NCBI GenBank assembly: GCA_965223505.1
Contig: CBDCWP010000011.1
Location: 39,077 to 103,076, forward strand
Origin: Planctomycetota bacterium
GTDB lineage: Bacteria > Planctomycetota > PLA2 > JAEUHO01
Reading direction: 5' to 3'
Length of the DNA stretch: 64,000 nt
Shown here: positions 1 through 64,000 of the stretch, one piece after another
How the letters are laid out: every line of letters starts with the position of its first letter
Position numbering within the stretch: the stretch's first letter is position 1
Notes under the pieces: generated by a model
The model's input: only the letters and a program-made list of their open reading frames with translations
Told to the model about the DNA's origin: nothing
The model's database searches: none
Program-made: the position numbers and the translations under genes

Positions 1-600
1 CCAGCCGTAGATCAGACTCGAGCCGACCACCTGGTCCTTCGGCACGTCGTAGGCCGACTCCGAGATGCCGCGGACGAAGTCGATCCCGCCGCCGGTGACG
101 ATGAACACCTTGAAGTCGTTCGCGCGCAGGTAGTCGAGCAGTTCGAGCATGGGCTGATAGCGCAGGTCGCCGTACGGGCGTTCGAAGCGGGCGTGGCGCG
201 CGGTCTTCGTCCACGTCGCCGCGGCGGTCTGCATCTCGTCGCATGAGAGATCCGCGTGGACGGGGATGAGCGCCTGCAGCGCCTTCGTTTCACCGGCGCC
301 CTTCAGCGCCGCGCGCTCGTCGGGCGACAGTCGTTCGAGCGCGAAGACGACCTGGAAATACATCGGTTTCTCGCACCACAGCGTGCCGTCGTTGTCGGAG
401 ACCACGATCCGGTCGCGGGGCGGTCGATACGCGTCGTCGCCGGGATCCACCGTCGCCTCGACGAACGCGACGATGCGCTGCTTGGCGTCCCCGTCGCGCC
501 AAGAGGGAAGCGGGTCCGACCCGGTCGCCGGGTCGCCGCACGCAGAGAGGAGAACGAGCAGAAGGCAACCGGCAGCGAGTTTGGTACGTCGTTCGATCAT
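1..600 (-). CDS. HAD-superfamily hydrolase/phosphatase, lipoprotein (3' end outside window)
   Basis: Manual translation from ATG 600: MIERRTKLAAGCLLLVLLSAC (lipobox), LPSWRDG, SDNDGTLWCEKP (DxD motif I), YQPMLELLDYLRANDFKVFIVTGGG. Confidence 0.85.
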   Translation of the reverse strand, partial: MIERRTKLAAGCLLLVLLSACGDPATGSDPLPSWRDGDAKQRIVAFVEATVDPGDDAYRPPRDRIVVSDNDGTLWCEKPMYFQVVFALERLSPDERAALKGAGETKALQALIPVHADLSCDEMQTAAATWTKTARHARFERPYGDLRYQPMLELLDYLRANDFKVFIVTGGGIDFVRGISESAYDVPKDQVVGSSLIYGW

Positions 601-1178
601 TGGCTCTTCGGGAGGAGGGCGCCGCGCGAGATGGAGAGCGCGACCACGTCGTCCATCGTCCAGTCCGTGAACTCGAGCTTGTCCAGCGAGACGACGCGCA
701 GGATGCCGGACATCGGATTCGGGGAATTGGGGATGAACACCGTCGCGCGTCCTTCGCCTTCGACCGTGTCGGGCTGATAGCGCATGACGACACCGACCGT
801 CCGGACGTCGTCGTTGGGCCACGCGACGAGCGCGACGCGCGGCGGGGCCGCGCGGCCTGCCTCGAACATCTCGTCGAAGCGCTCCGCCGTGCGAGCGAAC
901 AGCCGCAGGAACGGGACGCGCTTCTGCGAGCGGATGAGCGCCATGAGCAGCAACCCGACGGCCGCCAGCAGAACCAGCGCCGCGCACACCGTCGCGAGGT
1001 GTCCCAGGGCGGGCGGCGCACCGAGCCCGATGATGAACTCGTCGATCGGCGCCAGGAGCACGCCCAACCCCATGAACTGGAGCAGCTTCAAGGGCACGAA
1101 AATCAGAAGCAGAGCACTCAGTCCCATGACGACAAGGCGGAAGAACCTGGCGGTGATCGCCGCGCCCGAATGACTCAT
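597..1178 (-). CDS. DUF502-like membrane protein
   Basis: Two N-terminal hydrophobic helices and VFIPNSPNPMSG motif; stop overlaps the HAD start (ATGA). Confidence 0.75.
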   Translation of the reverse strand: MSHSGAAITARFFRLVVMGLSALLLIFVPLKLLQFMGLGVLLAPIDEFIIGLGAPPALGHLATVCAALVLLAAVGLLLMALIRSQKRVPFLRLFARTAERFDEMFEAGRAAPPRVALVAWPNDDVRTVGVVMRYQPDTVEGEGRATVFIPNSPNPMSGILRVVSLDKLEFTDWTMDDVVALSISRGALLPKSQ

Positions 1179-1254
1179 GGCCCGCCTCCCTTTCTCGGCT
1201 CGCGCCACAGCGTAGCCCAAACGCGTTCCCGACGACCACGGGTAAGATGAACGC

Positions 1255-2052
1255 ATGCGCCGGACACTGCTCCTGCTCGCGGCTCTCTTCACCGCCGGCT
1301 GCGGCGCGGATTTCTATGCCTTCGAGTCCGTGCAGAACACCAACAACCCCCACACCAGCTTCGTGATCGTCTGGCTCTCCGACAGTCCCATCGACGGCGC
1401 CGACGCGTTCGAGGTCACGATCGACCGTGTCGACCTCGTACGGTCCGGCGGCGACGTGGAACTCGAGGACGCGCACCAAACGTACGATCTGTTCGCGCTG
1501 CGCAACGGCAGCCGAGCCATGATCGCCGAAGCGGCCGTGCCGACGGGTGGGTACGACGCCGTTCGGTTGACCCTGCGTGCGACCGGGCCGCTCGGACCCC
1601 GGACGCGAACGGGCGGGGTGTGGGAGTCGCTTGTGTTCGCGCCCGGCACCTTGCACGTCGTCGACGTGCCGTTCGCGCTCAATGCACAACAGGGCGGCCG
1701 GAGCGAGATTCAGATCGACTTCAACGCGCGGCTCTCGGTCCTCGACGTCGGCGGCGCACTCCAGCTCGATCCCGTGCTCGACGCCGTGAACCCCCGCCTT
1801 GCCGGCGAGATCACCGGCACGGTACTGGACCCAGCCGGGCAGCCGATCGCAGGCGCCATCGTCGTCGTGAAGGTGGGGGGCGTCGAGTACCGGTCGACCA
1901 CGACGATGATCGACGGGAGCTACGTGCTCACGCCGTTGCCGCCGGGCGCCTACGACGTCGAGATCGTGAACCCGGGCGGTCCGTTCGTCGGCGCACCGGG
2001 CATCCTCGTCACGACGGGTGACACGACGAACGTTCCGTTCGTGGTGCCCTAA
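1255..2052 (+). CDS. DUF4382-like lipoprotein with C-terminal carboxypeptidase-regulatory-like domain
   Basis: Lipobox FTAGC; LSDSPID..VTIDRV, YDLFALRNG, IQIDFNA; GEITGTV...LPPGAYDV. Confidence 0.75.
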   Translation: MRRTLLLLAALFTAGCGADFYAFESVQNTNNPHTSFVIVWLSDSPIDGADAFEVTIDRVDLVRSGGDVELEDAHQTYDLFALRNGSRAMIAEAAVPTGGYDAVRLTLRATGPLGPRTRTGGVWESLVFAPGTLHVVDVPFALNAQQGGRSEIQIDFNARLSVLDVGGALQLDPVLDAVNPRLAGEITGTVLDPAGQPIAGAIVVVKVGGVEYRSTTTMIDGSYVLTPLPPGAYDVEIVNPGGPFVGAPGILVTTGDTTNVPFVVP

Positions 2053-2093
2053 CCCTCCGTGTCTGTCCGAGCGTCCCCCTACGCTCGTCGGCC

Positions 2094-2414
2094 ATGGGGT
2101 TCTTGTTCGGCCTGCTCTTCGACGCCGCAGTCATCGGGCTGATCATCGCGCGGATGGAAGGCACGGGCTTTCCCGGTTGGGCCGAGATGATCGGTGTCGT
2201 TTTCGCCATGGGCATCGTATCCGCCGGCGTCGCGCACGTGCTTCCGGAGGGCTATTGGACGTTGCTCGGCGTCGTCGCCGGCGCGGCGACCGGCGCATTC
2301 ATGATCGCGTGGTTGTGCGAGATGACGTTCCGGCGTGCGGCCGTTGCCGCGGGCATCTACCTCTGCCTTCGGCTCCTCATTGCGCTGGCCTTTCTCACGC
2401 TGGTTCACGCCTAA
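2094..2414 (+). CDS. small integral membrane protein, unknown function
   Basis: 106 aa, about 4 hydrophobic segments. Confidence 0.65.
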   Translation: MGFLFGLLFDAAVIGLIIARMEGTGFPGWAEMIGVVFAMGIVSAGVAHVLPEGYWTLLGVVAGAATGAFMIAWLCEMTFRRAAVAAGIYLCLRLLIALAFLTLVHA

Positions 2415-2500
2415 GAACCCAACTGCGTAGAACCCCGCAACGCGACGACATTGCGACGCCCGCGGCGCCCGGCGACAATCACGCCCCCGATGGTCGTGTG

Positions 2501-4369
2501 ATGTCTGCGATGAACTCCCGAGCCGCTCTCCTCGTCGTGGCGCTCGTTGCCGCCGCGATCATCGTCTACCTGTTCGTCGGATCCGAAACGCCGCAGGCGT
2601 CCGTCGATGTGTCGAATGGGCCTCCGGAAACGGAGGAAGAGCGCGCCGCGCTGGAAGGGCGCGCGCCGCCGGCTGAGGTCGCGCCCGACGAGACGGCACC
2701 TGCCGCCGCGCCGGCGAAGTCTCCCGCGTCGCAACCGGCGTCGGCGCCGCCGAAGACGGACGCGCCACGGGTGGACGCCCTTGCCGAAGCGAGCGGCGAC
2801 GCCGCGACCTCCACCCTGCGCCTGCGCGTCGTCGACGAAAACGGGCGCGCACGGGACGATGCCCGGCTCGTGATGTTCGCGGTCGAGAAGGGCGTGGGGC
2901 GCAAGAGCTTCGATCAGCCCATCGGTCCCGACGGTGAGATCGTCGTCGAAGCGCTCGATCCCGGCCGGTGTGCGGTTTGGGTGTACGTGGGCGACTTCCA
3001 GCGCATGGCCGTCGTCGAGCTGGCCGCCGGACGCGTCACCGACACGGCCATCAGCGTGCCGCAGGGCGCGAACGTGCACGGTGTCGTCCGTCACCGCGAA
3101 AAGGGACCGCTTGCGAACATCCAGGTGCGGCTGAAGCGCAAGGACGAGGTCTATGCCGACTCGGTGTTCTCGTCGACCGACACGTCCGGACACTATCGCC
3201 TGGAGGGCATCCCCCCCGGCACGTACGCCGTGTCGCTCACCGGGGCGGCGATCGGATACAGCCCACGGCCGCGCGGCACGCTCGTGGTTCGAGACGTCGT
3301 CGACGTCGAGCGCGACTTCATGCTCGGCGAGGTCGCGCTGCAGGGCGTCGTGCGCGACGCCGACACGGGGCGCGTGCTGGACGGCGTGCGCGTCGGGATC
3401 CAGGCGCCGCTGTACACGAGCACCACGACCGACGTGCGCGGCGCCTTTCGCTTCCAGGACGTGCCGCCCGGGGCGTACACGCTCACCGCCGCCAAGGACG
3501 GCTTCGGATTCCGGTTCCTCCACGAGGTGGCCGTCGCCGCGGAGGCGGTGACGACCTTCGACATCGAACTGCGCGCGGCGGCGACGGTGGAGTTCGAGGT
3601 GGTGGACACCGACGGCAAGCCCGTGGCCGGCCAGGTGATCCTGAGCATCACGCCGATCGACCCCGCAGACGGCACCCAGGTCTCGACCAACCGCAGCACG
3701 GATGCCGCCGGCAAGGTCAGGTACGCGCAGATCACGCCGGGCTCGTACGACCTCGGCGTGTCCGCCCGCGGGTTCGAGGAGCTGCGCCGAAAGGTGCAGG
3801 TCGAGTCGGGGACGACGACGCTGCGCTTTCAGCTCTCCCGCAAGGACGCGCCGACCGCCGTCGTTCTGCGCGGCGTCGTGCGCGACGCCGAGACCAAACA
3901 ACCGATCGCAGGCGTGGGCATCCACCTGCAGAGTCCCGTCCGGCGCGAGACCCGCACCGACGAAAGCGGCGTATACGAGCTTCGCGACATCGGGACCGCC
4001 ACCTGCGTCCTGTATGCCGCCCGGGATGGCTACGGCATTCGCTTCTTGCGGGGCATCGAGGTCGAAGAAGGCAAGACCACCGAGCTCGACATCGCGCTGC
4101 GGCCCGCCGCCGTCTTGCACCTACAGCTGAGCACCGAGAGCGGGGAGGCGGTCGTCGGCGGCGTCACGCTGGGGATCTCGCCCGTGAAGGGAACGCATGG
4201 GACGAACATCGGCACGGGCGTGACGGCGGACGCCAACGGTCTCGCCACATACCGGCAGATCGTCCCTGGCCGGTACACGATTCGCGCGATCCAGGAGGGG
4301 AGCGGCAGCGCTTCGATCGAGACGGAGATCCGCGAGGGGGAGAACACCGTCGACCTGCGACTCCGCTAG
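2501..4369 (+). CDS. membrane-anchored protein with tandem carboxypeptidase-regulatory-like (transthyretin-like) domains
   Basis: N-terminal TM helix, Pro/Ala linker, repeated GVVRDAxTG..TD..G.Y...PGxY units; start is 2501 or 2510. Confidence 0.8.
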   Translation: MSAMNSRAALLVVALVAAAIIVYLFVGSETPQASVDVSNGPPETEEERAALEGRAPPAEVAPDETAPAAAPAKSPASQPASAPPKTDAPRVDALAEASGDAATSTLRLRVVDENGRARDDARLVMFAVEKGVGRKSFDQPIGPDGEIVVEALDPGRCAVWVYVGDFQRMAVVELAAGRVTDTAISVPQGANVHGVVRHREKGPLANIQVRLKRKDEVYADSVFSSTDTSGHYRLEGIPPGTYAVSLTGAAIGYSPRPRGTLVVRDVVDVERDFMLGEVALQGVVRDADTGRVLDGVRVGIQAPLYTSTTTDVRGAFRFQDVPPGAYTLTAAKDGFGFRFLHEVAVAAEAVTTFDIELRAAATVEFEVVDTDGKPVAGQVILSITPIDPADGTQVSTNRSTDAAGKVRYAQITPGSYDLGVSARGFEELRRKVQVESGTTTLRFQLSRKDAPTAVVLRGVVRDAETKQPIAGVGIHLQSPVRRETRTDESGVYELRDIGTATCVLYAARDGYGIRFLRGIEVEEGKTTELDIALRPAAVLHLQLSTESGEAVVGGVTLGISPVKGTHGTNIGTGVTADANGLATYRQIVPGRYTIRAIQEGSGSASIETEIREGENTVDLRLR

Positions 4370-5232
4370 GCGCCCTTCGCTCCCTCCTGCGGATGGCCCC
4401 TCAGATAGACGAACCAGTACACGGCGGCGACGAGACCCGCGCCTCCGATGATGTTCCCGATCGTGACGGGGAGCAGGTTGTGCGTCAGGAACGCGCCCCA
4501 ATCGAGCCCGGTCGTGTCCACACCGGTCGTCGCGACGAACTCCGGATACCAGCCCTCCATCAGGATCGCGTACGGCACGAAGTACATGTTCGCGACCGAG
4601 TGCTCGAAACCCGCGGCGACGAACGCCGTGATCGGGAACAAGATCGCCATGATGCGTCCGATCATGCTGCGCGCGCCCATCGCGATCCACACGGCCAGAC
4701 AGACCAACGCGTTGCAGAGAGCCCCGAGCGCGACCGCCTGCATGAACGACAGCTTCACTTTCGGCATCGCGATGCCGAGCGCCGTCTCGCCGACGGCGCC
4801 GCCGCCCATCTCGAAATGGCGCGCGACCAGGACGAGGACCGCTGTTCCCAGCGCTCCCAGCGCGTTGCCCAAATAGACGATCGACCAATTTCGTAGCAAC
4901 GCGCGCGTCGTCACGCGTCGTCGGGCCCACGCCATGACGATCAGGTTGTTGCCGGTGAACAGCTCCGCGCCGCCCGTGACGACGAGGATGAGCCCGAGAC
5001 AGAATGCCAGCCCGGCGATCGCGCGACGCACGCCGAACGGCCACGCTTCCGTGCCCGCAACGACGGTCGTCGAGAACACGGCGCCGAGCGCGATGAACGC
5101 GCCCGCGAGCACGCCGAGCACCAAGAGCTTGGAGAACGAGAGGCCGCACTTCTGCGCGCCGACGTTCTCGGCGCGCGCCGCGATCTCGGGCGGCATGAGC
5201 GAGTCGATTCGAACCGCGTTGTCTTCAGGCAT
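4366..5232 (-). CDS. focA: formate/nitrite transporter (FNT family)
   Basis: LAGAFIALG, GAELFTGN, GNALGA, CNALVCLAVW, GFEHSVANMY, VTIGNIIGG. Confidence 0.9.
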   Translation of the reverse strand: MPEDNAVRIDSLMPPEIAARAENVGAQKCGLSFSKLLVLGVLAGAFIALGAVFSTTVVAGTEAWPFGVRRAIAGLAFCLGLILVVTGGAELFTGNNLIVMAWARRRVTTRALLRNWSIVYLGNALGALGTAVLVLVARHFEMGGGAVGETALGIAMPKVKLSFMQAVALGALCNALVCLAVWIAMGARSMIGRIMAILFPITAFVAAGFEHSVANMYFVPYAILMEGWYPEFVATTGVDTTGLDWGAFLTHNLLPVTIGNIIGGAGLVAAVYWFVYLRGHPQEGAKGA

Positions 5233-5339
5233 CGGGGCGAGTCTCGCGCCGCGATGCCCGCGCGTCAAAACTCGGTTCGCGCGCAGACGCAAATCGGCCA
5301 CGGACCGTCTCGCTCAAACGAACGCTGCCAGTTGCGCGC

Positions 5340-6131
5340 CTACGGGGCCAGCGCGGCGGCCGGAAGTGCCGGCTCCTCGATCATCGGCGGGGCGGGCGGA
5401 GTCGCCGCCGCCGGATCGGCGTAGACGTCGCTGCCCAGACCGGCGAGCCGCTCCTGCGGTCGCGGCCAGCCCGGAATCTTCTCGAGCGCCAACTCGTAGA
5501 AGCGCTTTGCGCTGTCGACGTTGCCCTGCTCCTCCGCGATGAGCCCGCGGTTGTAGGCGATGCGTCCCTCGCTTCCGCCCAACGCGGCGGCGGCGTCGAG
5601 CGACGACGAGGCGTGACCGTACTCCTCGGCCATGAAGTAGGCGGAGGCCAGCGCCTCGCGCAGACCCGCATGGTCGGGACGCAGCCGCACCTGCGGAAGC
5701 AGCGTCTGCAGCGCGTGGAGGTGGTTGCCCGCCTCGAGGTCGATCCGTGCGCGCAGGATGGCGGCCTCGGGGTTCGCCGGAGTCAGGCGCAGCAGGTAGT
5801 CCAGATGACGCATCGCGTCGTTCGGGTCGTTGGCTTCGTACGCCATGGCACCCAGCAACATGCGCGTGGGCGCGTGATCCGGGTGCTTGAACGCGAGGTT
5901 CTGCGCCTGGCGCCGAATGAACGCGCGCGACTTCGTCTTCTTGCCGTTGCCGTCCGGCGCGCCGGCGTAGCGGCAATCCGAAGGCGCGGCCAACCAGTCG
6001 GCGTGCAACCGCGCGACCGCCGCGTCGGGGTCCGTCTGCCCATGGGGCGCGGGGGGCGGCGTCGTCGAGCAGCCGACGAGCAAGATCATGGCGAGGACGG
6101 CCGTCAAGCCGCCGAGTTTCCGTACTAGCAT
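5340..6131 (-). CDS. TPR lipoprotein, putative Tad pilotin (TadD-like)
   Basis: Lipobox LLVGC, TPR-like helices (AYNRGLIAEEQG), last gene of tad cluster. Confidence 0.65.
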   Translation of the reverse strand: MLVRKLGGLTAVLAMILLVGCSTTPPPAPHGQTDPDAAVARLHADWLAAPSDCRYAGAPDGNGKKTKSRAFIRRQAQNLAFKHPDHAPTRMLLGAMAYEANDPNDAMRHLDYLLRLTPANPEAAILRARIDLEAGNHLHALQTLLPQVRLRPDHAGLREALASAYFMAEEYGHASSSLDAAAALGGSEGRIAYNRGLIAEEQGNVDSAKRFYELALEKIPGWPRPQERLAGLGSDVYADPAAATPPAPPMIEEPALPAAALAP

Positions 6132-6310
6132 GTGGGCCTCCCTACCCGCCTCGGCGTGAGATTCTAGCCGTCGATGGGCTGCGTGGCACGCTCCCGTTTG
6201 GGCGCGGCGCCGCGGATCTTCTCAAAAGGCCCCTCCCGGGCCTCCATTTGCTCTCGAAGCCTTAAAAATAGGCGATTGCGGGCATCGACGCAATTCGCGT
6301 CCGATCGCCG

Positions 6311-7258
6311 CTACGGCGGCGTGACCCCCTTGTTCATGACGGCGTCGATCACCTGGATGAAGCGGTAGAACGCCGGTCCGAGCGTCCAGACGAAGATGCC
6401 GGGCAGGAAGCACAGCACCAGGGGGAAGACCAGCTTGACCGGCAAGGCGTGCGCCTTGATCAACGCGCGCTCCCGGCGCCGGCTCTGGACGTCCTCGGTC
6501 TGGTGGTCGAGGACGTTGGAGATGCCGCCGCCGACCTGCTCGGCGTGGATCATCGCGGAGACGAAGATCGACAGCGAGCCGACGTCCACGCGGCGTCCAA
6601 GTCGGCGCCAGCAGTTCACGCGCGGAATGCCCGCCATGTTCTCCCGCCGGAAGATCTGTAGCTCCTGCGGGAGCGTGCGGGTGCTGTTCGACGAGTCCAG
6701 CACGCGCAGCATGGCTGCATCCAGGCCCAGTCCCGCTCGCGAGAGCGTCGCGAGCAGCTGCAGTGTGATCGGCAAGTCCTCTTCGATCTCCTGGACCCGT
6801 TGGCGCCGAACGGCGCGAACCACGAGCCAGGGGATGCTGGCGATGATGAGGAACGCGAGCCACGGCGTCACCACGAGCACGGGTTCGAGCATCGACCCGA
6901 TGCCCCCCGGCAGGTCGTACAGCGCCACGCGCGCATCGAACATGTAGGGCGAGGCGCGGATCGTCAGCGCGAGCGCGATGCCGAGGAACAGTGCCGTGAA
7001 CGCGATGGCCACGAACAGCGGAAGCGCGCCGGGGCGCCGGAAGCCGGCGACGAAGAGCCAACGCCGCATCCACATCATGTCCTCGGTGGGGACGGGAGCG
7101 AGCGGCTCGAACTGCGCGTCGTGCTCTTCCTTGAGCCGCGTTCGGATCAAGTGCGCGCGACGTCCGTAGATCACCGCGAGGATGATCGCGGCAACCACCG
7201 CCGCCCACGCGAGGATGAGGAACGGAACGGAGAAGACGACGGCAACTGAGAAGTTCAT
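6311..7258 (-). CDS. tadC: Tad pilus platform protein TadC (T2SS F family)
   Basis: Start MNFSVAV with GGAGGAG RBS; LPITLQLLATLSRAGLGLDAA, AEQVGGGI, PVKLVFPLVLCFLPG. Confidence 0.85.
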   Translation of the reverse strand: MNFSVAVVFSVPFLILAWAAVVAAIILAVIYGRRAHLIRTRLKEEHDAQFEPLAPVPTEDMMWMRRWLFVAGFRRPGALPLFVAIAFTALFLGIALALTIRASPYMFDARVALYDLPGGIGSMLEPVLVVTPWLAFLIIASIPWLVVRAVRRQRVQEIEEDLPITLQLLATLSRAGLGLDAAMLRVLDSSNSTRTLPQELQIFRRENMAGIPRVNCWRRLGRRVDVGSLSIFVSAMIHAEQVGGGISNVLDHQTEDVQSRRRERALIKAHALPVKLVFPLVLCFLPGIFVWTLGPAFYRFIQVIDAVMNKGVTPP

Positions 7259-7269
7259 CTCCGCTCCTC

Positions 7270-8124
7270 CTAGTACTTGATCCGCGACATGCGCGCGATC
7301 CAGGCCGCGCCCAGCGCCTGAAGAAACACGGCGGCCGCGGCGAACTTCTCGCCGATGCCGGTGGCCAGGAAGCCTTCCACACGCGTCGGGTCCATGTTCC
7401 ACATGAGCGCCGCGAGGAAGTACGTCAGGCCGAGAATCGCGAGCACCGAGAACCGCGCCTCGGTCGTCTGCGCGCGTACGCGTCGTCCGAGCTCGACGCG
7501 ATCACGGATGAAGCGGCCGGTCGTCGCGAGTGTCGGGGCGAGGTTGCCGCCGCCCTCCCACTGCACGCCGAGCGCGTAGTAGAAGAGACGGAACGACTCG
7601 AGCTGCAGGATCTCCGCCATCTCGCGGCAGACCGCGCCCGGGTCGTCACCGAGCCGCAGGCGCAGGACGAACTGCGTCAGGTGCGGCTTGAGCGGCCGCT
7701 TCGCGTCCGCCTCCGCCGACCCGAGCGCATCGACGACGCCGATGCCCGCGTGCAGCGACGTGACCATGTGGTCGATTGCCTCCGCGAGCTGGGCTTCGAC
7801 GAGCACCGTCCGGCGTCCGATCAGCGTGTTGCCGATGATCAGGCCGACGACCCAGAACAGGAATCCAACGGCCGCGGCGAACGGCACGCCCATGGGCAGG
7901 AAGATCATGGACAACACGAACGCGGTGATGCCCAGGATCCACGGCAGCGCGATCTCGATCGGATGCGCGAGCTGCGGCACGTGGACGCGGCGCACCTCTG
8001 TCTGCTCCGCCAGCTCGGGGATGCGGCTCACCGCAAGTTGGTGGTGCATCCACCGGCGGAACCACCAGTAGAGCCCTCCGATCACTATGACGAGGATCAA
8101 GCCCCCGTAGAAAAGCTCAGGCAC
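7270..8124 (-). CDS. tadB: Tad pilus platform protein TadB (T2SS F family)
   Basis: QLAEAIDHMVTSLHAG, QWEGGGNLA, VRAQTTEARFS. Confidence 0.85.
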   Translation of the reverse strand: MPELFYGGLILVIVIGGLYWWFRRWMHHQLAVSRIPELAEQTEVRRVHVPQLAHPIEIALPWILGITAFVLSMIFLPMGVPFAAAVGFLFWVVGLIIGNTLIGRRTVLVEAQLAEAIDHMVTSLHAGIGVVDALGSAEADAKRPLKPHLTQFVLRLRLGDDPGAVCREMAEILQLESFRLFYYALGVQWEGGGNLAPTLATTGRFIRDRVELGRRVRAQTTEARFSVLAILGLTYFLAALMWNMDPTRVEGFLATGIGEKFAAAAVFLQALGAAWIARMSRIKY

Positions 8125-9529
8125 GCTGGCTGCTCGCTTCGAACATGCTCGGCGGGATCGATTCGCCGCGCGAGCGGAGGTATTCGGCCATCTTCGGCAT
8201 GATGCCGGTGGGGGTGAAGGCCCCTTGCACGCGGCGACCGTCGCGGCCCTGTCGCTTGAACTGGAAGATGTTGTTGAGCAGGGGCGTGAGGCCCTCGAGG
8301 CCGGCGATCTCGGACACCGCTTCGACGCGGCGAATGCCGTCCTCGTACCGTCGCACGTGTACGACGAGGTGGATCGCGCTCACGACCTGTTCGCGGATGG
8401 CCCGGGAGGGCAGCTCGACGCCCGACATCAGCACCATGGTCTCCAGGCGCGCGAGAGCATCACGGGGTGAGTTCGCGTGCACCGTGCAGATGCTGCCGTC
8501 GTGGCCCGTGTTCATGGCCTGCAGCATGTCCAACGCCTCGCCGCCGCGCACCTCGCCGACGATGATGCGATCGGGGCGCATGCGCAGGGCGTTGATCACG
8601 AGGTCGCGCGACGAGATCGCGCCCGTTCCCTCCGTGTTCGGGGGGCGGTTCTCCAGTCGCACGAGGTGTTCCTGGTCGAGCATGAGCTCGGCCGTGTCCT
8701 CGATGGTCACGATGCGCTCGTCGGCGGGAATCGCCTCGGCCAGTGCGCCGAGAAGCGTCGACTTACCAGCGCCCGTTCCGCCGGAGATGAGCATGTTCTG
8801 CCGTCCCCGAACGCATGCCGCGAGGAACGCGAGCATGTTCGGCGACATCTCGCCCATCTCAACCAGCTCGCTGCTGCGCAGCCGGCGGCGGCCGAAACGA
8901 CGAATGGAGATCGTCGGTCCGTCGATGGAGACGGGCGGGATCGTGGCGTTGACGCGGCTGCCGTCCGGGAGGCGCGCGTCGAGCATCGGCTGCGAAACGT
9001 CGATCCGACGCCCGATCCAGGCCGCGATGCGTTCGATGACGCGATGGACGTGATCGTCGTCCTGAAAACGCGTGTCCGTCTGCTCCAGACGTCCGAAGCG
9101 CTCGACGTAGACCTTGCGGGGGCCCACGACGAGGATGTCCGTCACGGCGGGATCCGCCATGAGCGGCGCCAACGGCCCGACGCCGAGCGTCTCGTCCCGG
9201 AGGTCGTCCGCGAGACGCGCGCGCTCGCGGTCGTTGAGCGCGATGTCCTCCTCGTTCAGGACGCGATCGACGAACTCCCGGACGACACGCGCCACGCCCT
9301 CTTCGTCCTCCGCCATGAGGCGGCGATCGCCGATGTCGTCGAGCAATCGCGAGAGCAGGTTGGCCTTGACGCTGACGTAGTCGGCGCGTCCTTGGTGCAG
9401 GTCCGCCCGATGGGGCGCGCCGCCGCTCCGCCGTCGTACGCGGGATGTGGGGTCCTGGGAGACGGATCCCGTCGACGCGAGGCGTCGGCGCAGATCGTCA
9501 CCGGCGGACTTTTTCGCCTTCTCCGCCAT
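8117..9529 (-). CDS. cpaF: Tad pilus assembly ATPase CpaF/TadA
   Basis: Walker A GGTGAGKS, TIEDTAEL, ALRMRPDRIIVGEVRG, MNTGHDGS. Confidence 0.95.
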   Translation of the reverse strand: MAEKAKKSAGDDLRRRLASTGSVSQDPTSRVRRRSGGAPHRADLHQGRADYVSVKANLLSRLLDDIGDRRLMAEDEEGVARVVREFVDRVLNEEDIALNDRERARLADDLRDETLGVGPLAPLMADPAVTDILVVGPRKVYVERFGRLEQTDTRFQDDDHVHRVIERIAAWIGRRIDVSQPMLDARLPDGSRVNATIPPVSIDGPTISIRRFGRRRLRSSELVEMGEMSPNMLAFLAACVRGRQNMLISGGTGAGKSTLLGALAEAIPADERIVTIEDTAELMLDQEHLVRLENRPPNTEGTGAISSRDLVINALRMRPDRIIVGEVRGGEALDMLQAMNTGHDGSICTVHANSPRDALARLETMVLMSGVELPSRAIREQVVSAIHLVVHVRRYEDGIRRVEAVSEIAGLEGLTPLLNNIFQFKRQGRDGRRVQGAFTPTGIMPKMAEYLRSRGESIPPSMFEASSQRA

Positions 9530-10786
9530 CTAGACCTCCTCCGTCGCCCGCTCCACCATGACGCCCGACTCGGTCAAGCCCGGTTCGGATGTGAGCACGT
9601 CCGTGCCGCCGTGCGGCGCCGGCAGCCCATACGCCTCGATGTCGTCGACGATGCCGCGGATCGACTTGCGGAATCCCGAAAAGCGCCAGGCGTGCAGGAC
9701 CTGGGGACGGCCCATGTTCACCGACATCGGGATGCGCTTGTCGTACGTGACCTCGTGGCGAACGCCGACGCCGAGATGCGCTTCGACGTCCGGCACCTTC
9801 AGCTCGCCGGCGAACGAGGGCTGAGAGTGGTTGAGGACGACCCAGACGCGCTCGGAGTCCAGTCCGAGCTCGTTCAGCGTCTCCAGGAGGCTGGCGGTTC
9901 CGTTCAGGACGGGAACGATGACCTGCGTGACGACGCAGACCATGTTGCTCAAGTCCAGGACGCTCATCACGACGGCGTCCACGACTGGGAACGTGTCCAC
10001 GACGACGTACTTGTAGACACGTCGCGCCAGCGCGATCACGCGCGACACGACGCGGTCGTCGACCTGTGCCGCGCGAATCACCGTGGGGGGAGCGGGCAGG
10101 ACTCGCAGGCCCGAGCTGTGCGGAATCGCGAGCTTCTGTAGGAGCGTCGTGTCGAGCCGGTCGATCTGCTCGGCCGCGTCGGAGATCGACTGCGTCGCAT
10201 CCAGGTCCAGCATGGATGCGCACACACCGAGCTGCAGGGAGAGGTCGAGCAGGATCACCTCGCCCGGGTGCCGGCGCGCCAGCTCGCACGCGACGTTGGT
10301 GGACACGGCGGACTTGCCGACGCCGCCCTTGTTGCTCACGAACGAGATCACGCGGCCCATCGGCCCGCCGCGCACCTGCGATTCCGTCCGGTTCATGCGG
10401 TCGATGATGGCCAACAGCTCGCCCGTCGAGATAGGCCGCCGCAGGAAGTCCGTCACGCGCGATCGCAACGCTTCGATGATGAGGTTGCTCTCGAGCTCGG
10501 GATCCGCGAAGGCCTGCCGCCGGTACACGGCGATCACAGCGGCGTCGGGCGCCGCCACGAGGACCTCCTCCGCGAAGTTGCGAATTTCCGAGACTTCACG
10601 ATTCATCTCGACGAGGACGAAGTCGGGCTGCCGCATGCGCGCGGTCTCGATGCCTTTTTGCTGGTCACGAACGTAGTCCGCGACGCATCGAATGCCCTTC
10701 AACCCTTCGAGCGCAATGTCGAACTCTTCTTCGAGGGACTCGTCGCGTGCGACGACAAGAAAGCGTACTGCGGTGTCTCTACTCAC
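9530..10786 (-). CDS. cpaE: CpaE/TadZ: receiver-like domain + MinD/ParA-type ATPase
   Basis: N-terminal atypical receiver; SNKGGVGKS deviant Walker A; position in tad cluster. Confidence 0.85.
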   Translation of the reverse strand: MSRDTAVRFLVVARDESLEEEFDIALEGLKGIRCVADYVRDQQKGIETARMRQPDFVLVEMNREVSEIRNFAEEVLVAAPDAAVIAVYRRQAFADPELESNLIIEALRSRVTDFLRRPISTGELLAIIDRMNRTESQVRGGPMGRVISFVSNKGGVGKSAVSTNVACELARRHPGEVILLDLSLQLGVCASMLDLDATQSISDAAEQIDRLDTTLLQKLAIPHSSGLRVLPAPPTVIRAAQVDDRVVSRVIALARRVYKYVVVDTFPVVDAVVMSVLDLSNMVCVVTQVIVPVLNGTASLLETLNELGLDSERVWVVLNHSQPSFAGELKVPDVEAHLGVGVRHEVTYDKRIPMSVNMGRPQVLHAWRFSGFRKSIRGIVDDIEAYGLPAPHGGTDVLTSEPGLTESGVMVERATEEV

Positions 10787-10811
10787 GGTGCTTCACCTGC
10801 TCTTTGGAGAT

Positions 10812-12302
<1,491 letters not shown>

Positions 12303-12329
12303 GTCGCCCTCCGACGGTCGCGGCTTCCC

Positions 12330-13418
12330 TTAGCCGTCCTCTCCCTCTCCCTCGTCCTTCTTCTCGTCCTCGCCCTTGCCGACGGGGACGGCCATCAGGC
12401 GCTTCTTGCCGCCCGAGATGACCTCGATGAGCTTGACCTTGCCGGGCCCCGTCTCGCCGTTCGCGGGAATCTCCTCCGAGATGTCGATCTCGAGGTTCGG
12501 GATCTCGCCGTGGTCGGGCTCGGCGCCGTCCTCGGGCACCTGGCCCGAGCGCATCGCGACCTGCAGGTTCGCCTCGATCGCGCGCGCCTGGTTCAGCGCG
12601 GCTACCTCGTGCGGGTCGACGGCGATCACCATCTCCTCGATTGGCTTCGCAGTCAGGCTCGATCCGCGCAGCAGGCTGGCCTTCTGGCCGATCTCCGTGC
12701 GTTGGCGCACGGGCTGGACGACGATGCCGTCCTGCACCACGACGCGCACTTCGGCGCGCCGGCGCTTGACCCGCGGCGCCTCCACGGGCGCGCGCAGCTC
12801 GGTGTCCGCCAGCGGTGCATACGGTCCGTCGACCTCGAGCTCGGACGTGCGCCCCTTCGCGGACTTCGGCTCTTCGATCTCGACCTCGACGGTCATCACG
12901 ATGTCGAACCGGTCACCCTGGTTCAGTCCGTGCAGGCCCGGCACCTCGGCAGCGCGCAGCCGCATGGCCCGCTTGCCGGGCGGGATGCCGGCCGTAGGAC
13001 CGGGGCGGGTGCCCTTGGGATAGAACTCCGACTCCATGAAGATCTGGCCGGCTTCCTTGTCCCAGCGCATCACGCGCCCGAGGATGTCGCGCGCGCCCTT
13101 GGCGGCGCCTTCCGGCACGTCTTCGGGACGCATCCACACGACCGCGATCTGCATCGTCCGCGGGTTGAGGATGTGACCGCGCACGACGCGTTCGTAGGCC
13201 TTGACGGGCCGCACGGCCAGCGGCACCGGGATCTTCCCGCGCGTGTCGAGCTTCGGCGGACCGTCATCCTCGCCGCCCGCCAGGAAGGGCAGGTTGATGG
13301 CACCCGTGGAGTGCAAGAGAAGCGCACCTCCGACGAGACCGAGGCAGATGATGCCTACGGCGATGAGGGTCGGCCCCATGACACTGCGACGGTGAGTCAC
13401 GTATTGACGCTGATTCAT
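12330..13418 (-). CDS. cpaB: Flp pilus assembly protein CpaB/RcpC (SAF domain)
   Basis: TM helix, VPLAVRPVKAY, IPPGKRAM, LNQGDRFDI; tad context. Confidence 0.75.
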   Translation of the reverse strand: MNQRQYVTHRRSVMGPTLIAVGIICLGLVGGALLLHSTGAINLPFLAGGEDDGPPKLDTRGKIPVPLAVRPVKAYERVVRGHILNPRTMQIAVVWMRPEDVPEGAAKGARDILGRVMRWDKEAGQIFMESEFYPKGTRPGPTAGIPPGKRAMRLRAAEVPGLHGLNQGDRFDIVMTVEVEIEEPKSAKGRTSELEVDGPYAPLADTELRAPVEAPRVKRRRAEVRVVVQDGIVVQPVRQRTEIGQKASLLRGSSLTAKPIEEMVIAVDPHEVAALNQARAIEANLQVAMRSGQVPEDGAEPDHGEIPNLEIDISEEIPANGETGPGKVKLIEVISGGKKRLMAVPVGKGEDEKKDEGEGEDG

Positions 13419-13456
13419 TACTTAGCCTCCCAAGACGCCGGCTACCCGGCGCCCCT

Positions 13457-14356
13457 TCACTCGAAGACCTCCCTGCGGAAGATCATCTGCGCCGTCAAAA
13501 GCCGTCGAAACGGTCGAACGGTGTCGCCGGCAACGTACATCCGCCCCAATCCGTACTTGCCCGCATAGGGACCGGCCAACCCGCTGTCGGGGACGAAACC
13601 GTCGCCCGGTGCGGCGTTCAGTTCCGTTACCGAGCCGTCGATCGCTTGAATGCGGTTCGAGAGGTTCGGCGGACGGGGGGCGCCCGGCGGCAAGCCGGAC
13701 GACTGGTAGGCGGACATCATTGCGGCCTGGTACGGATAGTTGATGCGGATCGCGACGAGGCCGCGCTCGGGCATGGCCGCCGGAGTGGTCATGCTGAACG
13801 GGCTTGCCGCGGGAAAGTTGGGGTTCTTGATCTCTTCGATGACCGGCACCCAGCGGATCGTCTCGACGCCTTGCGCGTCACGACCCTCGACATAGGGGAT
13901 GCCGACCGTCAAGCCACTGGGTGTCGACGCGTCGGTCAGGAGCGCGCCCGGATAGCGCAGCAGGCGCCGTCCGTTGCTGCTGTCGAAAATCATCAGCGGA
14001 CGAAGCATCTTGTTCAGCACCGGCAGTTGGTCGTTGAACTGCTGCAGCGTGAGGCCGCCGGGAATGTTGTCGAGATCGATGACCAGGTGATCGGGGTCGT
14101 AGACCCGCGCGCGCACCTTGGGATCGGCCAGCGCCTGCTCGAACGTCATGTCGGGCGGCAGGGGGATCACCGCGATCTCGCGTGCGCTCGCCCGCGCCGC
14201 GTCCTGCACGGCCTGGGCGGTGAAGAACAGACGGCCGAAGTCGACCGTCACCGCGATGATCAGGTACATCAGGAGTGCAATGAAGCCGAACTCGACGAGC
14301 ACCGCACCGCGCTCGCGAATCGAGCGGTGGGGGGTGGCGGGCTTTGCAGGTGCCAT
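13457..14356 (-). CDS. tadE: TadE-like pseudopilin
   Basis: RERG|AVLVEFGFIALL prepilin motif; DFGRLF...AARASARE. Confidence 0.8.
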   Translation of the reverse strand: MAPAKPATPHRSIRERGAVLVEFGFIALLMYLIIAVTVDFGRLFFTAQAVQDAARASAREIAVIPLPPDMTFEQALADPKVRARVYDPDHLVIDLDNIPGGLTLQQFNDQLPVLNKMLRPLMIFDSSNGRRLLRYPGALLTDASTPSGLTVGIPYVEGRDAQGVETIRWVPVIEEIKNPNFPAASPFSMTTPAAMPERGLVAIRINYPYQAAMMSAYQSSGLPPGAPRPPNLSNRIQAIDGSVTELNAAPGDGFVPDSGLAGPYAGKYGLGRMYVAGDTVRPFRRLLTAQMIFRREVFE

Positions 14357-14391
14357 GGCGCCTCCGAATCTGCCGGCCCTGTCACCTACCT

Positions 14392-14808
14392 TCACACAAG
14401 GATAGCCAAAAGGTACCCGATAGCGACGGCAGGCCCGTATGCGATCTCTGTCTGTTTCGGTCGCCGTAGCAGGGTCCATACGGCGATCACGCCGCCGATC
14501 GCCGCCATCCAAGGCAGCGTGGCGAGTAGCCCGACCGGCCCGAGGACCGCTCCCAGGCCGGCGAGCAGCTTGCCGTCGCCTCCGCCCATCCAGCCCATGC
14601 TGAACATGGCGAAGCCGATGGCCAGTCCGAGGCCGAGTCCCAGCATCGCGCTCACCCACTCGGGTTCCTGGAATCCCACGACCCGTGAAACCACGGCCCA
14701 GAGGATCAGGAGGAGGGGGAATGCGTCCGGGATTCGACGCAAGACCACGTCGATGCCCGCCGCGATGGCGAGCAGGACGGCCGGGACCCAGAGTGCGACC
14801 GGTATCAC
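14392..14808 (-). CDS. cpaA: prepilin peptidase A24 (CpaA/TadV)
   Basis: D..LRRIPD and MGGGDGKLLAGLG motifs. Confidence 0.85.
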   Translation of the reverse strand: MIPVALWVPAVLLAIAAGIDVVLRRIPDAFPLLLILWAVVSRVVGFQEPEWVSAMLGLGLGLAIGFAMFSMGWMGGGDGKLLAGLGAVLGPVGLLATLPWMAAIGGVIAVWTLLRRPKQTEIAYGPAVAIGYLLAILV

Positions 14809-14924
14809 CCGTCCGCGTCTCCGAATCGCTCCGCATACAGACCGACACCTCCCCGCGTCGAGACACGAGGAGGTGCCGGCTGAGCGGTAAGGCTCGATTG
14901 CCTACCGACCGTCACGCCCAGCGA

Positions 14925-15275
14925 CTACGGGGTCGTCGGGACGACGAGCGTCGGAAGCTGTGTCGGGTCGTAGCCCAGGTTGTTACCGAGACGCTCGGTA
15001 CCGCTGTTGTTGACGATCTGCTCGACGTCGACGGCGGTGGCGCCGTTGACGAGATCGTTCTGCGTCTCGACGAGGCGGCCGGAGCTGATCTCGTCGTTGT
15101 CGTCGGCTGCAACGCCCGGGATGATCGCGGCCGAGGTTCCGATCAGGTCACTGGTCTTGTGTCCAAGAATCGAAACGGCGGCGATGCCCACGATGGCGAT
15201 GCCGGCGACGAGCAGGGCGTACTCGACCAGAGCGGCGCCCTTCTTGTTGCGAAGGAAATTACGAATGCGATTCAT
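14925..15275 (-). CDS. flp: Flp family type IVc pilin with C-terminal extension
   Basis: FLRNKKG|AALVEYALLVAGIA Flp motif; GGAGG RBS. Confidence 0.9.
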   Translation of the reverse strand: MNRIRNFLRNKKGAALVEYALLVAGIAIVGIAAVSILGHKTSDLIGTSAAIIPGVAADDNDEISSGRLVETQNDLVNGATAVDVEQIVNNSGTERLGNNLGYDPTQLPTLVVPTTP

Positions 15276-15534
15276 CTAACTGGCCTCCAGGGGCTATCTG
15301 AGAAACTTGGGGGGGCAGGAAGTATGGCACAAAGGCCATTCTCGGCAACCCACTAGGATCCCCACGTCCATGTTTCTCGACGTTGGGTGGCGTCGGCCTC
15401 GGCAAGCCCGCCAATCAGGCCGCGGAGACCAAATGCAGGTCCTCGCCGGCTCAAATGGGACTTACAGGGCACGACGCATCGGCCAAGTCGGCCAATCCCG
15501 TCGGTGGCAGGGGGTGGGGGGGGTGCCGGGTCCC

Positions 15535-17445
15535 TTATCGGCCGCCGCAGGGGTTCGGCAGTAGCTCTTCTAGGGTCGGGAATGCCCACATCCGAGCGCG
15601 GTTGGTCGGCTTGCGGACGACGACGGGGTGAACCAGCACGACAAGCTGGAATTCATCGCCCTGGCGCTCGTATCCGCTGAAGAGCCCGCCCACGACCGGC
15701 GTGTCCGACAGGCCCGGCGTGGAGGAGTCCGTTGAGGTGATGTTTCGTGTGATCAGGCCGCCCACGAGCAGCGCCTGGCCGTCGTTCAGCTTCGCCGTCG
15801 TCTGCAGCGAACGCGTACGGAACGCGACGGTCTGCTGCGCCTGGCCGGTGCTCTGGCGGATGCCCGCCGTCAGTTGGGCGTCCGGGAGGCTGATCTGCGG
15901 GGCCAGGTCCAGCGTCACCGAGCCCGTCTCGTCCACGAGAGGCCGGACCGTGAGCTGAACGCCGAACGGCCGGAACACGACCGAGTTGAAGACCCCGCCG
16001 GTCGCAACGTTCGCGGCGCTGGCGAACGACTGCGGGACCGGGATCTCTCCACCCACCTGGAAGAACGCCTGTTCACCGGAGAGCACGGTCAGCGACGGGC
16101 GCGACAGGGAGCGCGAGAATCCGCGCTGCTCGAGCATGCTCAGCAGCGAGTCGAGGGCGAAGTAGTCGGTGCTCACCTGGAACTGGTTGGAGAGGGTGCC
16201 CGACAGGAAGCTCAGGACGTTCTGGACGTCGGGGTTCGGCGGCGGGCCGCCGACGCGCCGGGCCGAGGGGCCCTGCAGGGCCGTCGCCGCGTTCGCCGGG
16301 TTGAGCCCGCCGACGGCTTCGTCGGCGCCGATGATGCCGAGCTCCGAGTTGTGGGAGCGCAGGCGGGTCGTGTTGACCTCGTAGAGGCGGATCGCGACCC
16401 GCACCTGCGGCAGGTCCGTGACCTGGATGAACGAGAGGATCCGGCCCTGCGCGGCCTCGATCACCTTGGCGCGGCCCACGTTCGACTCGACGAGGTTGCG
16501 AAGCGCGCGGCTGGACGAGCCGCCGCCGCCGAACAGCTGCGAGATCTGGCCGCCCGAGATCACCGAGCGCGAGCCGGCCGTGCCGCCGGTGCCCGTGTCG
16601 GTGAGCGCGCCGGACTCGTCCGCGCGCACGCGAATATCGTCGCCGCGTCCCGCACCCAGCATGCTCTGGGCGAGGCTGAGGATGCGAATCAGCTCGGTCT
16701 GCGTGCCGACCTCGCCCCGGAGGACGAACACGTCCTCTTCGTCGTTGGCGAGCCGGCCGCGGACCATGCGGGTCACGGTGACCTTGCCGTTGCCCATGCG
16801 CTGGATGACGTCCTGGATGCGGTCCTCGAGCCGGCCCGGAAGGGACTCGACGCGAATGAGGTTGATGACGGCGGCGGATGCCTGCACGGCATCCGTGTCC
16901 TCGACGGCCGTCGGCGGCGCCTGTGCGGTCGGGTCGTCCGGCTCGGTCCCGGGCGCCCGGACGGCGGAGCGCGCCGCACGGCGGCCGCCGCGGCGGGCGT
17001 CGAGGTAGCGCTGCGCCATCTCTTCCGCGGCGTTGGCGTAGGAGACCTCCGGGACGACGCCGCGGAGCACGACGGCGTCACGGTCGGGGGCGGAGCGCAC
17101 CACGATCGAGGGGTGGACCTCCCGCAGGGCTTCCTCGAGGAGGGAGAGGTCGCGACGGACGTGGAAGAGATACGACTGCGTCGAGCCGTCCGTGAACCAC
17201 ACCATGACGGTCGTGCGACCGAGCGAGCGGCCCAGCACCAGGCCCTCGCGGGCGCTCAGGAGCTGGAAGGTGACGATCTCCTCCTCGGCCACCGCGGTGC
17301 GCTCGACGTCCTTCTCGAAGCCCAGCCGGACGTGGGTCGCGATGAGAAGGTCCTGCGACGGCGGATCCTCGGCTAGCGCGGCCGGAAGGCCCGCCATCGC
17401 GAAGAGTCCGAGAACCAAGAGCCAGTGGAATCGCATCAGCCGCAT
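15535..17445 (-). CDS. cpaC: Tad secretin CpaC/RcpA
   Basis: Signal peptide; GRSLGRTTVMVW; PQVRVAIRLYEV; LSRPSLTVLSGEQAFFQVGGEIPVP; FRPFGVQL; TPGLSDTPVVGGLF. Confidence 0.9.
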   Translation of the reverse strand: MRLMRFHWLLVLGLFAMAGLPAALAEDPPSQDLLIATHVRLGFEKDVERTAVAEEEIVTFQLLSAREGLVLGRSLGRTTVMVWFTDGSTQSYLFHVRRDLSLLEEALREVHPSIVVRSAPDRDAVVLRGVVPEVSYANAAEEMAQRYLDARRGGRRAARSAVRAPGTEPDDPTAQAPPTAVEDTDAVQASAAVINLIRVESLPGRLEDRIQDVIQRMGNGKVTVTRMVRGRLANDEEDVFVLRGEVGTQTELIRILSLAQSMLGAGRGDDIRVRADESGALTDTGTGGTAGSRSVISGGQISQLFGGGGSSSRALRNLVESNVGRAKVIEAAQGRILSFIQVTDLPQVRVAIRLYEVNTTRLRSHNSELGIIGADEAVGGLNPANAATALQGPSARRVGGPPPNPDVQNVLSFLSGTLSNQFQVSTDYFALDSLLSMLEQRGFSRSLSRPSLTVLSGEQAFFQVGGEIPVPQSFASAANVATGGVFNSVVFRPFGVQLTVRPLVDETGSVTLDLAPQISLPDAQLTAGIRQSTGQAQQTVAFRTRSLQTTAKLNDGQALLVGGLITRNITSTDSSTPGLSDTPVVGGLFSGYERQGDEFQLVVLVHPVVVRKPTNRARMWAFPTLEELLPNPCGGR

Positions 17446-17611
17446 GGCAGTCTCCTTGCGTACCCGTGCCACGAACGGGCCGCGGGCGGAAGAGTATCCC
17501 TGGATGGTCACCGCTTCGTCGCGTGTCAGGCAGAATTCGCCCTGGGCGCAAGCATCTGGCGGGCGCGGCGGATCCGCGCTACCGTGGACGTGACCTGGGA
17601 GGAGCCCACAC

Positions 17612-17818
17612 ATGCGTCTTGCACGTGTCCTATTCATCGTCGTCCTCTGCGCCGTCGGCGTAGGGCTGCTTTCCGGCTGTTGCGGCCGCACCTCGATGGC
17701 CGGCTGCCGGGCGCCGAGCCCCTGCTGCTTCGACCCCTGCCGTTGGTGGGAAGCCTGCCCGACGGACGACTGCGCGCCCATCGGCGACCCCTGCGACTGC
17801 TGCGACTCGGCCGGCTAG
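17612..17818 (+). CDS. small cysteine-rich lipoprotein
   Basis: GGAGGAG RBS, lipobox LLSGC, 12 Cys in 68 aa. Confidence 0.65.
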   Translation: MRLARVLFIVVLCAVGVGLLSGCCGRTSMAGCRAPSPCCFDPCRWWEACPTDDCAPIGDPCDCCDSAG

Positions 17819-18154
17819 ACACCGGCTCGAGCCCGCGCCTGCTCACGACTCATGAATCCGCGGGTGGAGGGTCCGTCCGCGGCCCGGCCGACGTCCGATA
17901 GGGGCTCGCTGGGGGGGCCGGCCATGGAGACAGCCATGGACAGCCCGAATCGAAGCCGCCTGCGGATCACACCCGGCGACCAGACGCGCCACGAATCCGC
18001 CTCGCGCCTGGAGCGCGCGCGCTGCTCGAGCAGCGCCTCCAGAAAGGCATTATCGCGGTCTCTGCAGCGAAGGGTTCAGGTTGAGTGCCGATTGTGTCGA
18101 TGAGGGTTCGGCGGCATTGGATCCCCGGGGTGTGGGGACGCGGCGGAGCACTGC

Positions 18155-19612
18155 ATGTACACGGCCCCTCTGGCGCGCGCGAGCGCGTTTCTCGTATTCA
18201 TGGTGTTCGTATCGACGCTGGGTTCCGCGCGGGCCGACCTCAACGGCGACGGTCTCGACGATCCCGTCATCGCCACATCCGGAGTGGACCGCGTCTGCTT
18301 GAGCGACGGCGTAGGCGGCTTCAGCAGCTGCGCCGGCGTCGACGCTGCCCACTTCAGCTGGGGCGTCGCGCTCGGTGACGTCGATGGCGACGACAACCTC
18401 GATGCCGTTTTCGCCACGACGACAGGACAGCGCAACCGCGTCTGCCTCGGCGACGGTGCGGGTGGCTTCGGCGCGTGCACCGACGTCGACCCGGCGAGCG
18501 TCGCTTGGATCAGCTACGACGTCGACCTCGGCGACATGAACAACGACGGCCACCTCGACGCGGTCTTCGTGGGCGTGCGCAACGCCGTCGGCAACGGCAA
18601 CCTCGTCTGTCTCGGCGACGGCGCCGGGGGATTCACCTGCAGCACGTTCGACGTCGTCCCGGGCGCGTTCTTCGAAGTCAATCGCGGCGTGGCGCTGGGC
18701 GACATGAACAACGACGGCAACCTCGACGCCGTGGTCGCGACGTTGCTCGGCTCCTCGCGCACCTGGCTGTGCCTCGGTGACGGCGCCGGCGGCTTCTCGT
18801 CGTGCACGGGCATCGATACCGCGACGAACGCCGCCTACGGCGTCGCCGTCGGCGACATGAACAACGACGGCAACCTCGACGCCGTCGTGGCGACCTCTTC
18901 GACCAACCGACTCTGCCTCGGCGACGGCGCCGGCGCATTCACGTGCAGCAACATCGACGCGACGGAGGTGACGATGAACTGGGACGTCGCCGTAGGCGAC
19001 GTCGACGCGGACGGCAACCTCGACGTGCTCTTTGCCAGCAACATCTCGACGAGGAACAACCGCGTGTGTCTGGGCGACGGCGCCGGCGGCTTCGCCTGCG
19101 GCGACATCGACAACATGGGCGGCACGAGCTACTCGGTGGCCGTCGGACACTTGGACGGTGACGGCAACCTCGACGCCGTGTTCACGGGCAACGCCAGCTT
19201 CTTCTCGAACGGCAATCGCGTGTGCCTGGGCGACGGCGCGGGCGGGTTCACGACGAGCACGTTCCGATTCGATCCGCTGAGCGCGTCGGAGTCCGGCTTC
19301 GCAGTTGCACTGCCGAGGAGGGCTTACGCGGAGGAAGCGACGAAGACGCCGGTCGAGATGCTCGAGTGCCTCATGGCCGACGTAGAGGACATCGGTCTGG
19401 CCAAGGGCATCGCGACCAGCCTGCTCTCGAAGCTCGAGAACGCCCTCGCCAAGCTCGAGAACGACAACCCGAAGGACGACGGCGCCGCTGCGAACCAGGT
19501 GGAGGCCTTCGTCAACCAGGTCGAGGCGCTGAGCGGCAAGAAGATGGACGCCGGTGACGCCGACGACCTGACCGACGCGGCGAACGCCCTTCTCGACGCG
19601 CTCGACGCGTAG
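18155..19612 (+). CDS. secreted FG-GAP/VCBS-repeat beta-propeller with helical C-terminal (FIMAH-like) domain
   Basis: Signal peptide; seven DxxxDGxLD-type Ca-binding repeats, each followed by a CL(G/S)DGxGxF motif. Confidence 0.85.
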   Translation: MYTAPLARASAFLVFMVFVSTLGSARADLNGDGLDDPVIATSGVDRVCLSDGVGGFSSCAGVDAAHFSWGVALGDVDGDDNLDAVFATTTGQRNRVCLGDGAGGFGACTDVDPASVAWISYDVDLGDMNNDGHLDAVFVGVRNAVGNGNLVCLGDGAGGFTCSTFDVVPGAFFEVNRGVALGDMNNDGNLDAVVATLLGSSRTWLCLGDGAGGFSSCTGIDTATNAAYGVAVGDMNNDGNLDAVVATSSTNRLCLGDGAGAFTCSNIDATEVTMNWDVAVGDVDADGNLDVLFASNISTRNNRVCLGDGAGGFACGDIDNMGGTSYSVAVGHLDGDGNLDAVFTGNASFFSNGNRVCLGDGAGGFTTSTFRFDPLSASESGFAVALPRRAYAEEATKTPVEMLECLMADVEDIGLAKGIATSLLSKLENALAKLENDNPKDDGAAANQVEAFVNQVEALSGKKMDAGDADDLTDAANALLDALDA

Positions 19613-19749
19613 GCCCGCCTTCTGCGAGTCGGCCCGGGGCCGCGTCCATCGAGGGCGTGGACCGGGATCGCGATGGTGCCGGTAGGCCCGAGTCCCTACC
19701 ATGGTTGCCGAGCTGCAATACGCTCGGCAATGATGGTTCGGGGACGCAA

Positions 19750-22700
19750 ATGACCTGGTTGCGCGTGAGGGTCGCGAAACGAGCCGTCTTGGTGGCCGCC
19801 CTCGGATGGTTGCTGTCGCTGCCCGCCGCATGCGGAACGCAAGGTGGAGGTGGCGTCACCGTCATCCAGCTCGCCGGCGGTGTCATCCGGCCGAGCCGCG
19901 TGGCGTACGACGTGACCGGCGACGCAGCGGCGTTCCTGCCCCGGGACGATGCGGACGTACCGATGCACGTCGACCTGCGGCTGGACGGTGTGATCCCGCC
20001 CGTAAAGAACCAGGCGCTGAACAGCTGCGTCGGTTGGGCGCTCGGCTACTACCTCATGACGGCAATCGAAGCGCGGCGCCTGCGAGCCGGCGGCTTCTGG
20101 CTCGACATGTGCGATCCGGAGAACTGGTTCTCGCCCGACTTCATCTACAGCCAGCGGGACACCCTCGCGCAACGCCAGAACGTCATCGACGAGCGCGCGG
20201 CCGCGGAGGACCCGATCTCCCAGCCCATCTGCTTCGAGAGCGACAACGAGATCGGGTGCATGCGTCCGGAGCGTGCGCTCGCCGCATTGATGGAACACGG
20301 CTGCTGTCGGTGGACGTGGCTGCGCACCGCCGACGGGGACCCGGCGTTTCCGTGTACCGACGGAGCGCGCGTCGACGAGGCACCGAACAGCCGCAGCCCG
20401 TGGCAGTTCACGACGCAGGGCTCCGGCGCCTTCCGTCCTCGGTGTTTCGTGCGCTTCGGTGCATTGGACGAGCTCAGGCAAGGAGCGGTCCAGAGCATGC
20501 AGGCGTGGCTGCATCGCGAGGGAACGCCGATTGCGATCGTCGTCGACATGAAGTCGGGCTGGGTCCAGTTTCGCGGGGAGAACCCCATCGAGGTCGTCCG
20601 GACCGATGCCTGCGGTCGAGACCGTCTCGAGATGCGTCCCGTTTGCTTGAACGCGGGCGGTATCGACCTCGGCAGTCAGCACATGATGACGATCATCGGG
20701 TACGACAAGGGCTTTCCCGGCAAGGAACACTACGACCGCGAGCTCGAAGGGTGCGAGGGTTCCTTTCTCGTCGTCAACCAGTGGGGAGAGAAGTGGGGCG
20801 ACGAGGGGTACATGTGGATCCCGTGCGCCGAGCTTGCCGACATCTGGGTCGGAGGGTACGGCATCCTCCCGGGCAAGGACATCGTCGTCGGGTTCGGTTC
20901 GGCGCCTCCGTTGCGCGATTTCATTTGCGTGCCGGACGACGACGGCAAGTACCTCAACGTGTCCGCCGACGAGAACGACGTGCCGGCGAATCTGTTGACC
21001 GCCTGCGAAATCCTCGCGCTGGATGACGCGCGCAGAGGAAACACCGCCACCGCGCAGTGCGGCGACTTCCTGACGCCGGAGCAACGGGTCGCGTGGCAGG
21101 CCGCGTGCGACGTGCAGGGCGACGTGCCGCGGCTCTACAGCCGTGTGACCGCGTGCCGCCTGGACCTGCCGCCCACTGGTGACGCCGTCGGGCTGGTCTA
21201 CGGGCCGGCGGACGTCGGGGGAAACAACGCGACGACGGGGGATCGCTACGACTCGGCCGACTGGTACTTCTTCGACGTCCCGAATGGCGCCGGTCCGCTC
21301 TGCGTCGAGATTGCGATCGCTCCGTGGCTCTCCGCGGGCGGCGTGCCCGACGACATCGAGGTGCTCATCACCGACGACCGCTACGTCGACGTCGGCGCAC
21401 CGCTCGAGCAGGGCCGCGGTGCGAAGGCCACCGTCTCCGGTCCGGGGCGCTTCTTCGTGAAGGTCCATTCGACACAGCTCGACGAGCGAGAGGGCGCGTT
21501 CCAATACGGGCTGCGCACCACCGTGTCGGATGGCGCCTGCACCGGCATCGGTGGACCTCCGGCGCCGCCGGCGTGCGTCGTCGGCGATGCGGTCCCCGTT
21601 TCCCTCGACGCTTCGTCGGTCATTGACCGACTGTATCGCGTGCCGAGTGTGCCGGCGGGCGCCGATCTCCGCGTCGTCCTGTCGAACGTGACCGGCGCGA
21701 CGCCACGGGTCCAACTGGTGGTCGCGGTGTTCCAGAAGTTCACGCTCGTCAAAGATCCGTCCTTCGTGTTGACCGGTGACGACCTGACCGCGTTCTGTGG
21801 CACCCCTCTCGTCGACTGCAAGGACGAGTTCTGGTTCCGAGAGGCGAAAGCCAGGGTCCTCGGCGCCGAAGGAGGCGAGCTCGGCGTGACGCTCTCCACG
21901 GCGCTCGGGCGTGGCGCCTACCTGGGCGGGCGAAACACTCGCGGGCTCGACTTCAGCGGGCACTTCCCGCCGATCACCCAGGAACTCAGCACGGACTTCG
22001 AGGTCTATGTCGGTGTGCGCAACCTGACGTCCGGGGCCGTCGACTGCGATATTCACGTCGAGGCCTGCGCCGCGGGCACCCAGGGCCTGACGCCGGAGCC
22101 GGCGCCGCCCGGTCATCCCGGCGGCGGGCCGACGTTGTTTCCGTTGCGCAGCCGTGTGGAGTGGGAGGCGTACGGGCGTCGTCACGTAGAGGTGCGGCTC
22201 AGCGAGTTCTGCGGATCGCCGCAGCTGCTCCTGAGAGACGCGGCCGGGACCGTGCTCAACGACGCGCCGGGGTTCGAGGTGACGGATGCATTGGATGCCC
22301 CGGGCGTGTTGACCAAGAGGGTGAGTGTTCCGGAGACGTTCGTCGAAGACGTCTGGTTCGAGGTCGTGGACCCCGCCGGCGCCGACGGCGTGCCGACTTC
22401 ATACACTCTGCGCATGTTTCGCAAGGCGTCACTGGGCGTCTGGCCCCTCGTGCAGGACGTCGATGCGGAGCGCGACGGGAACGGCGCGCCCAGTAGGGCG
22501 GTCGAGACCAAGCTCAGCGACGCCTTGAGTAGACCGTTGACGGGATCGCTCGCCTACGAGGACTACTTCGACTTCCACACGTTGATCAACGACACGGACG
22601 CTCCGCAGAAGATCACGATCGAGCTGCGACGAACGGACAGCTCGTTCTCGATCAATCCGTTCATCTTCGGCTCGCACTGGTCGGCGACGCCACCTGAGGA

Positions 22701-22911
22701 CCCACATGAGCAGGTGGCCTCGGAGTTCTTCTGCGCGCCCTGCGCCCACGCGACGAACACGACGGGCAACCCGTATCTCGGCAGGGTTCAATTCGACCTC
22801 GGGCCCGGCGAGGCCCGCATGATCAAGATGCAGTTCTGGCAGATCGCGCTCCAGTTCACGTTGTTCGATCCCATCGACTACGAGATGAAGGTCTTCGCTT
22901 TGCCGCAGTAG
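19750..22911 (+). CDS. C1 (papain-like) cysteine peptidase lipoprotein with C-terminal beta-sandwich domains
   Basis: Lipobox [16 protein letters not shown] (Q, C), [11 protein letters not shown] (H), [17 protein letters not shown] (N). Confidence 0.85.
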
Positions 22912-23062
22912 CGAGCCTGCGCAGCCGTCGCGGCCGCTCGGTTCACGTGGCGGCTCCTCGCGCGGTGCGGTCGCGCCTCGCGTTTGTCCAGGTTTCGCGC
23001 GCCAATCGGCGGCGGTCGCACCGCAGATCGCTAGCCTCGGGCTTTCAAGGAAAGGGGGCCCC

Positions 23063-23227
23063 ATGCTCCGTTGGGCGATCATATTTCTCATCATCGCGGT
23101 CATCGCCGCCGTGCTCGGCTTCGGCGGCATCGCAGGCGCGGCGGCCGGCATCGCGAAGATCCTCTTCTTCGTCTTCCTCGTCGTCTTCGTGATCCTGCTG
23201 ATCCAGGGGCGCGCGCGCGTGCCGTAG
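23063..23227 (+). CDS. DUF1328 (UPF0391/YtjA-like) small membrane protein
   Basis: [40 protein letters not shown]; not in the ORF track. Confidence 0.9.
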
Positions 23228-23264
23228 CGTCCGTCTCCGGGCGCCGTCCTATACTCGCGCGCCC

Positions 23265-25592
23265 ATGAGGCGCATGCTGCTCGTCGGATTGGCCGTACTT
23301 CTTGGTGCCGTCGGGGTGCTGTTCGTCGCGCAGCAGCCCCCCGAAGAAGACACCGACGGTCTTTCGTTGACGATCGATGACGAAGCGCGCATGCACTCGC
23401 CGCGCGCGGGACGACCGCCGGGACTCGAAGGAGGGGCCGAAGGCGCAAGCGCGTCCACGCCGGGGGATGACAACGAGCCCGTTGCCGCACCGAAGTCGGG
23501 GCCGGCCGAGGTGTTGGTGCTGTCGGCCGACACCGGAGCGCCGCTTGCGGGTGTGCGTGTGACCGAGGCAGACGGTGCGATGCTCGGGATCACCGACGAC
23601 GACGGGCTCGTCGACCTCGCCGACGTTCCCCCGGACGGCGTCGAGGTCCGCGCGACGCGGGACGGCTTTCGAGAGGCCTCGGCCCACGTCCGACCGCGCC
23701 GGCGGACCGTCGTCGAACTCATGCCCGGCATCACGGTGTCGGGACGCATCGTGCGCGCCGGCGCCGACGGCGACCCGGGCGTCGCGAAGGTGTTCGTGTT
23801 CGACGTGGACCGGCGCGAGCAGATCGCCGCCTTCGCCACCGACGCGACGGGGAGGTTCGAGATCGACGGCGTTCGGCCGAATCACCCCTTCCTGACGGTC
23901 GTCGAGCTCGAGGATCTCGTTCCGCAAACCGTGCGGCTGCTGGCGGACGCCGCGACGACCGACCTGGAGGTCGTCGTCGGTGCGGGCGCTCGCCTTTCGG
24001 GGCGGGTGCTCGACGCGCAGGGCAGGCCCTGGCCCGACGTGGAGGTGCGTCTGCTCCCGAAGGGCGGGCTGTTGTTCGAGAACCATCGCTCGCCGTCCGA
24101 CGTCACGCCGGGCGAACGAGCGCGCATCGCCGCTGCGACGCCGGTGACGCGGACCGACGCGCACGGCCGCTACGCCTTTGCCGGCATTCCGTTGCACTGG
24201 ACGTTCGAGGCGGTCGCGGTCCTCGCGCCGCGTTGCGAGGCGCGAAGCGGCGCCCAACGTTTCGAAGCATCGGAAGCCCGTCGTGAGCTCGACATTCGTG
24301 CGCCGGAGGAAGCCTCGCTGCGCATTCGCGTGGAGGACGAAGATCGCGCCGTTGTCGCCGGCGTGACGCTGATCATCGACGCGGCCGGCGGGCGTTGGAC
24401 GATCCAGAGCGAGGACGAACGCACCGATGGGGCGTTGCTGCTTCGACACCTGACGCCGAGCAACGTCACGGTGACGGCGGCTCGGCCGAGCGCGCCGACG
24501 CGCAGCGAAACGGTCGAGCTCATCGAAGGCCGGGAAGCGAAGGTGACGATCGTGTTGCCGAATGGAACCGTCGTTCGGGGGCGGGTGCTCGACAAGCGCG
24601 GCAACGTGATCGCGAATGCGCGGGTGAGCTGGGCGGGTTCCGATGAAGAGGACCGGGTCGAGGTCCGTTCCGGCGAGAGCGGCAAGTTCGAGCTTTCGGG
24701 CATCACGTCGCCTACCGGCACGCTCCGGATCTCGGCGCACGACGAGCTCCACGGTCGGTTCGGCTTCGAGACGCTCGTCTTCGAAGACTTCGTTCCCGGC
24801 GGCCGGCCGCTGGAGGTCATGCTCAAGGACGGCACGCGCGTCGACGGTGTCTTCAAACAGCTGCCCGAAGGCGCGCAGGTCGTCGGAGGACTGCTCGGGA
24901 CCGACGAACGGCGCCTCGACCTGGACGCGGACCTGCGCTTCGTCTGCCGCGGCGCGCCGGCCCGCAAGAGTGGCATCTTCGTATTCCGCACGCGCGGATT
25001 GCCGCCGTTGTTCCGCAGCGAGCGCGTTCCCTTCCGCAGCGAAGAGCGCCGTTATCTAGGCGTGCTCGAGTTCCTTCCCACGAATCCGCGCAAGGGCAGG
25101 GTGCTCGACGAGCACGGCGACCCCGTCTGGGGGGCGAAGGTGACGGTCCAACAACGCTGGTCCGTTGCGGCACGGCGCACCGATCGACAGGGGCACTTCG
25201 AGTTCGAGAATCTCCCACCCGCACGGGTCCTGATCCGCATCGTGGCCGAGGGCTACCCACCGAGCCTCGGCATGTTGGGAACGCACAGCGAGTTCGAGCG
25301 CGCGGATTACCAGATCCGGCCCGACGTCCAAGTGCGATTCCGCATCCTGGGCGAGCGCGCAGAGCCGCTCGGTCGTGCGGACGTGAGCGTCGCGACGATG
25401 GGGGCCGAGCCGAAGCTCGTTGGGCGCCGTCGGACCGATCGCGAAGGGAACGTGCACTGGTGGTTGCGGCCCGGGCGGTATCGGGTGTCGACGAAGGTGC
25501 TGTCGACCACCGGCACGAAGCGCAGCAGCGAGGAGGTCGTCGAGGTGACGACCGACCACTACGTCCAAGACGTCGAGCTCCGGATCCGATAG
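23265..25592 (+). CDS. membrane-anchored carboxypeptidase-regulatory-like domain repeat protein
   Basis: N-terminal TM; repeated LSGRVLD..G.P...V...TD..GRF units. Confidence 0.8.
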   Translation: MRRMLLVGLAVLLGAVGVLFVAQQPPEEDTDGLSLTIDDEARMHSPRAGRPPGLEGGAEGASASTPGDDNEPVAAPKSGPAEVLVLSADTGAPLAGVRVTEADGAMLGITDDDGLVDLADVPPDGVEVRATRDGFREASAHVRPRRRTVVELMPGITVSGRIVRAGADGDPGVAKVFVFDVDRREQIAAFATDATGRFEIDGVRPNHPFLTVVELEDLVPQTVRLLADAATTDLEVVVGAGARLSGRVLDAQGRPWPDVEVRLLPKGGLLFENHRSPSDVTPGERARIAAATPVTRTDAHGRYAFAGIPLHWTFEAVAVLAPRCEARSGAQRFEASEARRELDIRAPEEASLRIRVEDEDRAVVAGVTLIIDAAGGRWTIQSEDERTDGALLLRHLTPSNVTVTAARPSAPTRSETVELIEGREAKVTIVLPNGTVVRGRVLDKRGNVIANARVSWAGSDEEDRVEVRSGESGKFELSGITSPTGTLRISAHDELHGRFGFETLVFEDFVPGGRPLEVMLKDGTRVDGVFKQLPEGAQVVGGLLGTDERRLDLDADLRFVCRGAPARKSGIFVFRTRGLPPLFRSERVPFRSEERRYLGVLEFLPTNPRKGRVLDEHGDPVWGAKVTVQQRWSVAARRTDRQGHFEFENLPPARVLIRIVAEGYPPSLGMLGTHSEFERADYQIRPDVQVRFRILGERAEPLGRADVSVATMGAEPKLVGRRRTDREGNVHWWLRPGRYRVSTKVLSTTGTKRSSEEVVEVTTDHYVQDVELRIR

Positions 25593-25634
25593 GCAGAGAC
25601 CCATGTACGCCGTGGCGCCGTTGCGTCGCCGCCG

Positions 25635-25814
25635 GTCCCAAACCGTGCAGAGCCCACCGGCCAACGTGACGAGATCCGATTCGCCCGACAGGAAGCGGAC
25701 GGTCCATACGTCGTCTCGGTGCGGCAGCGTGTAGAGCAACGTGCCGCTTGCCTCGTAGACCCGGGCGTTGTTGTCGTCGCAACCCGTGGCAACACGTCCA
25801 CTTTCGGGGTGTAC
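25635..25814 (-). pseudogene. orphan WD40-repeat gene fragment
   Basis: VHPESGRVATGCDDNNARVY...LPHRDDVWTVRF..DLVTLAGGLCTVWD with no credible start, colliding with the convergent gene. Confidence 0.55.
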
Positions 25815-25872
25815 GTCCTCGGGACTTCCGCTCGGCAATCTCCAAGCGGCCGGCGGCGGGGCGTTCAGGCGT

Positions 25873-26235
25873 CTAGACTTCGTGTTCCGTGGCGATGAAT
25901 GCCGTCGACCGGGCATGATCGATGAACTTGGACTCGTCCTCGTGCAGGATCGCGCCCAGCTTCTGGCCTTCCTCGGAACTCATGGCATCGATGAACGCCT
26001 GCTCCGACTCGAACCAGACCTCCGCGATGCCGTCGAACTCCTGGACCATGCCCCTGGATTCGCGCAGCATCTCGTTCACCGGTGAGTCGATGGTGTGGTC
26101 CTGCACGTAGCGCTTCGCTTGATGGGTGTCGGCGAACGACTGGAAGAGGGGCGCGTGGCTGTCGCGCCAGTAGCTCTGGAACTCCTCCCGCGACATGTCG
26201 GGGTGGCGGTGAAGGCACATGACGAACTTGATCAC
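25873..26235 (-). CDS. EthD-domain protein
   Basis: RHPDMSREEFQSYWRDSHAPL, FDGIAEVWF, DESKFID. Confidence 0.85.
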   Translation of the reverse strand: MIKFVMCLHRHPDMSREEFQSYWRDSHAPLFQSFADTHQAKRYVQDHTIDSPVNEMLRESRGMVQEFDGIAEVWFESEQAFIDAMSSEEGQKLGAILHEDESKFIDHARSTAFIATEHEV

Positions 26236-26357
26236 GGGCGTCTCCTGAATCGGGATTGCGCGGTCGCCGGTGGACGCAGATCATGCAGGCGCCGTACTCG
26301 AGATCAAGTCACCCCCGCGGTGGAACGCGCTTCAGGGGCGGAAGTACACTGCCTGTC

Positions 26358-26801
26358 ATGGCTGCGAAAAAGAAGCCGCTGCTGGACGCCGGAACGAAAC
26401 CGAAGCTGCTCTCGGGCGGCAACCCCCAGATCCCCATCGCCGACGGCGACGCGCCTGTGCAGGCGTACGTCGCCGCCATGCCCGGCTGGAAGCGCGGTGT
26501 CGGTCGCGACCTGGATGCACTCGTCGTTCGTGCCGTGCCGGGCGTCAAGAAGGCGGTGCGTTGGAACTCGCCGTTCTACGGCGTCGAGGGCAAGGGGTGG
26601 TTCCTGTCGGTTCACTGCTTCACGAAGTACGTCAAGTTGTCGTTCCTCAACGGCAAGCACCTCCGTCCGCTTCCGCCGGTCGCTTCCAAGCACGAAGACG
26701 TGCGCTACTTCCACATCTACGAGGGCGACCGGGTGGACGAGAAACAGCTCACACGCTGGATCCATCAGGCGTCGAAGCACGAGGGCGAGCGGCTGTTCTA
26801 G
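26358..26801 (+). CDS. DUF1801 domain protein
   Basis: LLSGGNPQIP..GDAPVQAYVAAMPGWK, KAVRWNSPFYG, HCFTKYVK. Confidence 0.85.
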   Translation: MAAKKKPLLDAGTKPKLLSGGNPQIPIADGDAPVQAYVAAMPGWKRGVGRDLDALVVRAVPGVKKAVRWNSPFYGVEGKGWFLSVHCFTKYVKLSFLNGKHLRPLPPVASKHEDVRYFHIYEGDRVDEKQLTRWIHQASKHEGERLF

Positions 26802-26975
26802 TTGAACCGCCGCTGCCCCCGTAAGAGGCGGCCTCGACGGGTTCTTCGCACGCCGCACGCACCCAAGCGACTGCAGCGAGCGCGTCCGCCTCGAACGCAG
26901 CCGCCCCTTCGTTCGGCCTCGGGTGACGACTGGTCGATTCCGTTCGGTTCGTCGTGGCCACGCGGAGAGGAGGTC

Positions 26976-27428
26976 CTAGAAGTGGATGGAACCATCGACC
27001 TCGAGCGTGAAGGCGCCGCTCGGTTGGTTCTGGACATCGAAAGGCGCCGAGCCGGTCGCCTTGTTGAACCGCTCGGTGCCACCCGTCCACGTGAACGTGG
27101 CCTTGCCCGCTCCGGTCACGAGGTTCAGCGTGCCTTGAAACGTCGCGTGAAGCTGCGCGCCGTCCGATGCGGTGAACGTCACCGTACCCACGGCCACGCC
27201 GGACGTCGCCGACGTGGGAACGACGACCAGCGTGCCGGCGTTGGTCCACGAACCGAGATGCGTACCGGTTCCCGACGCGCTGAAGGGCGCGCCGCCTGCT
27301 GTGGGATCGCCGGCGATCTGGCCCGTGCCCGAGGCCTTGAACGGAAGCGACGCCGCCGAACCCTCGCCGCCGAGGGCCAGGACCGCCGCGACGGCGATAC
27401 AAAAGAAGAGAGAGTGTCCGAGATCCAT
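26976..27428 (-). CDS. secreted hypothetical beta-rich protein
   Basis: GAGGAG RBS, signal peptide, GTGTHLG...TGGTERFNKATGS. Confidence 0.7.
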   Translation of the reverse strand: MDLGHSLFFCIAVAAVLALGGEGSAASLPFKASGTGQIAGDPTAGGAPFSASGTGTHLGSWTNAGTLVVVPTSATSGVAVGTVTFTASDGAQLHATFQGTLNLVTGAGKATFTWTGGTERFNKATGSAPFDVQNQPSGAFTLEVDGSIHF

Positions 27429-27483
27429 GCTGGTCTCCTCGTCGATCGGGTGCTCGGCGTCGCCGTATTGCGCCGCCGCCCTC

Positions 27484-27511
27484 ACCACGCGAAACGGGCG
27501 TGCGTGTTACA
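27484..27511 (-). promoter_or_regulatory. putative ECF sigma promoter TGTAAC-N16-CGTGGT
   Basis: Identical -35/-10 hexamers and spacing to the 31875-31902 site. Confidence 0.7.
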
Positions 27512-27517
27512 TGCGTT

Positions 27518-30500
27518 TCAGCGGCCCGGGACCAAGGCGGACCTGGCGTCCCGACGCAGGTCCTCGAGTGCCGGCTCCCACGACTGCCGGGCCGCGTCCG
27601 ACGTCTTACGGGCCCGCACCTCCGCCTTCGCGTTCCACGTACGTGCGGCTTCGCCGTGGCCGAGCGCATGGGAGGCCAGCGCGAGGACGCGCAGGGACAG
27701 CTCGTCATCCGGCGCGGTCTCGACGTATGCCTGCAGCGTCTCGACTGCGGCGCCGTGGCGCCCCGCACGGAACAGCGCGAAGCCGAGGGTGCGCTGGAAT
27801 CCGCCGAACCGCGGGAACGCCGCCGCGGCCTGCTCCGCGAGCACGAGCGACTCCTTCGCGCGACGATGGGAGCGGCTGGCCGCGAGGAACCACGCGACAC
27901 GGGCCCGCAGAATGCTGTCGTTGATGCGAGCGTCTCGCCGGGGCACGTCTTGGGTCGGAATGGGCAGATCCAGGAGGATGCGCGCCGCGGGAAGGAAATG
28001 CGCCGCCGCCGTCGTTTCGTCGCCGGACTTCCAGGACATGCCCGCGAGGTGGGCGTGGGTTTCTGCCAGGCTGGTACGCGTCGCCCGAAAGCCGGGATCG
28101 ACGTGTACCAAGCGCTCCAAGGCGTCGAGCGCCTGCGTGAAGTGGGCGCGCGCCTCGGTGAGCTCGCCCTGCGCCTCGAGCGCCGCGCCAATCGCCGTTG
28201 ACAGCTGCGCCCAAGGCTCGAGGTAGAGCGCGTCTCCCGGATGCGCTTCCACGGCAGGAATCAAGCGCGCGGCTGCGCGGCGCCAGAGGTCGAGCGCGGC
28301 CTTGGCGTCCCCTTCGCGCGCGGCGGCGCGGGCCAGGCGCCCGTAGAGCGACGCCAGGTTGCGTTGTGCGCGGAAGTCCGTCGCATCCTCCGCCAACGCC
28401 TCGCGCAGGTCCCTTGCAGCGTCGTAATGCGATGTCGCCGCCTCCGGGTCGCGAAGTACGAGCAGCAACTGATCCGCCGCGTGCACGTGCGTCACCGAGA
28501 GGTTGCCTCGCGCGCTTCGATCTCGGGGAAGAGCTGCGACGAGGCGCTCGTCGGCCTCGATCGCCGCGCGCAGATGTCGCTTCGCGTCGTCCGTTCGGCC
28601 GCTCCGTGCCGCGATGCGCGCGAGCACGAGCTCGAGCGTGGACTCGGCACGCCCTCCGGCCCCGGCGGGGCGTCGCGCTCGCCATCCCGCCGCCACGCGG
28701 GCGGCCTCGCGGGCGAGTTCGTCCGCGGCCTCGATGCGGTTTGCGTCCAGGGCCACGCGCGCCCGGGTGTAGGCGAGGGCCAGCCAGCCATCACGCGTGT
28801 CCTGGTGGCTCGGGCTCGCTTCCAAAAGCTCGTCGGCGAGCGCGATTCCGCGTTGAGCGATCCGGTCCGCGGTCTCCAGGTCACCCAGGGCGTACTCGGT
28901 CTCGGCGAGCTGACGCAGGAGCCGCAACCGGAGGAAAGCATCGCGCAAGGGCCGCCGTTCCTCGTCCGCCAAGGCGTCCTCCTGTTCGAGCGCGTCGCGC
29001 AGCACCACGCGCGAAGACGTCACGTTGCCGAGTTGACGTAGGAACGCGCCGAGCGCCAGCGCGCAGGAGGTCACCGTACGCGTGGCGTCGGCCTGTTCGC
29101 CGGGCGTCGATGCGTACGAGGCGAGCGCCGACTCGGCGACCCGCAAGGCCCGTTCGTGTCCCCGCCGCGCGTCCGCCGATCGGCCAACGTGCTCATGAGC
29201 CGCAGCCACGACCCGCATCGCATCGGAAAGGTGCAAGGCCGCCGAGAGCCGCTGTCGGCGATCGCCGGCGGCGGCGGCCGATTCGACTCCGGATCGCGCC
29301 GCATCGAGTGCGTCGGCATACGCTCGCTCTGCGTCCGCCATCCGCCCGCCGAGGACGTGCGCGTCTCCGAGACCGATGCCGGCCTCGACCAGTACGGCAC
29401 CGTGCGCGGGCTCGTCCGGCTCCCTTTCGTGCAACGCGCGCGACAGTGCGAGTGCGCGTTCGAAATAGCCACGTGCACGATCCGTCTGACCTGCGAGCAG
29501 GTGAATGGAGCCCAGCAAGCGATGCGCCCGGGCCCGTGATCGGTCGACATCCGAGGCTTGATCGGCGTGCAGGCCCAGGTCGTCGAGCTGTACGAGAGCC
29601 CGCTCGAGCAAGGACGTACGGAGCCCCGTGGAACCGGGCGCGTCGGCGGCCAGCTCCTGCGCGTCGCGCACGAGCGACTCCAGGGCCGCCAGCGCGACCT
29701 CCTCCCTGTCCGCGGCCAACGCGCGAGCAGCCACCGCCTCCGCGCGCTGCTCCTCCTTGAGTTCCACCTGCTCCAAGATGACCTGGCGGCTGTGCACCAG
29801 GCCGATGATGATGGCGACGCCGCCGATGAGCGTGGCGGCGGCCGCCGACAGGACGGCCGCGCGATGTCGCCGCGCGAGCTTGCACGCCCGTTGCCACAAG
29901 GAGGGCCGCCGGGCGCGAATGGGCCGGTCGTCGAGGAATCTCTGCAGATCTTCCGCCATTGCGCCGGCCGTCGCGTAGCGATCGGCCGGTTCCCGGCACA
30001 GCGCCTTCGAGAGAATCGTGTCCAGGTCGATCGGCATGTCGGGGCGCAGACGTCGCGGCGGCCTCACCTCCTCGTGCGCGACCTGGCCGAGAAGGGTCGG
30101 CCGGTCGGCGCCGTCGTGCACGGGTTGTAGTGTCAGCAACTCGTAGAAGGATGCCGCGAGCGCGTAGACGTCCGCTCGATGGTCGATCGGCGCCGTGCCC
30201 AGCGCCTGCTCCGGGCTCATGTAGCGCAGCGTGCCCAACAGCTCGCCTGTTCGAGTCAACCCCGCGCCGCCGTGCACCTGCGCCAGTCCGAAGTCCGTCA
30301 GCCAGACGTCCCCCTCGAGGTCGAGCATCAAGTTCGCGGGCTTGACGTCTCGATGGATGACGCCGCGTTCGTGCGCGTATTCCAGTGCCTCGGCGACGTG
30401 GATCATGAGGCGCGCCGCGGTGCGGTAGAACGTGCGCGCCGCCGCCGAGGTACCGCCGACTGCGCTGAGCGAGGGAGCCGACGACGTCGTCGAACCATCC

Positions 30501-31129
30501 TGGCCATCATCCATCGACCAACCGGCGGCCGTCAGGGACAGCGAGGCCGCGTCCGTCTGTGTCGTGGACCGCCCTGCCAGGTCGCGCAGTTCGACGATCA
30601 GGTCTGCGAGCGTTCGGCCCTCCACGAACTGCATGGCGTAGTAATGCACGCCGTGTTCGATCCCCGTCGCGAACACGGGAACGAGGTGCTGGTGGTGCAG
30701 GCTGGCGGCGGCGTGCATTTCGTTCCGAAACCGCTGTAGATGACGGGGCTCGAGCGCGGAGAGCGTCGGCAGCACCTTCAGTGCGACACGCCGTCCAAGC
30801 GTGATCTGTTCGGCCTCGTAGACGATGCCCATGCCGCCGCGTCCGACTTCGCGCAGGATGCGGAAGTCGCCGAGCCGCTCCGGGTGCGGTTCTTCGGAGC
30901 GGGGGTTGGGCGGGTCTGACTGCCGATCGCCGCCCAGCGCTGCCAATCCGTCCATCATCGGCAAGAGCGCGCGCACCTCCTCGGCGTGCGGGTGTCCATC
31001 GAGGTAAGCGCGTAGCGCCGAACCGCCACCCGCCTCGTAGCGCCGCAGCGCGTCTTCGAGCGCGTCCGCGACGTCCGACTCGACGTCGTCGGAGGCCGTC
31101 TCGCCGAGGGGATCGACGTCCGAGCTCAC
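27518..31129 (-). CDS. Hanks-type Ser/Thr kinase, one TM helix, C-terminal TPR region
   Basis: GRGGMGIVY, VALK, HRDVKPAN, TDFGLA, GTLRYMSPEQ; start overlaps the ECF stop (GTGA). Confidence 0.92.
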   Translation of the reverse strand: MSSDVDPLGETASDDVESDVADALEDALRRYEAGGGSALRAYLDGHPHAEEVRALLPMMDGLAALGGDRQSDPPNPRSEEPHPERLGDFRILREVGRGGMGIVYEAEQITLGRRVALKVLPTLSALEPRHLQRFRNEMHAAASLHHQHLVPVFATGIEHGVHYYAMQFVEGRTLADLIVELRDLAGRSTTQTDAASLSLTAAGWSMDDGQDGSTTSSAPSLSAVGGTSAAARTFYRTAARLMIHVAEALEYAHERGVIHRDVKPANLMLDLEGDVWLTDFGLAQVHGGAGLTRTGELLGTLRYMSPEQALGTAPIDHRADVYALAASFYELLTLQPVHDGADRPTLLGQVAHEEVRPPRRLRPDMPIDLDTILSKALCREPADRYATAGAMAEDLQRFLDDRPIRARRPSLWQRACKLARRHRAAVLSAAAATLIGGVAIIIGLVHSRQVILEQVELKEEQRAEAVAARALAADREEVALAALESLVRDAQELAADAPGSTGLRTSLLERALVQLDDLGLHADQASDVDRSRARAHRLLGSIHLLAGQTDRARGYFERALALSRALHEREPDEPAHGAVLVEAGIGLGDAHVLGGRMADAERAYADALDAARSGVESAAAAGDRRQRLSAALHLSDAMRVVAAAHEHVGRSADARRGHERALRVAESALASYASTPGEQADATRTVTSCALALGAFLRQLGNVTSSRVVLRDALEQEDALADEERRPLRDAFLRLRLLRQLAETEYALGDLETADRIAQRGIALADELLEASPSHQDTRDGWLALAYTRARVALDANRIEAADELAREAARVAAGWRARRPAGAGGRAESTLELVLARIAARSGRTDDAKRHLRAAIEADERLVAALPRDRSARGNLSVTHVHAADQLLLVLRDPEAATSHYDAARDLREALAEDATDFRAQRNLASLYGRLARAAAREGDAKAALDLWRRAAARLIPAVEAHPGDALYLEPWAQLSTAIGAALEAQGELTEARAHFTQALDALERLVHVDPGFRATRTSLAETHAHLAGMSWKSGDETTAAAHFLPAARILLDLPIPTQDVPRRDARINDSILRARVAWFLAASRSHRRAKESLVLAEQAAAAFPRFGGFQRTLGFALFRAGRHGAAVETLQAYVETAPDDELSLRVLALASHALGHGEAARTWNAKAEVRARKTSDAARQSWEPALEDLRRDARSALVPGR

Positions 31130-31746
31130 TCCGTTCGCTCCGGCACGTCGAGCGCGACGCGGAGGCGACGCAGAGCGCGCAGATGGCGAACGCGGACAGT
31201 GCCCTCGGCGGCGCCCACGACAGCCGCGATCTCGGCGGTGTCCATGCGTTCGAGATGCCTCAAGACCAAGACCTCTCGATCCAGCTCGGGCAGCTTGGCG
31301 AGCGCAGCGCGTGTGCGTAGCAGCATCTCCTCCCGCAGCGCGTGCGCGCTTGGACTCGTGCCGCGGGCCAGCAACTGCGCCGCGAGGCTGACCACGGATT
31401 CGTCGGGCAAGCGACCGACGGGTCGGGCCTCACGTGCAACGCTGCGCTTCTTCGCCTTCAGGTGACGGCGATGCAGATCGATCAGGCGATTCCAGGCGAT
31501 CTGTCGCAGCCACGGATAGAACGGAATCGGCCGATCTCGAAGGTACGCCGCCATCTTGCCGTAGGCGTCGGCCAGCGCCTCCTGTACGACGTCCGACGCG
31601 TCGAGTCGACCTCGTAGTCGCCGATCCATGTGCACATCCACCATGCGGCGCAGACGCTGGCGATGGCGACCGAGGAGGGCGGTGACCGCGTTGGGATCTC
31701 CCGCTTCCACGTCGCGCATCAGCTGGGTCGTGTCTTGATCGTCCAT
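31126..31746 (-). CDS. ECF RNA polymerase sigma factor
   Basis: LDASDVVQE, FYPWLRQIAWNRLIDLHRRH, LPELDREVLVLRH, GTVRVRHLRAL. Confidence 0.92.
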   Translation of the reverse strand: MDDQDTTQLMRDVEAGDPNAVTALLGRHRQRLRRMVDVHMDRRLRGRLDASDVVQEALADAYGKMAAYLRDRPIPFYPWLRQIAWNRLIDLHRRHLKAKKRSVAREARPVGRLPDESVVSLAAQLLARGTSPSAHALREEMLLRTRAALAKLPELDREVLVLRHLERMDTAEIAAVVGAAEGTVRVRHLRALRRLRVALDVPERTE

Positions 31747-31773
31747 GGGCGAAGGAACTCCCCCAAAGGCACA

Positions 31774-31800
31774 TACGCGGACTAGCAATCAGTCGTTACA
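31774..31800 (-). promoter_or_regulatory. putative autoregulatory ECF promoter TGTAAC-N17-CGTA
   Basis: Directly upstream of the ECF RBS and start codon. Confidence 0.6.
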
Positions 31801-31874
31801 GCCTATCTCAGGTTCGCCCGGCCGAGCGAGGGACAGCGTGCGAAGCCGCAAAGGCGAAACCGATGAGCTTTTGG

Positions 31875-31902
31875 TGTAACGGTCGCTCCGATCCGGCGTG
31901 GT
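31875..31902 (+). promoter_or_regulatory. putative ECF sigma promoter TGTAAC-N16-CGTGGT
   Basis: Upstream of the AAGGAG RBS of the 31932 gene. Confidence 0.7.
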
Positions 31903-31931
31903 TGGACATGTGGATTTCCAAGGAGTTCCCC

Positions 31932-32336
31932 ATGCATCGCATCGCCAACACCATCGTCCTCGCCCTCTTGGCCGTCGCCGTCGCGGCACCCTGTGCCGCC
32001 GCCCCCGCGACGAGTCCGTTCGCCGGAAGCTACTCGGGTCGTATCGCCACCTGGGACGCCACTCTCAGTATCGACGACCGTGGGAGCATCGCGGGTGCGG
32101 CCTCTCCGTCGTCTAGCGGGTTCTGCTCGAAGGCGACGATCAGCGGTCGCGTGACGGACGGTGGTTCGATCCGCCTCGTGTTGCGCTACACCTGCATCGA
32201 CTTCAGCCGCAGATTCCTCGGCGACACACGCGTGCGCTGGATCATCGAGGGTACGGCGTCGCTCGATGCCGAGGGCAATCTGGACGTCGACTCCAGCGAC
32301 CCGCTCGCGGGTTCCTTCACGCTCGACGCTCGCTGA
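31932..32336 (+). CDS. secreted hypothetical protein
   Basis: AAGGAG RBS, signal peptide, SPFAGSYSG, two Cys in the mature part. Confidence 0.7.
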   Translation: MHRIANTIVLALLAVAVAAPCAAAPATSPFAGSYSGRIATWDATLSIDDRGSIAGAASPSSSGFCSKATISGRVTDGGSIRLVLRYTCIDFSRRFLGDTRVRWIIEGTASLDAEGNLDVDSSDPLAGSFTLDAR

Positions 32337-32446
32337 CCTTCGGCTGCCGGCGCGATCCGGAAGGCGGATGCCTCGCGCTGCCGGTGCGGTGGGGGCGCGC
32401 CGAAACTACCCGTACGAGCGTCCCCACTGTGGTTGTCGGCCTGAGC

Positions 32447-33208
32447 CTACGAGCGCCGCTTGCGCCAGACCGAGACATGCATGCGGGACGCCCCTGTGAA
32501 CGGCGCGCGCTCCCAGCTCTCGAAGCGCGACGCCAGCTCCATGCCTGCCAGCTGTGCCATGAGGTCGAGCTCGGAAGGCCAGACGTAGCGGAACGTCCCC
32601 GAGACCTGGCGGACGTGGTCGCCGTCGATGTAGTAGTGATGAGACATCGAGAGCTGATTGGCGAAGTCGACGAACTCGTCGAATCCCAGGTGATGCGGCG
32701 AAACGTCGAACGGGCGAATCGTCTCGCCGGGCGGCAACGAACGGAGCTTGGGCACGTTGGTTTCGATCAGGAAGCAGCCGCCCGGCGCCAGGTGGGCGGC
32801 AGCGTTCCGGAAGCACGCGACCTGCAAAGCCTGCGTGCGCAGGTTCGAGATCGTGTTGAACACGAGGTAGACCAACGAGGCGTCGCTGCAGACCTGTGTG
32901 GAGGTCATGTCCCCCAAGGTGAGTGCGATACGTTCCGCGCCGGGTTTCGTGCGCAACTGCGCCAGCATGGGTTCGGAGAAGTCGATGCCGCGCACGCTGA
33001 CGCCGGCGGCGGACAGCGGCAACGCCAAGCGTCCGGTGCCCACGGCGAACTCGACGGCCGTGCCGCCGGCGGCCAGCTCGGCCAGCAGCGCGACCGCGGG
33101 CTCGATGGCCTCGGGTGTGAAACGGTCGGCGACGCCGGCGTCGTAGTTCGCTGCCACCATCGGATCCAGGTGCTGATCGGGTCGATCGACGAAGTCGGAC
33201 GTGCTCAT
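32447..33208 (-). CDS. class I SAM-dependent methyltransferase
   Basis: VEFAVGTGRLA, GIDFSEPML, GDM, LVYLVFNTISNL, HLAPGGCF. Confidence 0.9.
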   Translation of the reverse strand: MSTSDFVDRPDQHLDPMVAANYDAGVADRFTPEAIEPAVALLAELAAGGTAVEFAVGTGRLALPLSAAGVSVRGIDFSEPMLAQLRTKPGAERIALTLGDMTSTQVCSDASLVYLVFNTISNLRTQALQVACFRNAAAHLAPGGCFLIETNVPKLRSLPPGETIRPFDVSPHHLGFDEFVDFANQLSMSHHYYIDGDHVRQVSGTFRYVWPSELDLMAQLAGMELASRFESWERAPFTGASRMHVSVWRKRRS

Positions 33209-33312
33209 CGCGCCATGATGGCACGCGAGCGGCTGCCGTAGCGGCGCGACATGAGGGGCTGTCGAGGTGGCGAGACAGTGACCGGGCGAGTGCCTGACCG
33301 TTGCTCATCCAA

Positions 33313-33379
33313 TCGCTCGGATGGGTGGTCGCGGCGGGCCCCGACCACATACGCGACCCGTGATGCTGGCGGTGAGGCT
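33313..33379 (+). repeat. degenerate att-like / recombinase C-terminus scar, copy 1
   Basis: Homologous to 35902-35972 (shared GTGGTCG.GGCG, ATACGCGACCCGTG, GGCGGTGAGGCT). Confidence 0.65.
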
Positions 33380-33385
33380 TGAGAT

Positions 33386-34075
33386 CTAGGTCTCCGAGGC
33401 CCCGTGCTTCTCCCACGCCTCCATAACCTGGCGATGGCTGCGGACGTTGGTCAGCGTGGACTCGCGGTACTGCGCGGGCGCGTGATCGACCCAGAACATG
33501 AGCAGATCGTGGGCCGCACACAGGTGCTGGTTTTCGCCGGTGGCCCGGTGGAGCAGCAAGTGGACCCTCATTCGCTGAAGGTGCCCCAAGCGGGCTTCGT
33601 GGGCTGAAACGGCGTCGATCGCGGCTACGGGGTCCGCATTGGGGAGTTGCGCGAGGTGACAGGTGGCGAGCACGAACGACTCATACGCGCCCGTTTCCCG
33701 GGCAACTTCCTGTGCTTCCCTGAAGTGTCGGGTGCCCTCCTCGGGGCGTCCCGTCCGGGTCAGCAGCGCACCGAGGAAGACGAGCGTCGTGGCGAGCCCG
33801 CTTCCGTAGTCGAGATCGCGTCGCAAGTCGAGGGCCGCAAGGTAGTACCGTTCGGCTTCCGAAGGATCGTCGACGTTCTCTGAGACGACACCAAGGCCTT
33901 CCAGCGCGTATCCCTCGACGCGGCGCGCGCCGATCTCGCGGGAAAGGTCGCGCGTTGAAAGGAACATGTCGCGCGCCGACTCTAGCCCACCGAGCGATAC
34001 CAGGCAGCCGCCGCGATTCACCAGTGCGATGGCCTCCGTGCTGCGGCTCCCGATCTCTCGAGCCATCGCGAGGTT
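33386..34075 (-). pseudogene. C-terminal TPR fragment of a larger protein (5' truncated)
   Basis: Begins mid-repeat (LAMAREIGSRSTEAIALVNRG, SREIGARRVEGYAL); upstream in-frame sequence is not TPR-like. Confidence 0.6.
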
Positions 34076-34193
34076 GGGCGGCCTCTCCGGGTGGGTCGGT
34101 ATCGGGCATTTGAAGCGGACCACGGGTCACCGGGCTTCGAGCTGCCACGGGCCCGCCGCCCACGAGAGACGGTGAGAAGGAGAGGGCATTCGG

Positions 34194-35672
34194 ATGACAA
34201 CCAGATGCGTGATGGCGGCGCTGCTCGGTGCCGTTCTCGTCCTCGTAACGTCTCCCAGTCGGGTCTGTGCTTCCGGGCAGCAGGTGCGGTTCGCCTTCGT
34301 CGCGCCCGAGGAGAAGCTTGGTGACCGTCTAGGGCAGGAGAGCTACGAGAGTCGCGACTTCCCCGACGGATTCCGTGGTGTCTGGATCACGCCGGGAAAC
34401 GAGAAAGCGTTCCTGGCGCTTGCCCCGCCGAACCTGGCGCGTACGTTCCGCGAGATGCAGCCCGGTCAAACGCTGCGTCGTTGGGTCGACGAGGTGCTCG
34501 CGATCACTGGGGGCAGCGTCGACGTCGACTACCACTTGGTGGACGATCGCACGTCGCTCACCGTGGATCGTGACCCGGGCATCTACGTCACCGATCGACT
34601 CAGCGGGAACCTGGCGGTGTGGCCCGCCACGTGGACCTGGCCCAAGGGCGCACGTCACCGCGCCCTCGTGACCCTGGGGGAGCGTGCCTCCGGTCACATC
34701 CAGAAGGAGCCGGGCCAGTGGCTCGCTTGGCAAGGCGCGATCGTGCACGAGACGGCACATACGCTATTCGTGCACGCCCGCCCTAGGGCACCGATCCTCA
34801 CGGCGCACTACGCGGGGTACCCACGCGACCCCGAAGACCCGTCCAAGTGGGGCCTCATCGAGTTGTGGGACGACCCCGACACGGCGTTCGAGATGGCGGT
34901 CTGCAAGTGGTTCGGTCGCAAGAACAACCCCGCTGCCCTCGACGCAGTCGAGACCTACTTCGAGCGGCGTGACGTCCGCTACGTCGTTGCGGAGGGGTCT
35001 ACCCTCGCGGCTTCGATCGCTGGGGCCCTGAAGCACGCCAGCAAGACGGTGGTACGGGGGCCCGGCATGCTCGGCCCTCATCGGCTTCTTACCCCCAGCA
35101 AGAACTTCGGCCCGTTTCTCATCCATTCCGACGATCTGTGGTACCAGTTCCTCGATTGCATGAAGCGGTACACATTCACACCAAAGCGACCGAAGATGGG
35201 TGACTGGATCATCCAACAGATCCTCGAGGAGGTTCGCAAGGCGAGGGAGAAGCGAGGGACCACCGTGTTCTCCCCGCGCCAGCAGGACCTCGCTTCTGCG
35301 ATTCACGTAGCGGCGAAGGAACTGGAAGAACTCGCTTGGCCGAACGGAGGCGCTGACAGGGCGGCCCTCGGGGCAACCTCCAGCATCTTCCCGCTTGCCA
35401 TCGTGGACCTGCTGACGTGGTTCAGGTACGGCCGGCAGGAGTTCCTGCCCTTGATCGTGCCTCGGGGCAACATTCAGCTACCTCTCGCCTACGAGCGATA
35501 CTGGCAGTTCCGTGCCAAGGTGAAGGAGCTCGCCCGTCCCGCGGGTCCGACGAGTGGGATTGGGGGGTTCTTCCTGTTCTCGCGCACAAGATCCTGGTTC
35601 CTGAAGGCCGTCAAGCAGATACGCGCGTACTGCCTGACGGGGGACACGATTCTCAGGCGCAAGCCCAAGTGA
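34194..35672 (+). CDS. secreted hypothetical protein with HExxH motif
   Basis: Signal peptide; AIVHETAHTLF; AGGAG RBS. Confidence 0.6.
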   Translation: MTTRCVMAALLGAVLVLVTSPSRVCASGQQVRFAFVAPEEKLGDRLGQESYESRDFPDGFRGVWITPGNEKAFLALAPPNLARTFREMQPGQTLRRWVDEVLAITGGSVDVDYHLVDDRTSLTVDRDPGIYVTDRLSGNLAVWPATWTWPKGARHRALVTLGERASGHIQKEPGQWLAWQGAIVHETAHTLFVHARPRAPILTAHYAGYPRDPEDPSKWGLIELWDDPDTAFEMAVCKWFGRKNNPAALDAVETYFERRDVRYVVAEGSTLAASIAGALKHASKTVVRGPGMLGPHRLLTPSKNFGPFLIHSDDLWYQFLDCMKRYTFTPKRPKMGDWIIQQILEEVRKAREKRGTTVFSPRQQDLASAIHVAAKELEELAWPNGGADRAALGATSSIFPLAIVDLLTWFRYGRQEFLPLIVPRGNIQLPLAYERYWQFRAKVKELARPAGPTSGIGGFFLFSRTRSWFLKAVKQIRAYCLTGDTILRRKPK

Positions 35673-35901
35673 CGCGGAGAGGCGCGAGCGGATGAGCGCC
35701 TACGGGATGCCCTCAAGGACGTGATCGTCGGCATCGAGGCGCGTGAGGACGGCTCGTATTCGTTGCTTGTGGGCGAGGGGCCGCTGGGCACCGACGACCT
35801 CGCACTCATCCCGTCGCCAGTGAGCGAAGACCGCGACGAGGCGGCGCGCATCCCTGAGAGACATACGTCCCCTGGCCATCCCTCAGGACCGACCCAGGGG
35901 G

Positions 35902-35972
35902 TCGCGGATATGTGTGGTCGGGGCGACCCGAGTCGATACATATACGCGACCCGTGCTGACGGCGGTGAGGCT
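35902..35972 (+). repeat. att-like scar, copy 2, containing 14 bp identical to the tRNA-Pro 3' end
   Basis: GTGGTCGGGGCGAC at 35914-35927 equals 51889-51902. Confidence 0.7.
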
Positions 35973-36086
35973 CCCCGTCCAAGCCTAGACGTGTCGACGA
36001 CTTGGCGAGGACCTCACCTGACTCCGCACACGCAAGCCGTGCCCCACAGCTGACCGTGATCAAGCGCGGCAGACTAGAATCGAACC

Positions 36087-36755
36087 GTGCAGGAGCATGG
36101 GACCCGCTGGACCGTCATCCGGGGGGCTGCAGAGGGCAGCACTCGGGATCGAGAGGCCTTCGCCCGGCTGTACCTGCCCCTCGCGCGCAACTACCTGGCA
36201 GCGCGCTGGCGCCAGAGCCCGCTGCAGCAGGAGATCGACGACGCGGTCCAGGAGGTCTTCGTCGACTGCTTCAAGGACGACGGTGCCCTGGAGCGGGCCG
36301 ACCCCGGGCTCTCCTTCCGCTCCTTCTTCTACGGCGTGATCCGGATGGTCGCGCTGCGCCACGAGGACCGGCGCCGTCGCCGGAGGCGCGAACGACAGCC
36401 CGAGACCGCCTTCGACAACGAGGCGGACGAGCCCTCCCTGGCCGCCGTGTTCGACCGCGCGTGGGCGCAGAGCCTCATGGAGCAGGCGGCGGCGCGGCAG
36501 CGTGAGCGAGCAGAGAGATCCACGGAGGATGCCCGCAGGCGCGTCGAACTGCTGCGTCTCCGGTTCGAGGAGGACCTGCCCATCCGGCAGATCGCAGCAC
36601 TGTGGGGCCTGGAGGCCGCGTTCGTCCATCGCGAGTACGCCAAGGCCCGCCGCGAGTTCCACGAGGCGCTGCGCGATGTCGTTGCCCTGTACCACGCGGG
36701 AGCGCCGGTTCAGATCGACGCCGAATGCCAACGACTGATCGGTTTCCTCGAATAG
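36087..36755 (+). CDS. ECF RNA polymerase sigma factor
   Basis: TRWTVIRGA, DDAVQEVF, SFRSFFYGV, FDRAWA, LRLRFEEDLPIRQIA. Confidence 0.85.
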   Translation: MQEHGTRWTVIRGAAEGSTRDREAFARLYLPLARNYLAARWRQSPLQQEIDDAVQEVFVDCFKDDGALERADPGLSFRSFFYGVIRMVALRHEDRRRRRRRERQPETAFDNEADEPSLAAVFDRAWAQSLMEQAAARQRERAERSTEDARRRVELLRLRFEEDLPIRQIAALWGLEAAFVHREYAKARREFHEALRDVVALYHAGAPVQIDAECQRLIGFLE

Positions 36756-36800
36756 ACCCTGCGAAAACGGCCGCTCGGTGGGACCTGGGTTGGAGGCGTC

Positions 36801-39800
36801 ATGACGGAGCACGACCAAGGGAGCCCCGAGGCCCCCGAGAACCTCGAGATCGGCATGCGGGCTGGCTTCCGCGGCGCGGGCCGTCGCACCCCTGCGACGG
36901 CGTGCGAAGAGCGGACCGGCGATCGAATCGGGCGCTACAAGCTGCTCCAGTCCATCGGGGAGGGCGGGATGGGCAGCGTCTGGATGGCGGAGCAGCTCGA
37001 ACCCGTTCGCCGGAAGGTGGCGCTGAAGGTCATCAAGGTCGGCATGGACTCGAAGCAGGTCGTCGCCCGGTTCGAGGCGGAGCGGCAGGCGCTTGCCCTG
37101 ATGGACCACCCGAACATCGCGAAGATCCTCGACGGGGGGACCACCGATCGAGGCCGGCCCTACTTCGTCATGGAGCTCGTCAAGGGCGTCCCAATCACCG
37201 AGTTCTGCGATACCTCGAGGCTTGATGTCTCCCAGCGGCTCGAGCTCTTCCGGCATGTCTGCAGCGCCGTCCAGCACGCCCACCAGAAGGGCGTCATCCA
37301 CCGCGACGTCAAGCCTTCGAACGTCTTTGTCACCTTGCACGACGGTGTGCCGGTGCCCAAGGTCATCGACTTCGGAATCGCCAAGGCCACCAGCGCGGAG
37401 CTCACGCAGAAGACGCTCTTCACCGAGTACCGGCAATTGATCGGAACCCCGGAGTACATGGCACCCGAGCAGGCGGAGATGTCCGGCCTCGACATCGACA
37501 CGCGGGCGGACGTCTACAGCCTGGGCGTGCTGCTTTACGAGTTGCTGACCGGCTCGACACCCTTCGACATGAAGGCCGCGCTCTCCCAGGGGTTCGGCGA
37601 GCTCCTTCGCACGATCCGCGAGGAGGAGCCCCAGCGGCCCTCCACCCGCACCTCGGCCGTCGACGAGACGACGACCCGCATCGCCATGCAGCGTGGCGTC
37701 GAGCCCGGGAAGCTCAGCGGCGTCTTGCGCGGTGACCTCGACTGGATCGTGCTGCGCGCGCTGGAGAAGGACCGCGGACGACGCTACGAGACGGCCGACG
37801 CGATGGGTGTGGACATCGGCCGATACCTGTCCGGCGAGCCGGTCAGCGCCGTGCCGCCGAGCCTTGCCTACCGTCTCCGCAAATTCGCGCGGCGACACCG
37901 CGGGGCGGTCGTGGCTGCGGCCATCTTCGTCGCAGTCCTGCTCCTGGGCATCGCGGGCACGACCTGGGGCCTGATTCGCGCTCTCGACGCCGAGTCCGTG
38001 GCCGGAATCCGGCGAGAGGAGTCCGAGGCGCGTGCCCGAGCCGAGCGGCGACTTGCCCAGCGGCTACGGGCCGAGGCGTTGGCCGCCGCCGCCGCGGAGT
38101 CGGTCGACGCGGATCCGCAACTGGCCATGCTCCTGGCCCGCGACTCGATCCGCGTGGAGCAGACGGCGCGCGGCGTGTCGTCCCTCTACCGGGCGCTGGC
38201 CATGTCCCACGAACAGAATGTGCTCCGGGGGCACGCCGGCGGCGTACTGAACGCGTCGTACTCCCCCGACGGGACGCGTATCCTGACCACCGGGCGGGAC
38301 CGCACCGCACGCCTCTGGGACCAGAGCGGCACGCAACTCGCCGTGCTGCGGACAGCGGCGGCGCACGTGGATGCGGTCTTCTCGCCCGATGGCACTCGGG
38401 TCGCTACGACGCCCGCCAGCTATCAGGGCGGCACGGTGCAAATCTGGACTTCGGCGGGAGAGCACGTCGCAGACCTCGATGAACACGACACTCCGGTGCG
38501 TGCGATCTTCTCGCCCGACGGGAGGGGGCTCCTCACAGCCGCCTGGGACGGCACGGTCCGGCTCTGGGACCACCAAGGGAAGCAGCTCCACGCGTTCAGG
38601 AAGATCCCGTCGGGTACCCAGGATGCATCGTTCTCGCGGGACGGTTCCAGGGTCCTCCTGGCCGACCGGAAGGGTGTCGTCCGGGTCTTCGACCTGAGCG
38701 CGGCCGAACTCGCAAGCTTCCGTGTGCCCGAGACCACCCTTCAGGTGCGCTTCACGCCGGATGGGGCGCGGATCGTGACCGCCGGGCGTAGCGGTGTCGT
38801 GCGCATCCTCGACCTCGACGGCACGGAGCGCCGCGTGGTGCGTGCGCACGCCGCATGGATCAACGCCCTGGTGTTCTCGCCCGACGGCTCCAGCTTCGTC
38901 ACGGTTTCGCGGGATCGGACCGGTGCGCGGTGGGACCTCGATGGCAACCGGCTCGCGACCCTAGCCGGGCACGGGGACGGCTGGGCGAAGGGGTTCAGCG
39001 GGGCCGCATTCTCGCCTGACGGATCGAGGATCGTGACCTGCGGGCATCGGACCGCTCGCATCTGGAGCTTGGAAGGCACGCAACGCGTCGTGCTGCGCGG
39101 CCACGCAGATTTCGTTGGCAGTGCGGTGTTCTCACCTGACGGATCCACGGTGCTCACGGCTTCGAGCGACGGCACAGCCCGCCTGTGGCGCCTCACGGGC
39201 GAGGGCCTGCCGATTCCCCGCGCTCACAAGGCGCCGATCAAGGCAGTCGCCTACTCGCCCGACGGCTCGTTCCTGGCGACTGCGGCCTTTCCCGTGGGGC
39301 GCTCCCCGAAGGAGAAGGGGACGGTCCATCTCTGGACGGGCGATGGACGTCGACGCATTGCCACGCTCGCGGGGCACGAACGGGCCGTGCAGGACCTGGT
39401 CTTCGCGCCCGACGGGCGCCGATTCGCGACAGCTTCCTTCGATGACACGGCTCGGATCTGGAGCGTGGCCGGGGAGTCGCTCGCCGTCTTGCGCCATGCC
39501 GGCGTCAACCGCGTTCGGTTCTCGCCCGACGGCTCGACCGTGCTGACGGCATCGTCAAGTGGAGTGGTGCGACTCTGGGGCCTGGACGGGACAGAGCGTC
39601 TGACGATAGGCGAAGGCGAAGAGGGCAGGGCCCGCCTCTCGCAGGATGGCAGGCGCATCCTCGTTGCCTCGGGCGATCGAACCATGCGTCTGTTGGATTG
39701 GGCCGGCGAGGAACGGCTCGTGGTCCACCGGCCGAGCAAGGGGGGCGAGTGGTTCTGCTCCGCGCCCGATGGGTCGCGCTTCCTGACGACGCAGGGCGGG

Positions 39801-40295
39801 CGGATGTTCGTCTGGGACCGGTCGGGTCGAACGGTGGCTGAGGTGGAAGGGCATCAGGGACAGATCACGAGTTGCCGGTTCTCCGCGGACGGCACCAAGA
39901 TCCTGACCGCCTCTACCGATCGGACGGCGCGCCTGTGGAGTCTCGATGATGGCGAGGTCGTGGTCATGCGTGGACATGAGGATCTTGTCAGCTACGCCCG
40001 CTTCACGGCCGACGGCACGCAGATCCTGACGGCTGGGTACGACGGCATGGTCCGTTGGTGGGATCTCGAGGGACGGGAGCTAGGCTCCGTCGGGACCGCC
40101 GGCGGCATCCTCCGTTTCGCCCTCTCACCGGATGGGGCCCGCATCGCGGTTGGTTACGGCAACGGGACCCTCGCCATCTGGCCCATCCACCTGGACGATG
40201 CAATGCGCTTGGCGCAGCGCCGTCTCACGAGGGACTACACCGCCGGCGAACGTGAACAGTACGCGGCGCTGCTCGGCGCAGCGGCGAAGCTCTGA
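36801..40295 (+). CDS. Ser/Thr kinase with TM helix and WD40 repeats
   Basis: [34 protein letters not shown]; many GH...FSPDG...TAS.D.TARLW repeats. Confidence 0.95.
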
Positions 40296-40432
40296 GATTG
40301 AGTGCTCCCCGCCCGGTCCCCGGCGTTGGGGGGCAGCGGCTGACGACCCGGGCAACGGAGGGCGGTGAAGATCAGCGTCTGACTTCAGGCGAGAAGCCGA
40401 AACGTACGAACTCGGTCTTGACTCCGTACGTC

Positions 40433-42562
40433 TTACCGGGTCTCCCAGGCCACGGACACGTGGAAGGTGTCGGCGCCGGTGGCGAAGGGGCTTCCCGGAA
40501 CGGCGCTCAGGGCGCCGGCAGGATCGACAGTGAACACAGAGACCTCGGCCGAGGTGCTGCTGGCAACGCAGAGAAAGCGGCCTGAGTAGTCGAGGACGAC
40601 GGCCTCCAGTCCCGTGCTCCCCGTTGGGAAGGGGCTGCCCGCAATCTCGGCGAGTGCGCCGGTTGCGCCGTCGATCGCGAAGACGGTGACCGTGTCGTTG
40701 CTGGTGTTGCCCGCGAACAGGAAGCGTCCGTAGGGGTCGGCTGCGAGGCTCTTGGGAGACGGAGCGTCGGTGAAGGGACTGCCCGGCAGGGTGCTGAGCG
40801 CCCCCGAGCCGACGTTGATCGAGAACCCCGAGATGTTGGACGCGTTGAGGCTTGCGGCGTACAGGAAGCGACCGCTGCCGTCGGCCACGATGGACACCGG
40901 CAGCATCGCCGTGGGGAAGGGGCTCCCGGCCACCGCGGCCAGTGCCCCCGTCGTGGCGTCCACCGCATACGCGCTGAGATCATGGGAGTCGAAGTTGGCG
41001 GCGTACAGCCAGCCGCCCGCAGGCGTCACGGCGATGGAGACGGGAGTCCCACCGGCGGAGAACGGGCTGCCCGCGACGGCCGCGAGGGAACCCGTCGTCT
41101 GGTTGATGGTGTACGCCGACAGGTCGTCGGAATCGGAGTTGGACGCGTACAGGAAGCGGCCCGCGGGATGACGGGCCAGCCAGGTCGGGGCGATGCCCGA
41201 CGCAAAGGGACTCCCCGCCACCGCGGTGAGCACGCCCGTCGACGGATCGATGGCGTACGCCGAGACGGAATCGGAGTCGAGATTCGCGGCGTACCCGAAG
41301 GCTCCGGCGGACAAGGCGATGGGGTAGTTGCCCGCCGCGAACGGGTTCCCCGGAGCCGGCGTGAGCGCACCCGTCGCTGGGGAGACCGTGAACGCGGAGA
41401 CGGCGTTCGACGACGCGTTGGCCACCAGGGCAACCGTGGGATCGTGGATCACGGGCGACGTCCCGCTGGCGAGGCCCGATGCCCGCGGAGAGCCGAGGGT
41501 GACGTTGGTGCCGATGCGCGCTAGCGCTCCGGTTGTCTGGTCGATGCTGTAGGTCGCCACGGTGTTCGGCCCCGTGTTCACCACGTGCAGGAACTCGCCC
41601 GCCGGATCGGTGAGGAGCGAGTGGGGCAGGGGATCGCCTGCGAAGGGGCTTCCCGCGACGGCTGCGAGGGCGCCGGTCACGGGGTCGATGTCGTACACCG
41701 ACACGCCGCCGGGGATGGTGCTGGCCACAAACGCGAAGCGCCCGGGCGGGTCGATCGCGATGCCTTTGGGGAGCATGCCGGACGCAAACGGGCTTCCCGC
41801 GATGGCAGTGAGTGCTCCGGTGGCGGTGTCGATCGTGAAGGCCGAGACGTCGTTCGAGCCCTCGTTGGTCGCATAGAGGAACTTGCCGTTCGGATGGACG
41901 AGGAGCCAGACAGGATCGGTCCCCACAGCGTATGGGCCGCCTGGGATGGTCGTGAGTGTGCCGGTGCCGGCGTCGATGGAGTACGCCCATACGTCGGCGG
42001 AGTCATAGTTGGCCACGAAGGCGAAGCCGCCGGCGGGATGGACGGCGATGGCCCACGGGGTGCTTCCACAGGCGAACGGGCTGCCGGGCGCTGGGGCGAG
42101 CACCCCCGTCGTGGCGTCGATCGAGAAGACGGATACGTCGTTGGATACGCCGTTCGCAACGAACAGGAACCGACCCGCGGGGCCGACGGCGACGGAACGG
42201 GGCTGGACGCCCACCGCGAACGGACTGCCCGCCACCTCCTCGGGCCTCCCCGTCATGGGGTCGATGCGGTAGGCGGAGACGCTGTGGGAGAAGAGGTTCG
42301 CTGCGGCGAGGAAGGTCCCGCTCGGGTCGACCGCGATCGAGATCGGCAGGCCTTGGCAGAGCACGTCGCCGTTGGCCCGAAGTCGCCCCAGCGCGGGGTC
42401 GAAGCTGTAGGACGAGATGACGTTGGAACCGTTGCCCACGTAGAGGAATCGCGACACGAGGGGAGGGGACATGCCCCCGCCGGTACCGCCTCCGCCTCCG
42501 CAGGCCGGCACGATCACCGCGAGGAGGAAGACTCGCAGGACTCGCCAGGCGACTCGGCCCAT
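40433..42562 (-). CDS. lactonase-family (6-phosphogluconolactonase-like) double beta-propeller lipoprotein
   Basis: Lipobox VPAC; about 14 repeats of P.GRFLYAAN..S.DVSAY.ID.TTGAL..VAGSPF. Confidence 0.85.
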   Translation of the reverse strand: MGRVAWRVLRVFLLAVIVPACGGGGGTGGGMSPPLVSRFLYVGNGSNVISSYSFDPALGRLRANGDVLCQGLPISIAVDPSGTFLAAANLFSHSVSAYRIDPMTGRPEEVAGSPFAVGVQPRSVAVGPAGRFLFVANGVSNDVSVFSIDATTGVLAPAPGSPFACGSTPWAIAVHPAGGFAFVANYDSADVWAYSIDAGTGTLTTIPGGPYAVGTDPVWLLVHPNGKFLYATNEGSNDVSAFTIDTATGALTAIAGSPFASGMLPKGIAIDPPGRFAFVASTIPGGVSVYDIDPVTGALAAVAGSPFAGDPLPHSLLTDPAGEFLHVVNTGPNTVATYSIDQTTGALARIGTNVTLGSPRASGLASGTSPVIHDPTVALVANASSNAVSAFTVSPATGALTPAPGNPFAAGNYPIALSAGAFGYAANLDSDSVSAYAIDPSTGVLTAVAGSPFASGIAPTWLARHPAGRFLYASNSDSDDLSAYTINQTTGSLAAVAGSPFSAGGTPVSIAVTPAGGWLYAANFDSHDLSAYAVDATTGALAAVAGSPFPTAMLPVSIVADGSGRFLYAASLNASNISGFSINVGSGALSTLPGSPFTDAPSPKSLAADPYGRFLFAGNTSNDTVTVFAIDGATGALAEIAGSPFPTGSTGLEAVVLDYSGRFLCVASSTSAEVSVFTVDPAGALSAVPGSPFATGADTFHVSVAWETR

Positions 42563-42891
42563 CGCACCCTCCTCCAGGCTCCGAGTAGAGCTGCGCCGGA
42601 CGGACCGACTCTACCGTTTTGATCTAGCCATTTGAACCCCCGGCAGATCCCGCGGAGCCGATGGTCACGATCGTCTGTGCGTCGGGCGACGGGTTGCCAT
42701 GGTGTGTTCATGGCCCTGGGTACGGCGCCCGCCGCGGCGGCGAGGACGATGAGGAGCGGGCGTACCACGGGGTCGGTTGTCCCCCGCGCGCGCACGGGCC
42801 GCTAGCGGGGAACCCGGGTGGCGCGGTTGCCCGCGAGCCGAGCCGACACGTAGACTGGATCGGGTGCCGGTGTCGGGGGGATGGAGGTGCG

Positions 42892-43461
42892 ATGAGCGAT
42901 GTCACCCGGATCCTGGCCGAGGTCCAGCGCGGGGACCGGCAGGCGTCCGAGGACCTGCTGCCCCTCGTCTACGACGAGCTGCGCCAGCTGGCGGCGGCCT
43001 GGCTGGCACGGGAGCGACCGGGCCACACGCTGCAGCCCACGGCCCTGGTGCACGAGGCGTGGACGCGTCTCGTGGGCGCCGAGGGTGACGACGGCTGGGA
43101 CGGTCGCGGCCACTTCTTCGCCGCGGCGGCGGAGTCGATGCGGCGGATCCTCGTGGAGCATGCGCGCGCCCGTGGACGGCAGAAGCGCGGTGGCGGCTGG
43201 CGCCGCCGTCCGGAGGCCGCCCTCAACGCGATCGACGGCGGCGATCTGGCCGACGCGGACGAGATCCTCGATGTGGACGATGCACTCGAAGGCCTCGCGC
43301 AGGTGAGCCCGGAGGCCGAGCAGGTGGTGAAGCTGCGCTACTTCGCGGGGTTCACGAACCGGCAGGCGGCCGGGCTCATGGGCATCTCCTCCCGCAAGGC
43401 GGACCAGCTCTGGGCCTACGCCCGTGCCTGGCTCCTGGAAGCGATCGGAGACGGCGACTGA
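42892..43461 (+). CDS. ECF sigma factor (TIGR02999-type)
   Basis: MSDVTRIL, LLPLVYDELRQLA, HTLQPTALVHEAW, FFAAAAESMRRILVEHAR, VKLRYFAG. Confidence 0.92.
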   Translation: MSDVTRILAEVQRGDRQASEDLLPLVYDELRQLAAAWLARERPGHTLQPTALVHEAWTRLVGAEGDDGWDGRGHFFAAAAESMRRILVEHARARGRQKRGGGWRRRPEAALNAIDGGDLADADEILDVDDALEGLAQVSPEAEQVVKLRYFAGFTNRQAAGLMGISSRKADQLWAYARAWLLEAIGDGD

Positions 43462-43514
43462 AATCCGTGCGCATCGCGGGCACGGATGGCGCATGGAAGA
43501 GCAGGACCGACCCG

Positions 43515-46500
43515 ATGGACGAAGCACGCATCTTCAACGAGGCCCTCCAACGCCCGCCCCGGGCGCGCGGCGCGTGGCTCGCCGACGTATGCGACGGGGA
43601 CGACGCGCTGCGCGCGCGCGTCGAGCGGCTGCTGGATGCGCATGAGCGGGGCGAGGGGTTCATGGCCCGCGGCGGGGTCGCCGACGACGAGCGGACGATC
43701 GGCGCCTACCGCATCCTGGACGAGATCGGCCAGGGCGGATGCGGCACGGTCTACGTAGCCGAACAGACGGAGCCGGTGCGGCGCCGCGTCGCGCTCAAGG
43801 TCATCAAGGCGGGCATGGACAGCCGCGAGGTCGTCAAGCGGTTCGAGGCCGAGCGCCAGGCGCTCGCGCTCATGGATCATCCGAACATCGCGCGCGTGTT
43901 CGACGGCGGCACCACGCCGCGTGGTCGCCCGTACTTCGTCATGGAGCTGGTGAAGGGCATTTCGATCCTCAGCTACTGCGATCAATGCCGCGTCTCGTTG
44001 CGCGAGCGGCTGCGGTTGTTCGTGGAGGTGTGTAGGGCGGTGCAGCACGCGCACCAGAAGGGCGTGATCCACCGCGATCTCAAGCCCTCGAACATCCTGG
44101 TTGGCGTGATGGACGGCCGCGCCGCGACGAAGGTGATCGACTTCGGCGTGGCGAAGGCCATCGGTCAGCAGCTGACCGATGCCACGTTCCACACGGCGTT
44201 CGCTCAGATGATCGGCACCCCGCAGTACATGAGCCCAGAACAGGCGGAGATGAGCGCGCTCGACGTCGACACGCGCGCGGACGTATACGGCCTGGGCGTG
44301 GTGCTCTACGAGCTGCTGACCGGCACACCGCCGCTGACGCGCGAACGACTGCTGACGCTGCCGATCGACGAGCTGCGTCGGGTGATCCGCGAGGAGGATC
44401 CGCCCACGCCCAGCGCACGGCTCACGCAGCTGAACGGCAGCGGCGAGACCGTGGCGGCGGCACGCCGTACGGACCTCCGCCGGCTGGTCCGCGCGGTGCA
44501 CGGGGACCTCGACTGGATCGTGATGAAGGCGCTCGAGAAGGACCGCACGCGCCGTTACGACACCCCGCTCGGAATGGCGGACGACGTGGAGCGCTACCTC
44601 GCCAACGAGCCGATCCTCGCGCGGCGCCCGTCGTGGGCGTACCGCGGACGCAAGTTCCTGCGCCGCAACCGCACCGGCGTCGCCGTCGTCGCGGCCGCCG
44701 TGGTCGCCCTGGCGCTCGGTGCATGGATCCTGCAGGATCGCGGCGCCCGCGCCGACCGACTAACGAGCGACGCGTCCTCGGCGCTGGCAGAGGCGACCCG
44801 GCTCCAAGAGGATGCCTGGGCGGGCTCGAGCCGGCCGACGCGCGTACGCGGTCGCCTGGAGGCGGCCGCCGCTGCGCTGGACCGGGCGCGCGCCCTCCTG
44901 GATGCCGTGCCGGGCGGCGCCGACGCCGCCGTGGCAACACGGTTGAAAGACGCGTACGCGGCGCTGCGTGCGAACGAGGCGGACCTCGCGCTGCTCTCCG
45001 GGATCGAAGCGCTGCGGCTAAGGGACCCGGCCATTGGCACACCCAGTTCCGCGACCGCGGAGCGCGAGGAACGCGTACGAGCCACGACGCGTGACGTCGA
45101 GGGAGCCCAGGCGGCGTTCTTCGCGCAGCACTTCGGGGAGCCCGGCGAAGGGAACACCACGGACATGGCGGCGCGCATCCGTGCCCGGTCCGCACCGGCG
45201 CGCGACGCGGTCGTCGCGTGGCTCTACGCCTGGCACCTCCAGGCCCATCGAGCCAAGGCGCCGTACGCGGGATGGATCTCCGGGGTGCTCGAAGCGGCGG
45301 ACGAGGATCCGCTGCGACGCGAGGTCCGGGCGGCGATCGTGCGCGGTGATCGCGGGCGCATCGACGCGCTGGCGCGCTCCGAGACACCACGCGAGCCCCT
45401 CTCGAGCATGGTGCTCGCCAACACGCTGCTCGCGGCGGGCGCGCTCGACGCCGCCACGCGCGTGCTGCACCGCGATCTCCTGCGGCACCCCGACGACTAC
45501 GAGCTGAACTCGATGCTCGCCGCGCTCTACGTCCGCCAGCGCCGCCCCCGCGAGGCGCTGCCCTACTTCCAGGCGGTATTCGCCCTGCGCCCGGACAGCG
45601 CGCTGCACGTCGTGGCGCTGAACTATGTCTACAACCACACCGGCGCCTACGCGGAGGCCCTCGCCGCGGCCGATCGCGCCATCGAGCTCGATCCCTCGCT
45701 GGCAGAGGCGTACGACAACCGGGGCGTCACGCTGTTCCACATGGAACGCTACGACGCCGCGGTGAAGGAACACGAGCGCGCCATCGCTCGCGACCCCGGG
45801 CTCGGCGCCGCCTACCACAATCTCTCGCGCGCGCAGCACGCCCTCGGCAAGCTCGCAGACGCCGAAGCCACGTTGCGTCGGGGCATCAAGGCACAACCCG
45901 GGCTCGCGGAGCTGCATGCGAAGCTGAGCGAGATCCTCCTCGAGCAGGGGCGCGTTCCCGCAGCGCTCGAAGCGCAGCGCAGGGCCTTGCAACTGGATCC
46001 GGGTCAGGCAGTGTGGTTCAACCAGCTTGGAGCCCTGTTGAGCATGGTCGGGAGGCCTGACGATGCGATGGAGGCCTTCGAGCAGGCGCAGGCGCTCGAT
46101 CCGTCGCTGCTCGAGGCGAACGTCAACCTCGCCCAGGGCTACGCGGCCCGCCGGCAGTTCGACAAGGCGCTCGCGAGCTGCCGCGCCGCCCTCGCGCTCG
46201 ACGAGAAGAGCGAGGAGGCGCACCTGGCGTTGGGGACGACCCACTTCCTCATGGAGGACTACCCGAAGGCCCTGCAGGCCTTCGAGGCCGTCGAGAAGCT
46301 GAACCCCGAGAACGGGCTGGCGCTCTGCAACCTCGGCGCGGTGCACCTACGGCTCGCGGATCCGGCCAAGGCGATCGAGGCGTGCGAGCGTGGACTGCGG
46401 CATCTGCCGGAAGGGCCCCGACAAGCGAACGGCTACCAGACCATGGGACTCGCCTTCGCGCGGCAGGGGAACGGCCTGAAGGCGGAGGCGGCATTCCGGG

Positions 46501-47027
46501 CATCGATCCGTTCGCTCGAGCCGAATCTCCCGGCGCACACGCAACTGGCGTACGTACTGGCCGCGACGAACCGCGTTTCCGAGGCGGTGGAGCACCTCGA
46601 GCAGGCGCTGAAGGTCGACCCGAAACACTTCGAGGTCGCGAACGCGCTCGCCTGGATGCTCGTCACGCATCCCGATCTCGCGAAGCGTGACGCCCCGCGG
46701 GCCGTCGCGCTGGCGACCCGGGCGCTCGAAGGCTCACCGGACAACGGCGCCGTGATGAACACCCTCGGCATCGCGTTGATGCAGGACGGCAAGTCGAAGC
46801 GAGCGATCGAGGTGCTCATGGAGGCGATCGACCGCCAGCAGGGCGGCAGCGCGTACGACTACTTCCCCCTGGCGGCGGCGCACGCGGCGCTCGGTGCCGT
46901 AGACGAAGCCCGACGCTGGCAGCAGCGCGGACTGGAGTGGATGGCGAAGAACTCGGCGCAGGTGCGCCCCGAGCTCGTGCGGTTGCGTGACGAGGCGGCG
47001 GCGCGCGTGGAACCCGAGAAGAAGTAG
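43515..47027 (+). CDS. Ser/Thr kinase with TM helix and TPR repeats
   Basis: GQGGCGTVY, HRDLKPSN, IDFGVAK, GTPQYMSPEQ; TPRs (AYDNRG, AYHNLS, NALAW). Confidence 0.95.
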   Translation: MDEARIFNEALQRPPRARGAWLADVCDGDDALRARVERLLDAHERGEGFMARGGVADDERTIGAYRILDEIGQGGCGTVYVAEQTEPVRRRVALKVIKAGMDSREVVKRFEAERQALALMDHPNIARVFDGGTTPRGRPYFVMELVKGISILSYCDQCRVSLRERLRLFVEVCRAVQHAHQKGVIHRDLKPSNILVGVMDGRAATKVIDFGVAKAIGQQLTDATFHTAFAQMIGTPQYMSPEQAEMSALDVDTRADVYGLGVVLYELLTGTPPLTRERLLTLPIDELRRVIREEDPPTPSARLTQLNGSGETVAAARRTDLRRLVRAVHGDLDWIVMKALEKDRTRRYDTPLGMADDVERYLANEPILARRPSWAYRGRKFLRRNRTGVAVVAAAVVALALGAWILQDRGARADRLTSDASSALAEATRLQEDAWAGSSRPTRVRGRLEAAAAALDRARALLDAVPGGADAAVATRLKDAYAALRANEADLALLSGIEALRLRDPAIGTPSSATAEREERVRATTRDVEGAQAAFFAQHFGEPGEGNTTDMAARIRARSAPARDAVVAWLYAWHLQAHRAKAPYAGWISGVLEAADEDPLRREVRAAIVRGDRGRIDALARSETPREPLSSMVLANTLLAAGALDAATRVLHRDLLRHPDDYELNSMLAALYVRQRRPREALPYFQAVFALRPDSALHVVALNYVYNHTGAYAEALAAADRAIELDPSLAEAYDNRGVTLFHMERYDAAVKEHERAIARDPGLGAAYHNLSRAQHALGKLADAEATLRRGIKAQPGLAELHAKLSEILLEQGRVPAALEAQRRALQLDPGQAVWFNQLGALLSMVGRPDDAMEAFEQAQALDPSLLEANVNLAQGYAARRQFDKALASCRAALALDEKSEEAHLALGTTHFLMEDYPKALQAFEAVEKLNPENGLALCNLGAVHLRLADPAKAIEACERGLRHLPEGPRQANGYQTMGLAFARQGNGLKAEAAFRASIRSLEPNLPAHTQLAYVLAATNRVSEAVEHLEQALKVDPKHFEVANALAWMLVTHPDLAKRDAPRAVALATRALEGSPDNGAVMNTLGIALMQDGKSKRAIEVLMEAIDRQQGGSAYDYFPLAAAHAALGAVDEARRWQQRGLEWMAKNSAQVRPELVRLRDEAAARVEPEKK

Positions 47028-47195
47028 CGACGAGACGCCCGCGGTCGACCCGTTGCATGACGGGCGGTCGCGGGATCACCGACACCGGACGCGACGTCTG
47101 CACGTCCGAGCTATGTGTCGGCCACCACGATGCAGACGACATGACCACGGCACGGCTCCCGGTACGCCCGGGCGCCGGCCGGGAAGGCGAGAGCG

Positions 47196-47816
47196 ATGAC
47201 TTCGAAGCGTGAGAAGACGTGGGAAGGCGTGCGCAATGCACGCTGGATGATGACCGGCCTGATCGTCCTGGCTGTGCTGCTCGGCATCACGGCCTGGGTC
47301 GAGGCCAAGGGCGGGACCAAGCTCGACGCGGTGTTCGAGAGCGGGAACGGCGAGGCGATCCTCGGCGACGGAGCGGGTCCCTACGAAGCCTCCCTGAGCG
47401 GGCGCTGGAGCTTGTTCAGCCTCAACACCGACTCGCGGGCGCTGTGGCTGGACTTCACGGGGCTGCAGTACGGTCCCGGCGACACGCCGTTCGGCGGCGC
47501 CTCGAGCGGGTACCTCACCAACGTCAAGATCGACGGCGCGGGCTGGACGCTCGAGTTCAACGCTCCCGCGCCCGACGGCAGCGGCAATACGCCCTGGCTC
47601 CTCGACCTGCAGCGCACCAGCTACGTGCAGATCGACCTGGACGGTGACGGCGTGACGGACGTCATCGAGAACAGCGGAACGGCCGACACCCTGAGGTGGT
47701 GGGACGGCAGCAAGCACCAGGGCCCCGGCGGTCGCGGCGGACGCGGCGCGGCGAGCGGGTGGACCCTGGCCGGGAGCTACACGATGCCCTGGAAGATCAC
47801 GGCGACCGTGCGGTAG
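47196..47816 (+). CDS. secreted hypothetical protein
   Basis: Hydrophobic signal segment; one DLDGDG Ca-binding-like motif; exact start uncertain. Confidence 0.6.
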   Translation: MTSKREKTWEGVRNARWMMTGLIVLAVLLGITAWVEAKGGTKLDAVFESGNGEAILGDGAGPYEASLSGRWSLFSLNTDSRALWLDFTGLQYGPGDTPFGGASSGYLTNVKIDGAGWTLEFNAPAPDGSGNTPWLLDLQRTSYVQIDLDGDGVTDVIENSGTADTLRWWDGSKHQGPGGRGGRGAASGWTLAGSYTMPWKITATVR

Positions 47817-47926
47817 CCGGACGTTACGCAGCCCCGCGCGGCGAACCGCGTCGGGCGCACGGGGCCGCCGCTATGGCCTGCGCGGCGGCCCCCGACCCCT
47901 CCCCCGCAGGCCCAAGGAGCAAGGCA

Positions 47927-48985
47927 ATGAAACAGCATGCAAGCACGACCGCGATCGTCCTGATCGTCGGTCTCGCGGTGGCCATCCCGGCGTACGCGTT
48001 GTCCGTCGGCGAGGTGGAGGTCGCTTTCCATCTCGATCCCGGCGAGCACCCGGAGGGCATCGCCTTCGACGGCGACGGCAACCTCTACTTCGGCAACAGG
48101 ACCGACACGCCGGCGGGCTACGCCTCGACCCTCGTCCGGATCAAACCGGGCAAGGACCCCGAGACGATCGCGTCGTTCGCCGTCTCCCCCCTGGGGACGC
48201 CCTCGCTGCTCGGTCTGACGACCGACCAGGACGGCGACGTCTACGCGGCCTTGGTCGGCGGCCCCGACCACGGCGTCTGGCGCGTGAGCAGCAACGGCAA
48301 ACACAAGACCCGGATTCCCGGATCGGAGAACATCGCGTTCCCCAACGCGCTCACCTTCGACGCCCAGGGAAACCTCTACGTGACCGACAGCGGACCGGTC
48401 GTCCATCCGGTCGGCGGCGGCATCTGGCGGCTCGCGCGCGGTGCCTCGGCGTTCGAGCTCTGGACCGACCATGTGTCGCTCTCCCCCATCGACGAGGGCG
48501 CGAGCTCGACGTCGCTGTTCCCCGGCGCCAACGGCATCGCGTTCCGCGCGCCAGACACGCTGTACGTGGCCAACTCCGAGCGCAACCTGCTCTTGCGCGT
48601 CGGCATCGAAGCCGACGGCAGCGCGGCAACGCCCGAAGTGATCGCGGGAGTCCCGTTCCCCGACGGCATCGCCGTCGACATCGAGGGTCAGGTCCACGTG
48701 GCCCTGCCGGGCCATGCGATCCTCCCGCTCGTCACCGGCCTGCCGATCCGGTTCCCACCGCTGATCGTGGTGAACCCCGACACGGGCGTTTGGACCGGCA
48801 CGACCGATGCGGCGTACGACGACCTGTTCGACGTACCGCTCAGCATCGCCTTCGACACGCGCCCCGGGCGCCGGACGCACCTCTACGCGACGAACGGCGA
48901 CCTGGCCATCGCGCCGTTCCCGATCGGCACGGGCCCGCGCCTCACGCGGGCCGACGTCGGCGTGCGGGGCTACCCGCTGCGGTAG
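47927..48985 (+). CDS. SMP-30/gluconolactonase/LRE-family beta-propeller, secreted
   Basis: AAGGAG RBS; HPEGIAFD, FPNALTFDAQGNLYVTDS, GANGIAF, FPDGIAVD. Confidence 0.85.
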   Translation: MKQHASTTAIVLIVGLAVAIPAYALSVGEVEVAFHLDPGEHPEGIAFDGDGNLYFGNRTDTPAGYASTLVRIKPGKDPETIASFAVSPLGTPSLLGLTTDQDGDVYAALVGGPDHGVWRVSSNGKHKTRIPGSENIAFPNALTFDAQGNLYVTDSGPVVHPVGGGIWRLARGASAFELWTDHVSLSPIDEGASSTSLFPGANGIAFRAPDTLYVANSERNLLLRVGIEADGSAATPEVIAGVPFPDGIAVDIEGQVHVALPGHAILPLVTGLPIRFPPLIVVNPDTGVWTGTTDAAYDDLFDVPLSIAFDTRPGRRTHLYATNGDLAIAPFPIGTGPRLTRADVGVRGYPLR

Positions 48986-49194
48986 CGTCTTCACGGCAGG
49001 GGCCGGCGGGCACGTGTGTCCGCCGGCCGATCCGTGGCGCTGCGATCTCGCTTTCGGCACGAGCCGCGTCCGAGCAGTTCAGGTCGGCCGATGGCGAGCC
49101 CGACGGTAGAGCCGACCTGCACGCCCTGGGCGTGGCCCGCACGGCGACGAGATCGCCGGCCGACGGGAACCGCTCGTCACGGTCGCTGGCAGGC

Positions 49195-49401
49195 CTAGGC
49201 AGGGGGCCGGTTTTGGATCAGGACGTCCGGACAGAGGTCGGCTCCGGAGGGCCACACGAGCGTGCCGAACTCAGGATCCACGCGCACCTGAGCGAAGAGA
49301 TTGTCGTCGTTGCGTATCGCCTCGAATGCGGGCCCCTCCAGCAAAGTAGTGAGGTATACGGTCCCCATGCCGCCCGAGCCGAGCTCGGAGAGGACCTCGT
49401 A
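49195..49401 (-). pseudogene. chimeric remnant: kinase Gly-rich loop fused to DUF2442-like C-terminus
   Basis: YEVLSELGSGGMGTVYL followed by TTLLEGPAFEAIR..FAQVRVDPEFGTLVWPSGADLCPDVL. Confidence 0.65.
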
Positions 49402-49638
49402 GGCGCTCGGAGGCGCCGGACCGGGACTGCGTCCAAGCGACCCTCGCTGAGGCTGGGAGATACGGCCATTGGGGTGCAGGTGGGAAGAGGACACACCGAG
49501 TCCCATCGTGCCTCGGTCGGATGTGGGGAGGGGTGGAGAGTCCAGTTGCATGGTCCAGGTCGCGCGGATGCACGGTTAACCTGAGCGTATAGACGGGGGC
49601 AGTCGCCGCAGCCTATGCTCGTGCCCAGGAGGTGCTCG

Positions 49639-51354
49639 ATGAGGTTCGCCACGGCGGCCGCTCTCTATCTCTTCTTGCTTGCAGCTTGTACAGGAGGCCC
49701 GTGCCGGCCGTGCCCCACGCGGTGCTGTCCGCCGCCCCCGTACCGTGCCATCGCGCCGGCGGCGACGGCCGAGGCCGACCGCGCGCTCCTTTGGGAGGGG
49801 CTTGGCGACTACCGCTACCAGGTCAGCACGGACAACGAGGAGGCACAGCGCTATTTCGATCAAGGGCTGGCGCTCTGCCATGCCTTCAACCACGACGAGG
49901 CGGCTCGGTCCTTCGCGCAGGCCCGCATGCTGGACCCGGGGTGCGCCATGGCCTGGTGGGGCGAGGCGTACGCGCTCGGCCCCAACTACAACCTCCAACT
50001 TCCCGAGCTCTACGGCAATCGAGCGCTCGAAGCGCTCCGCGAGGCCGATGCGAGGAAGGCGGACGCCACCCCATCGGAGAGGGCGCTCATCGAAGCGCTT
50101 GCCGCACGGTTCTCGGATCCCGCGCCGGAGTCCAGCGACAAGGTCGGGCCGCTCAACGCTGCGTACGCGCAGGCCATGGCTGGGGTCTGGGCTGCTCATC
50201 CCGACAATCCCGAGGTGGGGTTCCTCTACGCCGATGCAGTCATGAACCAGCGCCCCTGGCATCTCTATACGCAGGAACGCGAGCCTCATCCCGAAGCGCT
50301 CGAGGCCGTAGCCGTCCTCGAGCGTGTTCTCGGCTTGAACGAGAACCACCCGGGCGCGAACCACCTCTACATCCACGCCATCGAGCCCTCGAAGACGCCC
50401 AAGCGCGCCGAGCCTGCGGCGGACCGTCTCGCGGCGCTCATGCCGGGGGCGGGCCATCTCGTGCACATGCCATCCCACATCTACATGCGCGTCGGCCGGT
50501 ATGCAGACTCGGTAGCGGCCAACGCACGGGCCTCGGCCGTAGATCGCGCCTACTTTGCGCGCGCTCGTGGAGAGCAGGGCATCTACCACATCTACCACTT
50601 GCACAACGATCACTTCCTCATCTGGAGCGAGATGTTCCGGGGCAGGGACAAGGCGGCACTGCGCGCCTGCGAGCAGCTGATGGAGGACGTGCCGGAGCAC
50701 CTCGCCGAGTCTCCCTTCGTCACGGAGTTCTATGGCGTGCGATACCACGTGCTCGTGCGATTCGGCCGGTGGAAGGAACTGATCTCCACCCCGGCCCCAC
50801 CTGCTGTGCACCCCTTCGCCACGGCGATGTGGCACTACGGTCGCGGCGTCGCCTTTGCGAATACGGAACGAATCGAAGAGGCACGCGCCGAAGCGACCGC
50901 CTTCGAGAAGGCAGCCGCCAAGGTGCCGGAGGACCTGGTGATCGCGGTCGTCGTGAAGGCGCACATGGTTCTCGACGTGGCGCGCCAGATGCTCGCCGGA
51001 GAGACGGCGTTCAAAGCGGGAGACGTCGACGAGGGGCTCGCGGCGCTTCGCCGCGCCGCGACCGCGGAGGACGCGCTTCCCTACACGGAGCCGAACCCCT
51101 GGATGTTCCCGACCCGTCACGCGCTCGGAGCGTTGGCTCTCGAGGCCGGACGCGTCGACGAGGCAGCGGCAGCCTACCGAGAGGACCTTGCGAAGTACCC
51201 CGAGAACGGTTGGTCGCTGCATGGCCTCGCCGAGTGCCTCGCGCTCCTGGGCCGTTCCGAGGAGGCCGCGGACGTCAAGGCGCGCTTCCGTCGCGCGTGG
51301 GCCGACGCCACGATCCGCCTCACGGGCTCCTGCTTCTGCCGCAAGGGCAACTAG
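49639..51354 (+). CDS. conserved TPR-like lipoprotein
   Basis: AGGAGG RBS, lipobox LLAAC; AQRYFDQG, FNHDEA, HPGANHLYIHA, HLVHMPSHIY, PENGWSLHGL. Confidence 0.85.
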   Translation: MRFATAAALYLFLLAACTGGPCRPCPTRCCPPPPYRAIAPAATAEADRALLWEGLGDYRYQVSTDNEEAQRYFDQGLALCHAFNHDEAARSFAQARMLDPGCAMAWWGEAYALGPNYNLQLPELYGNRALEALREADARKADATPSERALIEALAARFSDPAPESSDKVGPLNAAYAQAMAGVWAAHPDNPEVGFLYADAVMNQRPWHLYTQEREPHPEALEAVAVLERVLGLNENHPGANHLYIHAIEPSKTPKRAEPAADRLAALMPGAGHLVHMPSHIYMRVGRYADSVAANARASAVDRAYFARARGEQGIYHIYHLHNDHFLIWSEMFRGRDKAALRACEQLMEDVPEHLAESPFVTEFYGVRYHVLVRFGRWKELISTPAPPAVHPFATAMWHYGRGVAFANTERIEEARAEATAFEKAAAKVPEDLVIAVVVKAHMVLDVARQMLAGETAFKAGDVDEGLAALRRAATAEDALPYTEPNPWMFPTRHALGALALEAGRVDEAAAAYREDLAKYPENGWSLHGLAECLALLGRSEEAADVKARFRRAWADATIRLTGSCFCRKGN

Positions 51355-51889
51355 AGGCGGCCCGCGCGATGGCAGGGCCGCGTCCACTCTGGAGATCGAG
51401 CCCCCCGCGGCCCTTGCTTCGAACGGCGTTGTCGCCCTGGCCGTCTGAGGTCAGCGCCGGGGAGCCGTCGCAAGGCGACCGAGTCGGAGGTCGAAGACCC
51501 GGATGCCCCCAAGACGATCGAGGATCTGGTGAAGCGGGCCGAGGCTGGTGAGGCCTTCAGGTTTCAGCCTCGGTGGACATGCTGCTCGTGCTGAAGGCGG
51601 ACGGCACGTTCGACTACTACGGGCGACTCAAGGTGGGCGACGACGATGCCTTGACCCGAAACAGCCGGCCCAGGGAGACCGCCTACAGATTCGAAGGGGA
51701 TCAGCGATGGAGGGAACTGCCGCCAGCACCGGTGGCCCTCACGGGCCTCCCCAAGTTGACGGCACTGGGTTTCTGTAAACCCCCTTACGCACTCACTCCG
51801 GCTCCGCCTTCGCTCGTGCTATCCCCCAACCCGGTCACTTCGCCGGTCGAATTGGCACGAGCCCAGTCCACTCGGACGGAGCTCGTAAG

Positions 51890-51967
51890 TGGTCGGGGCG
51901 ACTGGACTCGAACCAGCGACCTCCTGAACCCCATTCAGGCGCGCTACCAAATCTGCGCCACGCCCCG
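51890..51967 (-). tRNA. tRNA-Pro (anticodon GGG)
   Basis: CGGGGCG acceptor stem, CCTGA-ATGGGGT-TCAGG anticodon arm, GGTTCGAGTCC T-arm, encoded CCA. Confidence 0.97.
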
Positions 51968-52123
51968 ACGCCTCGATTGGTGCGCGGAGTCTACTCCAGC
52001 CCGACACCTCCACCACCGATTCAGCAGCCGTTTGCAAAGTGCGCCCACGAATCCCCAGCGCTCGCTCCCGCTCGACCGGCGCCCCCTGCTCACCCCTCGC
52101 CCCCGCGCCGCGCGCCAGGCCTC

Positions 52124-52720
52124 TCATGCCGAGGCCAGCCCGTCGATCCCAGCTGCGACGTCGCGCTCGAACACGTCGTCACCGCGAAACAAATAGCCGG
52201 CGCCGCCGCGCCTCGCCCACGCGTCCAGGCACTCGCCCTTGTTGTCGATCAACATCACCTCCGACGGCGAACACGCGATGCCGATCCGTTCCATCGCGAT
52301 CTCGCACAATCGACCCTTGTCGGTCGTGCGCTCCTCCCAGGACGTCACGATCGCGTCCGTCACATCGGCGAAGCCGCATGACGGCACGATCACGTCGGAG
52401 AACAGATCCGGATTCACGGTGACGATCGCCTGCGGGAGGTGACGCGCGCGGAAGAAGGCGTGCGTGAACGGGAAGAACTCGATGTGTTCGCAGCGAGCTC
52501 GCATGTGGGCGAGGATCTCATCGGCCGACAACGACATCCGCTCTGACAGCCGCGCTGCGAACGCGCGCACGTCGATGTCGCCCCTGCACCACTCGTTGCC
52601 GAGGCCGTCGTCGAACGTGCGGTAGACCTCCATCCACGCCGGCCCGCTGTCCCAGATGAACCGCTCGTTGCAAAGCGTGTCCCCGAAGTCCCAAAGCAGG
52701 CACTGAATACGCGTCGTCAC
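52124..52720 (-). CDS. HAD-like hydrolase
   Basis: GTG start; LLWDFGDTL motif I, IVTVN, K, LIDN. Confidence 0.7.
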   Translation of the reverse strand: MTTRIQCLLWDFGDTLCNERFIWDSGPAWMEVYRTFDDGLGNEWCRGDIDVRAFAARLSERMSLSADEILAHMRARCEHIEFFPFTHAFFRARHLPQAIVTVNPDLFSDVIVPSCGFADVTDAIVTSWEERTTDKGRLCEIAMERIGIACSPSEVMLIDNKGECLDAWARRGGAGYLFRGDDVFERDVAAGIDGLASA

Positions 52721-52734
52721 GATGGGGGAGCTCC

Positions 52735-53976
52735 CTACGGGCAACAGCGTCGCAGCAGGGCCAGGTTGAGCGCCGCCACCTCGTCGTTGAAGACGTTGTT
52801 GTGGCCGTCGGTCTCGTCCGTCGCCGTCACGATGCCCGATGACTCCAGGTAGAGCACTCTCCGGTTCGACGCCATGCCCCCGAGGTCGCCGGGATCGCCT
52901 TCGCCGCCGACATCGCGAACGTCGAAGTGCGCGTCGCGCTTCCGTGCCCACCCCAGCGCGCGACTCGATCCGACATGCCGCGTCCAGGGCGCGGCCTTCA
53001 CGGCATGGTCGTGCTTCGACGACGTGAGCGCGAACTTCGTATCCGGCCACTCGGCGAACGCCGCGTACGGCGTGCCTTCGAAGTGATGCCATTTGAAAAT
53101 CGTGCGGAGCGTGCTCGATACGAAGCGGTGAACACGAAACGCGCCCTGAAGCGCAATGAAGAGATCGACCGGCGAGCTGCCTTGGTAGTCCACCGCGTCG
53201 AGCAGCGGTCGCGAGAACATGGCGCGGCTCAGCACCCGCGATCCGAAGCTGTGTCCGATGCAGATCAACTTCGTGTCCGTGTCGCGCAGCACCGGCTCCA
53301 ACACGCGATGCAGCAACCGATTCGCGGCCGTCAAGCCGACCTCGTCCGCGTCCGGCGCCTTGTTCGGGTAGCTCGCGAGATGGCCCACGCGGCCGAACGC
53401 CCAGCACGACGGCCACGTCACCGCGAAGACCAACGGCACCACGGGCGCACCCCCGTCCGTCTTCGAATGTCGGACGATACCGTCCACGACCGCGTTGATG
53501 CGCTCCACCGACAGCGCCTGCGCGTTGTTCCAACCCATCGCCACGACGAAGACGTGCGTCGGCTTCAGGCTGTCCACGTCTCGACGAACTCGCTCTTGCA
53601 GCCCTTCCAGCGCCTCTTCGCCGCGCAGGAACGCCCCGGTCGTGGGGCTCGTCTCCTCGAACTCGTTGTGCAGGAAGGCGGCCTTGCCGTTCGCATCGTG
53701 GCGTAGGATGTGCGAAACGAACATGTGACGCGGGTTGCGCAGCCGCCGCCGCAGCCATCCGCGGTACTCGTCGAACGCCTTGGCGCGCGTGTTGTAGTGC
53801 AATCGCAGACGTTTCTTGGGCGGCGCGCCGATGACTTCGCGGTGCGCCTTCTCCACGGCAACGAGGTAGCCGGGAAACGCCAGTCGTACGTCGCATTCGG
53901 GCTGTACGGCCGGGTGAAACGAGCGCTCGAGCTCGCTGTCGATGCCCAGTGCCTTCTCTCGTTCGTCGATGCTCAC
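52735..53976 (-). CDS. alpha/beta-hydrolase fold protein
   Basis: AMGWNN oxyanion-like motif, IGHSFGSR nucleophile elbow, later D and GH. Confidence 0.7.
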   Translation of the reverse strand: MSIDEREKALGIDSELERSFHPAVQPECDVRLAFPGYLVAVEKAHREVIGAPPKKRLRLHYNTRAKAFDEYRGWLRRRLRNPRHMFVSHILRHDANGKAAFLHNEFEETSPTTGAFLRGEEALEGLQERVRRDVDSLKPTHVFVVAMGWNNAQALSVERINAVVDGIVRHSKTDGGAPVVPLVFAVTWPSCWAFGRVGHLASYPNKAPDADEVGLTAANRLLHRVLEPVLRDTDTKLICIGHSFGSRVLSRAMFSRPLLDAVDYQGSSPVDLFIALQGAFRVHRFVSSTLRTIFKWHHFEGTPYAAFAEWPDTKFALTSSKHDHAVKAAPWTRHVGSSRALGWARKRDAHFDVRDVGGEGDPGDLGGMASNRRVLYLESSGIVTATDETDGHNNVFNDEVAALNLALLRRCCP

Positions 53977-54257
53977 ACGCCCTCCCGTTCAACGCCGTAC
54001 GGTAGCTTGCGCGCGCGCCCCGAGGGAAGCGCGCCGGTCGTTGTCAAGTGTGAATCACCCTCGAACGACGCACGTTGGTTCGTTCTTCGTGACGCGGCTT
54101 GCCGGCGCGTGTCGATTTGGCCGGACATGTTGCGCAATCTCGTTGCGAACACTGCGGCTCCCTCTTGATCCGCTTCGCCGGGATCGCTACGTTCGGTCCG
54201 GCGTCGCGAATTTGTGTCTGTAGCGGCGAGGACGACGCAGCCGGGAGGGGTCAACAG

Positions 54258-55640
54258 GTGGCGCGACGCATCGTGATGATCGTCGGTAGGGGCGGTGCCA
54301 CCACCAAGCGCCTCAAGGCCCACCTCACGCGCCAGGGACTACAGGTGAAAACGGTCGCGGACTGCGGCACGGCGACGGAAGCGCTGGCGGAGGCGGCCGC
54401 GCGAGCCGACGAACACGAGCCGCACCCCGTACGGGCCGTCATTCTCGACGTCGAAGGCGCCGGATTCGGCGTGCAGCACTTCCGCGAGATGCTGCAGTCG
54501 GACTACCCGGGCCTGTCGGTGCTCGAGCTGCCGCCGCAAGACGCCGGGCCCGAAGACATCGGCCTCCTCGTCGCCGCGGTCGTTCAGGGCATGCGCAATC
54601 CGGACCCCGCGCGCACCGGTCCGGACGGCGAGGACTTCGAGGGCCCGCTGCACGGGTACCACTTCGAGGATCTGAGCAGCCGCAGCGAGCGCATGCTCGC
54701 GCTCTTCAACGTCATCCCGCGCGTGGCGCAGACCGACAGCCCCGTCCTCATCGTCGGCGAGACCGGGACGGGCAAGGAGCTGGTCGCGGCGGCCATTCAC
54801 CGGCAGTCGCGCCGCCACGACGGCGAGTTCTTCACGATCAACTGCGGCGCCCTGACCGAGACCCTGCTCGAGAGCGAGCTCTTCGGGCACGAGAAGGGCT
54901 CGTTCACCGGCGCGTACCGGACGAAGAAGGGCTACTTCGAGCTGGCGAGCGGCGGCACGCTGTTCCTCGACGAGCTCGGCACCATCTCCACGGCCATGCA
55001 GGTCAAGCTGCTGCGGGTCCTGGAGCGCATGGAGGTGCGGCGCGTCGGCGGCTCGCGGCTGCAGAAGGTGGACGTGCGTATCGTCGCGGCCACGAACGCC
55101 AGCCTGGAGGACGCGGTCGCCGCCGGGACCTTCCGCGAGGACCTCTACTACCGGCTCAACGTCGTCCAGCTCAAGGTGCCCGCGCTGCGCGAGCGGCCCG
55201 AGGACGTGCCGCTGTTGGCGGAGGTGTTCCGCAAGAAGTTCACCGCCGCGCAGGGTCGGACCGACATCACCGGCCTCGACTCGGGCGCGGTGCGGCGCCT
55301 GATGGCCTACCCCTGGCCCGGCAACGTGCGCGAGCTCGAGAACGTCATCGAGCGCGCGGTGATCATGTCCCAGGGCCCGATCGTTCGGGAGACCGACCTC
55401 CCCGAGCGACTGCGCACCGTCGAGAAGCGGCGCACCACGATCCCGTCGTTCGACCTCGACGAGCCCCTGATCGAGGTCGTCCAGCGGGTGCGCGAGGCCG
55501 TCGAGAAGGAATACCTCAAGCGCGTGCTGCGCCGGTTCCGCGGCCATCTGGGCCGCGCAGCCAAACACGCCGGCGTCAACCGGCGCACGCTCTACAACAA
55601 GATGCAGGCCTTCGGGTTGAAGCGCGAGGACTTCCGCTGA
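54258..55640 (+). CDS. sigma-54 enhancer-binding protein (NtrC-like; degenerate receiver, AAA+, Fis HTH)
   Basis: GETGTGKE, ESELFGHEKGSFTGA, GTLFLDE, FREDLYYRL, WPGNVRELEN, AAKHAGVNRRTLYNKM. Confidence 0.95.
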   Translation: MARRIVMIVGRGGATTKRLKAHLTRQGLQVKTVADCGTATEALAEAAARADEHEPHPVRAVILDVEGAGFGVQHFREMLQSDYPGLSVLELPPQDAGPEDIGLLVAAVVQGMRNPDPARTGPDGEDFEGPLHGYHFEDLSSRSERMLALFNVIPRVAQTDSPVLIVGETGTGKELVAAAIHRQSRRHDGEFFTINCGALTETLLESELFGHEKGSFTGAYRTKKGYFELASGGTLFLDELGTISTAMQVKLLRVLERMEVRRVGGSRLQKVDVRIVAATNASLEDAVAAGTFREDLYYRLNVVQLKVPALRERPEDVPLLAEVFRKKFTAAQGRTDITGLDSGAVRRLMAYPWPGNVRELENVIERAVIMSQGPIVRETDLPERLRTVEKRRTTIPSFDLDEPLIEVVQRVREAVEKEYLKRVLRRFRGHLGRAAKHAGVNRRTLYNKMQAFGLKREDFR

Positions 55641-56007
55641 CCCGGAACACGGCCGCGCGACCTGTCGTCGAAACGGCGTGCCACTCGCTCGTCACGACAA
55701 GCAACGGTCTTGGACGACGTGAAGGGCGGCGGGTGTGGAAAAGCCCTTGAGAAACACGTTGCGAGCGTTGGGCAGCCCCATTCCCAAGAACTGTCCCCAG
55801 CCTTCCCAACCACTTAACCAAAAGTCCGTCAAGGGGTTGGACCGTTTCTCCACGCGCATTCCACAAATCGCATAGGGCGCATCGTTCCCAATCCAAACAA
55901 CCGCGCATTGTGCACAACGATGGCGCCTCATGGCTAGAAGGGCGTAAATCCCGCGTTAATGGCCGGGATTTCGGTCACGCACGTTTTTTTTCGAAAGTGG
56001 AACGGCT

Positions 56008-56023
56008 TGGTCCGCGCGTTGCA
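56008..56023 (+). promoter_or_regulatory. sigma-54 (-24/-12) promoter
   Basis: TGGTCCGCGCGTTGCA: GG(56009-10)-N10-GC(56021-22); T-tract upstream; adjacent bEBP gene. Confidence 0.7.
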
Positions 56024-56033
56024 TCTAGCTGCC

Positions 56034-57409
56034 TGCCCTTCGAGGGCAACGATCTTTGATAGGCAAGCGCTGACGAACGGACGAGGAAACCAGTCGCTCA
56101 CCGAGGGACTGTGGCGCCGGGCGGTAGGCCCGGGATCTGCCGCTGCGTGACGTTCAAAGCGGACCCGCCCCGCGAGGGGCGGCGCGAGACGACAGCTCGA
56201 GCGGACTGGGTGCGACAGTCGGTTGCGACTCCCGATCGTGAGGGGTAATTCCCGAGCGGGGATGTCGGCGCAGCAATGTGCCGGCGGAGGGAGACAATAT
56301 CGATCTGCTTAGCGGTGGCGGCCACTTCGGTGGACGTGTTGCATTCGAGAAGATTGGGTCGAGATGTGAAGGCAGCAATGCCGGATCGGAGGATCGCGCA
56401 GACCGCCTGTGGTCTGACCCTTTGAGTGACGCGGACGGAGCGCCGCATATTCGCAAGGTGACGAACCCCAGGAGAGTTGGTGCCCCGGAGACGGGGTGTC
56501 CCACTCGCTTGATTCCAGAGACCCTGAGACCCGGACGGACAGGGACGTCACCCCGACCAAGGGTGCGAGGGGAGGCTCTGCGATTGAAAGCATGAGCCAG
56601 ATCAAGCGGGAGCAGAACTCTGAAGGGGACAAACCTCAAGAAGGGATCGACGGCCGAGATGACCCGAGACTCGTGCTCGGTGAAACGCGGTGCTGTACGG
56701 ACTCGACGCGGGAGCAAAACCCTGAAGGCGGCCTCGGTGCCGACCTTCCTCCTTCGGGGGGAGGGTCGTGTACGCGGCAACGTCAAGAGGGTACGGCCAC
56801 CGAAAGGTGGACCGATCGCGCTCGAGGGAAACCCCTTGGAGAGTGAAGCCCATGGGCGCTCCGACACGACTTGTCGTGTCGGCAGGCGCGGTGAGTAGCC
56901 GCGAAGGGGGTAGCCAAACCCCGCACGTGGCGAGTGTCGGCGGAGGGATCCGCTGGCGTGTACGCGACTCACTGTGCTGGCATGTGCCGTAGGGTGCCCA
57001 AAGTCCACGAGAGGAAGCACCTGCCGCGGCTCGCGAAGCCGGCCCTTGTGGCCGGGGGAACGGGTGGCGGCGATGCGGGGCTTCCGCGGGGTGTCCTCTG
57101 TAGGGGGGCGTAAGCGTATGGAGGGCCTTCCACCGGCTTCGGTTGGTGGAAAGGTGACGCAGCTGTGAGCCCGAAGGGCGACGAACGTCGTACGGGCCGG
57201 ACGGAAACCAATACCCGTCCTAGGCTGCTGATCCGGTGTCCTCGAAACGCCGCGTAACTCCATGAGAGGTTGCGACCACTGCCGCAAGGCGGTGCGAACA
57301 TCTGCGGGAGTTCTCAAGACTCTGAAGGACCGGAGCGATCAGGCGCCGACTCCCTCGTCAGGCTTTCTTAGCCCGGAGCATGGGAAACCATGCTCCGGGC
57401 TTTTCTTTT
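56034..57409 (+). ncRNA. candidate giant (~1.35 kb) structured non-coding RNA
   Basis: Promoter, boxA-like leader, many tetraloop helices with G-U pairs, recurring motifs, terminator; no credible CDS. Confidence 0.7.
57370..57409 (+). terminator. intrinsic terminator
   Basis: AGCCCGGAGCATGG-GAAA-CCATGCTCCGGGCT perfect 14-bp stem running into TTTTCTTTT. Confidence 0.9.
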
Positions 57410-57643
57410 GCGCTGTGCGCGCAGCCAGGCGGAGCATGGGAAACCATGCTCCGGGCTTTTCTTTTGCGCTGTGCGCGCAGCCAGGCGGAGCATGGGAAAC
57501 CATGCTCCGGGTTGGGCAGCCACAAGGGCTGCCCCTACCAAACCAACCAGCTGTAGGGGCGACCCTCGTGGTCGCCCAATGATCCGTCTTGCCTACCGGC
57601 AGTCTGGCGGAGCACGGGAAACCACGCTCTGGGCTTTTCTTTT
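57375..57643 (+). repeat. tandem copies of the terminator hairpin (56-bp period x3 plus a diverged 4th)
   Basis: GGAGCATGGGAAACCATGCTCCGGG at 57375, 57431 and 57487; variant at 57609. Confidence 0.9.
57514..57577. repeat. inverted pair of GTAG-family REP elements (REPIN-like)
   Basis: GGGCAGCCACAAGGGCTGCCCCTAC (57514-38) and GTAGGGGCGACCCTCGTGGTCGCCC (57553-77). Confidence 0.75.
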
Positions 57644-57673
57644 CGGGAGTGTGGCTCTATTGGAACAGGGCGT

Positions 57674-57855
57674 CTAGGCTCTGTTTCGAAACTGCCGTTG
57701 CTGCGCCCGGCGATCCTCTTGCTGCGCCCCGCCCGAACTCGGAACCTCGTCCTCGACGGGCACAGAGCCCGCCTGCGGCGAGAACCGCTCGTTCAGACTC
57801 GGGCTCGCATCGGTCTCCCCGGGCTCGCGACGCGGCATTTCGAAACGGAGCCTAG
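57674..57855. mobile_element. MITE-like non-autonomous element (182 bp)
   Basis: Terminal inverted repeats CTAGGCTC(T/C)GTTTCGAAA, 17/18 identical; CTAG at both ends; no transposase. Confidence 0.7.
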
Positions 57856-58217
57856 TCGCCTCACGCGCTCCCAATGGCGGCGATCACGAAGCCGCCGACG
57901 ATGATCGGCAGCATGGCCCAGACGACACCCTCTGAGGGTATGAACGCCGCTACGACGGCCACAAGCGTCGCCAGGAGGGCCATCCGAAAGCACGCCTTCT
58001 GAGCACGGCGCGCGAAGGGCCCAGGGGTCATTTCTTGCGCTTCTTCCCGCTGCTCATGCCGTTCCCCTCATTGGCCTCGGGGTCATGCTGACCATCTCGT
58101 CGAACACCTCGATCGACACGAAGAAAAGAAGCAGATTCCAATAGAACCCTACTCCCGCTTCTCTTGCCTATCGGCAGCTTTGCGGTGTCACCCTATCTGC
58201 GTTCGAGGGCGTCCGGG

Positions 58218-59240
58218 CTAACCGTTCTGCAAATCCTCGGCTTCGTCCTTCGACTCCCGGCGCATCAGGCTCAACACCACGTCGCGCGGGGACTTGCCCT
58301 CGTGCACGACCATGTACACCTGCTCCGAGATCGGGCCCGACAAGCCATGCTGCTGCATCAGGTCGTGCACCGGCTTCGCGCTCTTCGCACCCTCGGCCAC
58401 CTGCTGCATGCTCGCCGCGATGTCCGCGACCTGCTCGCCACGGCCGATGCGCTCGCCGAACGTGCGGTTGCGGCTCGACTCCGAGTAGCACGTCGTCATC
58501 AGATCGCCCAGCCCCGCCAGACCGAAGAACGTGTTGCGCTGCCCGCCCAACGCCACACCCAGCCGCGCGATCTCGAGCACCCCGCGCGTCACGAGCGCCG
58601 CCTTCGCGTTCACGCCCAGGTTCATGCCGTCGCACATGCCCGCCGCTAACGCGATCACGTTCTTCAAAACGCCGCCGAGCTCCACGCCGACAGCGTCCGG
58701 ATTCGAGTACACGCGAAACGTGTCGCCGGACAACGTGGCCTGGATCGACTGCGAGAGCTCCTTCGAATTGCTGGAGACCACCGTCGCCGCCGGCAACGTC
58801 TGTGCGATCTCGCGCGCGATGTTGGGCCCCGAAAGCACGGCGATGCCGCGCTCCGCGCCCGTGATCTCCTCGAGGATCTGCGTGGGTCGAAGCAGCGTGT
58901 CCTTCTCCAAGCCCTTCGAAACGCTCACGATCGGCAAGTCGTCCGGCAGCTTCGGCGCGTGCGCCGACCACACCGATCGCAGGAACGACGTCGGCACCGC
59001 CGAGATCAACAGCTGCGTCCCGTCGAGCAACGTCTCGATGTCCGGCGAGACGCGAAGCGATGCCGGGAGCTCGTACCCCGGTAGGTAACGCGGGTTCGTC
59101 CGGCTGTCCTGCATGAGCGCCGCGTACTCGGCGTCGTAGGACCACATGGCCACGTCGCGGCCGGCCGCCGCGGCGACCATGGCCAGAGCGGTGCCCCAGC
59201 CTCCATCTCCGACGACGACGACGCGTTGATATTCGCTCAT
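58218..59240 (-). CDS. gpsA: NAD(P)H-dependent glycerol-3-phosphate dehydrogenase
   Basis: GDGGWGTALA, NPRYLPG, SKGLE, LSGPNIA, GGVLKNVIA, GLGDLMTTC, SRNRTFG. Confidence 0.95.
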   Translation of the reverse strand: MSEYQRVVVVGDGGWGTALAMVAAAAGRDVAMWSYDAEYAALMQDSRTNPRYLPGYELPASLRVSPDIETLLDGTQLLISAVPTSFLRSVWSAHAPKLPDDLPIVSVSKGLEKDTLLRPTQILEEITGAERGIAVLSGPNIAREIAQTLPAATVVSSNSKELSQSIQATLSGDTFRVYSNPDAVGVELGGVLKNVIALAAGMCDGMNLGVNAKAALVTRGVLEIARLGVALGGQRNTFFGLAGLGDLMTTCYSESSRNRTFGERIGRGEQVADIAASMQQVAEGAKSAKPVHDLMQQHGLSGPISEQVYMVVHEGKSPRDVVLSLMRRESKDEAEDLQNG

Positions 59241-59264
59241 GGCGCCGTCCGTTATAGCGGAACG

Positions 59265-59945
59265 TCAGAGCTGCTGGTCGATCGCGCCGACCTTGCGCTC
59301 CTTGCCCTGGAGGATGCGAACGATGTTCGACCGGTGGCTCCACACGACGAAGCCGGCCATCACGACGAAGAACGCGAACACGACCAACCGGCTGCGGAAC
59401 GTCGACTCGCCGTTGTCGATCAGGTACGAGAGCGGGATCGCCAGCATCGCGGCCATCGAGCCCATGCTCATGTAGCGCGTGATCGCCACGAACGCGCCCC
59501 ACGCACCCAGCCCATAGAGCGAGGAGAGCGGCGCGAGCGCCGTCACCACACCGAACGCCGTCGCCACGCCCTTGCCGCCCTTGAAGCGTAGGTAAGGCGT
59601 GAACACGTGCCCCAGGATCGCGCCCATGCCGCACAGCACCTGCAGCGTCCATGCGCCGCTCTGGGTGCCCAACGATAGGGCCACCACGTTCGCCGCCTCG
59701 ATCGAGAACAGCGCAACGAACAGGCCCTTGCCGAAGTCGAGCGCGAACACCACGAGGAACATCACCACGCTCGGCGCACCCTGCCAGAGCCGCGAGCAAT
59801 TCGTCGCACCGATGCCGCCGCTGCCGACCTTGCGCAGGTCGGTGCTCTTGAAGACTCGGGCGATCAGCCAGCCGAACGGAATGCCGCCCACCAGATACGC
59901 TGCGAGGAACAGCACGATCTCGGCAGTGGGACTTCCCAGTGTCAT
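59265..59945 (-). CDS. plsY: glycerol-3-phosphate acyltransferase PlsY
   Basis: YLVGGIPFG, GSGGIGATN, DFGKG, GHVF..FKGGKGVAT, HRSNI. Confidence 0.95.
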   Translation of the reverse strand: MTLGSPTAEIVLFLAAYLVGGIPFGWLIARVFKSTDLRKVGSGGIGATNCSRLWQGAPSVVMFLVVFALDFGKGLFVALFSIEAANVVALSLGTQSGAWTLQVLCGMGAILGHVFTPYLRFKGGKGVATAFGVVTALAPLSSLYGLGAWGAFVAITRYMSMGSMAAMLAIPLSYLIDNGESTFRSRLVVFAFFVVMAGFVVWSHRSNIVRILQGKERKVGAIDQQL

Positions 59946-60085
59946 TTCGGCAACCGGCTCCCGGGCCCGGGCGCCGCGACGACGCACCAGCCCGTCGAGA
60001 ATACAGAAGATCCGGGTGAGCGACAGGCGACGAACAGGCGGGGAGGTGGTTTCCGTTCGGACGCCGTTCGTAGGATGAGGGCCGC

Positions 60086-62038
60086 ATGTCCACGCCGCCC
60101 ACCACCCGGATCGGGATCGACACCGGAGGCACCTTCACGGACGTCGTGCGGGACGGCCCGCGCGGCCGCCACGTCGTGAAGGTGCCTTCCACGCCCCGTG
60201 ACCCCGCGCTGGCCTTTCTCCAGGGCTTGGAGGAGGCGGGGGGTGGGCAGAATGACGCACACGTCCATCACGGCACGACGGTCGGCACCAACACCGTCCT
60301 CACCCGCAGCGGCGCCCGGACCGTCTTTGTCACCACCGCCGGCTTCGAGGACCTGCTCGAGATCGGCCGGGGCCAGCGCGACGACCTGCACGGACTTCGG
60401 CCCTCACGCCGCGCGTCGCTCGTCGAGCGCGCGCACTGCGTCGGCGTCAAGGAGCGCATCGGCGCGAACGGTTCCGTGCTGCTGGCCCCGACCCAGCGCG
60501 AGCTCGCCCGAGTGCGCCGCGCCGTGAGCCGCGCAAAGCCCGAAGCGGTCGCCGTCTGCCTGCTGCACGCGACACGCAACGCGCAGAACGAGCAGGCGGT
60601 GCGCGACGCGCTCCTGCCGCTCGGCGTCCCGGTGCACGTCTCGTCGGAGGTCTCCGCGGACCCGCGCGAGTTCGAGCGCGCGGAGAGCGCCGTGCTCGAC
60701 GCGTACGTCGCGCCGGTGGTCGGCGACTACGTGACGCGGCTCGGCGAGCTGCTCGAAGGCGAGACGCTGACCGTAATGCGCTCGGACGGCGGGCGCATGA
60801 CGGCCGGCGAGGTCGTCCGTGCGCCCGTTCGAACGCTGCTCTCCGGGCCCGCCGCCGGCGTCGCCGCGGCGCGCGAGCTCGCTGCGTCGCTGCGCCTGCC
60901 GCGCGTGCTGTCGTTCGACGTCGGCGGAACGAGCACCGATGTCGCCTGGATCGACGCCGGCGACCTTCCCCTACGACCGCGACTCGACGTCGGCCCGTAC
61001 CGCGCGGGCGTTCCGAGCGTCGCGCTGGAGACCGTCGGCGCGGGCGGCGGCAGCGCCGTGTGGATCGACGCGGGCGGCGCGTTGCGCGTCGGTCCGCAGA
61101 GCGCGGGCGCGGATCCCGGACCGGCTTGCTACGGCAACGGAGGACCGCTGGCGTTGACGGATGCATGGTTGTTGCTGGATCGATTGCCCGATGCGCTGCT
61201 GGCGGGCGCGTTCCCGTTGGATGCGAACGCCGCGCGCGACGCCGCGCACGCGCTCGCGTCCGAAGCCCGCCTCTCGCTGCGCGCCCTTTGCGAGGGCGCG
61301 GTTCGCGTCGCCGCGGCGACGACCGCGCGTGCGCTTCGGCTCGCGTCCGTCGCGCAAGGCAACGATCCCCGCGACGCCGCGCTCGTCGCGTTCGGCGGGG
61401 CCGGACCGATGCTCGCTTGCGAGACCGCCGAGCTGCTCGGGATCGACACGATCGTCGTCCCCGCCAACCCGGGGACGTTCGCCGCACAAGGCACGCTCGT
61501 CTCACCGCTGCGCGCGGACGTCGCCCAGGTCGTGGATCGAAGCGACGACCGATCGCTCGACCGCACGCAGCTCGTGCTCGCCAAGCGCGTGCGACGCGAG
61601 CTCGAAGACGAAGGCGCCAAAGACGTGCTGCTGCGCGCCGAGGTCGATGCGCGCTACGCCGGACAGGCGTTCGAGGTCACGGTCCCGCTGAAGGGCTGGC
61701 GCAAGGGGTTCCACGACGCCTACGCCGCGCGCTACGGCTTCGCGACCCCGCAGCGCGAAATCACGGTCACCCGTGTTCGCGTGCGCGGCGAGGGTTGGGA
61801 GGACGAGCACCGCGCCGCCGTACGACGCAAGCGGACCGAGCCGCCCGCGTGGAAGCGCAAGCCGCTCTCGCGGCGCGGCCGCAAGATCCCGGCGCTACGA
61901 CGCGAGACCCTCGATGCCGGTCATCGCGTGACCGGGCCCGTGCGAATCGAGGAGCTCTCCGGCACGACGTTCGTGCCGACGGATTGGCGCTGCGAGTGCC
62001 TCACGGACGGGACACTCCGGTTGCGGAGGCTCGCATGA
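60086..62038 (+). CDS. hyuA: hydantoinase A / 5-oxoprolinase ATP-binding subunit
   Basis: IGIDTGGTFTD, HGTTVGTN, LLSGPAAG, FDVGGTSTD, GAGGGS, SAGADPGPACYG. Confidence 0.9.
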   Translation: MSTPPTTRIGIDTGGTFTDVVRDGPRGRHVVKVPSTPRDPALAFLQGLEEAGGGQNDAHVHHGTTVGTNTVLTRSGARTVFVTTAGFEDLLEIGRGQRDDLHGLRPSRRASLVERAHCVGVKERIGANGSVLLAPTQRELARVRRAVSRAKPEAVAVCLLHATRNAQNEQAVRDALLPLGVPVHVSSEVSADPREFERAESAVLDAYVAPVVGDYVTRLGELLEGETLTVMRSDGGRMTAGEVVRAPVRTLLSGPAAGVAAARELAASLRLPRVLSFDVGGTSTDVAWIDAGDLPLRPRLDVGPYRAGVPSVALETVGAGGGSAVWIDAGGALRVGPQSAGADPGPACYGNGGPLALTDAWLLLDRLPDALLAGAFPLDANAARDAAHALASEARLSLRALCEGAVRVAAATTARALRLASVAQGNDPRDAALVAFGGAGPMLACETAELLGIDTIVVPANPGTFAAQGTLVSPLRADVAQVVDRSDDRSLDRTQLVLAKRVRRELEDEGAKDVLLRAEVDARYAGQAFEVTVPLKGWRKGFHDAYAARYGFATPQREITVTRVRVRGEGWEDEHRAAVRRKRTEPPAWKRKPLSRRGRKIPALRRETLDAGHRVTGPVRIEELSGTTFVPTDWRCECLTDGTLRLRRLA

Positions 62039-63622
62039 CCCGCAGCGCCAACAACCCGGTCGCACTCGCGCTCACGCGCGATCTGCTCGAGAGCGTGGCC
62101 GACGAGATCGCCGCCGTCTGCATGCGCACCGCGGTCTCGCCCAACATCAAGGAGCGCCGCGACCTGAGCGCCGCGGTCTTCGACGGCCACGGCCGCATGG
62201 TCGCCCACGCCGCGCACATTCCGGTGCACCTCGGCGCCATGCCGCTGTCCGTTCGCTCCGCGCTCGATGCGCTCGACCTCGGTCCGGGCGACGTCGCGCT
62301 GCTCAACGACCCGTACGCGGGCGGCACGCACCTTCCGGACATCACGGCGATCCTGCCGGTCTTCGACGGGCGCAACGCGAAGCGGCCGACGTTCGTCGTC
62401 GCGGTGCGCGCGCACCACGCCGACGTCGGCGGCGCGACGCCCGGCTCGATGGCACCCGAACGCGACGTCTTTGCCGAGGGTGTGCGCATTCCGCCGGTCG
62501 TCTGGATGCGCAACGGCGTCGAAGACCACGGCGTCACGCAGCTCCTGCTCGCCAACATGCGCGATCCGTCGGAGCGGCGCGCGGACCTCGCCGCGCAAGC
62601 GGGCGGGCTGCAGCTCGGCGCCAGACGACTGATCGAGATGGGTGAGCGCGAAGGGCGGTCTCGCCGCGCTGGCCCGGCGGGGCAAAGCGCTCATCGACTA
62701 CGCCTCCCGCATCGCGAGCGACGCCCTCTCCGGCCTAAGCAACGGCAGCGTGAAGGCGGAGCAGGCGCTCGAGATCGACGGCATCGACGGCGAGCCGGCG
62801 ATCATCCGCGTGCGCATGCGCAAGCGGGGCGACACGTTGCGCGTGGACTTCAAGGGAACCACCGGCCCGGTCTCGCTGGGACTCAACGCGACCGAAGCCG
62901 TCGCGCGAAGCGCGATCTACTACCTCGTTCGTTGTCTGTGTCCCGACGGCACCCCGACCAACGACGGGCTGCTGAAGTCGCGTGGACGTGCACGTGGCCG
63001 AAGGGGAGCTGTGCTGGCGGCCGACCCGCCGCACCCCGTCGCCGGCGGCAACGTGGAGACGAGTCAGCGCGTCGTCGACGTCTTGTGGCTCGCCGCGAGC
63101 GAGCTCTGGCCGCGTCGCGTGCCGGCGCCGGGCTCGGGCACGATGTCGAACTGGACGTTCGGTCCCCCCAGCGGCAGCGACGCCTTCCCGTCGTATTACG
63201 AGACGTTGCCCGGTGGCGCCGGCGCGGGCCCCGGCGGCGACGGCGCGAACGCCGTTCAACAGCACATGACCAACACGCGCTCGACGCCTGTCGAAGTGCT
63301 CGAGTCGCGCTGGCCGGTGCGCGTCGAGAAGCTTGGGCTGCGCGAGAAGAGCGGCGGCGAGGGGCACTTCCGCGGCGGGGCGGGGCTCATTCGCCAGATC
63401 CGCTTTCTCGCGCCGGCCACCGTGGCCTGCATGATGACGCGGCACGAAACGCCCCCGCCCGGCGCCGCCGGAGGGGCGCCCGGCGCGCCCGGCGTGGTGA
63501 AGCGCATCCGCAAAGGCCGCACGATCCGACTTCCCGCGCGCGGCCGCTTCGAATTCGAGGCCGGCGACGTGCTGCGAATCGAAACGCCGGGCGGCGGCGG
63601 ATGGGGCGCCCGGCACACATAG
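62035..63622 (+). CDS. hyuB: hydantoinase B / 5-oxoprolinase subunit, frameshifted in this sequence
   Basis: SPNIKERRDLS, HIPVHLG, NDPYAGGTHLPD and HHADVGG in one frame; GGNVETSQR, YYETLPGG, HMTNT and TPGGGGWG in another after ~62641. Confidence 0.85.
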
Positions 63623-63687
63623 CCACGCCCCGTGCACGGCAGTACCCTCTGGCGCTCCCCGGCTGTGGATCCGACTTGGAGGGGATC

Positions 63688-64000
63688 ATGGCCCTGCGCC
63701 CCGAATTCCGCTGGCTCTTCTACACCGCGTTGATCGTCGGGCTGCTGCTCCTCATCTCCGCGATGGCGCTCGATCGTCCCGACGTCACCTGGCTGGCCGG
63801 CAAGCCGCACTGCCCGCAGTGCATGGCCGAGGTGAACGACTTCAGCAGCAAGTGCGCCGGGTGCAATGCCCAGTTCGATTGGAGCGTCGCGCCCGACGAA
63901 GCGAGTCCGATCTCCGAATACAGCCTGTCCGCGCTCGAAGACGAGCACCTGCGTGGTCTGGTCTCCGCCATGGGCAAGGAGGCGGCGGCCGCCAACGTCG
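63688..64000 (+). CDS. membrane-anchored zinc-ribbon protein (runs off the window)
   Basis: GGAGG RBS; TM helix, then CPQC-x9-CAGC. Confidence 0.55.
   Translation, partial: MALRPEFRWLFYTALIVGLLLLISAMALDRPDVTWLAGKPHCPQCMAEVNDFSSKCAGCNAQFDWSVAPDEASPISEYSLSALEDEHLRGLVSAMGKEAAAANV

Follow-up and report, generated by a model that had tools for sequence, protein, structure and literature searches.

A large structured RNA of uncultured Planctomycetota preceded by a conserved sigma-54-type promoter, a neighbouring activator gene and an rrn-like leader

The window analysed here is a stretch of 64,000 nucleotides from the genome of a Planctomycetota bacterium. It contains a large folded RNA, which is preceded by a conserved sigma-54 promoter, a neighbouring activator gene, and a leader similar to that of rrn operons. 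The features of the locus are the following (positions counted from the first letter of the window; promoter, leader hairpin, and terminator were read directly from the sequence).

54258-55640, + strand: gene of an enhancer-binding protein (460 amino acids) with an unclassified N-terminal alpha/beta domain, an AAA+ domain with a GSFTGA loop and a Fis-type HTH (Pfam Sigma54_activat, AAA_lid_14 and HTH_8)
55769-55786, unstranded: dyad 1, TGGGCA-N6-TTCCCA (18 bp, approximately -263), candidate enhancer site for the neighbouring activator
55849-55914, unstranded: TCCAC words (55849-55853, 55860-55864) and an inverted GTGCA (55910-55914), flanking dyad 2 and including the CGCGCATT..CACAA repeats
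55874-55890, unstranded: dyad 2, GGG-N9-CCC, degenerate in the window (approximately -160; 103 bp from dyad 1 in relatives)
55984-55991, + strand: T8 tract between enhancer region and promoter, a possible bend or IHF-type site
56008-56023, + strand: sigma-54-type promoter TGGTCC-N5-TTGCA, TGGTCCGCGCGTTGCA (GG at 56009-56010, GC at 56021-56022)
56034-56048, + strand: 5'-terminal boxB-like hairpin TGCCCT-TCG-AGGGCA, beginning at the predicted +1
56049-56061, + strand: boxA-like word ACGATCTTTGATA directly after the hairpin, including GATCTTTGA at 56051-56059
56066-57364, + strand: large structured RNA body (1299 nt; 336 pairs in 55 helices)
56066-56081, + strand: 5' strand of the closing helix, AGCGCTGACGAACGGA, pairing with 57351-57364, leader-trailer-like
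56161-56359, + strand: lineage-specific expansion
within 56466-57330, + strand: five-copy module of helix, 3x3 internal loop and helix (5'-CCC-ANG-AGAG with 5'-CUCU-GRA-GGG), copies at 56466-56477/56617-56628, 56635-56645/56833-56843, 56719-56730/56781-56792, 57003-57013/57320-57330 and 57095-57106/57258-57269
56845-56998, + strand: most conserved RNA domain, source of covariance model R1
57351-57364, + strand: 3' strand of the closing helix, TCCCTCGTCAGGCT
57370-57409, + strand: intrinsic terminator, hairpin (57370-57401) followed by TTTCTTTT

On direct reading, the features named in a preliminary description of this DNA were all found at their places; the exception is the length of the T tract, which is present but has eight T rather than seven.

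A GC3 frame plot displayed no coding signal from 55640 to approximately 58200. GC3 analysis of the downstream region gave the genes gpsA (58218-59240) and plsY (59265-59987), which converge on the RNA locus; no co-directional gene follows the RNA. A single gene of 674 amino acids (58168-60192) in place of these two was rejected, as its translation is rich in Arg. Within the RNA body, 90.4% of the cells of predicted pairs were paired, compared with 38.7-43.8% after the partners had been slid, and 218 of the 336 pairs changed on both sides in a compensatory manner (86-100 when slid). None of 500 shuffles reached the observed pairing and double-change values. GU/UG cells were more frequent than AC/CA cells (392 vs 119), which fits the + strand, and the indels in the RNA alignment were not multiples of three. 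With covariation above the controls, a promoter and a terminator of its own, and no coding signal, the stretch is a structured non-coding RNA gene.

The RNA is present as a single copy and ranges from 1.05 to 1.3 kb. Its ends are joined by the closing helix (13 pairs, 96.4% of cells paired, seven pairs invariant in 15 sequences), of which the segment ..TCGTCAGGC.. in the 3' strand is identical in all 15 sequences. The distance between the two helix halves amounts to 1038-1080 nt in 13 relatives and 1214 nt in locus L002. The expansion occupies columns 98-296 of the alignment; apart from the window, L002 alone has letters there, and only in part, and contigs of relatives bridge the region. Each of the five modules closes a major domain, and the loop letters are constant while the flanking pairs covary. 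Downstream of the closing helix, a hairpin and a T run were found in 11 of the 12 loci shown; none is visible in L006. A scan of 50000-64000 with the Rfam 15 covariance models (E up to 1), among them those for rRNA, RNase P, tmRNA, introns, GOLLD, ROOL, OLE, and HEARO, returned nothing on 56000-57400, and RNase P as well as complete 16S and 23S genes are located elsewhere in the genome. The matches in the vicinity comprised a tRNA (51893-51967) and the sub-threshold models mir-3150 (both strands of a palindrome, 57509-57585) and anti-hemB (21 bits), of which the latter two were taken as chance.

Covariance model R1 detected the RNA, always as one copy, in 34 of the 40 genomes of a single class of uncultured Planctomycetota. 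Loci L043-L060 stem mostly from the same genomes as L002-L020 and were not counted as independent. Assembled pieces of the RNA were also present in RNA-library samples from sediment, soil, and reef: contigs from all four sequencing runs compared, out of 24 listed (four studies; three recorded as RNA, one as 'probably DNA') align to 56060-57368, and one contig of 1269 nt lies wholly on 56061-57327. The four runs had no contigs on 55600-56025 or 57446-57700, an uncovered part that proves nothing about the limits of the transcript. In run X3, three contigs have an end at 56060-56064 rather than at 56034, and contigs cannot show RNA ends; together with the ends at about 57360-57368, these positions are at most a hint of trimmed RNA ends.

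The exact GG-N10-GC spacing of TGGTCCGCGCGTTGCA, expected within boxes similar to TGGCAC-N5-TTGCW for a sigma-54 promoter, was borne out by direct reading. All 20 family loci and the four sister-family loci inspected have, at the corresponding position, a GG-N10-GC element with a boxA-like word after it. The pattern TGG-N8-TTGCW appears twice in the 64-kb window compared with 1.24 expected matches, and 35 of 100 shuffles contained at least two. Since the promoter match on its own is at chance level, the weight rests on its conservation at the same place in relatives. The genome encodes RpoN (Sigma54_DBD match at G000:C37, 208 bits) in addition to the neighbouring activator with its Sigma54_activat domain and a GSFTGA loop of the GAFTGA type. 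In one distant homologue (G063), the promoter appears to be of the sigma-70 type and boxA seems to be absent. Transcription is predicted to start about 12 nt downstream of the GC, at approximately 56034, which is the foot of the 5' hairpin; the conserved hairpin at this place lends the position indirect support. The TTGACA-like part of the boxA word (CTTTGACA-like) was also considered as a sigma-70 -35 box and rejected, as neither the window nor the relatives have a -10 box at 17 bp.

The leader begins with a hairpin of variable sequence and kept pairing. Of the 18 leaders folded, 14 have such a hairpin (-6.4 to -22.2 kcal/mol), starting 0-4 nt downstream of the predicted +1; the four without it belong to two genera. 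Among the 20 family loci, 12 have the exact core TCTTTGA of the boxA-like word, and the core carries one or two changes in the remaining eight. The comparison with the rrn operon of the same genome showed a similar arrangement: a hairpin and ACGAACTTTGACA precede the 16S gene, as a hairpin and ACGATCTTTGATA precede the RNA body, and GGGTCTTTGACATTT is located in the 16S-23S spacer before the 23S gene. The order of hairpin, 0-5 nt, and word before the 16S gene was found in this genome and in eight relatives of the same family (G001, G004, G005, G006, G008, G009, G012, and G014). Similar words are also present in the 16S leaders of two sister-family genomes. Words containing ..TTGAAAA.. occur in the sister-family RNA leaders and in one of these two rrn leaders (GGTTCTTTGAAAACA in G025); the other reads GATCTTTGAGAAA (G030). 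The boxA-like word is not part of the structured core; it shortly precedes the end-joining helix, which is the position of boxA in pre-rRNA.

In Bacillus subtilis, the rrn leader is described as opening with a hairpin at the 5' end, after which the consensus AUGAUCUUUGAAA follows immediately; this leader is bound by BsNusB (PMC13753749). The window word shares 11 of 13 letters with this consensus. Compared with the 11-letter consensus GYTCTTTAANA given in PMC5725501, which is gamma-proteobacterial, GATCTTTGATA differs at two of ten fixed positions and the commonest word among the relatives, GCTCTTTGACA, at one. The 12-mer CGANCTTTGAYA occurs three times in the genome with 1.24 expected, so that the count by itself is weak evidence. 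No boxC was recognised at the locus. A possible pairing between the boxA word and TTCAAAG (about 56153) was rejected, since the latter belongs to the expansion specific to the window and lacks conservation. Both nusB and rho are present in the genome; by analogy with rrn leaders, NusB:S10 and Nus factors would bind the leader word and protect transcription from Rho.

The activator ORF (54258-55640) is in frame with a longer ORF starting at 54099. The Sigma54_activat match has an E value of 3.8e-69, and the GSFTGA loop proposed earlier was confirmed by reading the sequence; no NCBIfam equivalog scored above its cut-off. For the N-terminal region of approximately 115 residues, no Pfam family was found, including Response_reg (E up to 10), although this domain is conserved in an alignment of 12 orthologues. 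An AlphaFold model based on these orthologues is a four-strand/four-helix alpha/beta fold (pLDDT 75.8), for which Foldseek returned nothing at E <= 0.001; receiver domains were among the weak matches (best E 1.2e-3), so that a receiver-like fold is plausible rather than demonstrated. The preliminary description had referred to a receiver-like domain lacking the acidic pair. The second part is in agreement with the alignment, in which the pair's position reads GR/GG; for the first, there is no Response_reg match and the fold matches are weak. An Asp is retained in ..LDVEG.., and the full set of an NtrC-type receiver, acidic pair and phospho-acceptor Asp, is not present.

The activator gene adjoins the RNA in 16 of 19 relatives. 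In the non-adjacent genera (G009, G006, and G019; three genomes checked), a full-length orthologue (63-69% identity) is encoded 2.7-3.9 kb upstream on the same strand, which extends the synteny to each genome checked. The sister family has no orthologue of the activator; only the AAA+/HTH part finds a match there (48%). As promoter and leader are kept in this family, another activator can serve the promoter, and 17-22 paralogous activators per genome were counted at E <= 1e-60.

Upstream of the promoter, 17 of 18 family loci have a dyad YGGGNN-N6-NNCCCR at -260 to -273, compared with none of four sister-family loci. The second dyad, at -157 to -170, was found in 16 of these 18 loci, the two exceptions being the window and L002, which do not match the exact pattern. 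Both dyads thus co-occur with the activator orthologue (17 and 16 of 18 loci, compared with none of four where it is absent). The CGCGCATT..CACAA repeats (55853-55866 and 55902-55917), previously suggested as enhancer sites, do exist on direct reading, but they form part of TCCAC/GTGGA words that are also found in the sister family lacking this activator. TCCAC near -184/-173 and GTGGA near -123 are recurrent across the family loci and constitute an inverted repeat in the sister family; additional GTGGA words are located at 55735-55739 and 55997-56001. We infer that the two 18-bp dyads near -263 and -160 are better enhancer candidates for the neighbouring activator than the repeats, while the TCCAC/GTGGA words common to both families might be the true enhancer. 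Conservation of the T tract is weak: at a comparable place, L002 and L003 have runs of at least seven A or T, L005 and L008 have shorter T runs, and most other loci lack such a run.

Several other explanations of the locus have to be weighed. There is next to no chance that the stretch is a long leader, the mRNA of a small protein, or a DNA-level element instead of an RNA gene: nothing more than mechanical ORFs in GC-rich sequence speaks for this, and the lack of a GC3 signal, the indel lengths, and the compensatory changes already contradict it, in addition to the terminator directly after the RNA and the convergent genes downstream. It is also highly improbable that the sigma-54 element is not the working promoter and that the RNA is either a processing product of transcription running on from the activator gene or the product of a sigma-70 promoter that escaped recognition. 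A precedent exists in CrcZ, for which processing of RNA read through from cbrB is a further source (PMC5113210), and the chance-level promoter match in the window would fit. However, the element is positioned at a fixed distance in all 24 loci inspected, including those with a different upstream gene, and no -10 box accompanies the TTGACA-like part of the boxA word.

An unlikely explanation is that the neighbouring activator is not the regulator: a different sigma-54 activator shared with the sister family would bind TCCAC/GTGGA, and the linkage would have another reason. The sister family, which lacks an activator orthologue and yet possesses the promoter, the leader, and the inverted repeat of TCCAC..GTGGA, is in accordance with this, as is the number of paralogues. 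Opposed to it are the linkage in adjacent and non-adjacent genomes, the co-occurrence of the dyads with the activator gene, and the position of known sigma-54-dependent RNA genes next to their activator genes, e.g., cbrB-crcZ (PMC5113210). Promoter and RNA may also be real and the leader unrelated to Nus factors, the hairpin guarding against 5'-end-dependent decay and ..CUCUUUGA.ACAAGC.. being the site of another protein or a spacer. We regard this as rather doubtful, with a chance that should be kept in mind. The variation of the core word in the family, its genome-wide count, the missing boxC, the G063 locus seemingly without the word, and the X3 contigs beginning just past it could be explained in this way. 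Arguments for a Nus-type leader are the hairpin-word layout before the 16S genes of this genome and its relatives, the recurrence of the word before the genome's own 23S gene, the agreement with the B. subtilis rrn layout (PMC13753749), and the position of the word beside the end-joining helix.

Taken together, we consider it fairly probable that the locus is a self-contained sigma-54 unit producing a large non-coding RNA by the following mechanism. The activator, with its atypical and probably non-phosphorylated alpha/beta sensor domain, would bind the two dyads approximately 160 and 263 bp upstream and open the sigma-54 holoenzyme parked at TGGTCC-N5-TTGCA. Transcription would begin at about 56034, and the first 28 nt would present the hairpin and then the boxA-like word, in the layout of the genome's own 16S leader and the rrn leaders of B. 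subtilis. NusB/S10 and other Nus factors could load on this leader and render the polymerase Rho-resistant over approximately 1.3 kb of untranslated RNA; the Nus-loaded polymerase is possibly also a better folding platform. A helix of 12-13 bp would join the 5' and 3' ends, as the leader-trailer helix does in pre-16S rRNA. Transcription would then stop at the intrinsic terminator, and processing probably removes the flanks as far as the closing helix. The preliminary description had interpreted the locus as a conditionally induced RNA, possibly controlled by the adjoining bEBP and transcribed like an rRNA. This interpretation is supported, as every check that could be run was favourable; the start site and the binding of activator and Nus factors are what we infer.

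As one internal-loop module recurs five times, our guess is that the RNA is a stable scaffold on which one protein sits in several copies, or that it assembles with itself. It is a tentative possibility that it represents a new large RNA machine or scaffold made in the manner of rRNA (Nus-modified polymerase, joined ends, trimming), which forms a particle via the five modules, together with several copies of a protein or with itself, and is built only on the signal read by the dedicated activator. If this were true, it would be the largest non-ribosomal structured bacterial RNA known and the first to borrow rrn antitermination. The case offers a concrete answer to how a bacterium transcribes more than 1 kb of untranslated non-ribosomal RNA despite Rho, and its size makes the RNA well suited to cryo-EM and to attempts at identifying protein partners.

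The single pieces of this arrangement are known separately, namely sigma-54 promoters with neighbouring activators for RNA genes, boxA for rRNA, suhB, and CRISPR, and the leader-trailer helices of rRNA. In the freely accessible literature searched, neither the combined sigma-54/boxA/leader-trailer layout before a non-ribosomal RNA, nor the RNA itself, nor a boxA on a large structured non-coding RNA was described. Sigma-54-dependent small RNAs encoded next to their activators, with a dedicated enhancer-binding protein, include Qrr/LuxO, GlmY/GlrR, and Pxr. RNAs of the Qrr, GlmY, and Pxr type are base-pairing or decoy regulators of approximately 100-200 nt, whereas nothing suggests such a role for the RNA described here. 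CrcZ of Pseudomonas carries repeated protein-binding motifs on a few hundred nt. In contrast to this protein sponge, the planctomycete RNA is 1.05-1.3 kb long and combines 55 covarying helices with an rrn-type leader and an end-joining helix. The gene order resembles cbrB-crcZ, where an RpoN-dependent promoter and a non-coding RNA with a repeated motif lie downstream of the activator gene in the same orientation (PMC5113210), but the activator described here has no recognisable receiver domain.

The 5' hairpin, the boxA-like word, and the helix joining the flanks are shared with the rrn leaders of E. coli and B. subtilis (PMC13753749; PMC10250234). Unlike rrn operons, which depend on growth-rate-controlled sigma-70 promoters, the locus would be driven by sigma-54 and an activator, its product is not an rRNA (no Rfam SSU/LSU match in the region), and boxC was not seen. 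The suhB leader and CRISPR arrays likewise begin with a boxA, on long untranslated transcripts that would be exposed to Rho without it (PMC13753749; PMC5725501); these are a gamma-proteobacterial mRNA leader and gamma-proteobacterial arrays, and the boxA survey of PMC5725501 did not, as stated there, consider non-coding RNAs.

With GOLLD, ROOL, OLE, and raiA, the RNA has in common that it is long, ornate, conserved, of no known function, and derived from comparative analysis. It differs from them in having no Rfam 15 match (E up to 1) and in being a single-copy chromosomal gene with fixed neighbours, not associated with phages, and equipped with a dedicated sigma-54 switch; to our knowledge, it is also longer than any of these four.

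The reading that best fits this locus is a sigma-54/activator switch placed before a new, large and structured RNA, with the RNA's ends brought together as in pre-rRNA. The elements of the locus in the window are the following:

54258–55640 (+), gene of the sigma-54 activator
55735–39, 55849–53, 55860–64, 55910–14 (as GTGCA) and 55997–56001, GTGGA/TCCAC words
55769–55786, dyad 1
55874–55890, dyad 2, degenerate in the window
55853–55866 and 55902–55917, CGCGCATT..CACAA repeats
55984–55991, T tract
56008–56023, sigma-54-type promoter TGGTCCGCGCGTTGCA (GG 56009–10, GC 56021–22)
56034–56048, leader hairpin TGCCCT-TCG-AGGGCA
56051–56059, boxA-like word GATCTTTGA
56066–57364 (+), the RNA

When the sequence was reread, the promoter, the repeats, the hairpin and the boxA-like word lay exactly where the preliminary description had placed them. 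The T tract was located correctly, but comprises eight T instead of seven.

In the GC3 frame plot of the window (68% G+C), the coding signal is clear as far as 55640, disappears, and resumes clearly at about 58200. The RNA belongs to no known family: Rfam 15 returned no match on 56000–57400 at E up to 1, and no description was found in the literature. DNA matches to relatives fall into two blocks (approximately 56044–56149 and 56431–57409), separated in the window by an expansion that most relatives do not carry. CTGACGA near the 5′ end of the RNA is complementary to TCGTCAG near its 3′ end; the distance between the two halves is 1285 nt in the window, 1214 nt at the relative's locus L002 and 1038 to 1080 nt in 13 further relatives. 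A helix of AAGCNCUGACGA with UCGUCAGGCUU joins the ends; it has 13 pairs and is 96.4% paired. RNAalifold, applied to an alignment of 15 full-length copies, predicted 267 pairs; compensatory changes occur in 167 of these. A second consensus fold comprised 336 pairs in 55 helices, with 90.4% of the cells paired and 218 pairs changed on both sides; when the partners were slid by one to three columns, these values were 38.7% to 43.8% and 86 to 100, respectively, and none of 500 shuffles attained the observed value in any of the five measures. Relatedness among the genomes, and derivation of the structure from the very alignment tested, inflate these statistics somewhat; the margin over the controls is still very wide. 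The excess of G-U over A-C cells (392 vs. 119) fits the plus strand as the RNA. One module, a helix, a 3 × 3 internal loop and a further helix (5′-CCC-ANG-AGAG with 5′-CUCU-GRA-GGG), occurs five times, and every copy closes a major domain. Its five-fold occurrence suggests a multi-site scaffold; this role is a guess. Other parts of the genome encode complete 16S and 23S rRNAs, as well as an RNase P RNA. The 23S rRNA gene (contig 34 of the window's genome, G000:C34:218405–222063) spans 3659 nt against a model of 2925 positions and thus contains roughly 700 nt of insertions.

The DNA search covered 40 relatives besides the window's genome, 41 genomes in all, and gave matches in 23, including 20 of the 24 other genomes of the family, two of 11 in the sister family and none of five from other families of the phylum. 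An exact-pattern scan of the genomes of 185,579 species, for which a degenerate 31-nt stretch of the RNA served as query, yielded 18 loci, all titled Planctomycetota, Planctomycetia or Planctomycetales MAGs and mostly from genomes already in the comparison set. When a covariance model was built from the best-conserved domain (56845–56998), 34 of the 40 genomes of the order, here identical to the class, each gave a single match (23/28 among the family's other genomes, 10/11 in the sister family and 16/17 among high-quality genomes). Of 151 genomes sampled evenly across the phylum, nine matched: seven of the window's class and two of other families (G063 and G067). Upstream of the distant homologue in G063 (locus L078, ~880–930) stands an apparent sigma-70-type promoter (TTGAAC-17 nt-TTAATA), and neither a sigma-54 element nor a boxA-like word was found there. 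Among public sequencing runs, 24 were listed, 18 of them on record as RNA. Four were compared as assembled contigs, which are uninformative on starts, ends, strand and level: X1 (sludge, "probably DNA"), X3 (marine sediment), X4 (soil) and X5 (coral reef). Contigs from all four matched the RNA body (~56060–57368). A single 1269-nt contig of X3 lies entirely within 56061–57327 (112 differences), and one of X4 covers 57218–57363 with one difference. Several contigs skip the window's expansion, as the relatives do.

The pattern TGG-N8-TTGCW occurs twice in the window, with 1.24 occurrences expected, so that the promoter match has no significance by itself. Within the family, however, its conservation is complete: the GG-N10-GC element is present at 20 of 20 family loci, 31 to 67 nt upstream of the closing helix wherever this distance was measurable. 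Thirteen loci, including the window, carry TGGYMC-N5-TTGCH, and four, from two genera, CGGCAC-N5-T(G/C)GCT or GGGCAC-N5-TCGCT. The remaining three are TGGACC-N5-TTGCT (L014), CGGCCC-N5-TTGCG (L017) and TGGCCT-N5-TTGCA (L013), the last being farther from the closing helix because of a repeat insertion. There, a run of (CAG)n and a ~16-nt unit ending in ..GACAAGCAC, present in three tandem copies (~560–740 of L013, genome G013), displace the promoter by about 200 nt. At four sister-family loci, GGGCAC, TGGCCC or GGGCCC is followed by N5 and TTGC. The rpoN gene, whose absence would have spoken against such a promoter, is present in the window's genome.

The product of 54258–55640 matched Sigma54_activat (E 3.8e-69), AAA_lid_14 and HTH_8 in Pfam and has the GSFTGA loop reported earlier; no NCBIfam equivalog scored above cut-off. 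Its N-terminal 115 residues, conserved across 12 orthologues, matched no Pfam family. They are modeled as an alpha/beta domain of four strands and four helices (pLDDT 75.8), which gave weak matches to solved structures, including receiver and pseudo-receiver domains (best E 1.2e-3). The proposed synteny with the RNA holds at 16 of 19 relatives' loci, where tblastn matched the activator, in every case upstream of the RNA and on its strand. No match was obtained at L010, L018 and L019, and longer flanks revealed other genes directly upstream of the RNA. An orthologue search in genomes with a non-adjacent activator (G009, G006 and G019; G024, the genome of L018, was left out) detected full-length orthologues on the contig and strand of the RNA, ~2.7 kb (69% identity), ~3.6 kb (63%) and ~3.9 kb (63%) upstream, respectively. 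In two sister-family genomes, the AAA+/HTH part alone matched (48%), so these two lack an orthologue. Between 17 and 22 sigma-54 activator paralogues per genome were counted in G006, G009, G019, G025 and G027 at E ≤ 1e-60.

The 330 bp upstream of the promoter are conserved among relatives. An 18-bp dyad, YGGGNN-N6-NNCCCR, near −263 is present at 17 of 18 family loci and a second dyad, near −160 and 103 bp from the first, at 16 of 18. Neither was found at any of four sister-family loci; the occurrence of the dyads thus parallels that of the activator gene. The GTGGA/TCCAC words occupy fixed positions in both families and may serve a second factor. The CGCGCATT..CACAA repeats, previously regarded as candidate enhancer sites, fall within these words.

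For leader folding, the predicted +1 was set 12 nt past the C of the promoter GC. In 14 of 18 leaders a hairpin of variable sequence (−6.4 to −22.2 kcal/mol) begins 0 to 4 nt after this position; the other four, which represent two genera, lack a hairpin and start their boxA-like word at +4. Past the hairpin, the window reads ACGATCTTTGATA and most relatives GCTCTTTGA(C/A)A(A/G)ACAAGC. The boxA-like word is conserved, as expected: its core TCTTTGA is exact at 12 of 20 family loci and differs by one or two letters at the other eight. The suggested comparison with the organism's own rrn revealed a 16S leader with a hairpin followed by TT and ACGAACTTTGACATTT, ~260 nt before 16S, and GGGTCTTTGACATTT in the 16S-23S spacer. 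Words resembling ACG(T/A/C)(T/A/C)C(T/C)(T/C/A)TGACA follow a hairpin in the 16S leaders of eight family relatives, and those of two sister-family genomes carry GGTTCTTTGAAAACA and GATCTTTGAGAAA. The four sister-family RNA leaders read TTCTTTGAAAATG, GGTTCCTTGAAAAAG, TTCTCTGACAAG and ATCATTGAAAAAATG; ..TTGAAAA.. occurs in three of them and also in the rrn leader of one sister-family genome, G025 (RNA leader at L079, GGTTCCTTGAAAAAG). In G030, the second sister-family genome whose rrn leader was seen, this leader reads ..TTGAGAAA...

The window's word is identical to the B. subtilis consensus in 11 of 13 letters, and nusB and rho are present in the genome (two NusB-domain and two Rho_RNA_bind matches were recorded). 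Weak points of the boxA reading are the three genome-wide occurrences of CGANCTTTGAYA, with 1.24 expected, and that no boxC was recognized. The leader is best read as a copy of the organism's rrn leader, with putative Nus binding. The count also met two similar stretches, ..GACCTTTGACAG..GCC.CAAACGCCTGACTTCTGGGCTTTG.., in the genome (G000:C26 ~138108 (−) and C44 ~298726 (+)), which may represent a repeated promoter or small element.

Behind the closing helix, a hairpin and T run follow at 11 of 12 loci examined; at L006 none was visible. In the window, the terminator hairpin occurs in four tandem-like copies (57375–99, 57431–55, 57487–511 and 57609–33), all except the third followed by CTTTTCTTTT; of the genomes compared, that of the window alone has this 56-nt unit duplicated. 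Between the copies lies a long GC-rich palindrome (57509–57585), which gave sub-threshold mir-3150 matches on both strands (35.5 and 33.2 bits; Rfam gathering score 100) and probably represents a REP-like element rather than a microRNA. The downstream genes gpsA (58218–59240) and plsY (59265–59987) are convergent with the RNA locus, and the gpsA end adjoins the RNA in relatives, too. Between the RNA and gpsA, an ORF of 56 amino acids with a hydrophobic stretch (57861–58031 (−)) was listed mechanically and read by eye, with no other support. Upstream, at two sister-family loci, lies an ORF whose last part is probably the end of typA/bipA. Elsewhere in the window (42661–47027 (+)), an ECF sigma factor gene directly precedes one for a 1186-amino-acid Ser/Thr kinase with many TPR repeats.

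Among known systems, rrn provides the closest leader. The B. subtilis rrn operons start with a small 5′-terminal hairpin directly followed by AUGAUCUUUGAAA, to which NusB binds, and gamma-proteobacteria carry boxA also upstream of suhB and CRISPR operons (PMC13753749). The gamma-proteobacterial consensus GYTCTTTAANA comes from a survey whose scope, in the sections consulted, excludes non-coding RNAs (PMC5725501). The boxA-like word stands shortly before the end-joining helix, on its 5′ side, and boxA is placed likewise relative to the leader–trailer helix of pre-16S rRNA, according to the portion of the source used here (PMC10250234). For the switch, the closest published wiring, in the excerpts consulted, is that of cbrB-crcZ (PMC5113210).

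Follow-up and report, generated by a model that had tools for sequence, protein, structure and literature searches.

To our knowledge, few large structured bacterial RNAs are known beyond rRNA, RNase P RNA and introns. The finding of each of OLE, GOLLD and ROOL led to new structural biology, and what they do is still unsolved. Some RNAs of roughly 100–200 nt are controlled by sigma-54 and an enhancer-binding protein (bEBP), namely Qrr with LuxO, GlmY with GlrR, and Pxr in Myxococcus; RNAs of this type work through base pairing or as decoys of a single protein. The decoy role of GlmY is described in the accessible parts of two reports (PMC4152352, PMC7073468). According to the accessible part of a cryo-EM report, GOLLD is the largest of OLE, ROOL and GOLLD, many of its members being longer than 800 nucleotides; all three form protein-free homo-oligomers, their contacts include A-minor interactions, kissing loops and "an unusual A-A helix", and ROOL and GOLLD come from phages or prophages (bioRxiv 10.1101/2024.12.08.627333).

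The locus described here lies in a 64,000-nt stretch of DNA from a Planctomycetota bacterium, the whole of which we call the window. Positions 56034–57409 on the + strand are the gene of a stand-alone, highly structured noncoding RNA (ncRNA), and we reject its interpretation as an mRNA, as a leader or as a mobile element. That a real structured RNA gene stands at this place is, in our judgement, close to certain. A first-pass annotation had proposed a large stand-alone + strand RNA with a sigma-54 promoter, a terminator and no known family, and each part of this proposal withstood testing. Its size of ~1.35 kb is right for the window copy but not as a family norm, because ~200 nt is a lineage-specific expansion. 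The primary transcript is ~1.12–1.19 kb in typical members of the family and 1.12–1.38 kb overall, the RNA being ~1.1 to 1.3 kb. The hairpins that the annotation had listed are all present in the sequence. Four were checked base by base (CCGCCCC-GCGA-GGGGCGG, 56165–56182; CCAC-TTCG-GTGG, 56322–56333; GGCA-GCAA-TGCC, 56371–56382; GCCCCG-GAGA-CGGGGT, 56482–56497), and the remainder are visible in the same sequence. The structure of the + strand exceeds chance: the folding energy of 56440–57365 is −451.6 kcal/mol on this strand (z = −5.80 against 20 shuffles), compared with −385.2 kcal/mol on the minus strand (z = −1.92), and the entire 1381 nt give −679.9 and −579.8 kcal/mol, respectively.

The consensus fold comprises 342 base pairs in 57 conserved helices. 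Across these pairs, 91.3% of the alignment cells pair, compared with 78.8% in shuffles and 38–44% when partners were slid; 229 of the 342 pairs have changed on both sides (135.6 in shuffles, 94–117 with slid partners), and the covariation score is 0.399 (0.177 and 0.07–0.11). None of 500 shuffles reached the observed value on any of five measures. When 95 distinct sequences were considered, 91.7% of cells paired. RNAalifold, applied to 18 homologues without the window sequence, gave a covariation term of −40.61 and 275 pairs, of which 173 show compensatory changes. Compensatory pairs therefore exceed the controls, as looked for in a structured ncRNA gene, and the covariation check on homologues that the annotation had suggested came out in its favour. 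The alignment contains 200 or more invariant columns. The annotation had also argued that G-U pairs point to the + strand, and this was borne out by invariant pairs that are G-U on that strand only, for example at columns 916/1083 (GU in 24/24) and 1181/1459 (GU in 23/24).

The architecture consists of a 5′/3′ closing helix and two short helices around a wheel of five domains, all on the + strand. The 5′ leader (56034–56064) has a variable hairpin at ~56034–56048 followed, in the alignment, by a conserved CUCUUUGA-A-ACAAG tract. The closing helix P1 (helix 1) is formed by a 5′ strand, AAGCGCUGACGAACGGA (56065–56081), and a 3′ strand, UCCCUCGUCAGGCUU (57351–57365). Its 14 pairs are formed in 95.2% of cells, a single compensatory change (U-A to A-U) is seen, and RNAalifold recovered it again without the window sequence. 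Domain 1 (56099–56460; helices 4–11) includes the ~200-nt expansion (~56185–56388), which is absent from 22 of the 24 aligned genomic homologues and has a shorter version in locus L004. The hairpins at 56165–56182, 56322–56333 and 56371–56382 are thus lineage-specific, as they lie in the expansion and in flanks that almost all homologues lack; the other listed hairpins are located in conserved, covarying helices. Domain 2 (56466–56628; helices 12–20) has the base module CCCC[AGG]AGAGU ... ACUCU[GAA]GGGG, a GAGA tetraloop hairpin (56482–56497) and an apical loop with the palindrome GACGUC (~56548–56553). Domain 3 (56635–56843; helices 21–30) holds modules M3 and M4 together with a GNRA hairpin (GAAA/GAGA) at 56797–56810 that is conserved. 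Domain 4 (56848–56995; helices 31–37) is the most conserved, with GAAGCCCAnGGnCGCUCC ... GGUAnCCAAACC ... GUGYCGUAGGG. Domain 5 (57003–57330; helices 38–56) carries modules M7–M10 and a conserved GCAA hairpin at 57277–57294. A pseudoknot scan of unpaired columns, requiring at least four consecutive covarying pairs, yielded a single candidate (columns 50–53 with 1040–1043), which inspection exposed as an alignment-shift artefact.

We addressed whether the region might instead be a protein-coding or dual-function gene, using either a 387-aa minus-strand ORF (56154–57317), the longest frame, or short + strand ORFs. The stop-free run on the minus strand spans 394 codons, longer than the maximum of 347 in 200 mononucleotide shuffles. 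Stop codons are rare on this strand because the + strand is purine-rich (GC skew reaching +0.24 and AT skew +0.28). The frame is closed in relatives, where the longest minus-strand runs reach 146 codons (L011), 201 (L010) and 213 (L027), and the translation, rich in Arg, Pro and Ser, has no Pfam match. Consistent with the annotation, which had seen no credible protein gene between the bEBP gene and the terminators, this sole long frame is not conserved. Only 417 of 4478 pairwise indels (9.3%) are divisible by three and 90.7% are not, and there is no codon periodicity (column entropies of 0.80, 0.85 and 0.86 by codon position). No frame is open in all homologues and none gives a coding signal, so that the RNA gene has no conserved reading frame. 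It would be very surprising if the locus encoded a protein.

A sigma-54 (−24/−12) promoter, TGGTCCGCGCGTTGCA, is located at 56008–56023 (+), the annotation having put a promoter of this class at one end of the region, with GG at 56009–56010, GC at 56021–56022 and a predicted start near 56034. Its GG (−24) and GC (−12) are exactly spaced, and it resembles TGGCAC-N5-TTGCW. Of 26 homologous loci from two families, 25 have the GG-N10-GC signature at one and the same place in the alignment (the exception is L015), rpoN is encoded in the window's genome, and no sigma-70-like promoter was found in 55600–58200. We consider it highly probable that the RNA gene depends on sigma-54. Candidate upstream activator sites lie on the + strand at 55734–55865: TGTGGA(AAA) at 55734–55742, TTCTCCAC at 55846–55853 and TCCACA at 55860–55865. 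In many homologous loci, those of the second family included, these motifs are found again at about −297, −185, −172 and −123 relative to the RNA start, and among 102 sigma-54-like sites in the genome only the RNA promoter has at least three of them upstream. Judging from the sequence, they may be bound by the bEBP described below.

The gene for this NtrC-family sigma-54 enhancer-binding protein is found at 54273–55640 (+); its start codon is uncertain, the ORF being open from 54099, and tblastn matches in homologous loci begin at ORF residues 51–59. The protein has the Pfam domains Sigma54_activat, AAA_lid_14 and HTH_8, that is, an AAA+ sigma-54 interaction domain, its lid and a Fis-type helix-turn-helix. 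PDB matches are confined to the AAA+ part. The N-terminal domain (~130 aa) matches nothing in Pfam, nor in PDB by sequence, and no NCBIfam equivalog cut-off was reached that would assign a subtype. In most loci of the window's family, tblastn places the bEBP gene directly upstream of the RNA, in the same orientation. Its N-terminal domain was found in 28 of 40 genomes of the class, comprising 27 of the 28 other genomes of the window's family and the window's own; the window query found it in none of 11 second-family genomes, though the promoter and the upstream motifs are there. In the window's family, the bEBP is presumed to be the dedicated activator of the RNA gene, seemingly serving that promoter alone.

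At the other end, where the annotation had noted a terminator, a G+C-rich hairpin of 14–15 bp (57370–57401) is followed by a U tract (UUUUCUUUU / TTTCTTTT), together forming an intrinsic terminator at 57369–57409 (+). The hairpin is helix 57 of the conserved fold, and it covaries, 12 of its 15 pairs having changed on both sides. The terminator unit is duplicated in tandem at 57374–57511 (+; 56-nt period, 2.5 copies, 100% identical), and a fourth, diverged copy lies at ~57607–57645 (+), with own-genome blastn matches at window positions 57562–57587 and 57684–57719.

These boundaries bear on whether the RNA is a cis-acting leader, an intron or a mobile-element RNA. Large size and a terminal helix are features of some introns. 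The strong terminator follows directly, however, and the downstream genes gpsA and plsY are convergent, on the opposite strand. There is one syntenic copy per genome, no transposase or reverse-transcriptase gene lies nearby, and neither group I nor group II introns match. Viral contigs in a motif scan and plasmids in blastn gave no match. This reading is largely refuted, and we give it next to no credence. Group II introns are marked by domain V and further conserved domains, a 5′ GUGYG, in many cases an intron-encoded protein, and multiple or mobile copies. A group II intron in particular was rejected on the absence of an Rfam match, the single syntenic copy, the gene's own promoter and terminator, and the absence of a reverse-transcriptase gene nearby. 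Phage or plasmid origin was likewise set aside: zero viral contigs carried the motif pattern of the RNA, and blastn detected no plasmid match. As to the specificity of that pattern, 4 of its 21 genome-contig matches are not homologues by nhmmer, about the chance expectation. These four are labelled Entotheonellaceae, Verrucomicrobia, Actinomycetota and Sedimenticola.

Published RNA motifs are normally included in Rfam. In a search of the entire window with Rfam 15 in gathering mode, only a tRNA at 51893–51967 passed. Relaxing the search of 55600–57900 to E values up to 10 gave 10 weak matches, all far below cut-off, two of them inside the RNA body (Acido-1, 20.2 bits against a cut-off of 50; serC leader, 13.7 against 35). 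The RNA does not belong to OLE, GOLLD, ROOL, HEARO, raiA, 6S, RNase P, tmRNA, SRP, the rRNAs or the group I/II introns as modelled in Rfam 15. The annotation's statement that it falls in no known family, rRNA, RNase P, tmRNA and group II introns included, therefore agrees with a covariance search that returned no gathering-score match. A full-text search found no description of the RNA in the literature, the supplementary motif lists of RNA-discovery papers aside. As for a replacement of RNase P, SRP RNA or tmRNA, all three are present elsewhere in the genome, and the idea was dropped.

6S RNA is a ~180-nt rod with a large central bubble. A 6S-like regulator, which would hold back RNA polymerase or another sigma holoenzyme in a stress or resting state, was considered because the 6S model (RF00013) has no match in the window or the genome. 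This model found 6S in only 5 of 14 control genomes, so that a missing 6S means little. The RNA appears abundant and stable, its ends are paired as in 6S, and transcription by sigma-54 would free its synthesis from the main sigma factor. It is six times the size of 6S, though, and its fold has a five-domain wheel instead of a large central bubble flanked by long irregular helices, which makes this role decidedly improbable. A large ribozyme, with the five-domain wheel as a catalytic core acting on some substrate, is improbable too, if somewhat less so. Size, wheel, paired termini and many invariant unpaired purines recall RNase P RNA, group II introns and rRNA, and the 200 or more invariant columns and 57 covarying helices speak for such a core. 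Against it, no ribozyme family of Rfam 15 matches, exon-like flanks and an intron-encoded protein are lacking, each genome has one copy, the RNA has been lost from one relative (G014) without visible replacement, and the identical repeated module described below looks like a docking element rather than a single active site.

Four RNA libraries from four studies (marine sediment, soil, coral reef and salt marsh) yielded contigs that cover 56037–57401; these are assembled contigs, which give neither strand nor exact ends, and RNA libraries can contain DNA. A single metatranscriptome contig of 1269 nt matches 56061–57327 from its first to its last letter, expansion included, and other contigs skip from 56147 to 56513/56518, across the expansion region. 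Contig depth, summed over the four metatranscriptomes, is highest in Domain 4, and contigs from three of them end at 57360–57363. Within 55400–58100, cover outside 56037–57492 is almost nil (0.02 and 0.85, X17, 55491–55672), which is not proof of silence.

The environmental matches number at least 120, and many more exist; among those listed, 77 of 80 loci retrieved are homologues. At least 63 are whole contigs of RNA size (each ≤1135 nt; 50 record prefixes), which are labelled "metagenome", so that their origin in RNA libraries is uncertain. The following counts refer to 63 such contigs among the matches listed. Thirty-nine start in the P1 5′ strand, 13 in the leader tract and one further upstream, at model position 32; 40 end in the P1 3′ strand; and 27, with a median length of ~1053 nt, have both ends in P1. 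Since RNA-sized contigs start and stop on the closing helix, the mature RNA is probably shorter than the stretch from promoter to terminator. On the basis of these contig ends, it is probable that leader and terminator are trimmed off and that the new ends are paired. The mature length is likely ~1050 nt in most relatives and ~1290 nt here (roughly 56070–57363), with the 5′ end near 56070 and the 3′ end near 57360–57363. At ~1050 nt, the RNA is longer than OLE, ROOL and GOLLD, as the annotation had claimed, given the "many members exceeding 800 nucleotides" of GOLLD.

Relatives were sought by blastn, a check that the annotation had suggested, and the RNA was found in 20 of 24 other genomes of the window's family at 65–71% identity over ~1 kb. 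R1, a covariance model built from Domain 4, matches once and only once in 33 of the 40 class genomes and in 16 of the 17 high-quality ones. The gene also occurs in two sister lineages and was not found in the other 142 Planctomycetota genomes sampled. It has one copy per genome, in a syntenic place. In the 90%-complete relative G014, the bEBP gene and gpsA are kept with 480 nt between them and the RNA is gone without visible replacement, which indicates that it is dispensable there. The flanks differ between the second family and G064 (WYL protein, BipA, aminotransferase, desaturase, response regulators). Because neighbours vary outside the window's family, gene context yields no partner candidate.

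A 3×3 purine internal loop recurs ten times in the RNA. Each module has an A.A (or G.G) outer pair, a free middle pair and an invariant inner G.G, and is often flanked by an invariant AGAG/CUCU helix, which in helix 13 shows no variation at any pair. At the outer position, A.A or G.G is nearly always seen and mixed forms are very few (87 A.A and 8 G.G in M1; 37 A.A and 36 G.G in M10), and the inner G.G is kept in 88–95 of 95 sequences. A kink-turn is defined by tandem sheared G.A and A.G pairs that follow a 3-nt bulge in one of the strands. We rejected this identity since the loops are symmetric 3×3 (A.A/G.G, N.N, G.G); reasoning from the module sequences, the invariant AGAG/CUCU helix would be disrupted if a G.A/A.G register were imposed. 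In the HIV-1 RRE, G-G is interchangeable with A-A. The accessible part of a report on that RNA describes G-G and G-A pairs that widen the major groove where Rev binds, with several Rev copies assembled (PMC4488727). Like the RRE, the present RNA has several purine-purine sites on one molecule. The likeness is a mechanistic analogy only, as sequence, organism and context are unrelated and the loop here is a symmetric 3×3 that occurs ten times.

By this analogy, we tentatively suggest that the function is that of an inducible, stable protein-docking scaffold, a proposal that falls somewhat short of an even chance. The gene neighbourhood offers no candidate partner protein, and the RNA has been lost in G014. 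Internal-loop motifs also pack RNA against RNA, in rRNA and in RNA-only assemblies, so that the module alone does not imply a protein. CsrA is the best-known protein sequestered by GGA-rich RNAs. No CsrA (PF02599) was found in the 92%-complete genome, which counts against the scaffold, and a CsrB/RsmZ-type sponge, which would present many GGA motifs in exposed hairpin loops, was rejected on this ground; the GGA-bearing strands lie in internal loops bounded by conserved helices rather than in hairpin loops.

The same loops could also serve an RNA-only quaternary assembly, a dimer, ring or cage held together by purine loops, GNRA loops and the palindromic apical loop. OLE, ROOL and GOLLD are all protein-free homo-oligomers by cryo-EM, in the part of the report that is accessible (bioRxiv 10.1101/2024.12.08.627333). 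The RNA has conserved GNRA loops (GAGA, GAGA/GAAA and GCAA) besides its ten homopurine loops, no partner protein gene travels with it, and its self-complementary apical loop is near-invariant: of 95 sequences, 79 have GACGUC and 93 keep the ACGU core. Sixteen sequences depart from GACGUC; two are the compensated AACGUU, but 14 break the six-base palindrome, so that a kissing contact has no support from covariation. Furthermore, ROOL and GOLLD belong to phages or prophages, whereas the present gene is chromosomal and single-copy and has a dedicated regulator. We regard such an assembly as unlikely, although less so than the catalytic and 6S-like roles.

Taken together, the early steps are well supported. 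Sigma-54 RNA polymerase very probably starts near 56034, at a −24/−12 promoter, a type that requires an enhancer-binding ATPase, and in the window's family this activator is encoded directly upstream and seems to serve no other promoter. Transcription ends at the hairpin and U tract (57369–57409), and the RNA folds into a closing helix from its two ends, two short helices and the five-domain wheel. To judge from contig ends, trimming of leader and terminator would then leave a stable molecule with paired ends. Under the docking-scaffold reading, this molecule may act in trans as a long-lived scaffold whose synthesis is induced by a signal. The ten module copies would be the working surfaces, most likely repeated binding sites for a protein or protein oligomer that is organised or sequestered. 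This full explanation, in which a structured RNA gene made by sigma-54 gives a product that is trimmed at its ends and acts in trans as a docking scaffold, has a little less than an even chance of being right in all its parts.

More broadly, it is an even call whether all of the following hold together: that this is an undescribed class of kilobase RNA machine, the largest structured bacterial ncRNA outside the ribosome and introns; that it has its own sigma-54 pathway, rRNA-like end trimming and homopurine modules that nucleate a ribonucleoprotein or an RNA-only particle; and that it serves an uncultured class-level Planctomycetota lineage and two sister lineages in a cellular role without a known counterpart. 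The RNA is larger than OLE, GOLLD and ROOL, and nearly every member of the class has it as a single-copy chromosomal gene. A dedicated signalling input would provide an experimental handle absent from other large RNAs, and the sequence-defined homopurine module is a concrete target for structural work and for a partner search. For cryo-EM, the trimmed transcript (~1050–1290 nt) can be synthesised in vitro, with no need to culture the organism. Environmental RNA data seem still to hold prominent unannotated RNA-sized species that can be traced to genomes.

Among known RNAs, rRNA and RNase P RNA resemble this one in architecture only: domains are arranged around a central loop closed by 5′/3′ pairing, mature ends lie in or beside the closing helix, and the RNAs are purine-rich, with GNRA loops and recurrent non-Watson-Crick loops. 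There is no homology, expression from a sigma-54 promoter is conditional by design, and the present RNA is dispensable in at least one relative. With OLE, ROOL and GOLLD, and also with HEARO and raiA, it shares a very large size, rich covariation, lack of coding, restriction to a lineage and an apparently high abundance where measured. It differs from them in having no sequence or structure match to these families in Rfam 15, from ROOL and GOLLD in being chromosomal and single-copy rather than phage-borne, and from the large ornate RNAs in having its own sigma-54 promoter, activator gene and terminator and seemingly trimmed ends. In this control it is closest to Qrr/LuxO, GlmY/GlrR and Pxr, in which a −24/−12 promoter and an adjoining activator gene likewise make an RNA the output of signalling. 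The RNA described here, however, exceeds Qrr, GlmY and Pxr 5- to 10-fold in size, and it has 57 conserved helices as well as an rRNA-like wheel of domains.

About 1.4 kb separates the stop codon (55640) of the gene for the sigma-54 enhancer-binding protein (bEBP) from a terminator, and no credible protein gene lies in this interval. As the first-pass annotation had proposed, a promoter stands at one end and a terminator at the other: sequence inspection located a −24/−12 element (TGGTCCGCGCGTTGCA, 56008–56023, + strand), and a 14-bp hairpin followed by a U tract (57370–57409, + strand) was identified by sequence and terminator prediction. No sigma-70-like promoter was found within 55600–58200, and rpoN is encoded in the genome. 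GG-N10-GC stands at the same position in 25 of the 26 loci compared across the two families; the sole locus without this promoter, L015 (genome G013), has short direct repeats (…CATTCCGACAAGCACG…) just upstream of the RNA and looks rearranged. Abutting the −24 element on its upstream side are a T8 tract and GTGGAAC (55980–56005); in homologues a T-rich tract and then GTGGAGA are retained at the corresponding site, which may be a bend or an additional regulator site next to the promoter. A 56-nt terminator unit, made up of the hairpin, the U tract and a 20-nt spacer, is present in 2.5 tandem copies, 100% identical, at 57374–57511, with a diverged fourth copy at 57607–57645, ~100 nt beyond the tandem array. 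The repeats are a recent local duplication that yields a multi-terminator array ahead of the convergent gpsA. Between the terminator copies lies a 77-nt near-perfect long hairpin (57509–57585), which resembles a REP-like element or a bidirectional terminator; microRNA-precursor models match it spuriously on either strand, scoring 35.5 and 33.2 bits where the cut-off is 100.

The longest candidate for a protein, a 387-aa ORF on the minus strand, would encode a product rich in Arg, Pro and Ser that matches nothing in Pfam. The long frame is explained by the purine-rich composition of the + strand (GC skew reaching +0.24 and AT skew +0.28), since few stop codons then arise on the opposite strand. 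The first-pass annotation had held that homologues conserving a reading frame would speak against an RNA gene; no frame is open throughout (in locus L011 the longest minus-strand open run is 146 codons), and covarying pairs are found instead. Of 4478 pairwise indels, only 417 (9.3%) have a length divisible by three and 74% have one of 1 mod 3, and alignment column variability carries no period-of-three signal. The unconserved frames, the indel lengths and the aperiodic column variability all speak against a protein-coding gene.

The whole region folds at −679.9 kcal/mol on the + strand versus −579.8 on the − strand, and 56440–57365 departs from shuffled sequences with z = −5.80 (+) and −1.92 (−). 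It is single-copy in its own genome, and of 24 further genomes in its family blastn found homologues in 20 (65–71% identity over ~1 kb). From 24 full-length genomic homologues, aligned with gap-rich columns removed, RNAalifold derived a consensus fold of 342 pairs. In this alignment 91.3% of paired cells can pair, compared with 78.8% in shuffles and 38–44% when partners are slid by 1–3 columns, a figure inflated because the structure was derived from these same sequences; less affected are the slid controls and the counts of pairs changed on both sides (229, versus 135.6 in shuffles and 94–117 slid). None of 500 shuffles reached the observed value on any of five measures. An independent RNAalifold run on 18 homologues without the window gave the same architecture, with 275 pairs, compensatory change in 173 of them, and −40.61 of the total −397.07 kcal/mol coming from covariation. 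When 71 environmental sequences were added (95 distinct sequences), 91.7% of cells were paired and 234 of the 342 pairs had two Watson–Crick types differing on both sides. Function on the + strand, argued earlier from G-U pairs in the window, is borne out by G-U pairs that are invariant (columns 916/1083 in 24/24, for example), and the strand was assigned for this reason.

A short leader on the + strand, 5′ of the closing helix P1, consists in the alignment of a variable hairpin and a conserved CUCUUUGA-A-ACAAG tract. P1 itself pairs 56065–56081 with 57351–57365 (+ strand; core CUGACGA/UCGUCAG) and is compensated to AGACG/CGUCU in locus L018. It leads through two short helices to a central wheel of five + strand domains in the consensus fold: D1 (56099–56460), D2 (56466–56628), D3 (56635–56843), D4 (56848–56995) and D5 (57003–57330). 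An expansion in D1 (~56185–56388) is missing from 22 of the 24 aligned genomes, so the window's RNA is ~200 nt above the norm. All the hairpins listed in the first-pass annotation were found where it had placed them; three of them fall in this expansion. The apical loop of D2 (56548–56553) is a near-invariant six-base palindrome, GACGUC (79 of 95 sequences), a candidate self-kissing contact. Such a loop would suit an RNA-only oligomer like OLE, ROOL or GOLLD (bioRxiv 2024.12.08.627333), but most of its rare variants are no longer palindromic, and we regard this main rival to a protein-binding role as rather unlikely.

Most unusual of all is a module present in ten instances (M1–M10): a helix ending in C-G, a symmetric 3×3 loop with 5′-A-N-G on one strand and 5′-G-N-A on the other, and a helix beginning with R-Y. 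Across the 95 sequences A.A or G.G occupies the outer opposed position, mixed forms being almost absent (M1, 87 A.A and 8 G.G; M9, 87 and 6; M10, 37 and 36, with 21 C.A), the inner pair is G.G in 88–95, and the middle pair is free. In several instances (helices 13, 39 and 44) an invariant AGAG/CUCU helix adjoins the module, which is unusual for a helix otherwise free to covary. Each of D2–D5 starts with the module, and a purine-rich linker with AA or AC at its end (GAAC, UGAA, AAA) comes before it, a pattern that suggests that the wheel may have grown through duplication. A kink-turn was ruled out for the module, the loops being symmetric and the register mismatched.

Four studies, of marine sediment, soil, coral reef and salt marsh, each contributed one metatranscriptome run with contigs on 56037–57401; one contig of 1269 nt matches 56061–57327 end to end at ~91% identity, and others skip the D1 expansion. 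Public assemblies of metagenomes and metatranscriptomes, scanned for the motif, gave at least 120 loci, of which 80 were fetched; among the matches listed, 77 were homologues, from 62 record prefixes, and 63 of these were whole contigs of ≤1135 nt, so that the contig is essentially the RNA. Among these listed contigs, whose ends are strandless and fuzzy by a few bases and whose source records may be of metagenomes or of metatranscriptomes, the 5′ end fell in the P1 5′ strand (CUGACGA...) in 39, in the leader in 13 and farther upstream in 1, and the 3′ end in the P1 3′ strand (...UCGUCA(GGC)) in 40 and into the spacer or terminator in 12. Both ends lay on P1 in 27 of the 63 listed (median 1053 nt). 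We read these contig ends as those of a molecule from which leader and terminator would be trimmed off, leaving paired ends.

In most loci of the window's family the bEBP gene immediately precedes the RNA gene, on the same strand. A HEAT-repeat gene is inserted between it and the RNA gene in L012, and an Hsp70 gene in genus g7. This DnaK-like gene is on the opposite strand (1196–2905 of locus L023 in G006, likewise in G019 and G024), and in these three genomes the two genes are ~4.5–5 kb apart with the sigma-54 promoter retained (GGCACG-N4-TCGC). The N-terminal domain of the bEBP (~130 aa) has no family match; it occurs in 27 of 28 other genomes of the window's family and, searched with the window's query, in none of 11 of the second family. 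TGTGGA and TTCTCCAC motifs stand upstream at fixed distances in both families. In a crude scan of the genome, this promoter alone among 102 sigma-54-like sites had at least three upstream motifs, which fits a bEBP acting as a single-target regulator. On the downstream side, many loci have gpsA and plsY oriented convergently towards the RNA gene. Divergent from the bEBP gene is a 413-aa ORF without a Pfam match (52735–53976, − strand), whose call as a gene is uncertain because a longer frame of 622 aa overlaps it in the same orientation. Elsewhere in the genome, ~111–221 kb of contig C13 is dense in sigma-54-like promoter matches on both strands, many of them canonical TGGCAC-N5-TTGC, a cluster that suggests a large sigma-54 regulon island.

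A covariance model of D4 (157 positions, 47 pairs) gave exactly one match per genome in 33 of the 40 genomes of the order, which is the whole class: 23/28 in one family, 9/11 in the other, and the window's own genome. Of the high-quality genomes of the class it matched 16 of 17. In a 151-genome sample of the phylum it matched all seven class members included and G064 and G068, each the sole genome of its own class, and none of the remaining 142. Scanning 185,579 species genomes for the motif gave 21 loci; nhmmer supported 17 as true homologues, all titled Planctomycetota, Planctomycetia or Planctomycetales MAGs, and the other four were chance pattern matches. Neither a motif scan of viral contigs nor blastn against plasmids turned up the RNA. 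In G014 (90% complete) the RNA gene has been lost: the bEBP gene and gpsA are 480 nt apart, and the gap (L198, G014:C1, 4497–4975) retains only TGTGGA-type upstream motifs and one hairpin. The RNA is therefore widespread yet not indispensable, and G014 is a natural knockout useful in comparative work.

The picture from the sequence is of a very large, folded RNA, single-copy and probably stable, that would be transcribed conditionally and then processed, and that carries a sequence-defined homopurine loop in ten copies. We tentatively favor, at somewhat less than even odds, a trans-acting docking scaffold for a protein or protein oligomer, by analogy with the HIV-1 RRE, where the major groove is widened for Rev by G-G and G-A pairs and an oligomer assembles on several sites (PMC4488727). 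We consider a ribozyme improbable and a 6S-like polymerase binder still less probable; the failure to find CsrA in the genome makes a CsrA sponge unlikely.

The proposal that the RNA belongs to no known family held against Rfam 15, of whose 4227 models only tRNA, elsewhere in the window, passes; at permissive thresholds the best score in the RNA body was 20.2 bits against a cut-off of 50. The genome's own RNase P RNA, SRP RNA and tmRNA are on other contigs, and full-text literature searches turned up no account of the RNA. By every test available here, Rfam 15 and literature search, it lies outside every described family. It is larger than the known large bacterial non-coding RNAs, and it combines an architecture like that of rRNA with a dedicated sigma-54 switch.

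Follow-up and report, generated by a model that had tools for sequence, protein, structure and literature searches.

The window (the whole stretch of planctomycete DNA that was analysed, 64 kb in length) encodes a large structured non-coding RNA at 56034-57410 on the forward strand. The primary transcript probably extends over approximately 56034-57410 and the mature form over approximately 56070-57363; the RNA appears to be trimmed at its closing helix to about 1.05 kb, or to about 1.29 kb in the genome from which the window was taken. The features of the locus are summarized in Table 1, in which A1 to A8 and B1 to B3 denote the copies of two motifs that had been listed in an earlier, sequence-only reading.

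Table 1. Features of the RNA gene and its surroundings. Positions refer to the window; loop nucleotides are in square brackets, and numbers attached to bases are numbers of sequences in the alignment of homologs.
Feature	Position	Strand	Description	Homologs
Enhancer-binding-protein (sigma-54) gene	54099..55640	+	directly upstream of the RNA, same strand	
Sigma-54 type -24/-12 promoter	56008..56022	+	TGGTCCGCGCGTTGC; read from sequence	conserved in alignment
5' leader	56034..56069	+	variable hairpin (56034-48), then conserved CUUUGAUAGGCAAGC stretch	hairpin covaries in alignment
Closing helix, 5' strand	56065..56076	+	AAGC-G-CUGACGA; mature 5' end maps here (RNAalifold, contig ends)	
M0, 4x4 variant	56101..56108 with 56451-56458	+	CC[GAGG]GA with UC[GCAA]GG; flanked by helices 4 and 5	G67 A65 N G48/A12 opposite G47/A18 N A52/G12 A64
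Arm 0 lineage-specific expansion	56150..56430	+	~280 nt	absent from most homologs in alignments
M1	56466..56477 with 56617..56628	+	Y strand CCCC[AGG]AGAGU (A1) with X strand ACUCU[GAA]GGGG (B1 3' half)	helices 14/15 paired 95.1%/99.1%; loop A64 N G67 opposite G67 R A64; Y1:X3 AA 64, GG 3
M9, G.G/G.G form	56522..56571	+	CCCU[GAG]ACCC ... GGGU[GCG]AGGG; hairpin enclosed, loop with GACGUC (56544-49)	helices 18/19 paired 99.6%/98.5%; Y1:X3 GG 54, GU 11, AA 2; Y3:X1 GG 66
M2	56635..56645 with 56833-56843	+	Y strand CUC[AAG]AAGGG (A2) with X strand CCCUU[GGA]GAG (A4)	helices 22/23 paired 97.0%/98.5%; loop A67 R G67 opposite G66 A59 A66
M3	56719..56730 with 56781-56792	+	X strand ACCCU[GAA]GGCG (B2 3' half) with CGUC[AAG]AGGGU (A3)	helices 27/28 paired 100%/91.4%; loop G67 A54 A67 opposite A62 N G67
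M4	56848..56859 with 56984-56995	+	Y strand GCCC[AUG]GGCGC (A5) with GUGCC[GUA]GGGU	helices 33/34 paired 99.6%/100%; Y1:X3 AA 56, GG 10, GA 1
M11	56898..56931	+	GCCGCG[AAG]GGGGU - loop - ACCCC[GCA]CGUGGC	helices 37/38 paired 98.5%/98.8%; Y3:X1 GG 63/67
M5	57003..57014 with 57319-57330	+	Y strand GUCC[ACG]AGAGG (A6) with ACUCU[GAA]GGAC (B3 3' half), ~310 nt away	helices 42/43 paired 98.9%/93.1%; loop A67 N G67 opposite G67 R A67; covariation example, columns 1164/1564: CG 43, UA 21
M6	57095..57106 with 57258-57269	+	X strand CCUCU[GUA]GGGG with CUCC[AUG]AGAGG (A8)	helices 48/49 paired 99.7%/93.6%; loop G67 N A67 opposite A66 N G67
M7	57114..57127 with 57237-57250	+	Y strand GCGU[AUG]GAGGGCC (A7) with UGUCCUC[GAA]ACGC	helices 50/51 paired 92.1%/95.1%; Y1:X3 AA 57, CA 7, GG 2
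M10	57169..57197	+	GCCCG[AAG]GGCG - loop - CGUC[GUA]CGGGC	helices 55/56 paired 98.8%/100%; Y1:X3 GG 29, AA 26, CA 12; Y3:X1 GG 65
Closing helix, 3' strand	57355..57365	+	UCGUCAG-GCUU; mature 3' end maps here (RNAalifold, contig ends)	
Intrinsic terminator	57370..57410	+	14-bp hairpin, then U run	

Transcription of the RNA is probably driven by the sigma-54 promoter under the control of the adjacent enhancer-binding protein. Regarding the genome-derived loci with upstream sequence, the strict promoter pattern was found upstream of the RNA in 15 of 25 and the relaxed pattern GG-N10-GC in 20 of 25; this element and the adjacent AAA+ activator gene together are, at the level of sequence, what would be expected of a sigma-54-type RNA gene. 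At the place of the terminator, 23 of 24 genome-derived loci have a strong hairpin, with a folding energy of -37 kcal/mol or lower, and in 20 of the 24 the T-run rule is satisfied as well. The synteny of the activator gene with the RNA is kept in 13 of 16 genome loci, and the activator gene and the convergent gpsA and plsY are the conserved neighbours of the RNA gene.

The enhancer-binding protein consists of an N-terminal domain that is modelled as flavodoxin/receiver-like, an AAA+ sigma-54 interaction domain and a Fis-type helix-turn-helix; the Pfam matches were Sigma54_activat at 194-358 (E = 3.8e-69), AAA_lid_14 and HTH_8. The model of the N-terminus (pLDDT 75) is a beta-alpha repeat, for which Foldseek returned weak flavodoxin and receiver-like matches only (E of at least 2e-3, TM of at most 0.53). 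A PDB sequence search gave no match to this domain, and no Pfam or NCBIfam model recognises it. None of the NCBIfam equivalogs matched the activator at its cut-off, RtcR reaching 301.7 bits (cut-off 650) over residues 190-500 only. An RtcR/RtcB RNA-repair locus was rejected, as the activator is below the RtcR cut-off, its N-terminal model is receiver-like and rtcB lies on another contig.

An alignment of 67 non-redundant homologs (65-70% overall identity) yielded a fold in which the 5' and 3' ends of the RNA meet in the closing helix, beyond which lies a central junction of five arms. The 330 pairs of the fold were paired in 91.3% of cells, as compared with 79.0 ± 0.2 in shuffles (0 of 500 reached the observed value) and 38-44% in slid controls, the proportion of paired cells being somewhat inflated since the fold was derived from the same alignment that was used for counting. 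Pairs changing on both sides numbered 260 (175 ± 4.7 in shuffles, 139-150 in slid controls), and the covariation score was 0.385 (0.173 in shuffles, 0.07-0.09 in slid controls). The helices flanking the modules described below were all paired to 91-100%. Covariation speaks neither for nor against the closing helix, because its bases are nearly invariant. A dinucleotide AA precedes each of arms 1-4 in 60-67 of the 67 sequences. A pseudoknot scan for extra covarying column pairs gave 9107 candidates, mostly GC-rich columns of low variance, and was uninformative.

A coding reading of the region was rejected, as 13-38 frameshifting indel events separate each of 66 homologs from the window. The minus strand carries an ORF of 386 aa without a Pfam match. 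With a length above 500 nt, no conserved ORF and a covariation-supported multi-helix fold, the RNA has the properties of a large ornate non-coding RNA. The only gathering-level match of Rfam 15, whose families include ROOL, GOLLD, OLE, HEARO, raiA, group I/II introns, RNase P, tmRNA and 6S, in the 64-kb window was one tRNA (51893-51967), and at E <= 10 the interval 55600-57900 gave sub-threshold chance matches only, mostly in the terminator repeats. A literature search on large non-coding RNAs of Planctomycetota, including sigma-54 and GOLLD/ROOL, returned no description of the RNA, and this RNA of approximately 1 kb from one Planctomycetota class is apparently undescribed so far. The covariance model R1 gave one match per genome in 34 of the 40 genomes of the order, which is the entire class in the genome collection searched; matches were present in 16 of the 17 high-quality genomes of the order. 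Metagenomes contain more than 119 matches to the RNA.

Within this fold one internal loop is used repeatedly. The sequence-only reading had quoted eleven stretches as copies of a motif A and a motif B and had proposed a repeated structural module; all 11 of the 11 are present letter for letter at the positions given, and the module is supported by conservation and by the pairing of its strands across homologs. The division into two types of motif did not hold, as motif A and the 3' half of motif B face each other as strands of a single recurrent module, pairing as A1-B1, A3-B2, A6-B3 and A2-A4, with A4 (56829-43), listed as A-type, being the X-type partner of A2. B1 and B2 are indeed identical at 19 of 21 positions. 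The GCGGGAG that forms the 5' half of motif B lies outside the module; it belongs to a 3' helix strand in B1 and to a 5' helix strand in B2, and that of B3 is not conserved in homologs. The earlier listing was incomplete, the partner strands at 56984-95, 57095-106 and 57237-50 having been overlooked and the modules 56522/56561, 56898/56918, 57169/57186 and 56101/56451 being absent from it. Modules do occupy equivalent positions in the covariation-supported fold, each arm of the central junction starting with one (a 3x3 module in four of the five, the 4x4 variant in the remaining one).

The module is a symmetric 3x3 internal loop in which a Y strand 5'-C[A-N-G]R-3' lies opposite an X strand 5'-Y[G-N-A]G-3', and the window contains ten 3x3 copies and the one 4x4 variant. 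As a rule, a helix of 4 bp adjoins the A.A end of the loop and one of 5 bp its G.G end, so that the two helices and the loop make up a strut of about one helical turn. Within the loop G lies opposite G, and A opposite A, the middle pair being free; since an A.A pair in one homolog can be a G.G pair in another, the loop pairs are homopurine pairs. The pair Y3:X1 is G.G in 59-67 of the 67 sequences in every module, and the A.A/G.G counts at Y1:X3 are, for example, 64/3 in M1, 56/10 in M4, 26/29 in M10 and 2/54 in M9 (Table 1); in one distant homolog (L221) A.A takes the place of G.G at the second pair, too. The full homopurine signature was found in 607 of 670 cells and in at least seven of the ten modules in every sequence. 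Module number and position are constant in 67 of 67 homologs. In the four homologs of family f2 and in the f27 homolog, M6, M7 and M10 were not confirmed, as the alignment is unreliable there. The homopurine 3x3 loop is a candidate new RNA motif; we know of no named motif with the A.A/G.G 3x3 signature, and a literature search for homopurine 3x3 internal loops found nothing relevant.

The frequency of the motifs relative to shuffled sequence depends on the form counted, extended forms being enriched and short cores not. In 1000 dinucleotide shuffles of the region, 'AA-N2-5-CA-N-G-R' (9 observed, 1.66 expected) and 'YYYGNAGG' (5 observed, 0.83 expected) each reached the observed number in 1 of 1000. 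The short cores within 56431-57372 were not enriched (Y core 36 versus 30.5, X core 16 versus 11.3), nor were CANGAGAG (8 versus 9.5 expected) and CTCTGRAGG (2 versus 0.98) in shuffles at the level of the window. The combination GCGGGAG-N3-12-CTGAAGG has three matches in the 5.15-Mb genome, both strands counted, and all three lie within one stretch of 720 nt at this locus. Motif frequency alone is insufficient, and conservation and pairing in homologs are decisive. As homologous loci conserve the motifs, the proposal of a repeated module survives the grounds on which the sequence-only reading would have given it up (a frequency no higher than in shuffled sequence, or no conservation). A genome scan for module-like pairs (a strand of 3 bp, A-N-G and 4 bp, its complementary G-N-A strand no more than 450 nt away) gave 6120 matches and placed the RNA locus outside the top 8 clusters; this descriptor says nothing about other RNAs, as it is too unspecific in a genome of 68% GC.

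Many metagenome homologs have the dimensions of the mature RNA. Among the 61 whole-contig homologs listed, 58 have a length of 1004-1212 nt, 38 start inside CUGACGAAYGG, downstream of the leader, and 36 end at UCGUCAGGC (model positions 1074-1084), with both the characteristic start and the characteristic end present in 26. Judged by their lengths and ends, not by sample records, these contigs of about 1050 nt are probably transcripts. A contig of 1269 nt from an RNA library falls entirely within 56061-57327, including the expansion at 56150-56430. The RNA runs derive from relatives, as only a small share of the sampled words was present in them; the runs with a high share (X21-X24) are of unrecorded kind and may include the sample that gave the assembly of the window. 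Contigs of four runs gave no cover at 55950-56053 and past approximately 57406, which carries no evidential weight. In RNA libraries from the environment, the RNA appears to form a discrete and abundant species.

Two of the 61 whole-contig homologs (L109 and L100) are permuted head to tail, the 3' end being joined to the 5' end with an exact terminal redundancy of 123 nt; back-joints numbered 0 among the 15 joints listed of 20 in the contigs of four runs. The permuted contigs suggest, as far as their sequences go, a circular form, and a fraction of the RNA may be joined head to tail; a circular molecule would have a junction of UCGUCAGGCUU followed directly by CAAGCACUGACGA. Tandem DNA copies or an effect of assembly are possible sources of the same contigs.

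The best explanation of the module, to which a probability of about 0.5 is assigned, is that of an architectural element of a large structured RNA. The stacked purine-purine core would be of constant length and would have an altered groove geometry; the module would set the distance and orientation between junctions and offer docking sites to the conserved AA linkers and to GNRA loops, and the five arms would pack into a single compact particle, possibly an oligomer, as in ROOL, GOLLD and OLE. The constant number, place and dimensions of the modules are what points to this putative role. It fits better than a sponge with variable sites, because module number and position are fixed in the 67 homologs.

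The module might instead be a reiterated protein-binding site, the RNA serving as a sigma-54-induced scaffold or sponge for about ten copies of one protein, or for a ring oligomer at the central junction, with the widened groove of the stacked purine-purine pairs as the recognition surface; this is considered less likely. Internal loops of purine-purine pairs are a classic target of proteins, as in the Rev response element and in domain IV of SRP RNA, and a symmetric purine-rich loop repeated ten times could also mark a multivalent protein-binding RNA. The ten loops are near-identical, G.G and A.A being invariant and the middle position free, the short helix and loop repeated at the arm bases (four 3x3, one 4x4) would suit a multimeric partner, and the RNA seems abundant and discrete in RNA libraries. 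However, no candidate gene for an RNA-binding protein is syntenic with the RNA, and the sites are located within helices and fixed in number and place in 67 of 67 homologs, whereas in known sponge RNAs the number of sites varies and the sites are in hairpin loops. A CsrA/RsmA sponge in particular was rejected, as the middle base is A, C, G or U, so that the GGA of a CsrA-type site is not conserved, and the motif strands are part of covarying helices, whereas sponges of this type have multiple conserved GGA motifs that are exposed in hairpin loops or single strands.

A special case of the architectural reading is that the modules mediate contacts between molecules, the homopurine loops and the palindromic GACGUC loop bridging a homo-oligomer (dimer, ring or cage). 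In size and ornateness the RNA resembles OLE, ROOL and GOLLD, which form homo-oligomers, and 52 of the 67 sequences have GACGUC in the hairpin loop enclosed by M9, the core ACGU being present in 65 of the 67. This form of self-assembly is nevertheless improbable, since the facing loop bases are already explained inside one molecule and the flanks of ACGU show no palindrome covariation (AACGUA occurs 6 times and AACGUC 3 times). The GACGUC loop as a proven dimerisation site was rejected for the same absence of palindrome covariation.

That the repeats were left behind by an internal duplication, or resemble each other by chance within a GC-rich spacer or mRNA, and play no structural part today, can practically be dismissed: the near-identity of B1 and B2, the short cores at the level of shuffles and the existence of the minus-strand ORF would suit it, but it is already contradicted by the covariation, loop-pair and indel results, given that the modules are conserved across 67 homologs with covarying partner strands and homopurine covariation, that every homolog carries its frameshifting indel events, that the ORF lacks a Pfam match and that B1 and B2 occupy non-equivalent strands.

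The observations would also allow a wider and distinctly speculative picture, namely a new class of giant RNA that is switched on by its activator, excised and partly circularised, and whose arms, built with ten novel homopurine loops, are packed into a nano-assembly like those of ROOL and GOLLD, made of RNA only or of RNA and protein. To our knowledge, bacterial non-coding RNAs of approximately 1 kb other than rRNA are very rare, and OLE, GOLLD and ROOL have each revealed unexpected biology or architecture. As the RNA is near-universal in its lineage, appears discrete and abundant, and has its own transcription activator, it is probably important under a specific condition. The tenfold reuse of one homopurine loop is a clean natural case of modular RNA construction and makes the loop a candidate new motif for RNA design, and the trimmed, occasionally head-to-tail joined ends point to a possible DNA-encoded circular RNA of bacteria.

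Recurrent internal-loop modules include the kink-turn, the sarcin-ricin/loop E motif, tandem sheared G.A pairs and the 11-nt tetraloop receptor. The planctomycete module resembles them as a short, sequence-specific non-Watson-Crick loop that lies within helices and recurs many times in a single RNA, with isosteric substitutions, and differs from them in being size-symmetric (3x3), with G facing G and A facing A, covarying A.A and G.G, and neither a 3-nt bulge nor a bulged G. The kink-turn is an asymmetric loop in which tandem sheared G.A and A.G pairs come after a bulge of 3 nt; it was rejected, as 10 of 10 loops are symmetric 3x3 loops with G opposite G and A opposite A. The sarcin-ricin/loop E motif has an AGUA strand opposite GAA and a bulged G (4x3); it was rejected, too: the X strand is often GAA, but the A-N-G of the Y strand has no fixed middle base and no extra nucleotide. 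Regarding CsrB and RsmZ, the RNA shares with them many copies of a short purine-rich motif in one non-coding RNA, whereas its motif strands pair in internal loops rather than lying in hairpin loops, and its copy number is fixed.

Qrr with LuxO is one case of a sigma-54-dependent sRNA next to its activator. For glmY, two publications describe the same arrangement beside the enhancer-binding protein QseF/GlrR (PMC6075780, PMC8745638). The planctomycete RNA is similar to glmY and Qrr in its -24/-12 promoter and in the adjoining gene for an NtrC-family activator. In contrast, glmY and Qrr are RNAs of about 100-200 nt that work through base pairing or as decoys for proteins, whereas the planctomycete RNA is highly structured and approximately 1 kb long, and its activator has a receiver-like N-terminus that is divergent according to the model. 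DucS is a bacterial non-coding RNA with linear and circular forms, as described in its report (PMC10504365), and the planctomycete RNA is like it in being a DNA-encoded bacterial non-coding RNA observed in linear and head-to-tail joined forms; unlike DucS, to which it has no sequence relation, it is far larger, and its joined form is a putative one, seen in 2 of 61 assembled contigs.

In a cryo-EM study of large bacterial RNAs, assembly is described as resting on kissing loops, A-minor contacts and an A-A helix; OLE, ROOL and GOLLD, which are Rfam families, form homo-oligomers by these contacts, the A-A helix being intermolecular, and palindrome switching is reported for OLE and GOLLD (PMC12286853). 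Like these three, the planctomycete RNA is very large and intricate, has no ORF, covaries strongly and contains conserved GNRA-type loops and junctions rich in A; it has no known function either, and it appears discrete and abundant in RNA libraries. It differs from them in that it matches no Rfam model even at E <= 10 (chance matches apart) and has one class of Planctomycetota as its host lineage, where it is chromosomal, has conserved synteny and is not phage-associated. In addition, its mature form is longer (about 1.05-1.29 kb), its ends are probably trimmed at the closing helix, with some contigs joined head to tail, it has a sigma-54 promoter and a dedicated activator gene, and it is built from one internal-loop module used ten times over.

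BLASTN against 60 related genomes found homologs of the RNA in 26, namely in 24 of the 28 from the same family and 2 of the 11 from the sister family. An IUPAC pattern of the most conserved stretch retrieved at least 119 metagenome loci and 53 genome loci; nhmmer confirmed homology for about 95 of the listed metagenome loci and for 17 genome loci, all 17 in records titled Planctomycetota or a lower planctomycete rank. Chance matches to the pattern account for the remaining 36 genome loci, most of which come from other phyla. Sequences covering 1000 or more of the 1091 model positions numbered 82; removing duplicates of loci already in the set, and collapsing pairs with 92% or higher identity over 700 nt or more, left 67 sequences (alignment A1, not to be confused with motif copy A1).

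The RNAalifold consensus, calculated on alignment columns at least half occupied, contained 330 pairs in 59 helices. Standard pairs filled 91.3% of the cells, compared with 79.0 ± 0.2% in 500 shuffles (none of which reached the observed value) and 38-44% in slid controls, the observed figure being flattered by the derivation of the consensus structure from the same alignment. Pairs changed on both sides (260, versus 175 ± 4.7 in the shuffles and 139-150 in the slid controls) were far above both kinds of control, and the covariation score was 0.385, versus 0.173 and 0.07-0.09, respectively. Columns 1164/1564 held CG in 43 and UA in 21 sequences, and columns 1285/1496 held six pair types. The helices flanking the modules were each 91-100% paired over the 67 sequences, including those with strands 125-320 nt apart. 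No convincing gene was found in 55641-57860, and a search of this region against Rfam 15 yielded nothing at the gathering threshold and chance-level matches alone at E <= 10. A coding region was rejected, with 13-38 frameshifting indel events relative to the window in each of 66 homologs and no Pfam match for the 386-aa minus-strand ORF.

The recurring motifs A and B make up a single structural module, which is conserved and belongs to a genuine large RNA. The consensus fold sets motif A against the 3' half of motif B as the two strands of a single type of internal loop; the strands are named Y (5'-C[A-N-G]R-3') and X (5'-Y[G-N-A]G-3'). In the usual module, three loop layers separate 4 bp on the A.A side from 5 bp on the G.G side. 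The stretches quoted in the sequence-only reading all lie in the window where it had placed them, and its proposal of a repeated structural module holds, except that A and B are facing strands of a single module kind and not two motifs. The module does not include the 5' half of motif B. In B1 this half lies in the 3' strand of a helix and in B2 in a 5' strand, with 6 or 7 nt of A-rich junction strand after it, and in B3 it is not conserved in the homologs.

Features of the RNA locus (window coordinates; motif labels follow the sequence-only reading)
Feature	Position	Partner strand	Label or remark
-24/-12 element	56008-22		TGGTCCGCGCGTTGC
Closing helix	56065-76 (AAGC-G-CUGACGA)	57355-65 (UCGUCAG-GCUU)	
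M0	56101-08	56451-58	4x4 variant
M1	Y 56466-77	X 56617-28	A1 with B1
M2	Y 56635-45	X 56833-43	A2 with A4
M3	Y 56781-92	X 56719-30	A3 with B2
M4	Y 56848-59	X 56984-95	A5
M5	Y 57003-14	X 57319-30	A6 with B3
M6	Y 57258-69	X 57095-106	A8
M7	Y 57114-27	X 57237-50	A7
M9	56522-32	56561-71	absent from sequence-only reading
M10	57169-80	57186-97	absent from sequence-only reading
M11	56898-911	56918-31	absent from sequence-only reading
Sigma-54 enhancer-binding protein gene	54099-55640		upstream of RNA; syntenic in 13/16 loci

The expected excess of the motifs over shuffled sequence was found in 56431-57372 for extended forms, namely 'AA-N2-5-CA-N-G-R' (9 observed versus 1.66) and 'YYYGNAGG' (5 versus 0.83), each count being reached in 1 of 1000 shuffles, but not for the short cores of the loose motif A. 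Window-wide, CANGAGAG occurred 8 times (9.5 expected) and CTCTGRAGG twice (0.98 expected); within 56431-57372 the Y core occurred 36 times (30.5 expected) and the X core 16 times (11.3 expected). All three copies of the motif B pattern GCGGGAG-N3-12-CTGAAGG in the 5.15-Mb genome (both strands) lie inside the RNA. Because the short cores are not enriched, frequency by itself is a weak argument, and the case for the motifs is carried by conservation and pairing.

Opposite the Y-strand G, a G was present in 59-67 of the 67 sequences in every module. The Y-strand A faces an A and, when altered, both sides switch jointly to G.G (AA/GG counts over 67 sequences: 64/3 in M1; 56/10 in M4, plus one GA; 26/29 in M10, plus 12 CA; 2/54 in M9). 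In the distant homolog L221, which comes from a different family of the phylum, the G.G position has become A.A in M1 and M4. The middle pair takes nearly any combination. The same purine occupied both strands at both outer positions in 607 of 670 module cells; every sequence carried this signature in at least 7 of its 10 modules, and 25 sequences in all 10. Judged by these substitutions, the loop behaves as two symmetric homopurine pairs around a free position, in which it differs from sheared G.A pairs, the kink-turn and the bulged-G motif as usually defined.

The closing helix leads to a central junction with five arms (starting at 56098, 56466, 56635, 56848 and 57003). Arms 1-4 each begin with a helix of 3-4 bp followed by a 3x3 module, and arm 0 with a 5-bp helix followed by M0; the AA ahead of each of arms 1-4 was present in 60-67 of the 67 sequences, and the remaining modules lie deeper within these arms, likewise between junctions. 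The arm 0 expansion of about 280 nt (56150-56430) is missing from most homologs; two (L004 and L063) have an expansion at the same site, and these two and L019 have a separate one of about 35 nt in arm 3. A GACGUC palindrome in the hairpin loop at 56544-56549 is present in 52 of 67 homologs (ACGU core in 65) and could be a kissing-loop dimerisation site.

Of 25 genome-derived loci with upstream sequence, 15 carry the -24/-12 element by a strict pattern and 20 by a relaxed one; a strong hairpin 3' of the closing helix was found in 23 of 24 loci, 20 of which also satisfy the T-run rule. Unlike the homologs, which have one terminator each, the window carries its terminator hairpin and U run as a tandem duplication (57374-57511; 56-nt period, 2.5 copies, 100% identical), with a fourth, diverged copy of the core (92% identical) near 57600-57640. 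Between the copies lies a 77-nt near-perfect palindromic hairpin (57509-57585), possibly a REP-like element or an insertion scar; on both strands it gave spurious microRNA matches below threshold. The annotated TTG start of the enhancer-binding protein gene at 54099 is probably about 50 codons too far upstream, since the alignment with homologs starts only at residue ~32-73. No Pfam or NCBIfam model matched the first ~190 residues of this ORF, and no PDB sequence matched the N-terminal domain (54099-54700). In a model of residues 51-200, a beta-alpha repeat spans ~58-166 (mean pLDDT 75), and the matches to receiver domains are weak. As the usual acidic pair is missing (by eye, IVMIVGRGG in place of the DD motif), the modelled domain may be a pseudo-receiver. 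The convergent gpsA and plsY genes found downstream suggest no functional link. The only Rfam gathering-level match in the window was a tRNA gene at 51893-51967 (-).

Among the matches listed, 65 metagenome loci were whole contigs, 61 of them homologs. Of these 61, 58 were 1004-1212 nt long, 38 started inside CUGACGAAYGG and 14 in the leader, and just 3 reached over 30 nt upstream of that; the 3' end lay at UCGUCAGGC in 36, and 26 combined this end with a start inside CUGACGAAYGG. From these lengths and ends we infer that the contigs represent assembled transcripts of an RNA processed to about 1050 nt. One contig of 1269 nt, from a library recorded as RNA, maps over its whole length to 56061-57327, the window-type arm 0 expansion included. 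In two metagenome contigs, L109 (1189 nt; repeat unit 1066 nt) and L100 (1181 nt; repeat unit 1058 nt), the termini share an exact 123-nt redundancy and the RNA 3' end is joined straight to the 5' end, without leader hairpin or terminator. Such redundancy is the signature of a circular path in de Bruijn assembly, which suggests that the RNA has a form without leader and terminator, either circular or concatemeric. No back-joint was seen among the 15 joints listed (20 in all) in contigs of four sequencing runs; rtcB is present in the genome, unlinked to the RNA locus. The leader stretch CUUUGAUAGGCAAGC (56050-56069), just 5' of the mature 5' end, shows about 80% conservation and may be a processing signal, as this exceeds the need of a helix strand.

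A covariance model of arm 3 (R1, 157 positions) gave exactly one match per positive genome, with matches in 34 of 40 genomes of the order (including 23 of 28 of the own family and 10 of 11 of the sister family) and in 16 of its 17 genomes with completeness of 90% or more and contamination of 5% or less. The class comprises the same genomes as the order; of the 27 with a completeness of 85% or more, 26 were positive. In an even sample of 151 phylum genomes, 9 were positive (7 belonging to this class, 2 to other families), and under stricter filters the other 142 gave no match.

Because module number, place and dimensions are fixed in all homologs, an architectural role is favoured (probability about 0.5), in which stacked purines would make the module a strut of fixed length, as well as a docking site, by means of which the five arms would pack into a compact particle. 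A reiterated protein-binding site is a possible but less probable reading, against which stands the want of a syntenic candidate protein. Oligomerisation through the module loops or the GACGUC loop has precedents in ROOL, GOLLD and OLE (PMC12286853) and is unlikely here. The flanks of the ACGU core show no covariation between palindromes among the 67 homologs. That the repeats are meaningless, or coding, is contradicted by the data and very improbable.

No description of the RNA or the motif was found in open-access literature and bioRxiv, circular bacterial RNAs included. On this ground, and for want of an Rfam 15 match, the RNA is rated a new class of large structured bacterial RNA, unusual in its modular construction, regulation and maturation.
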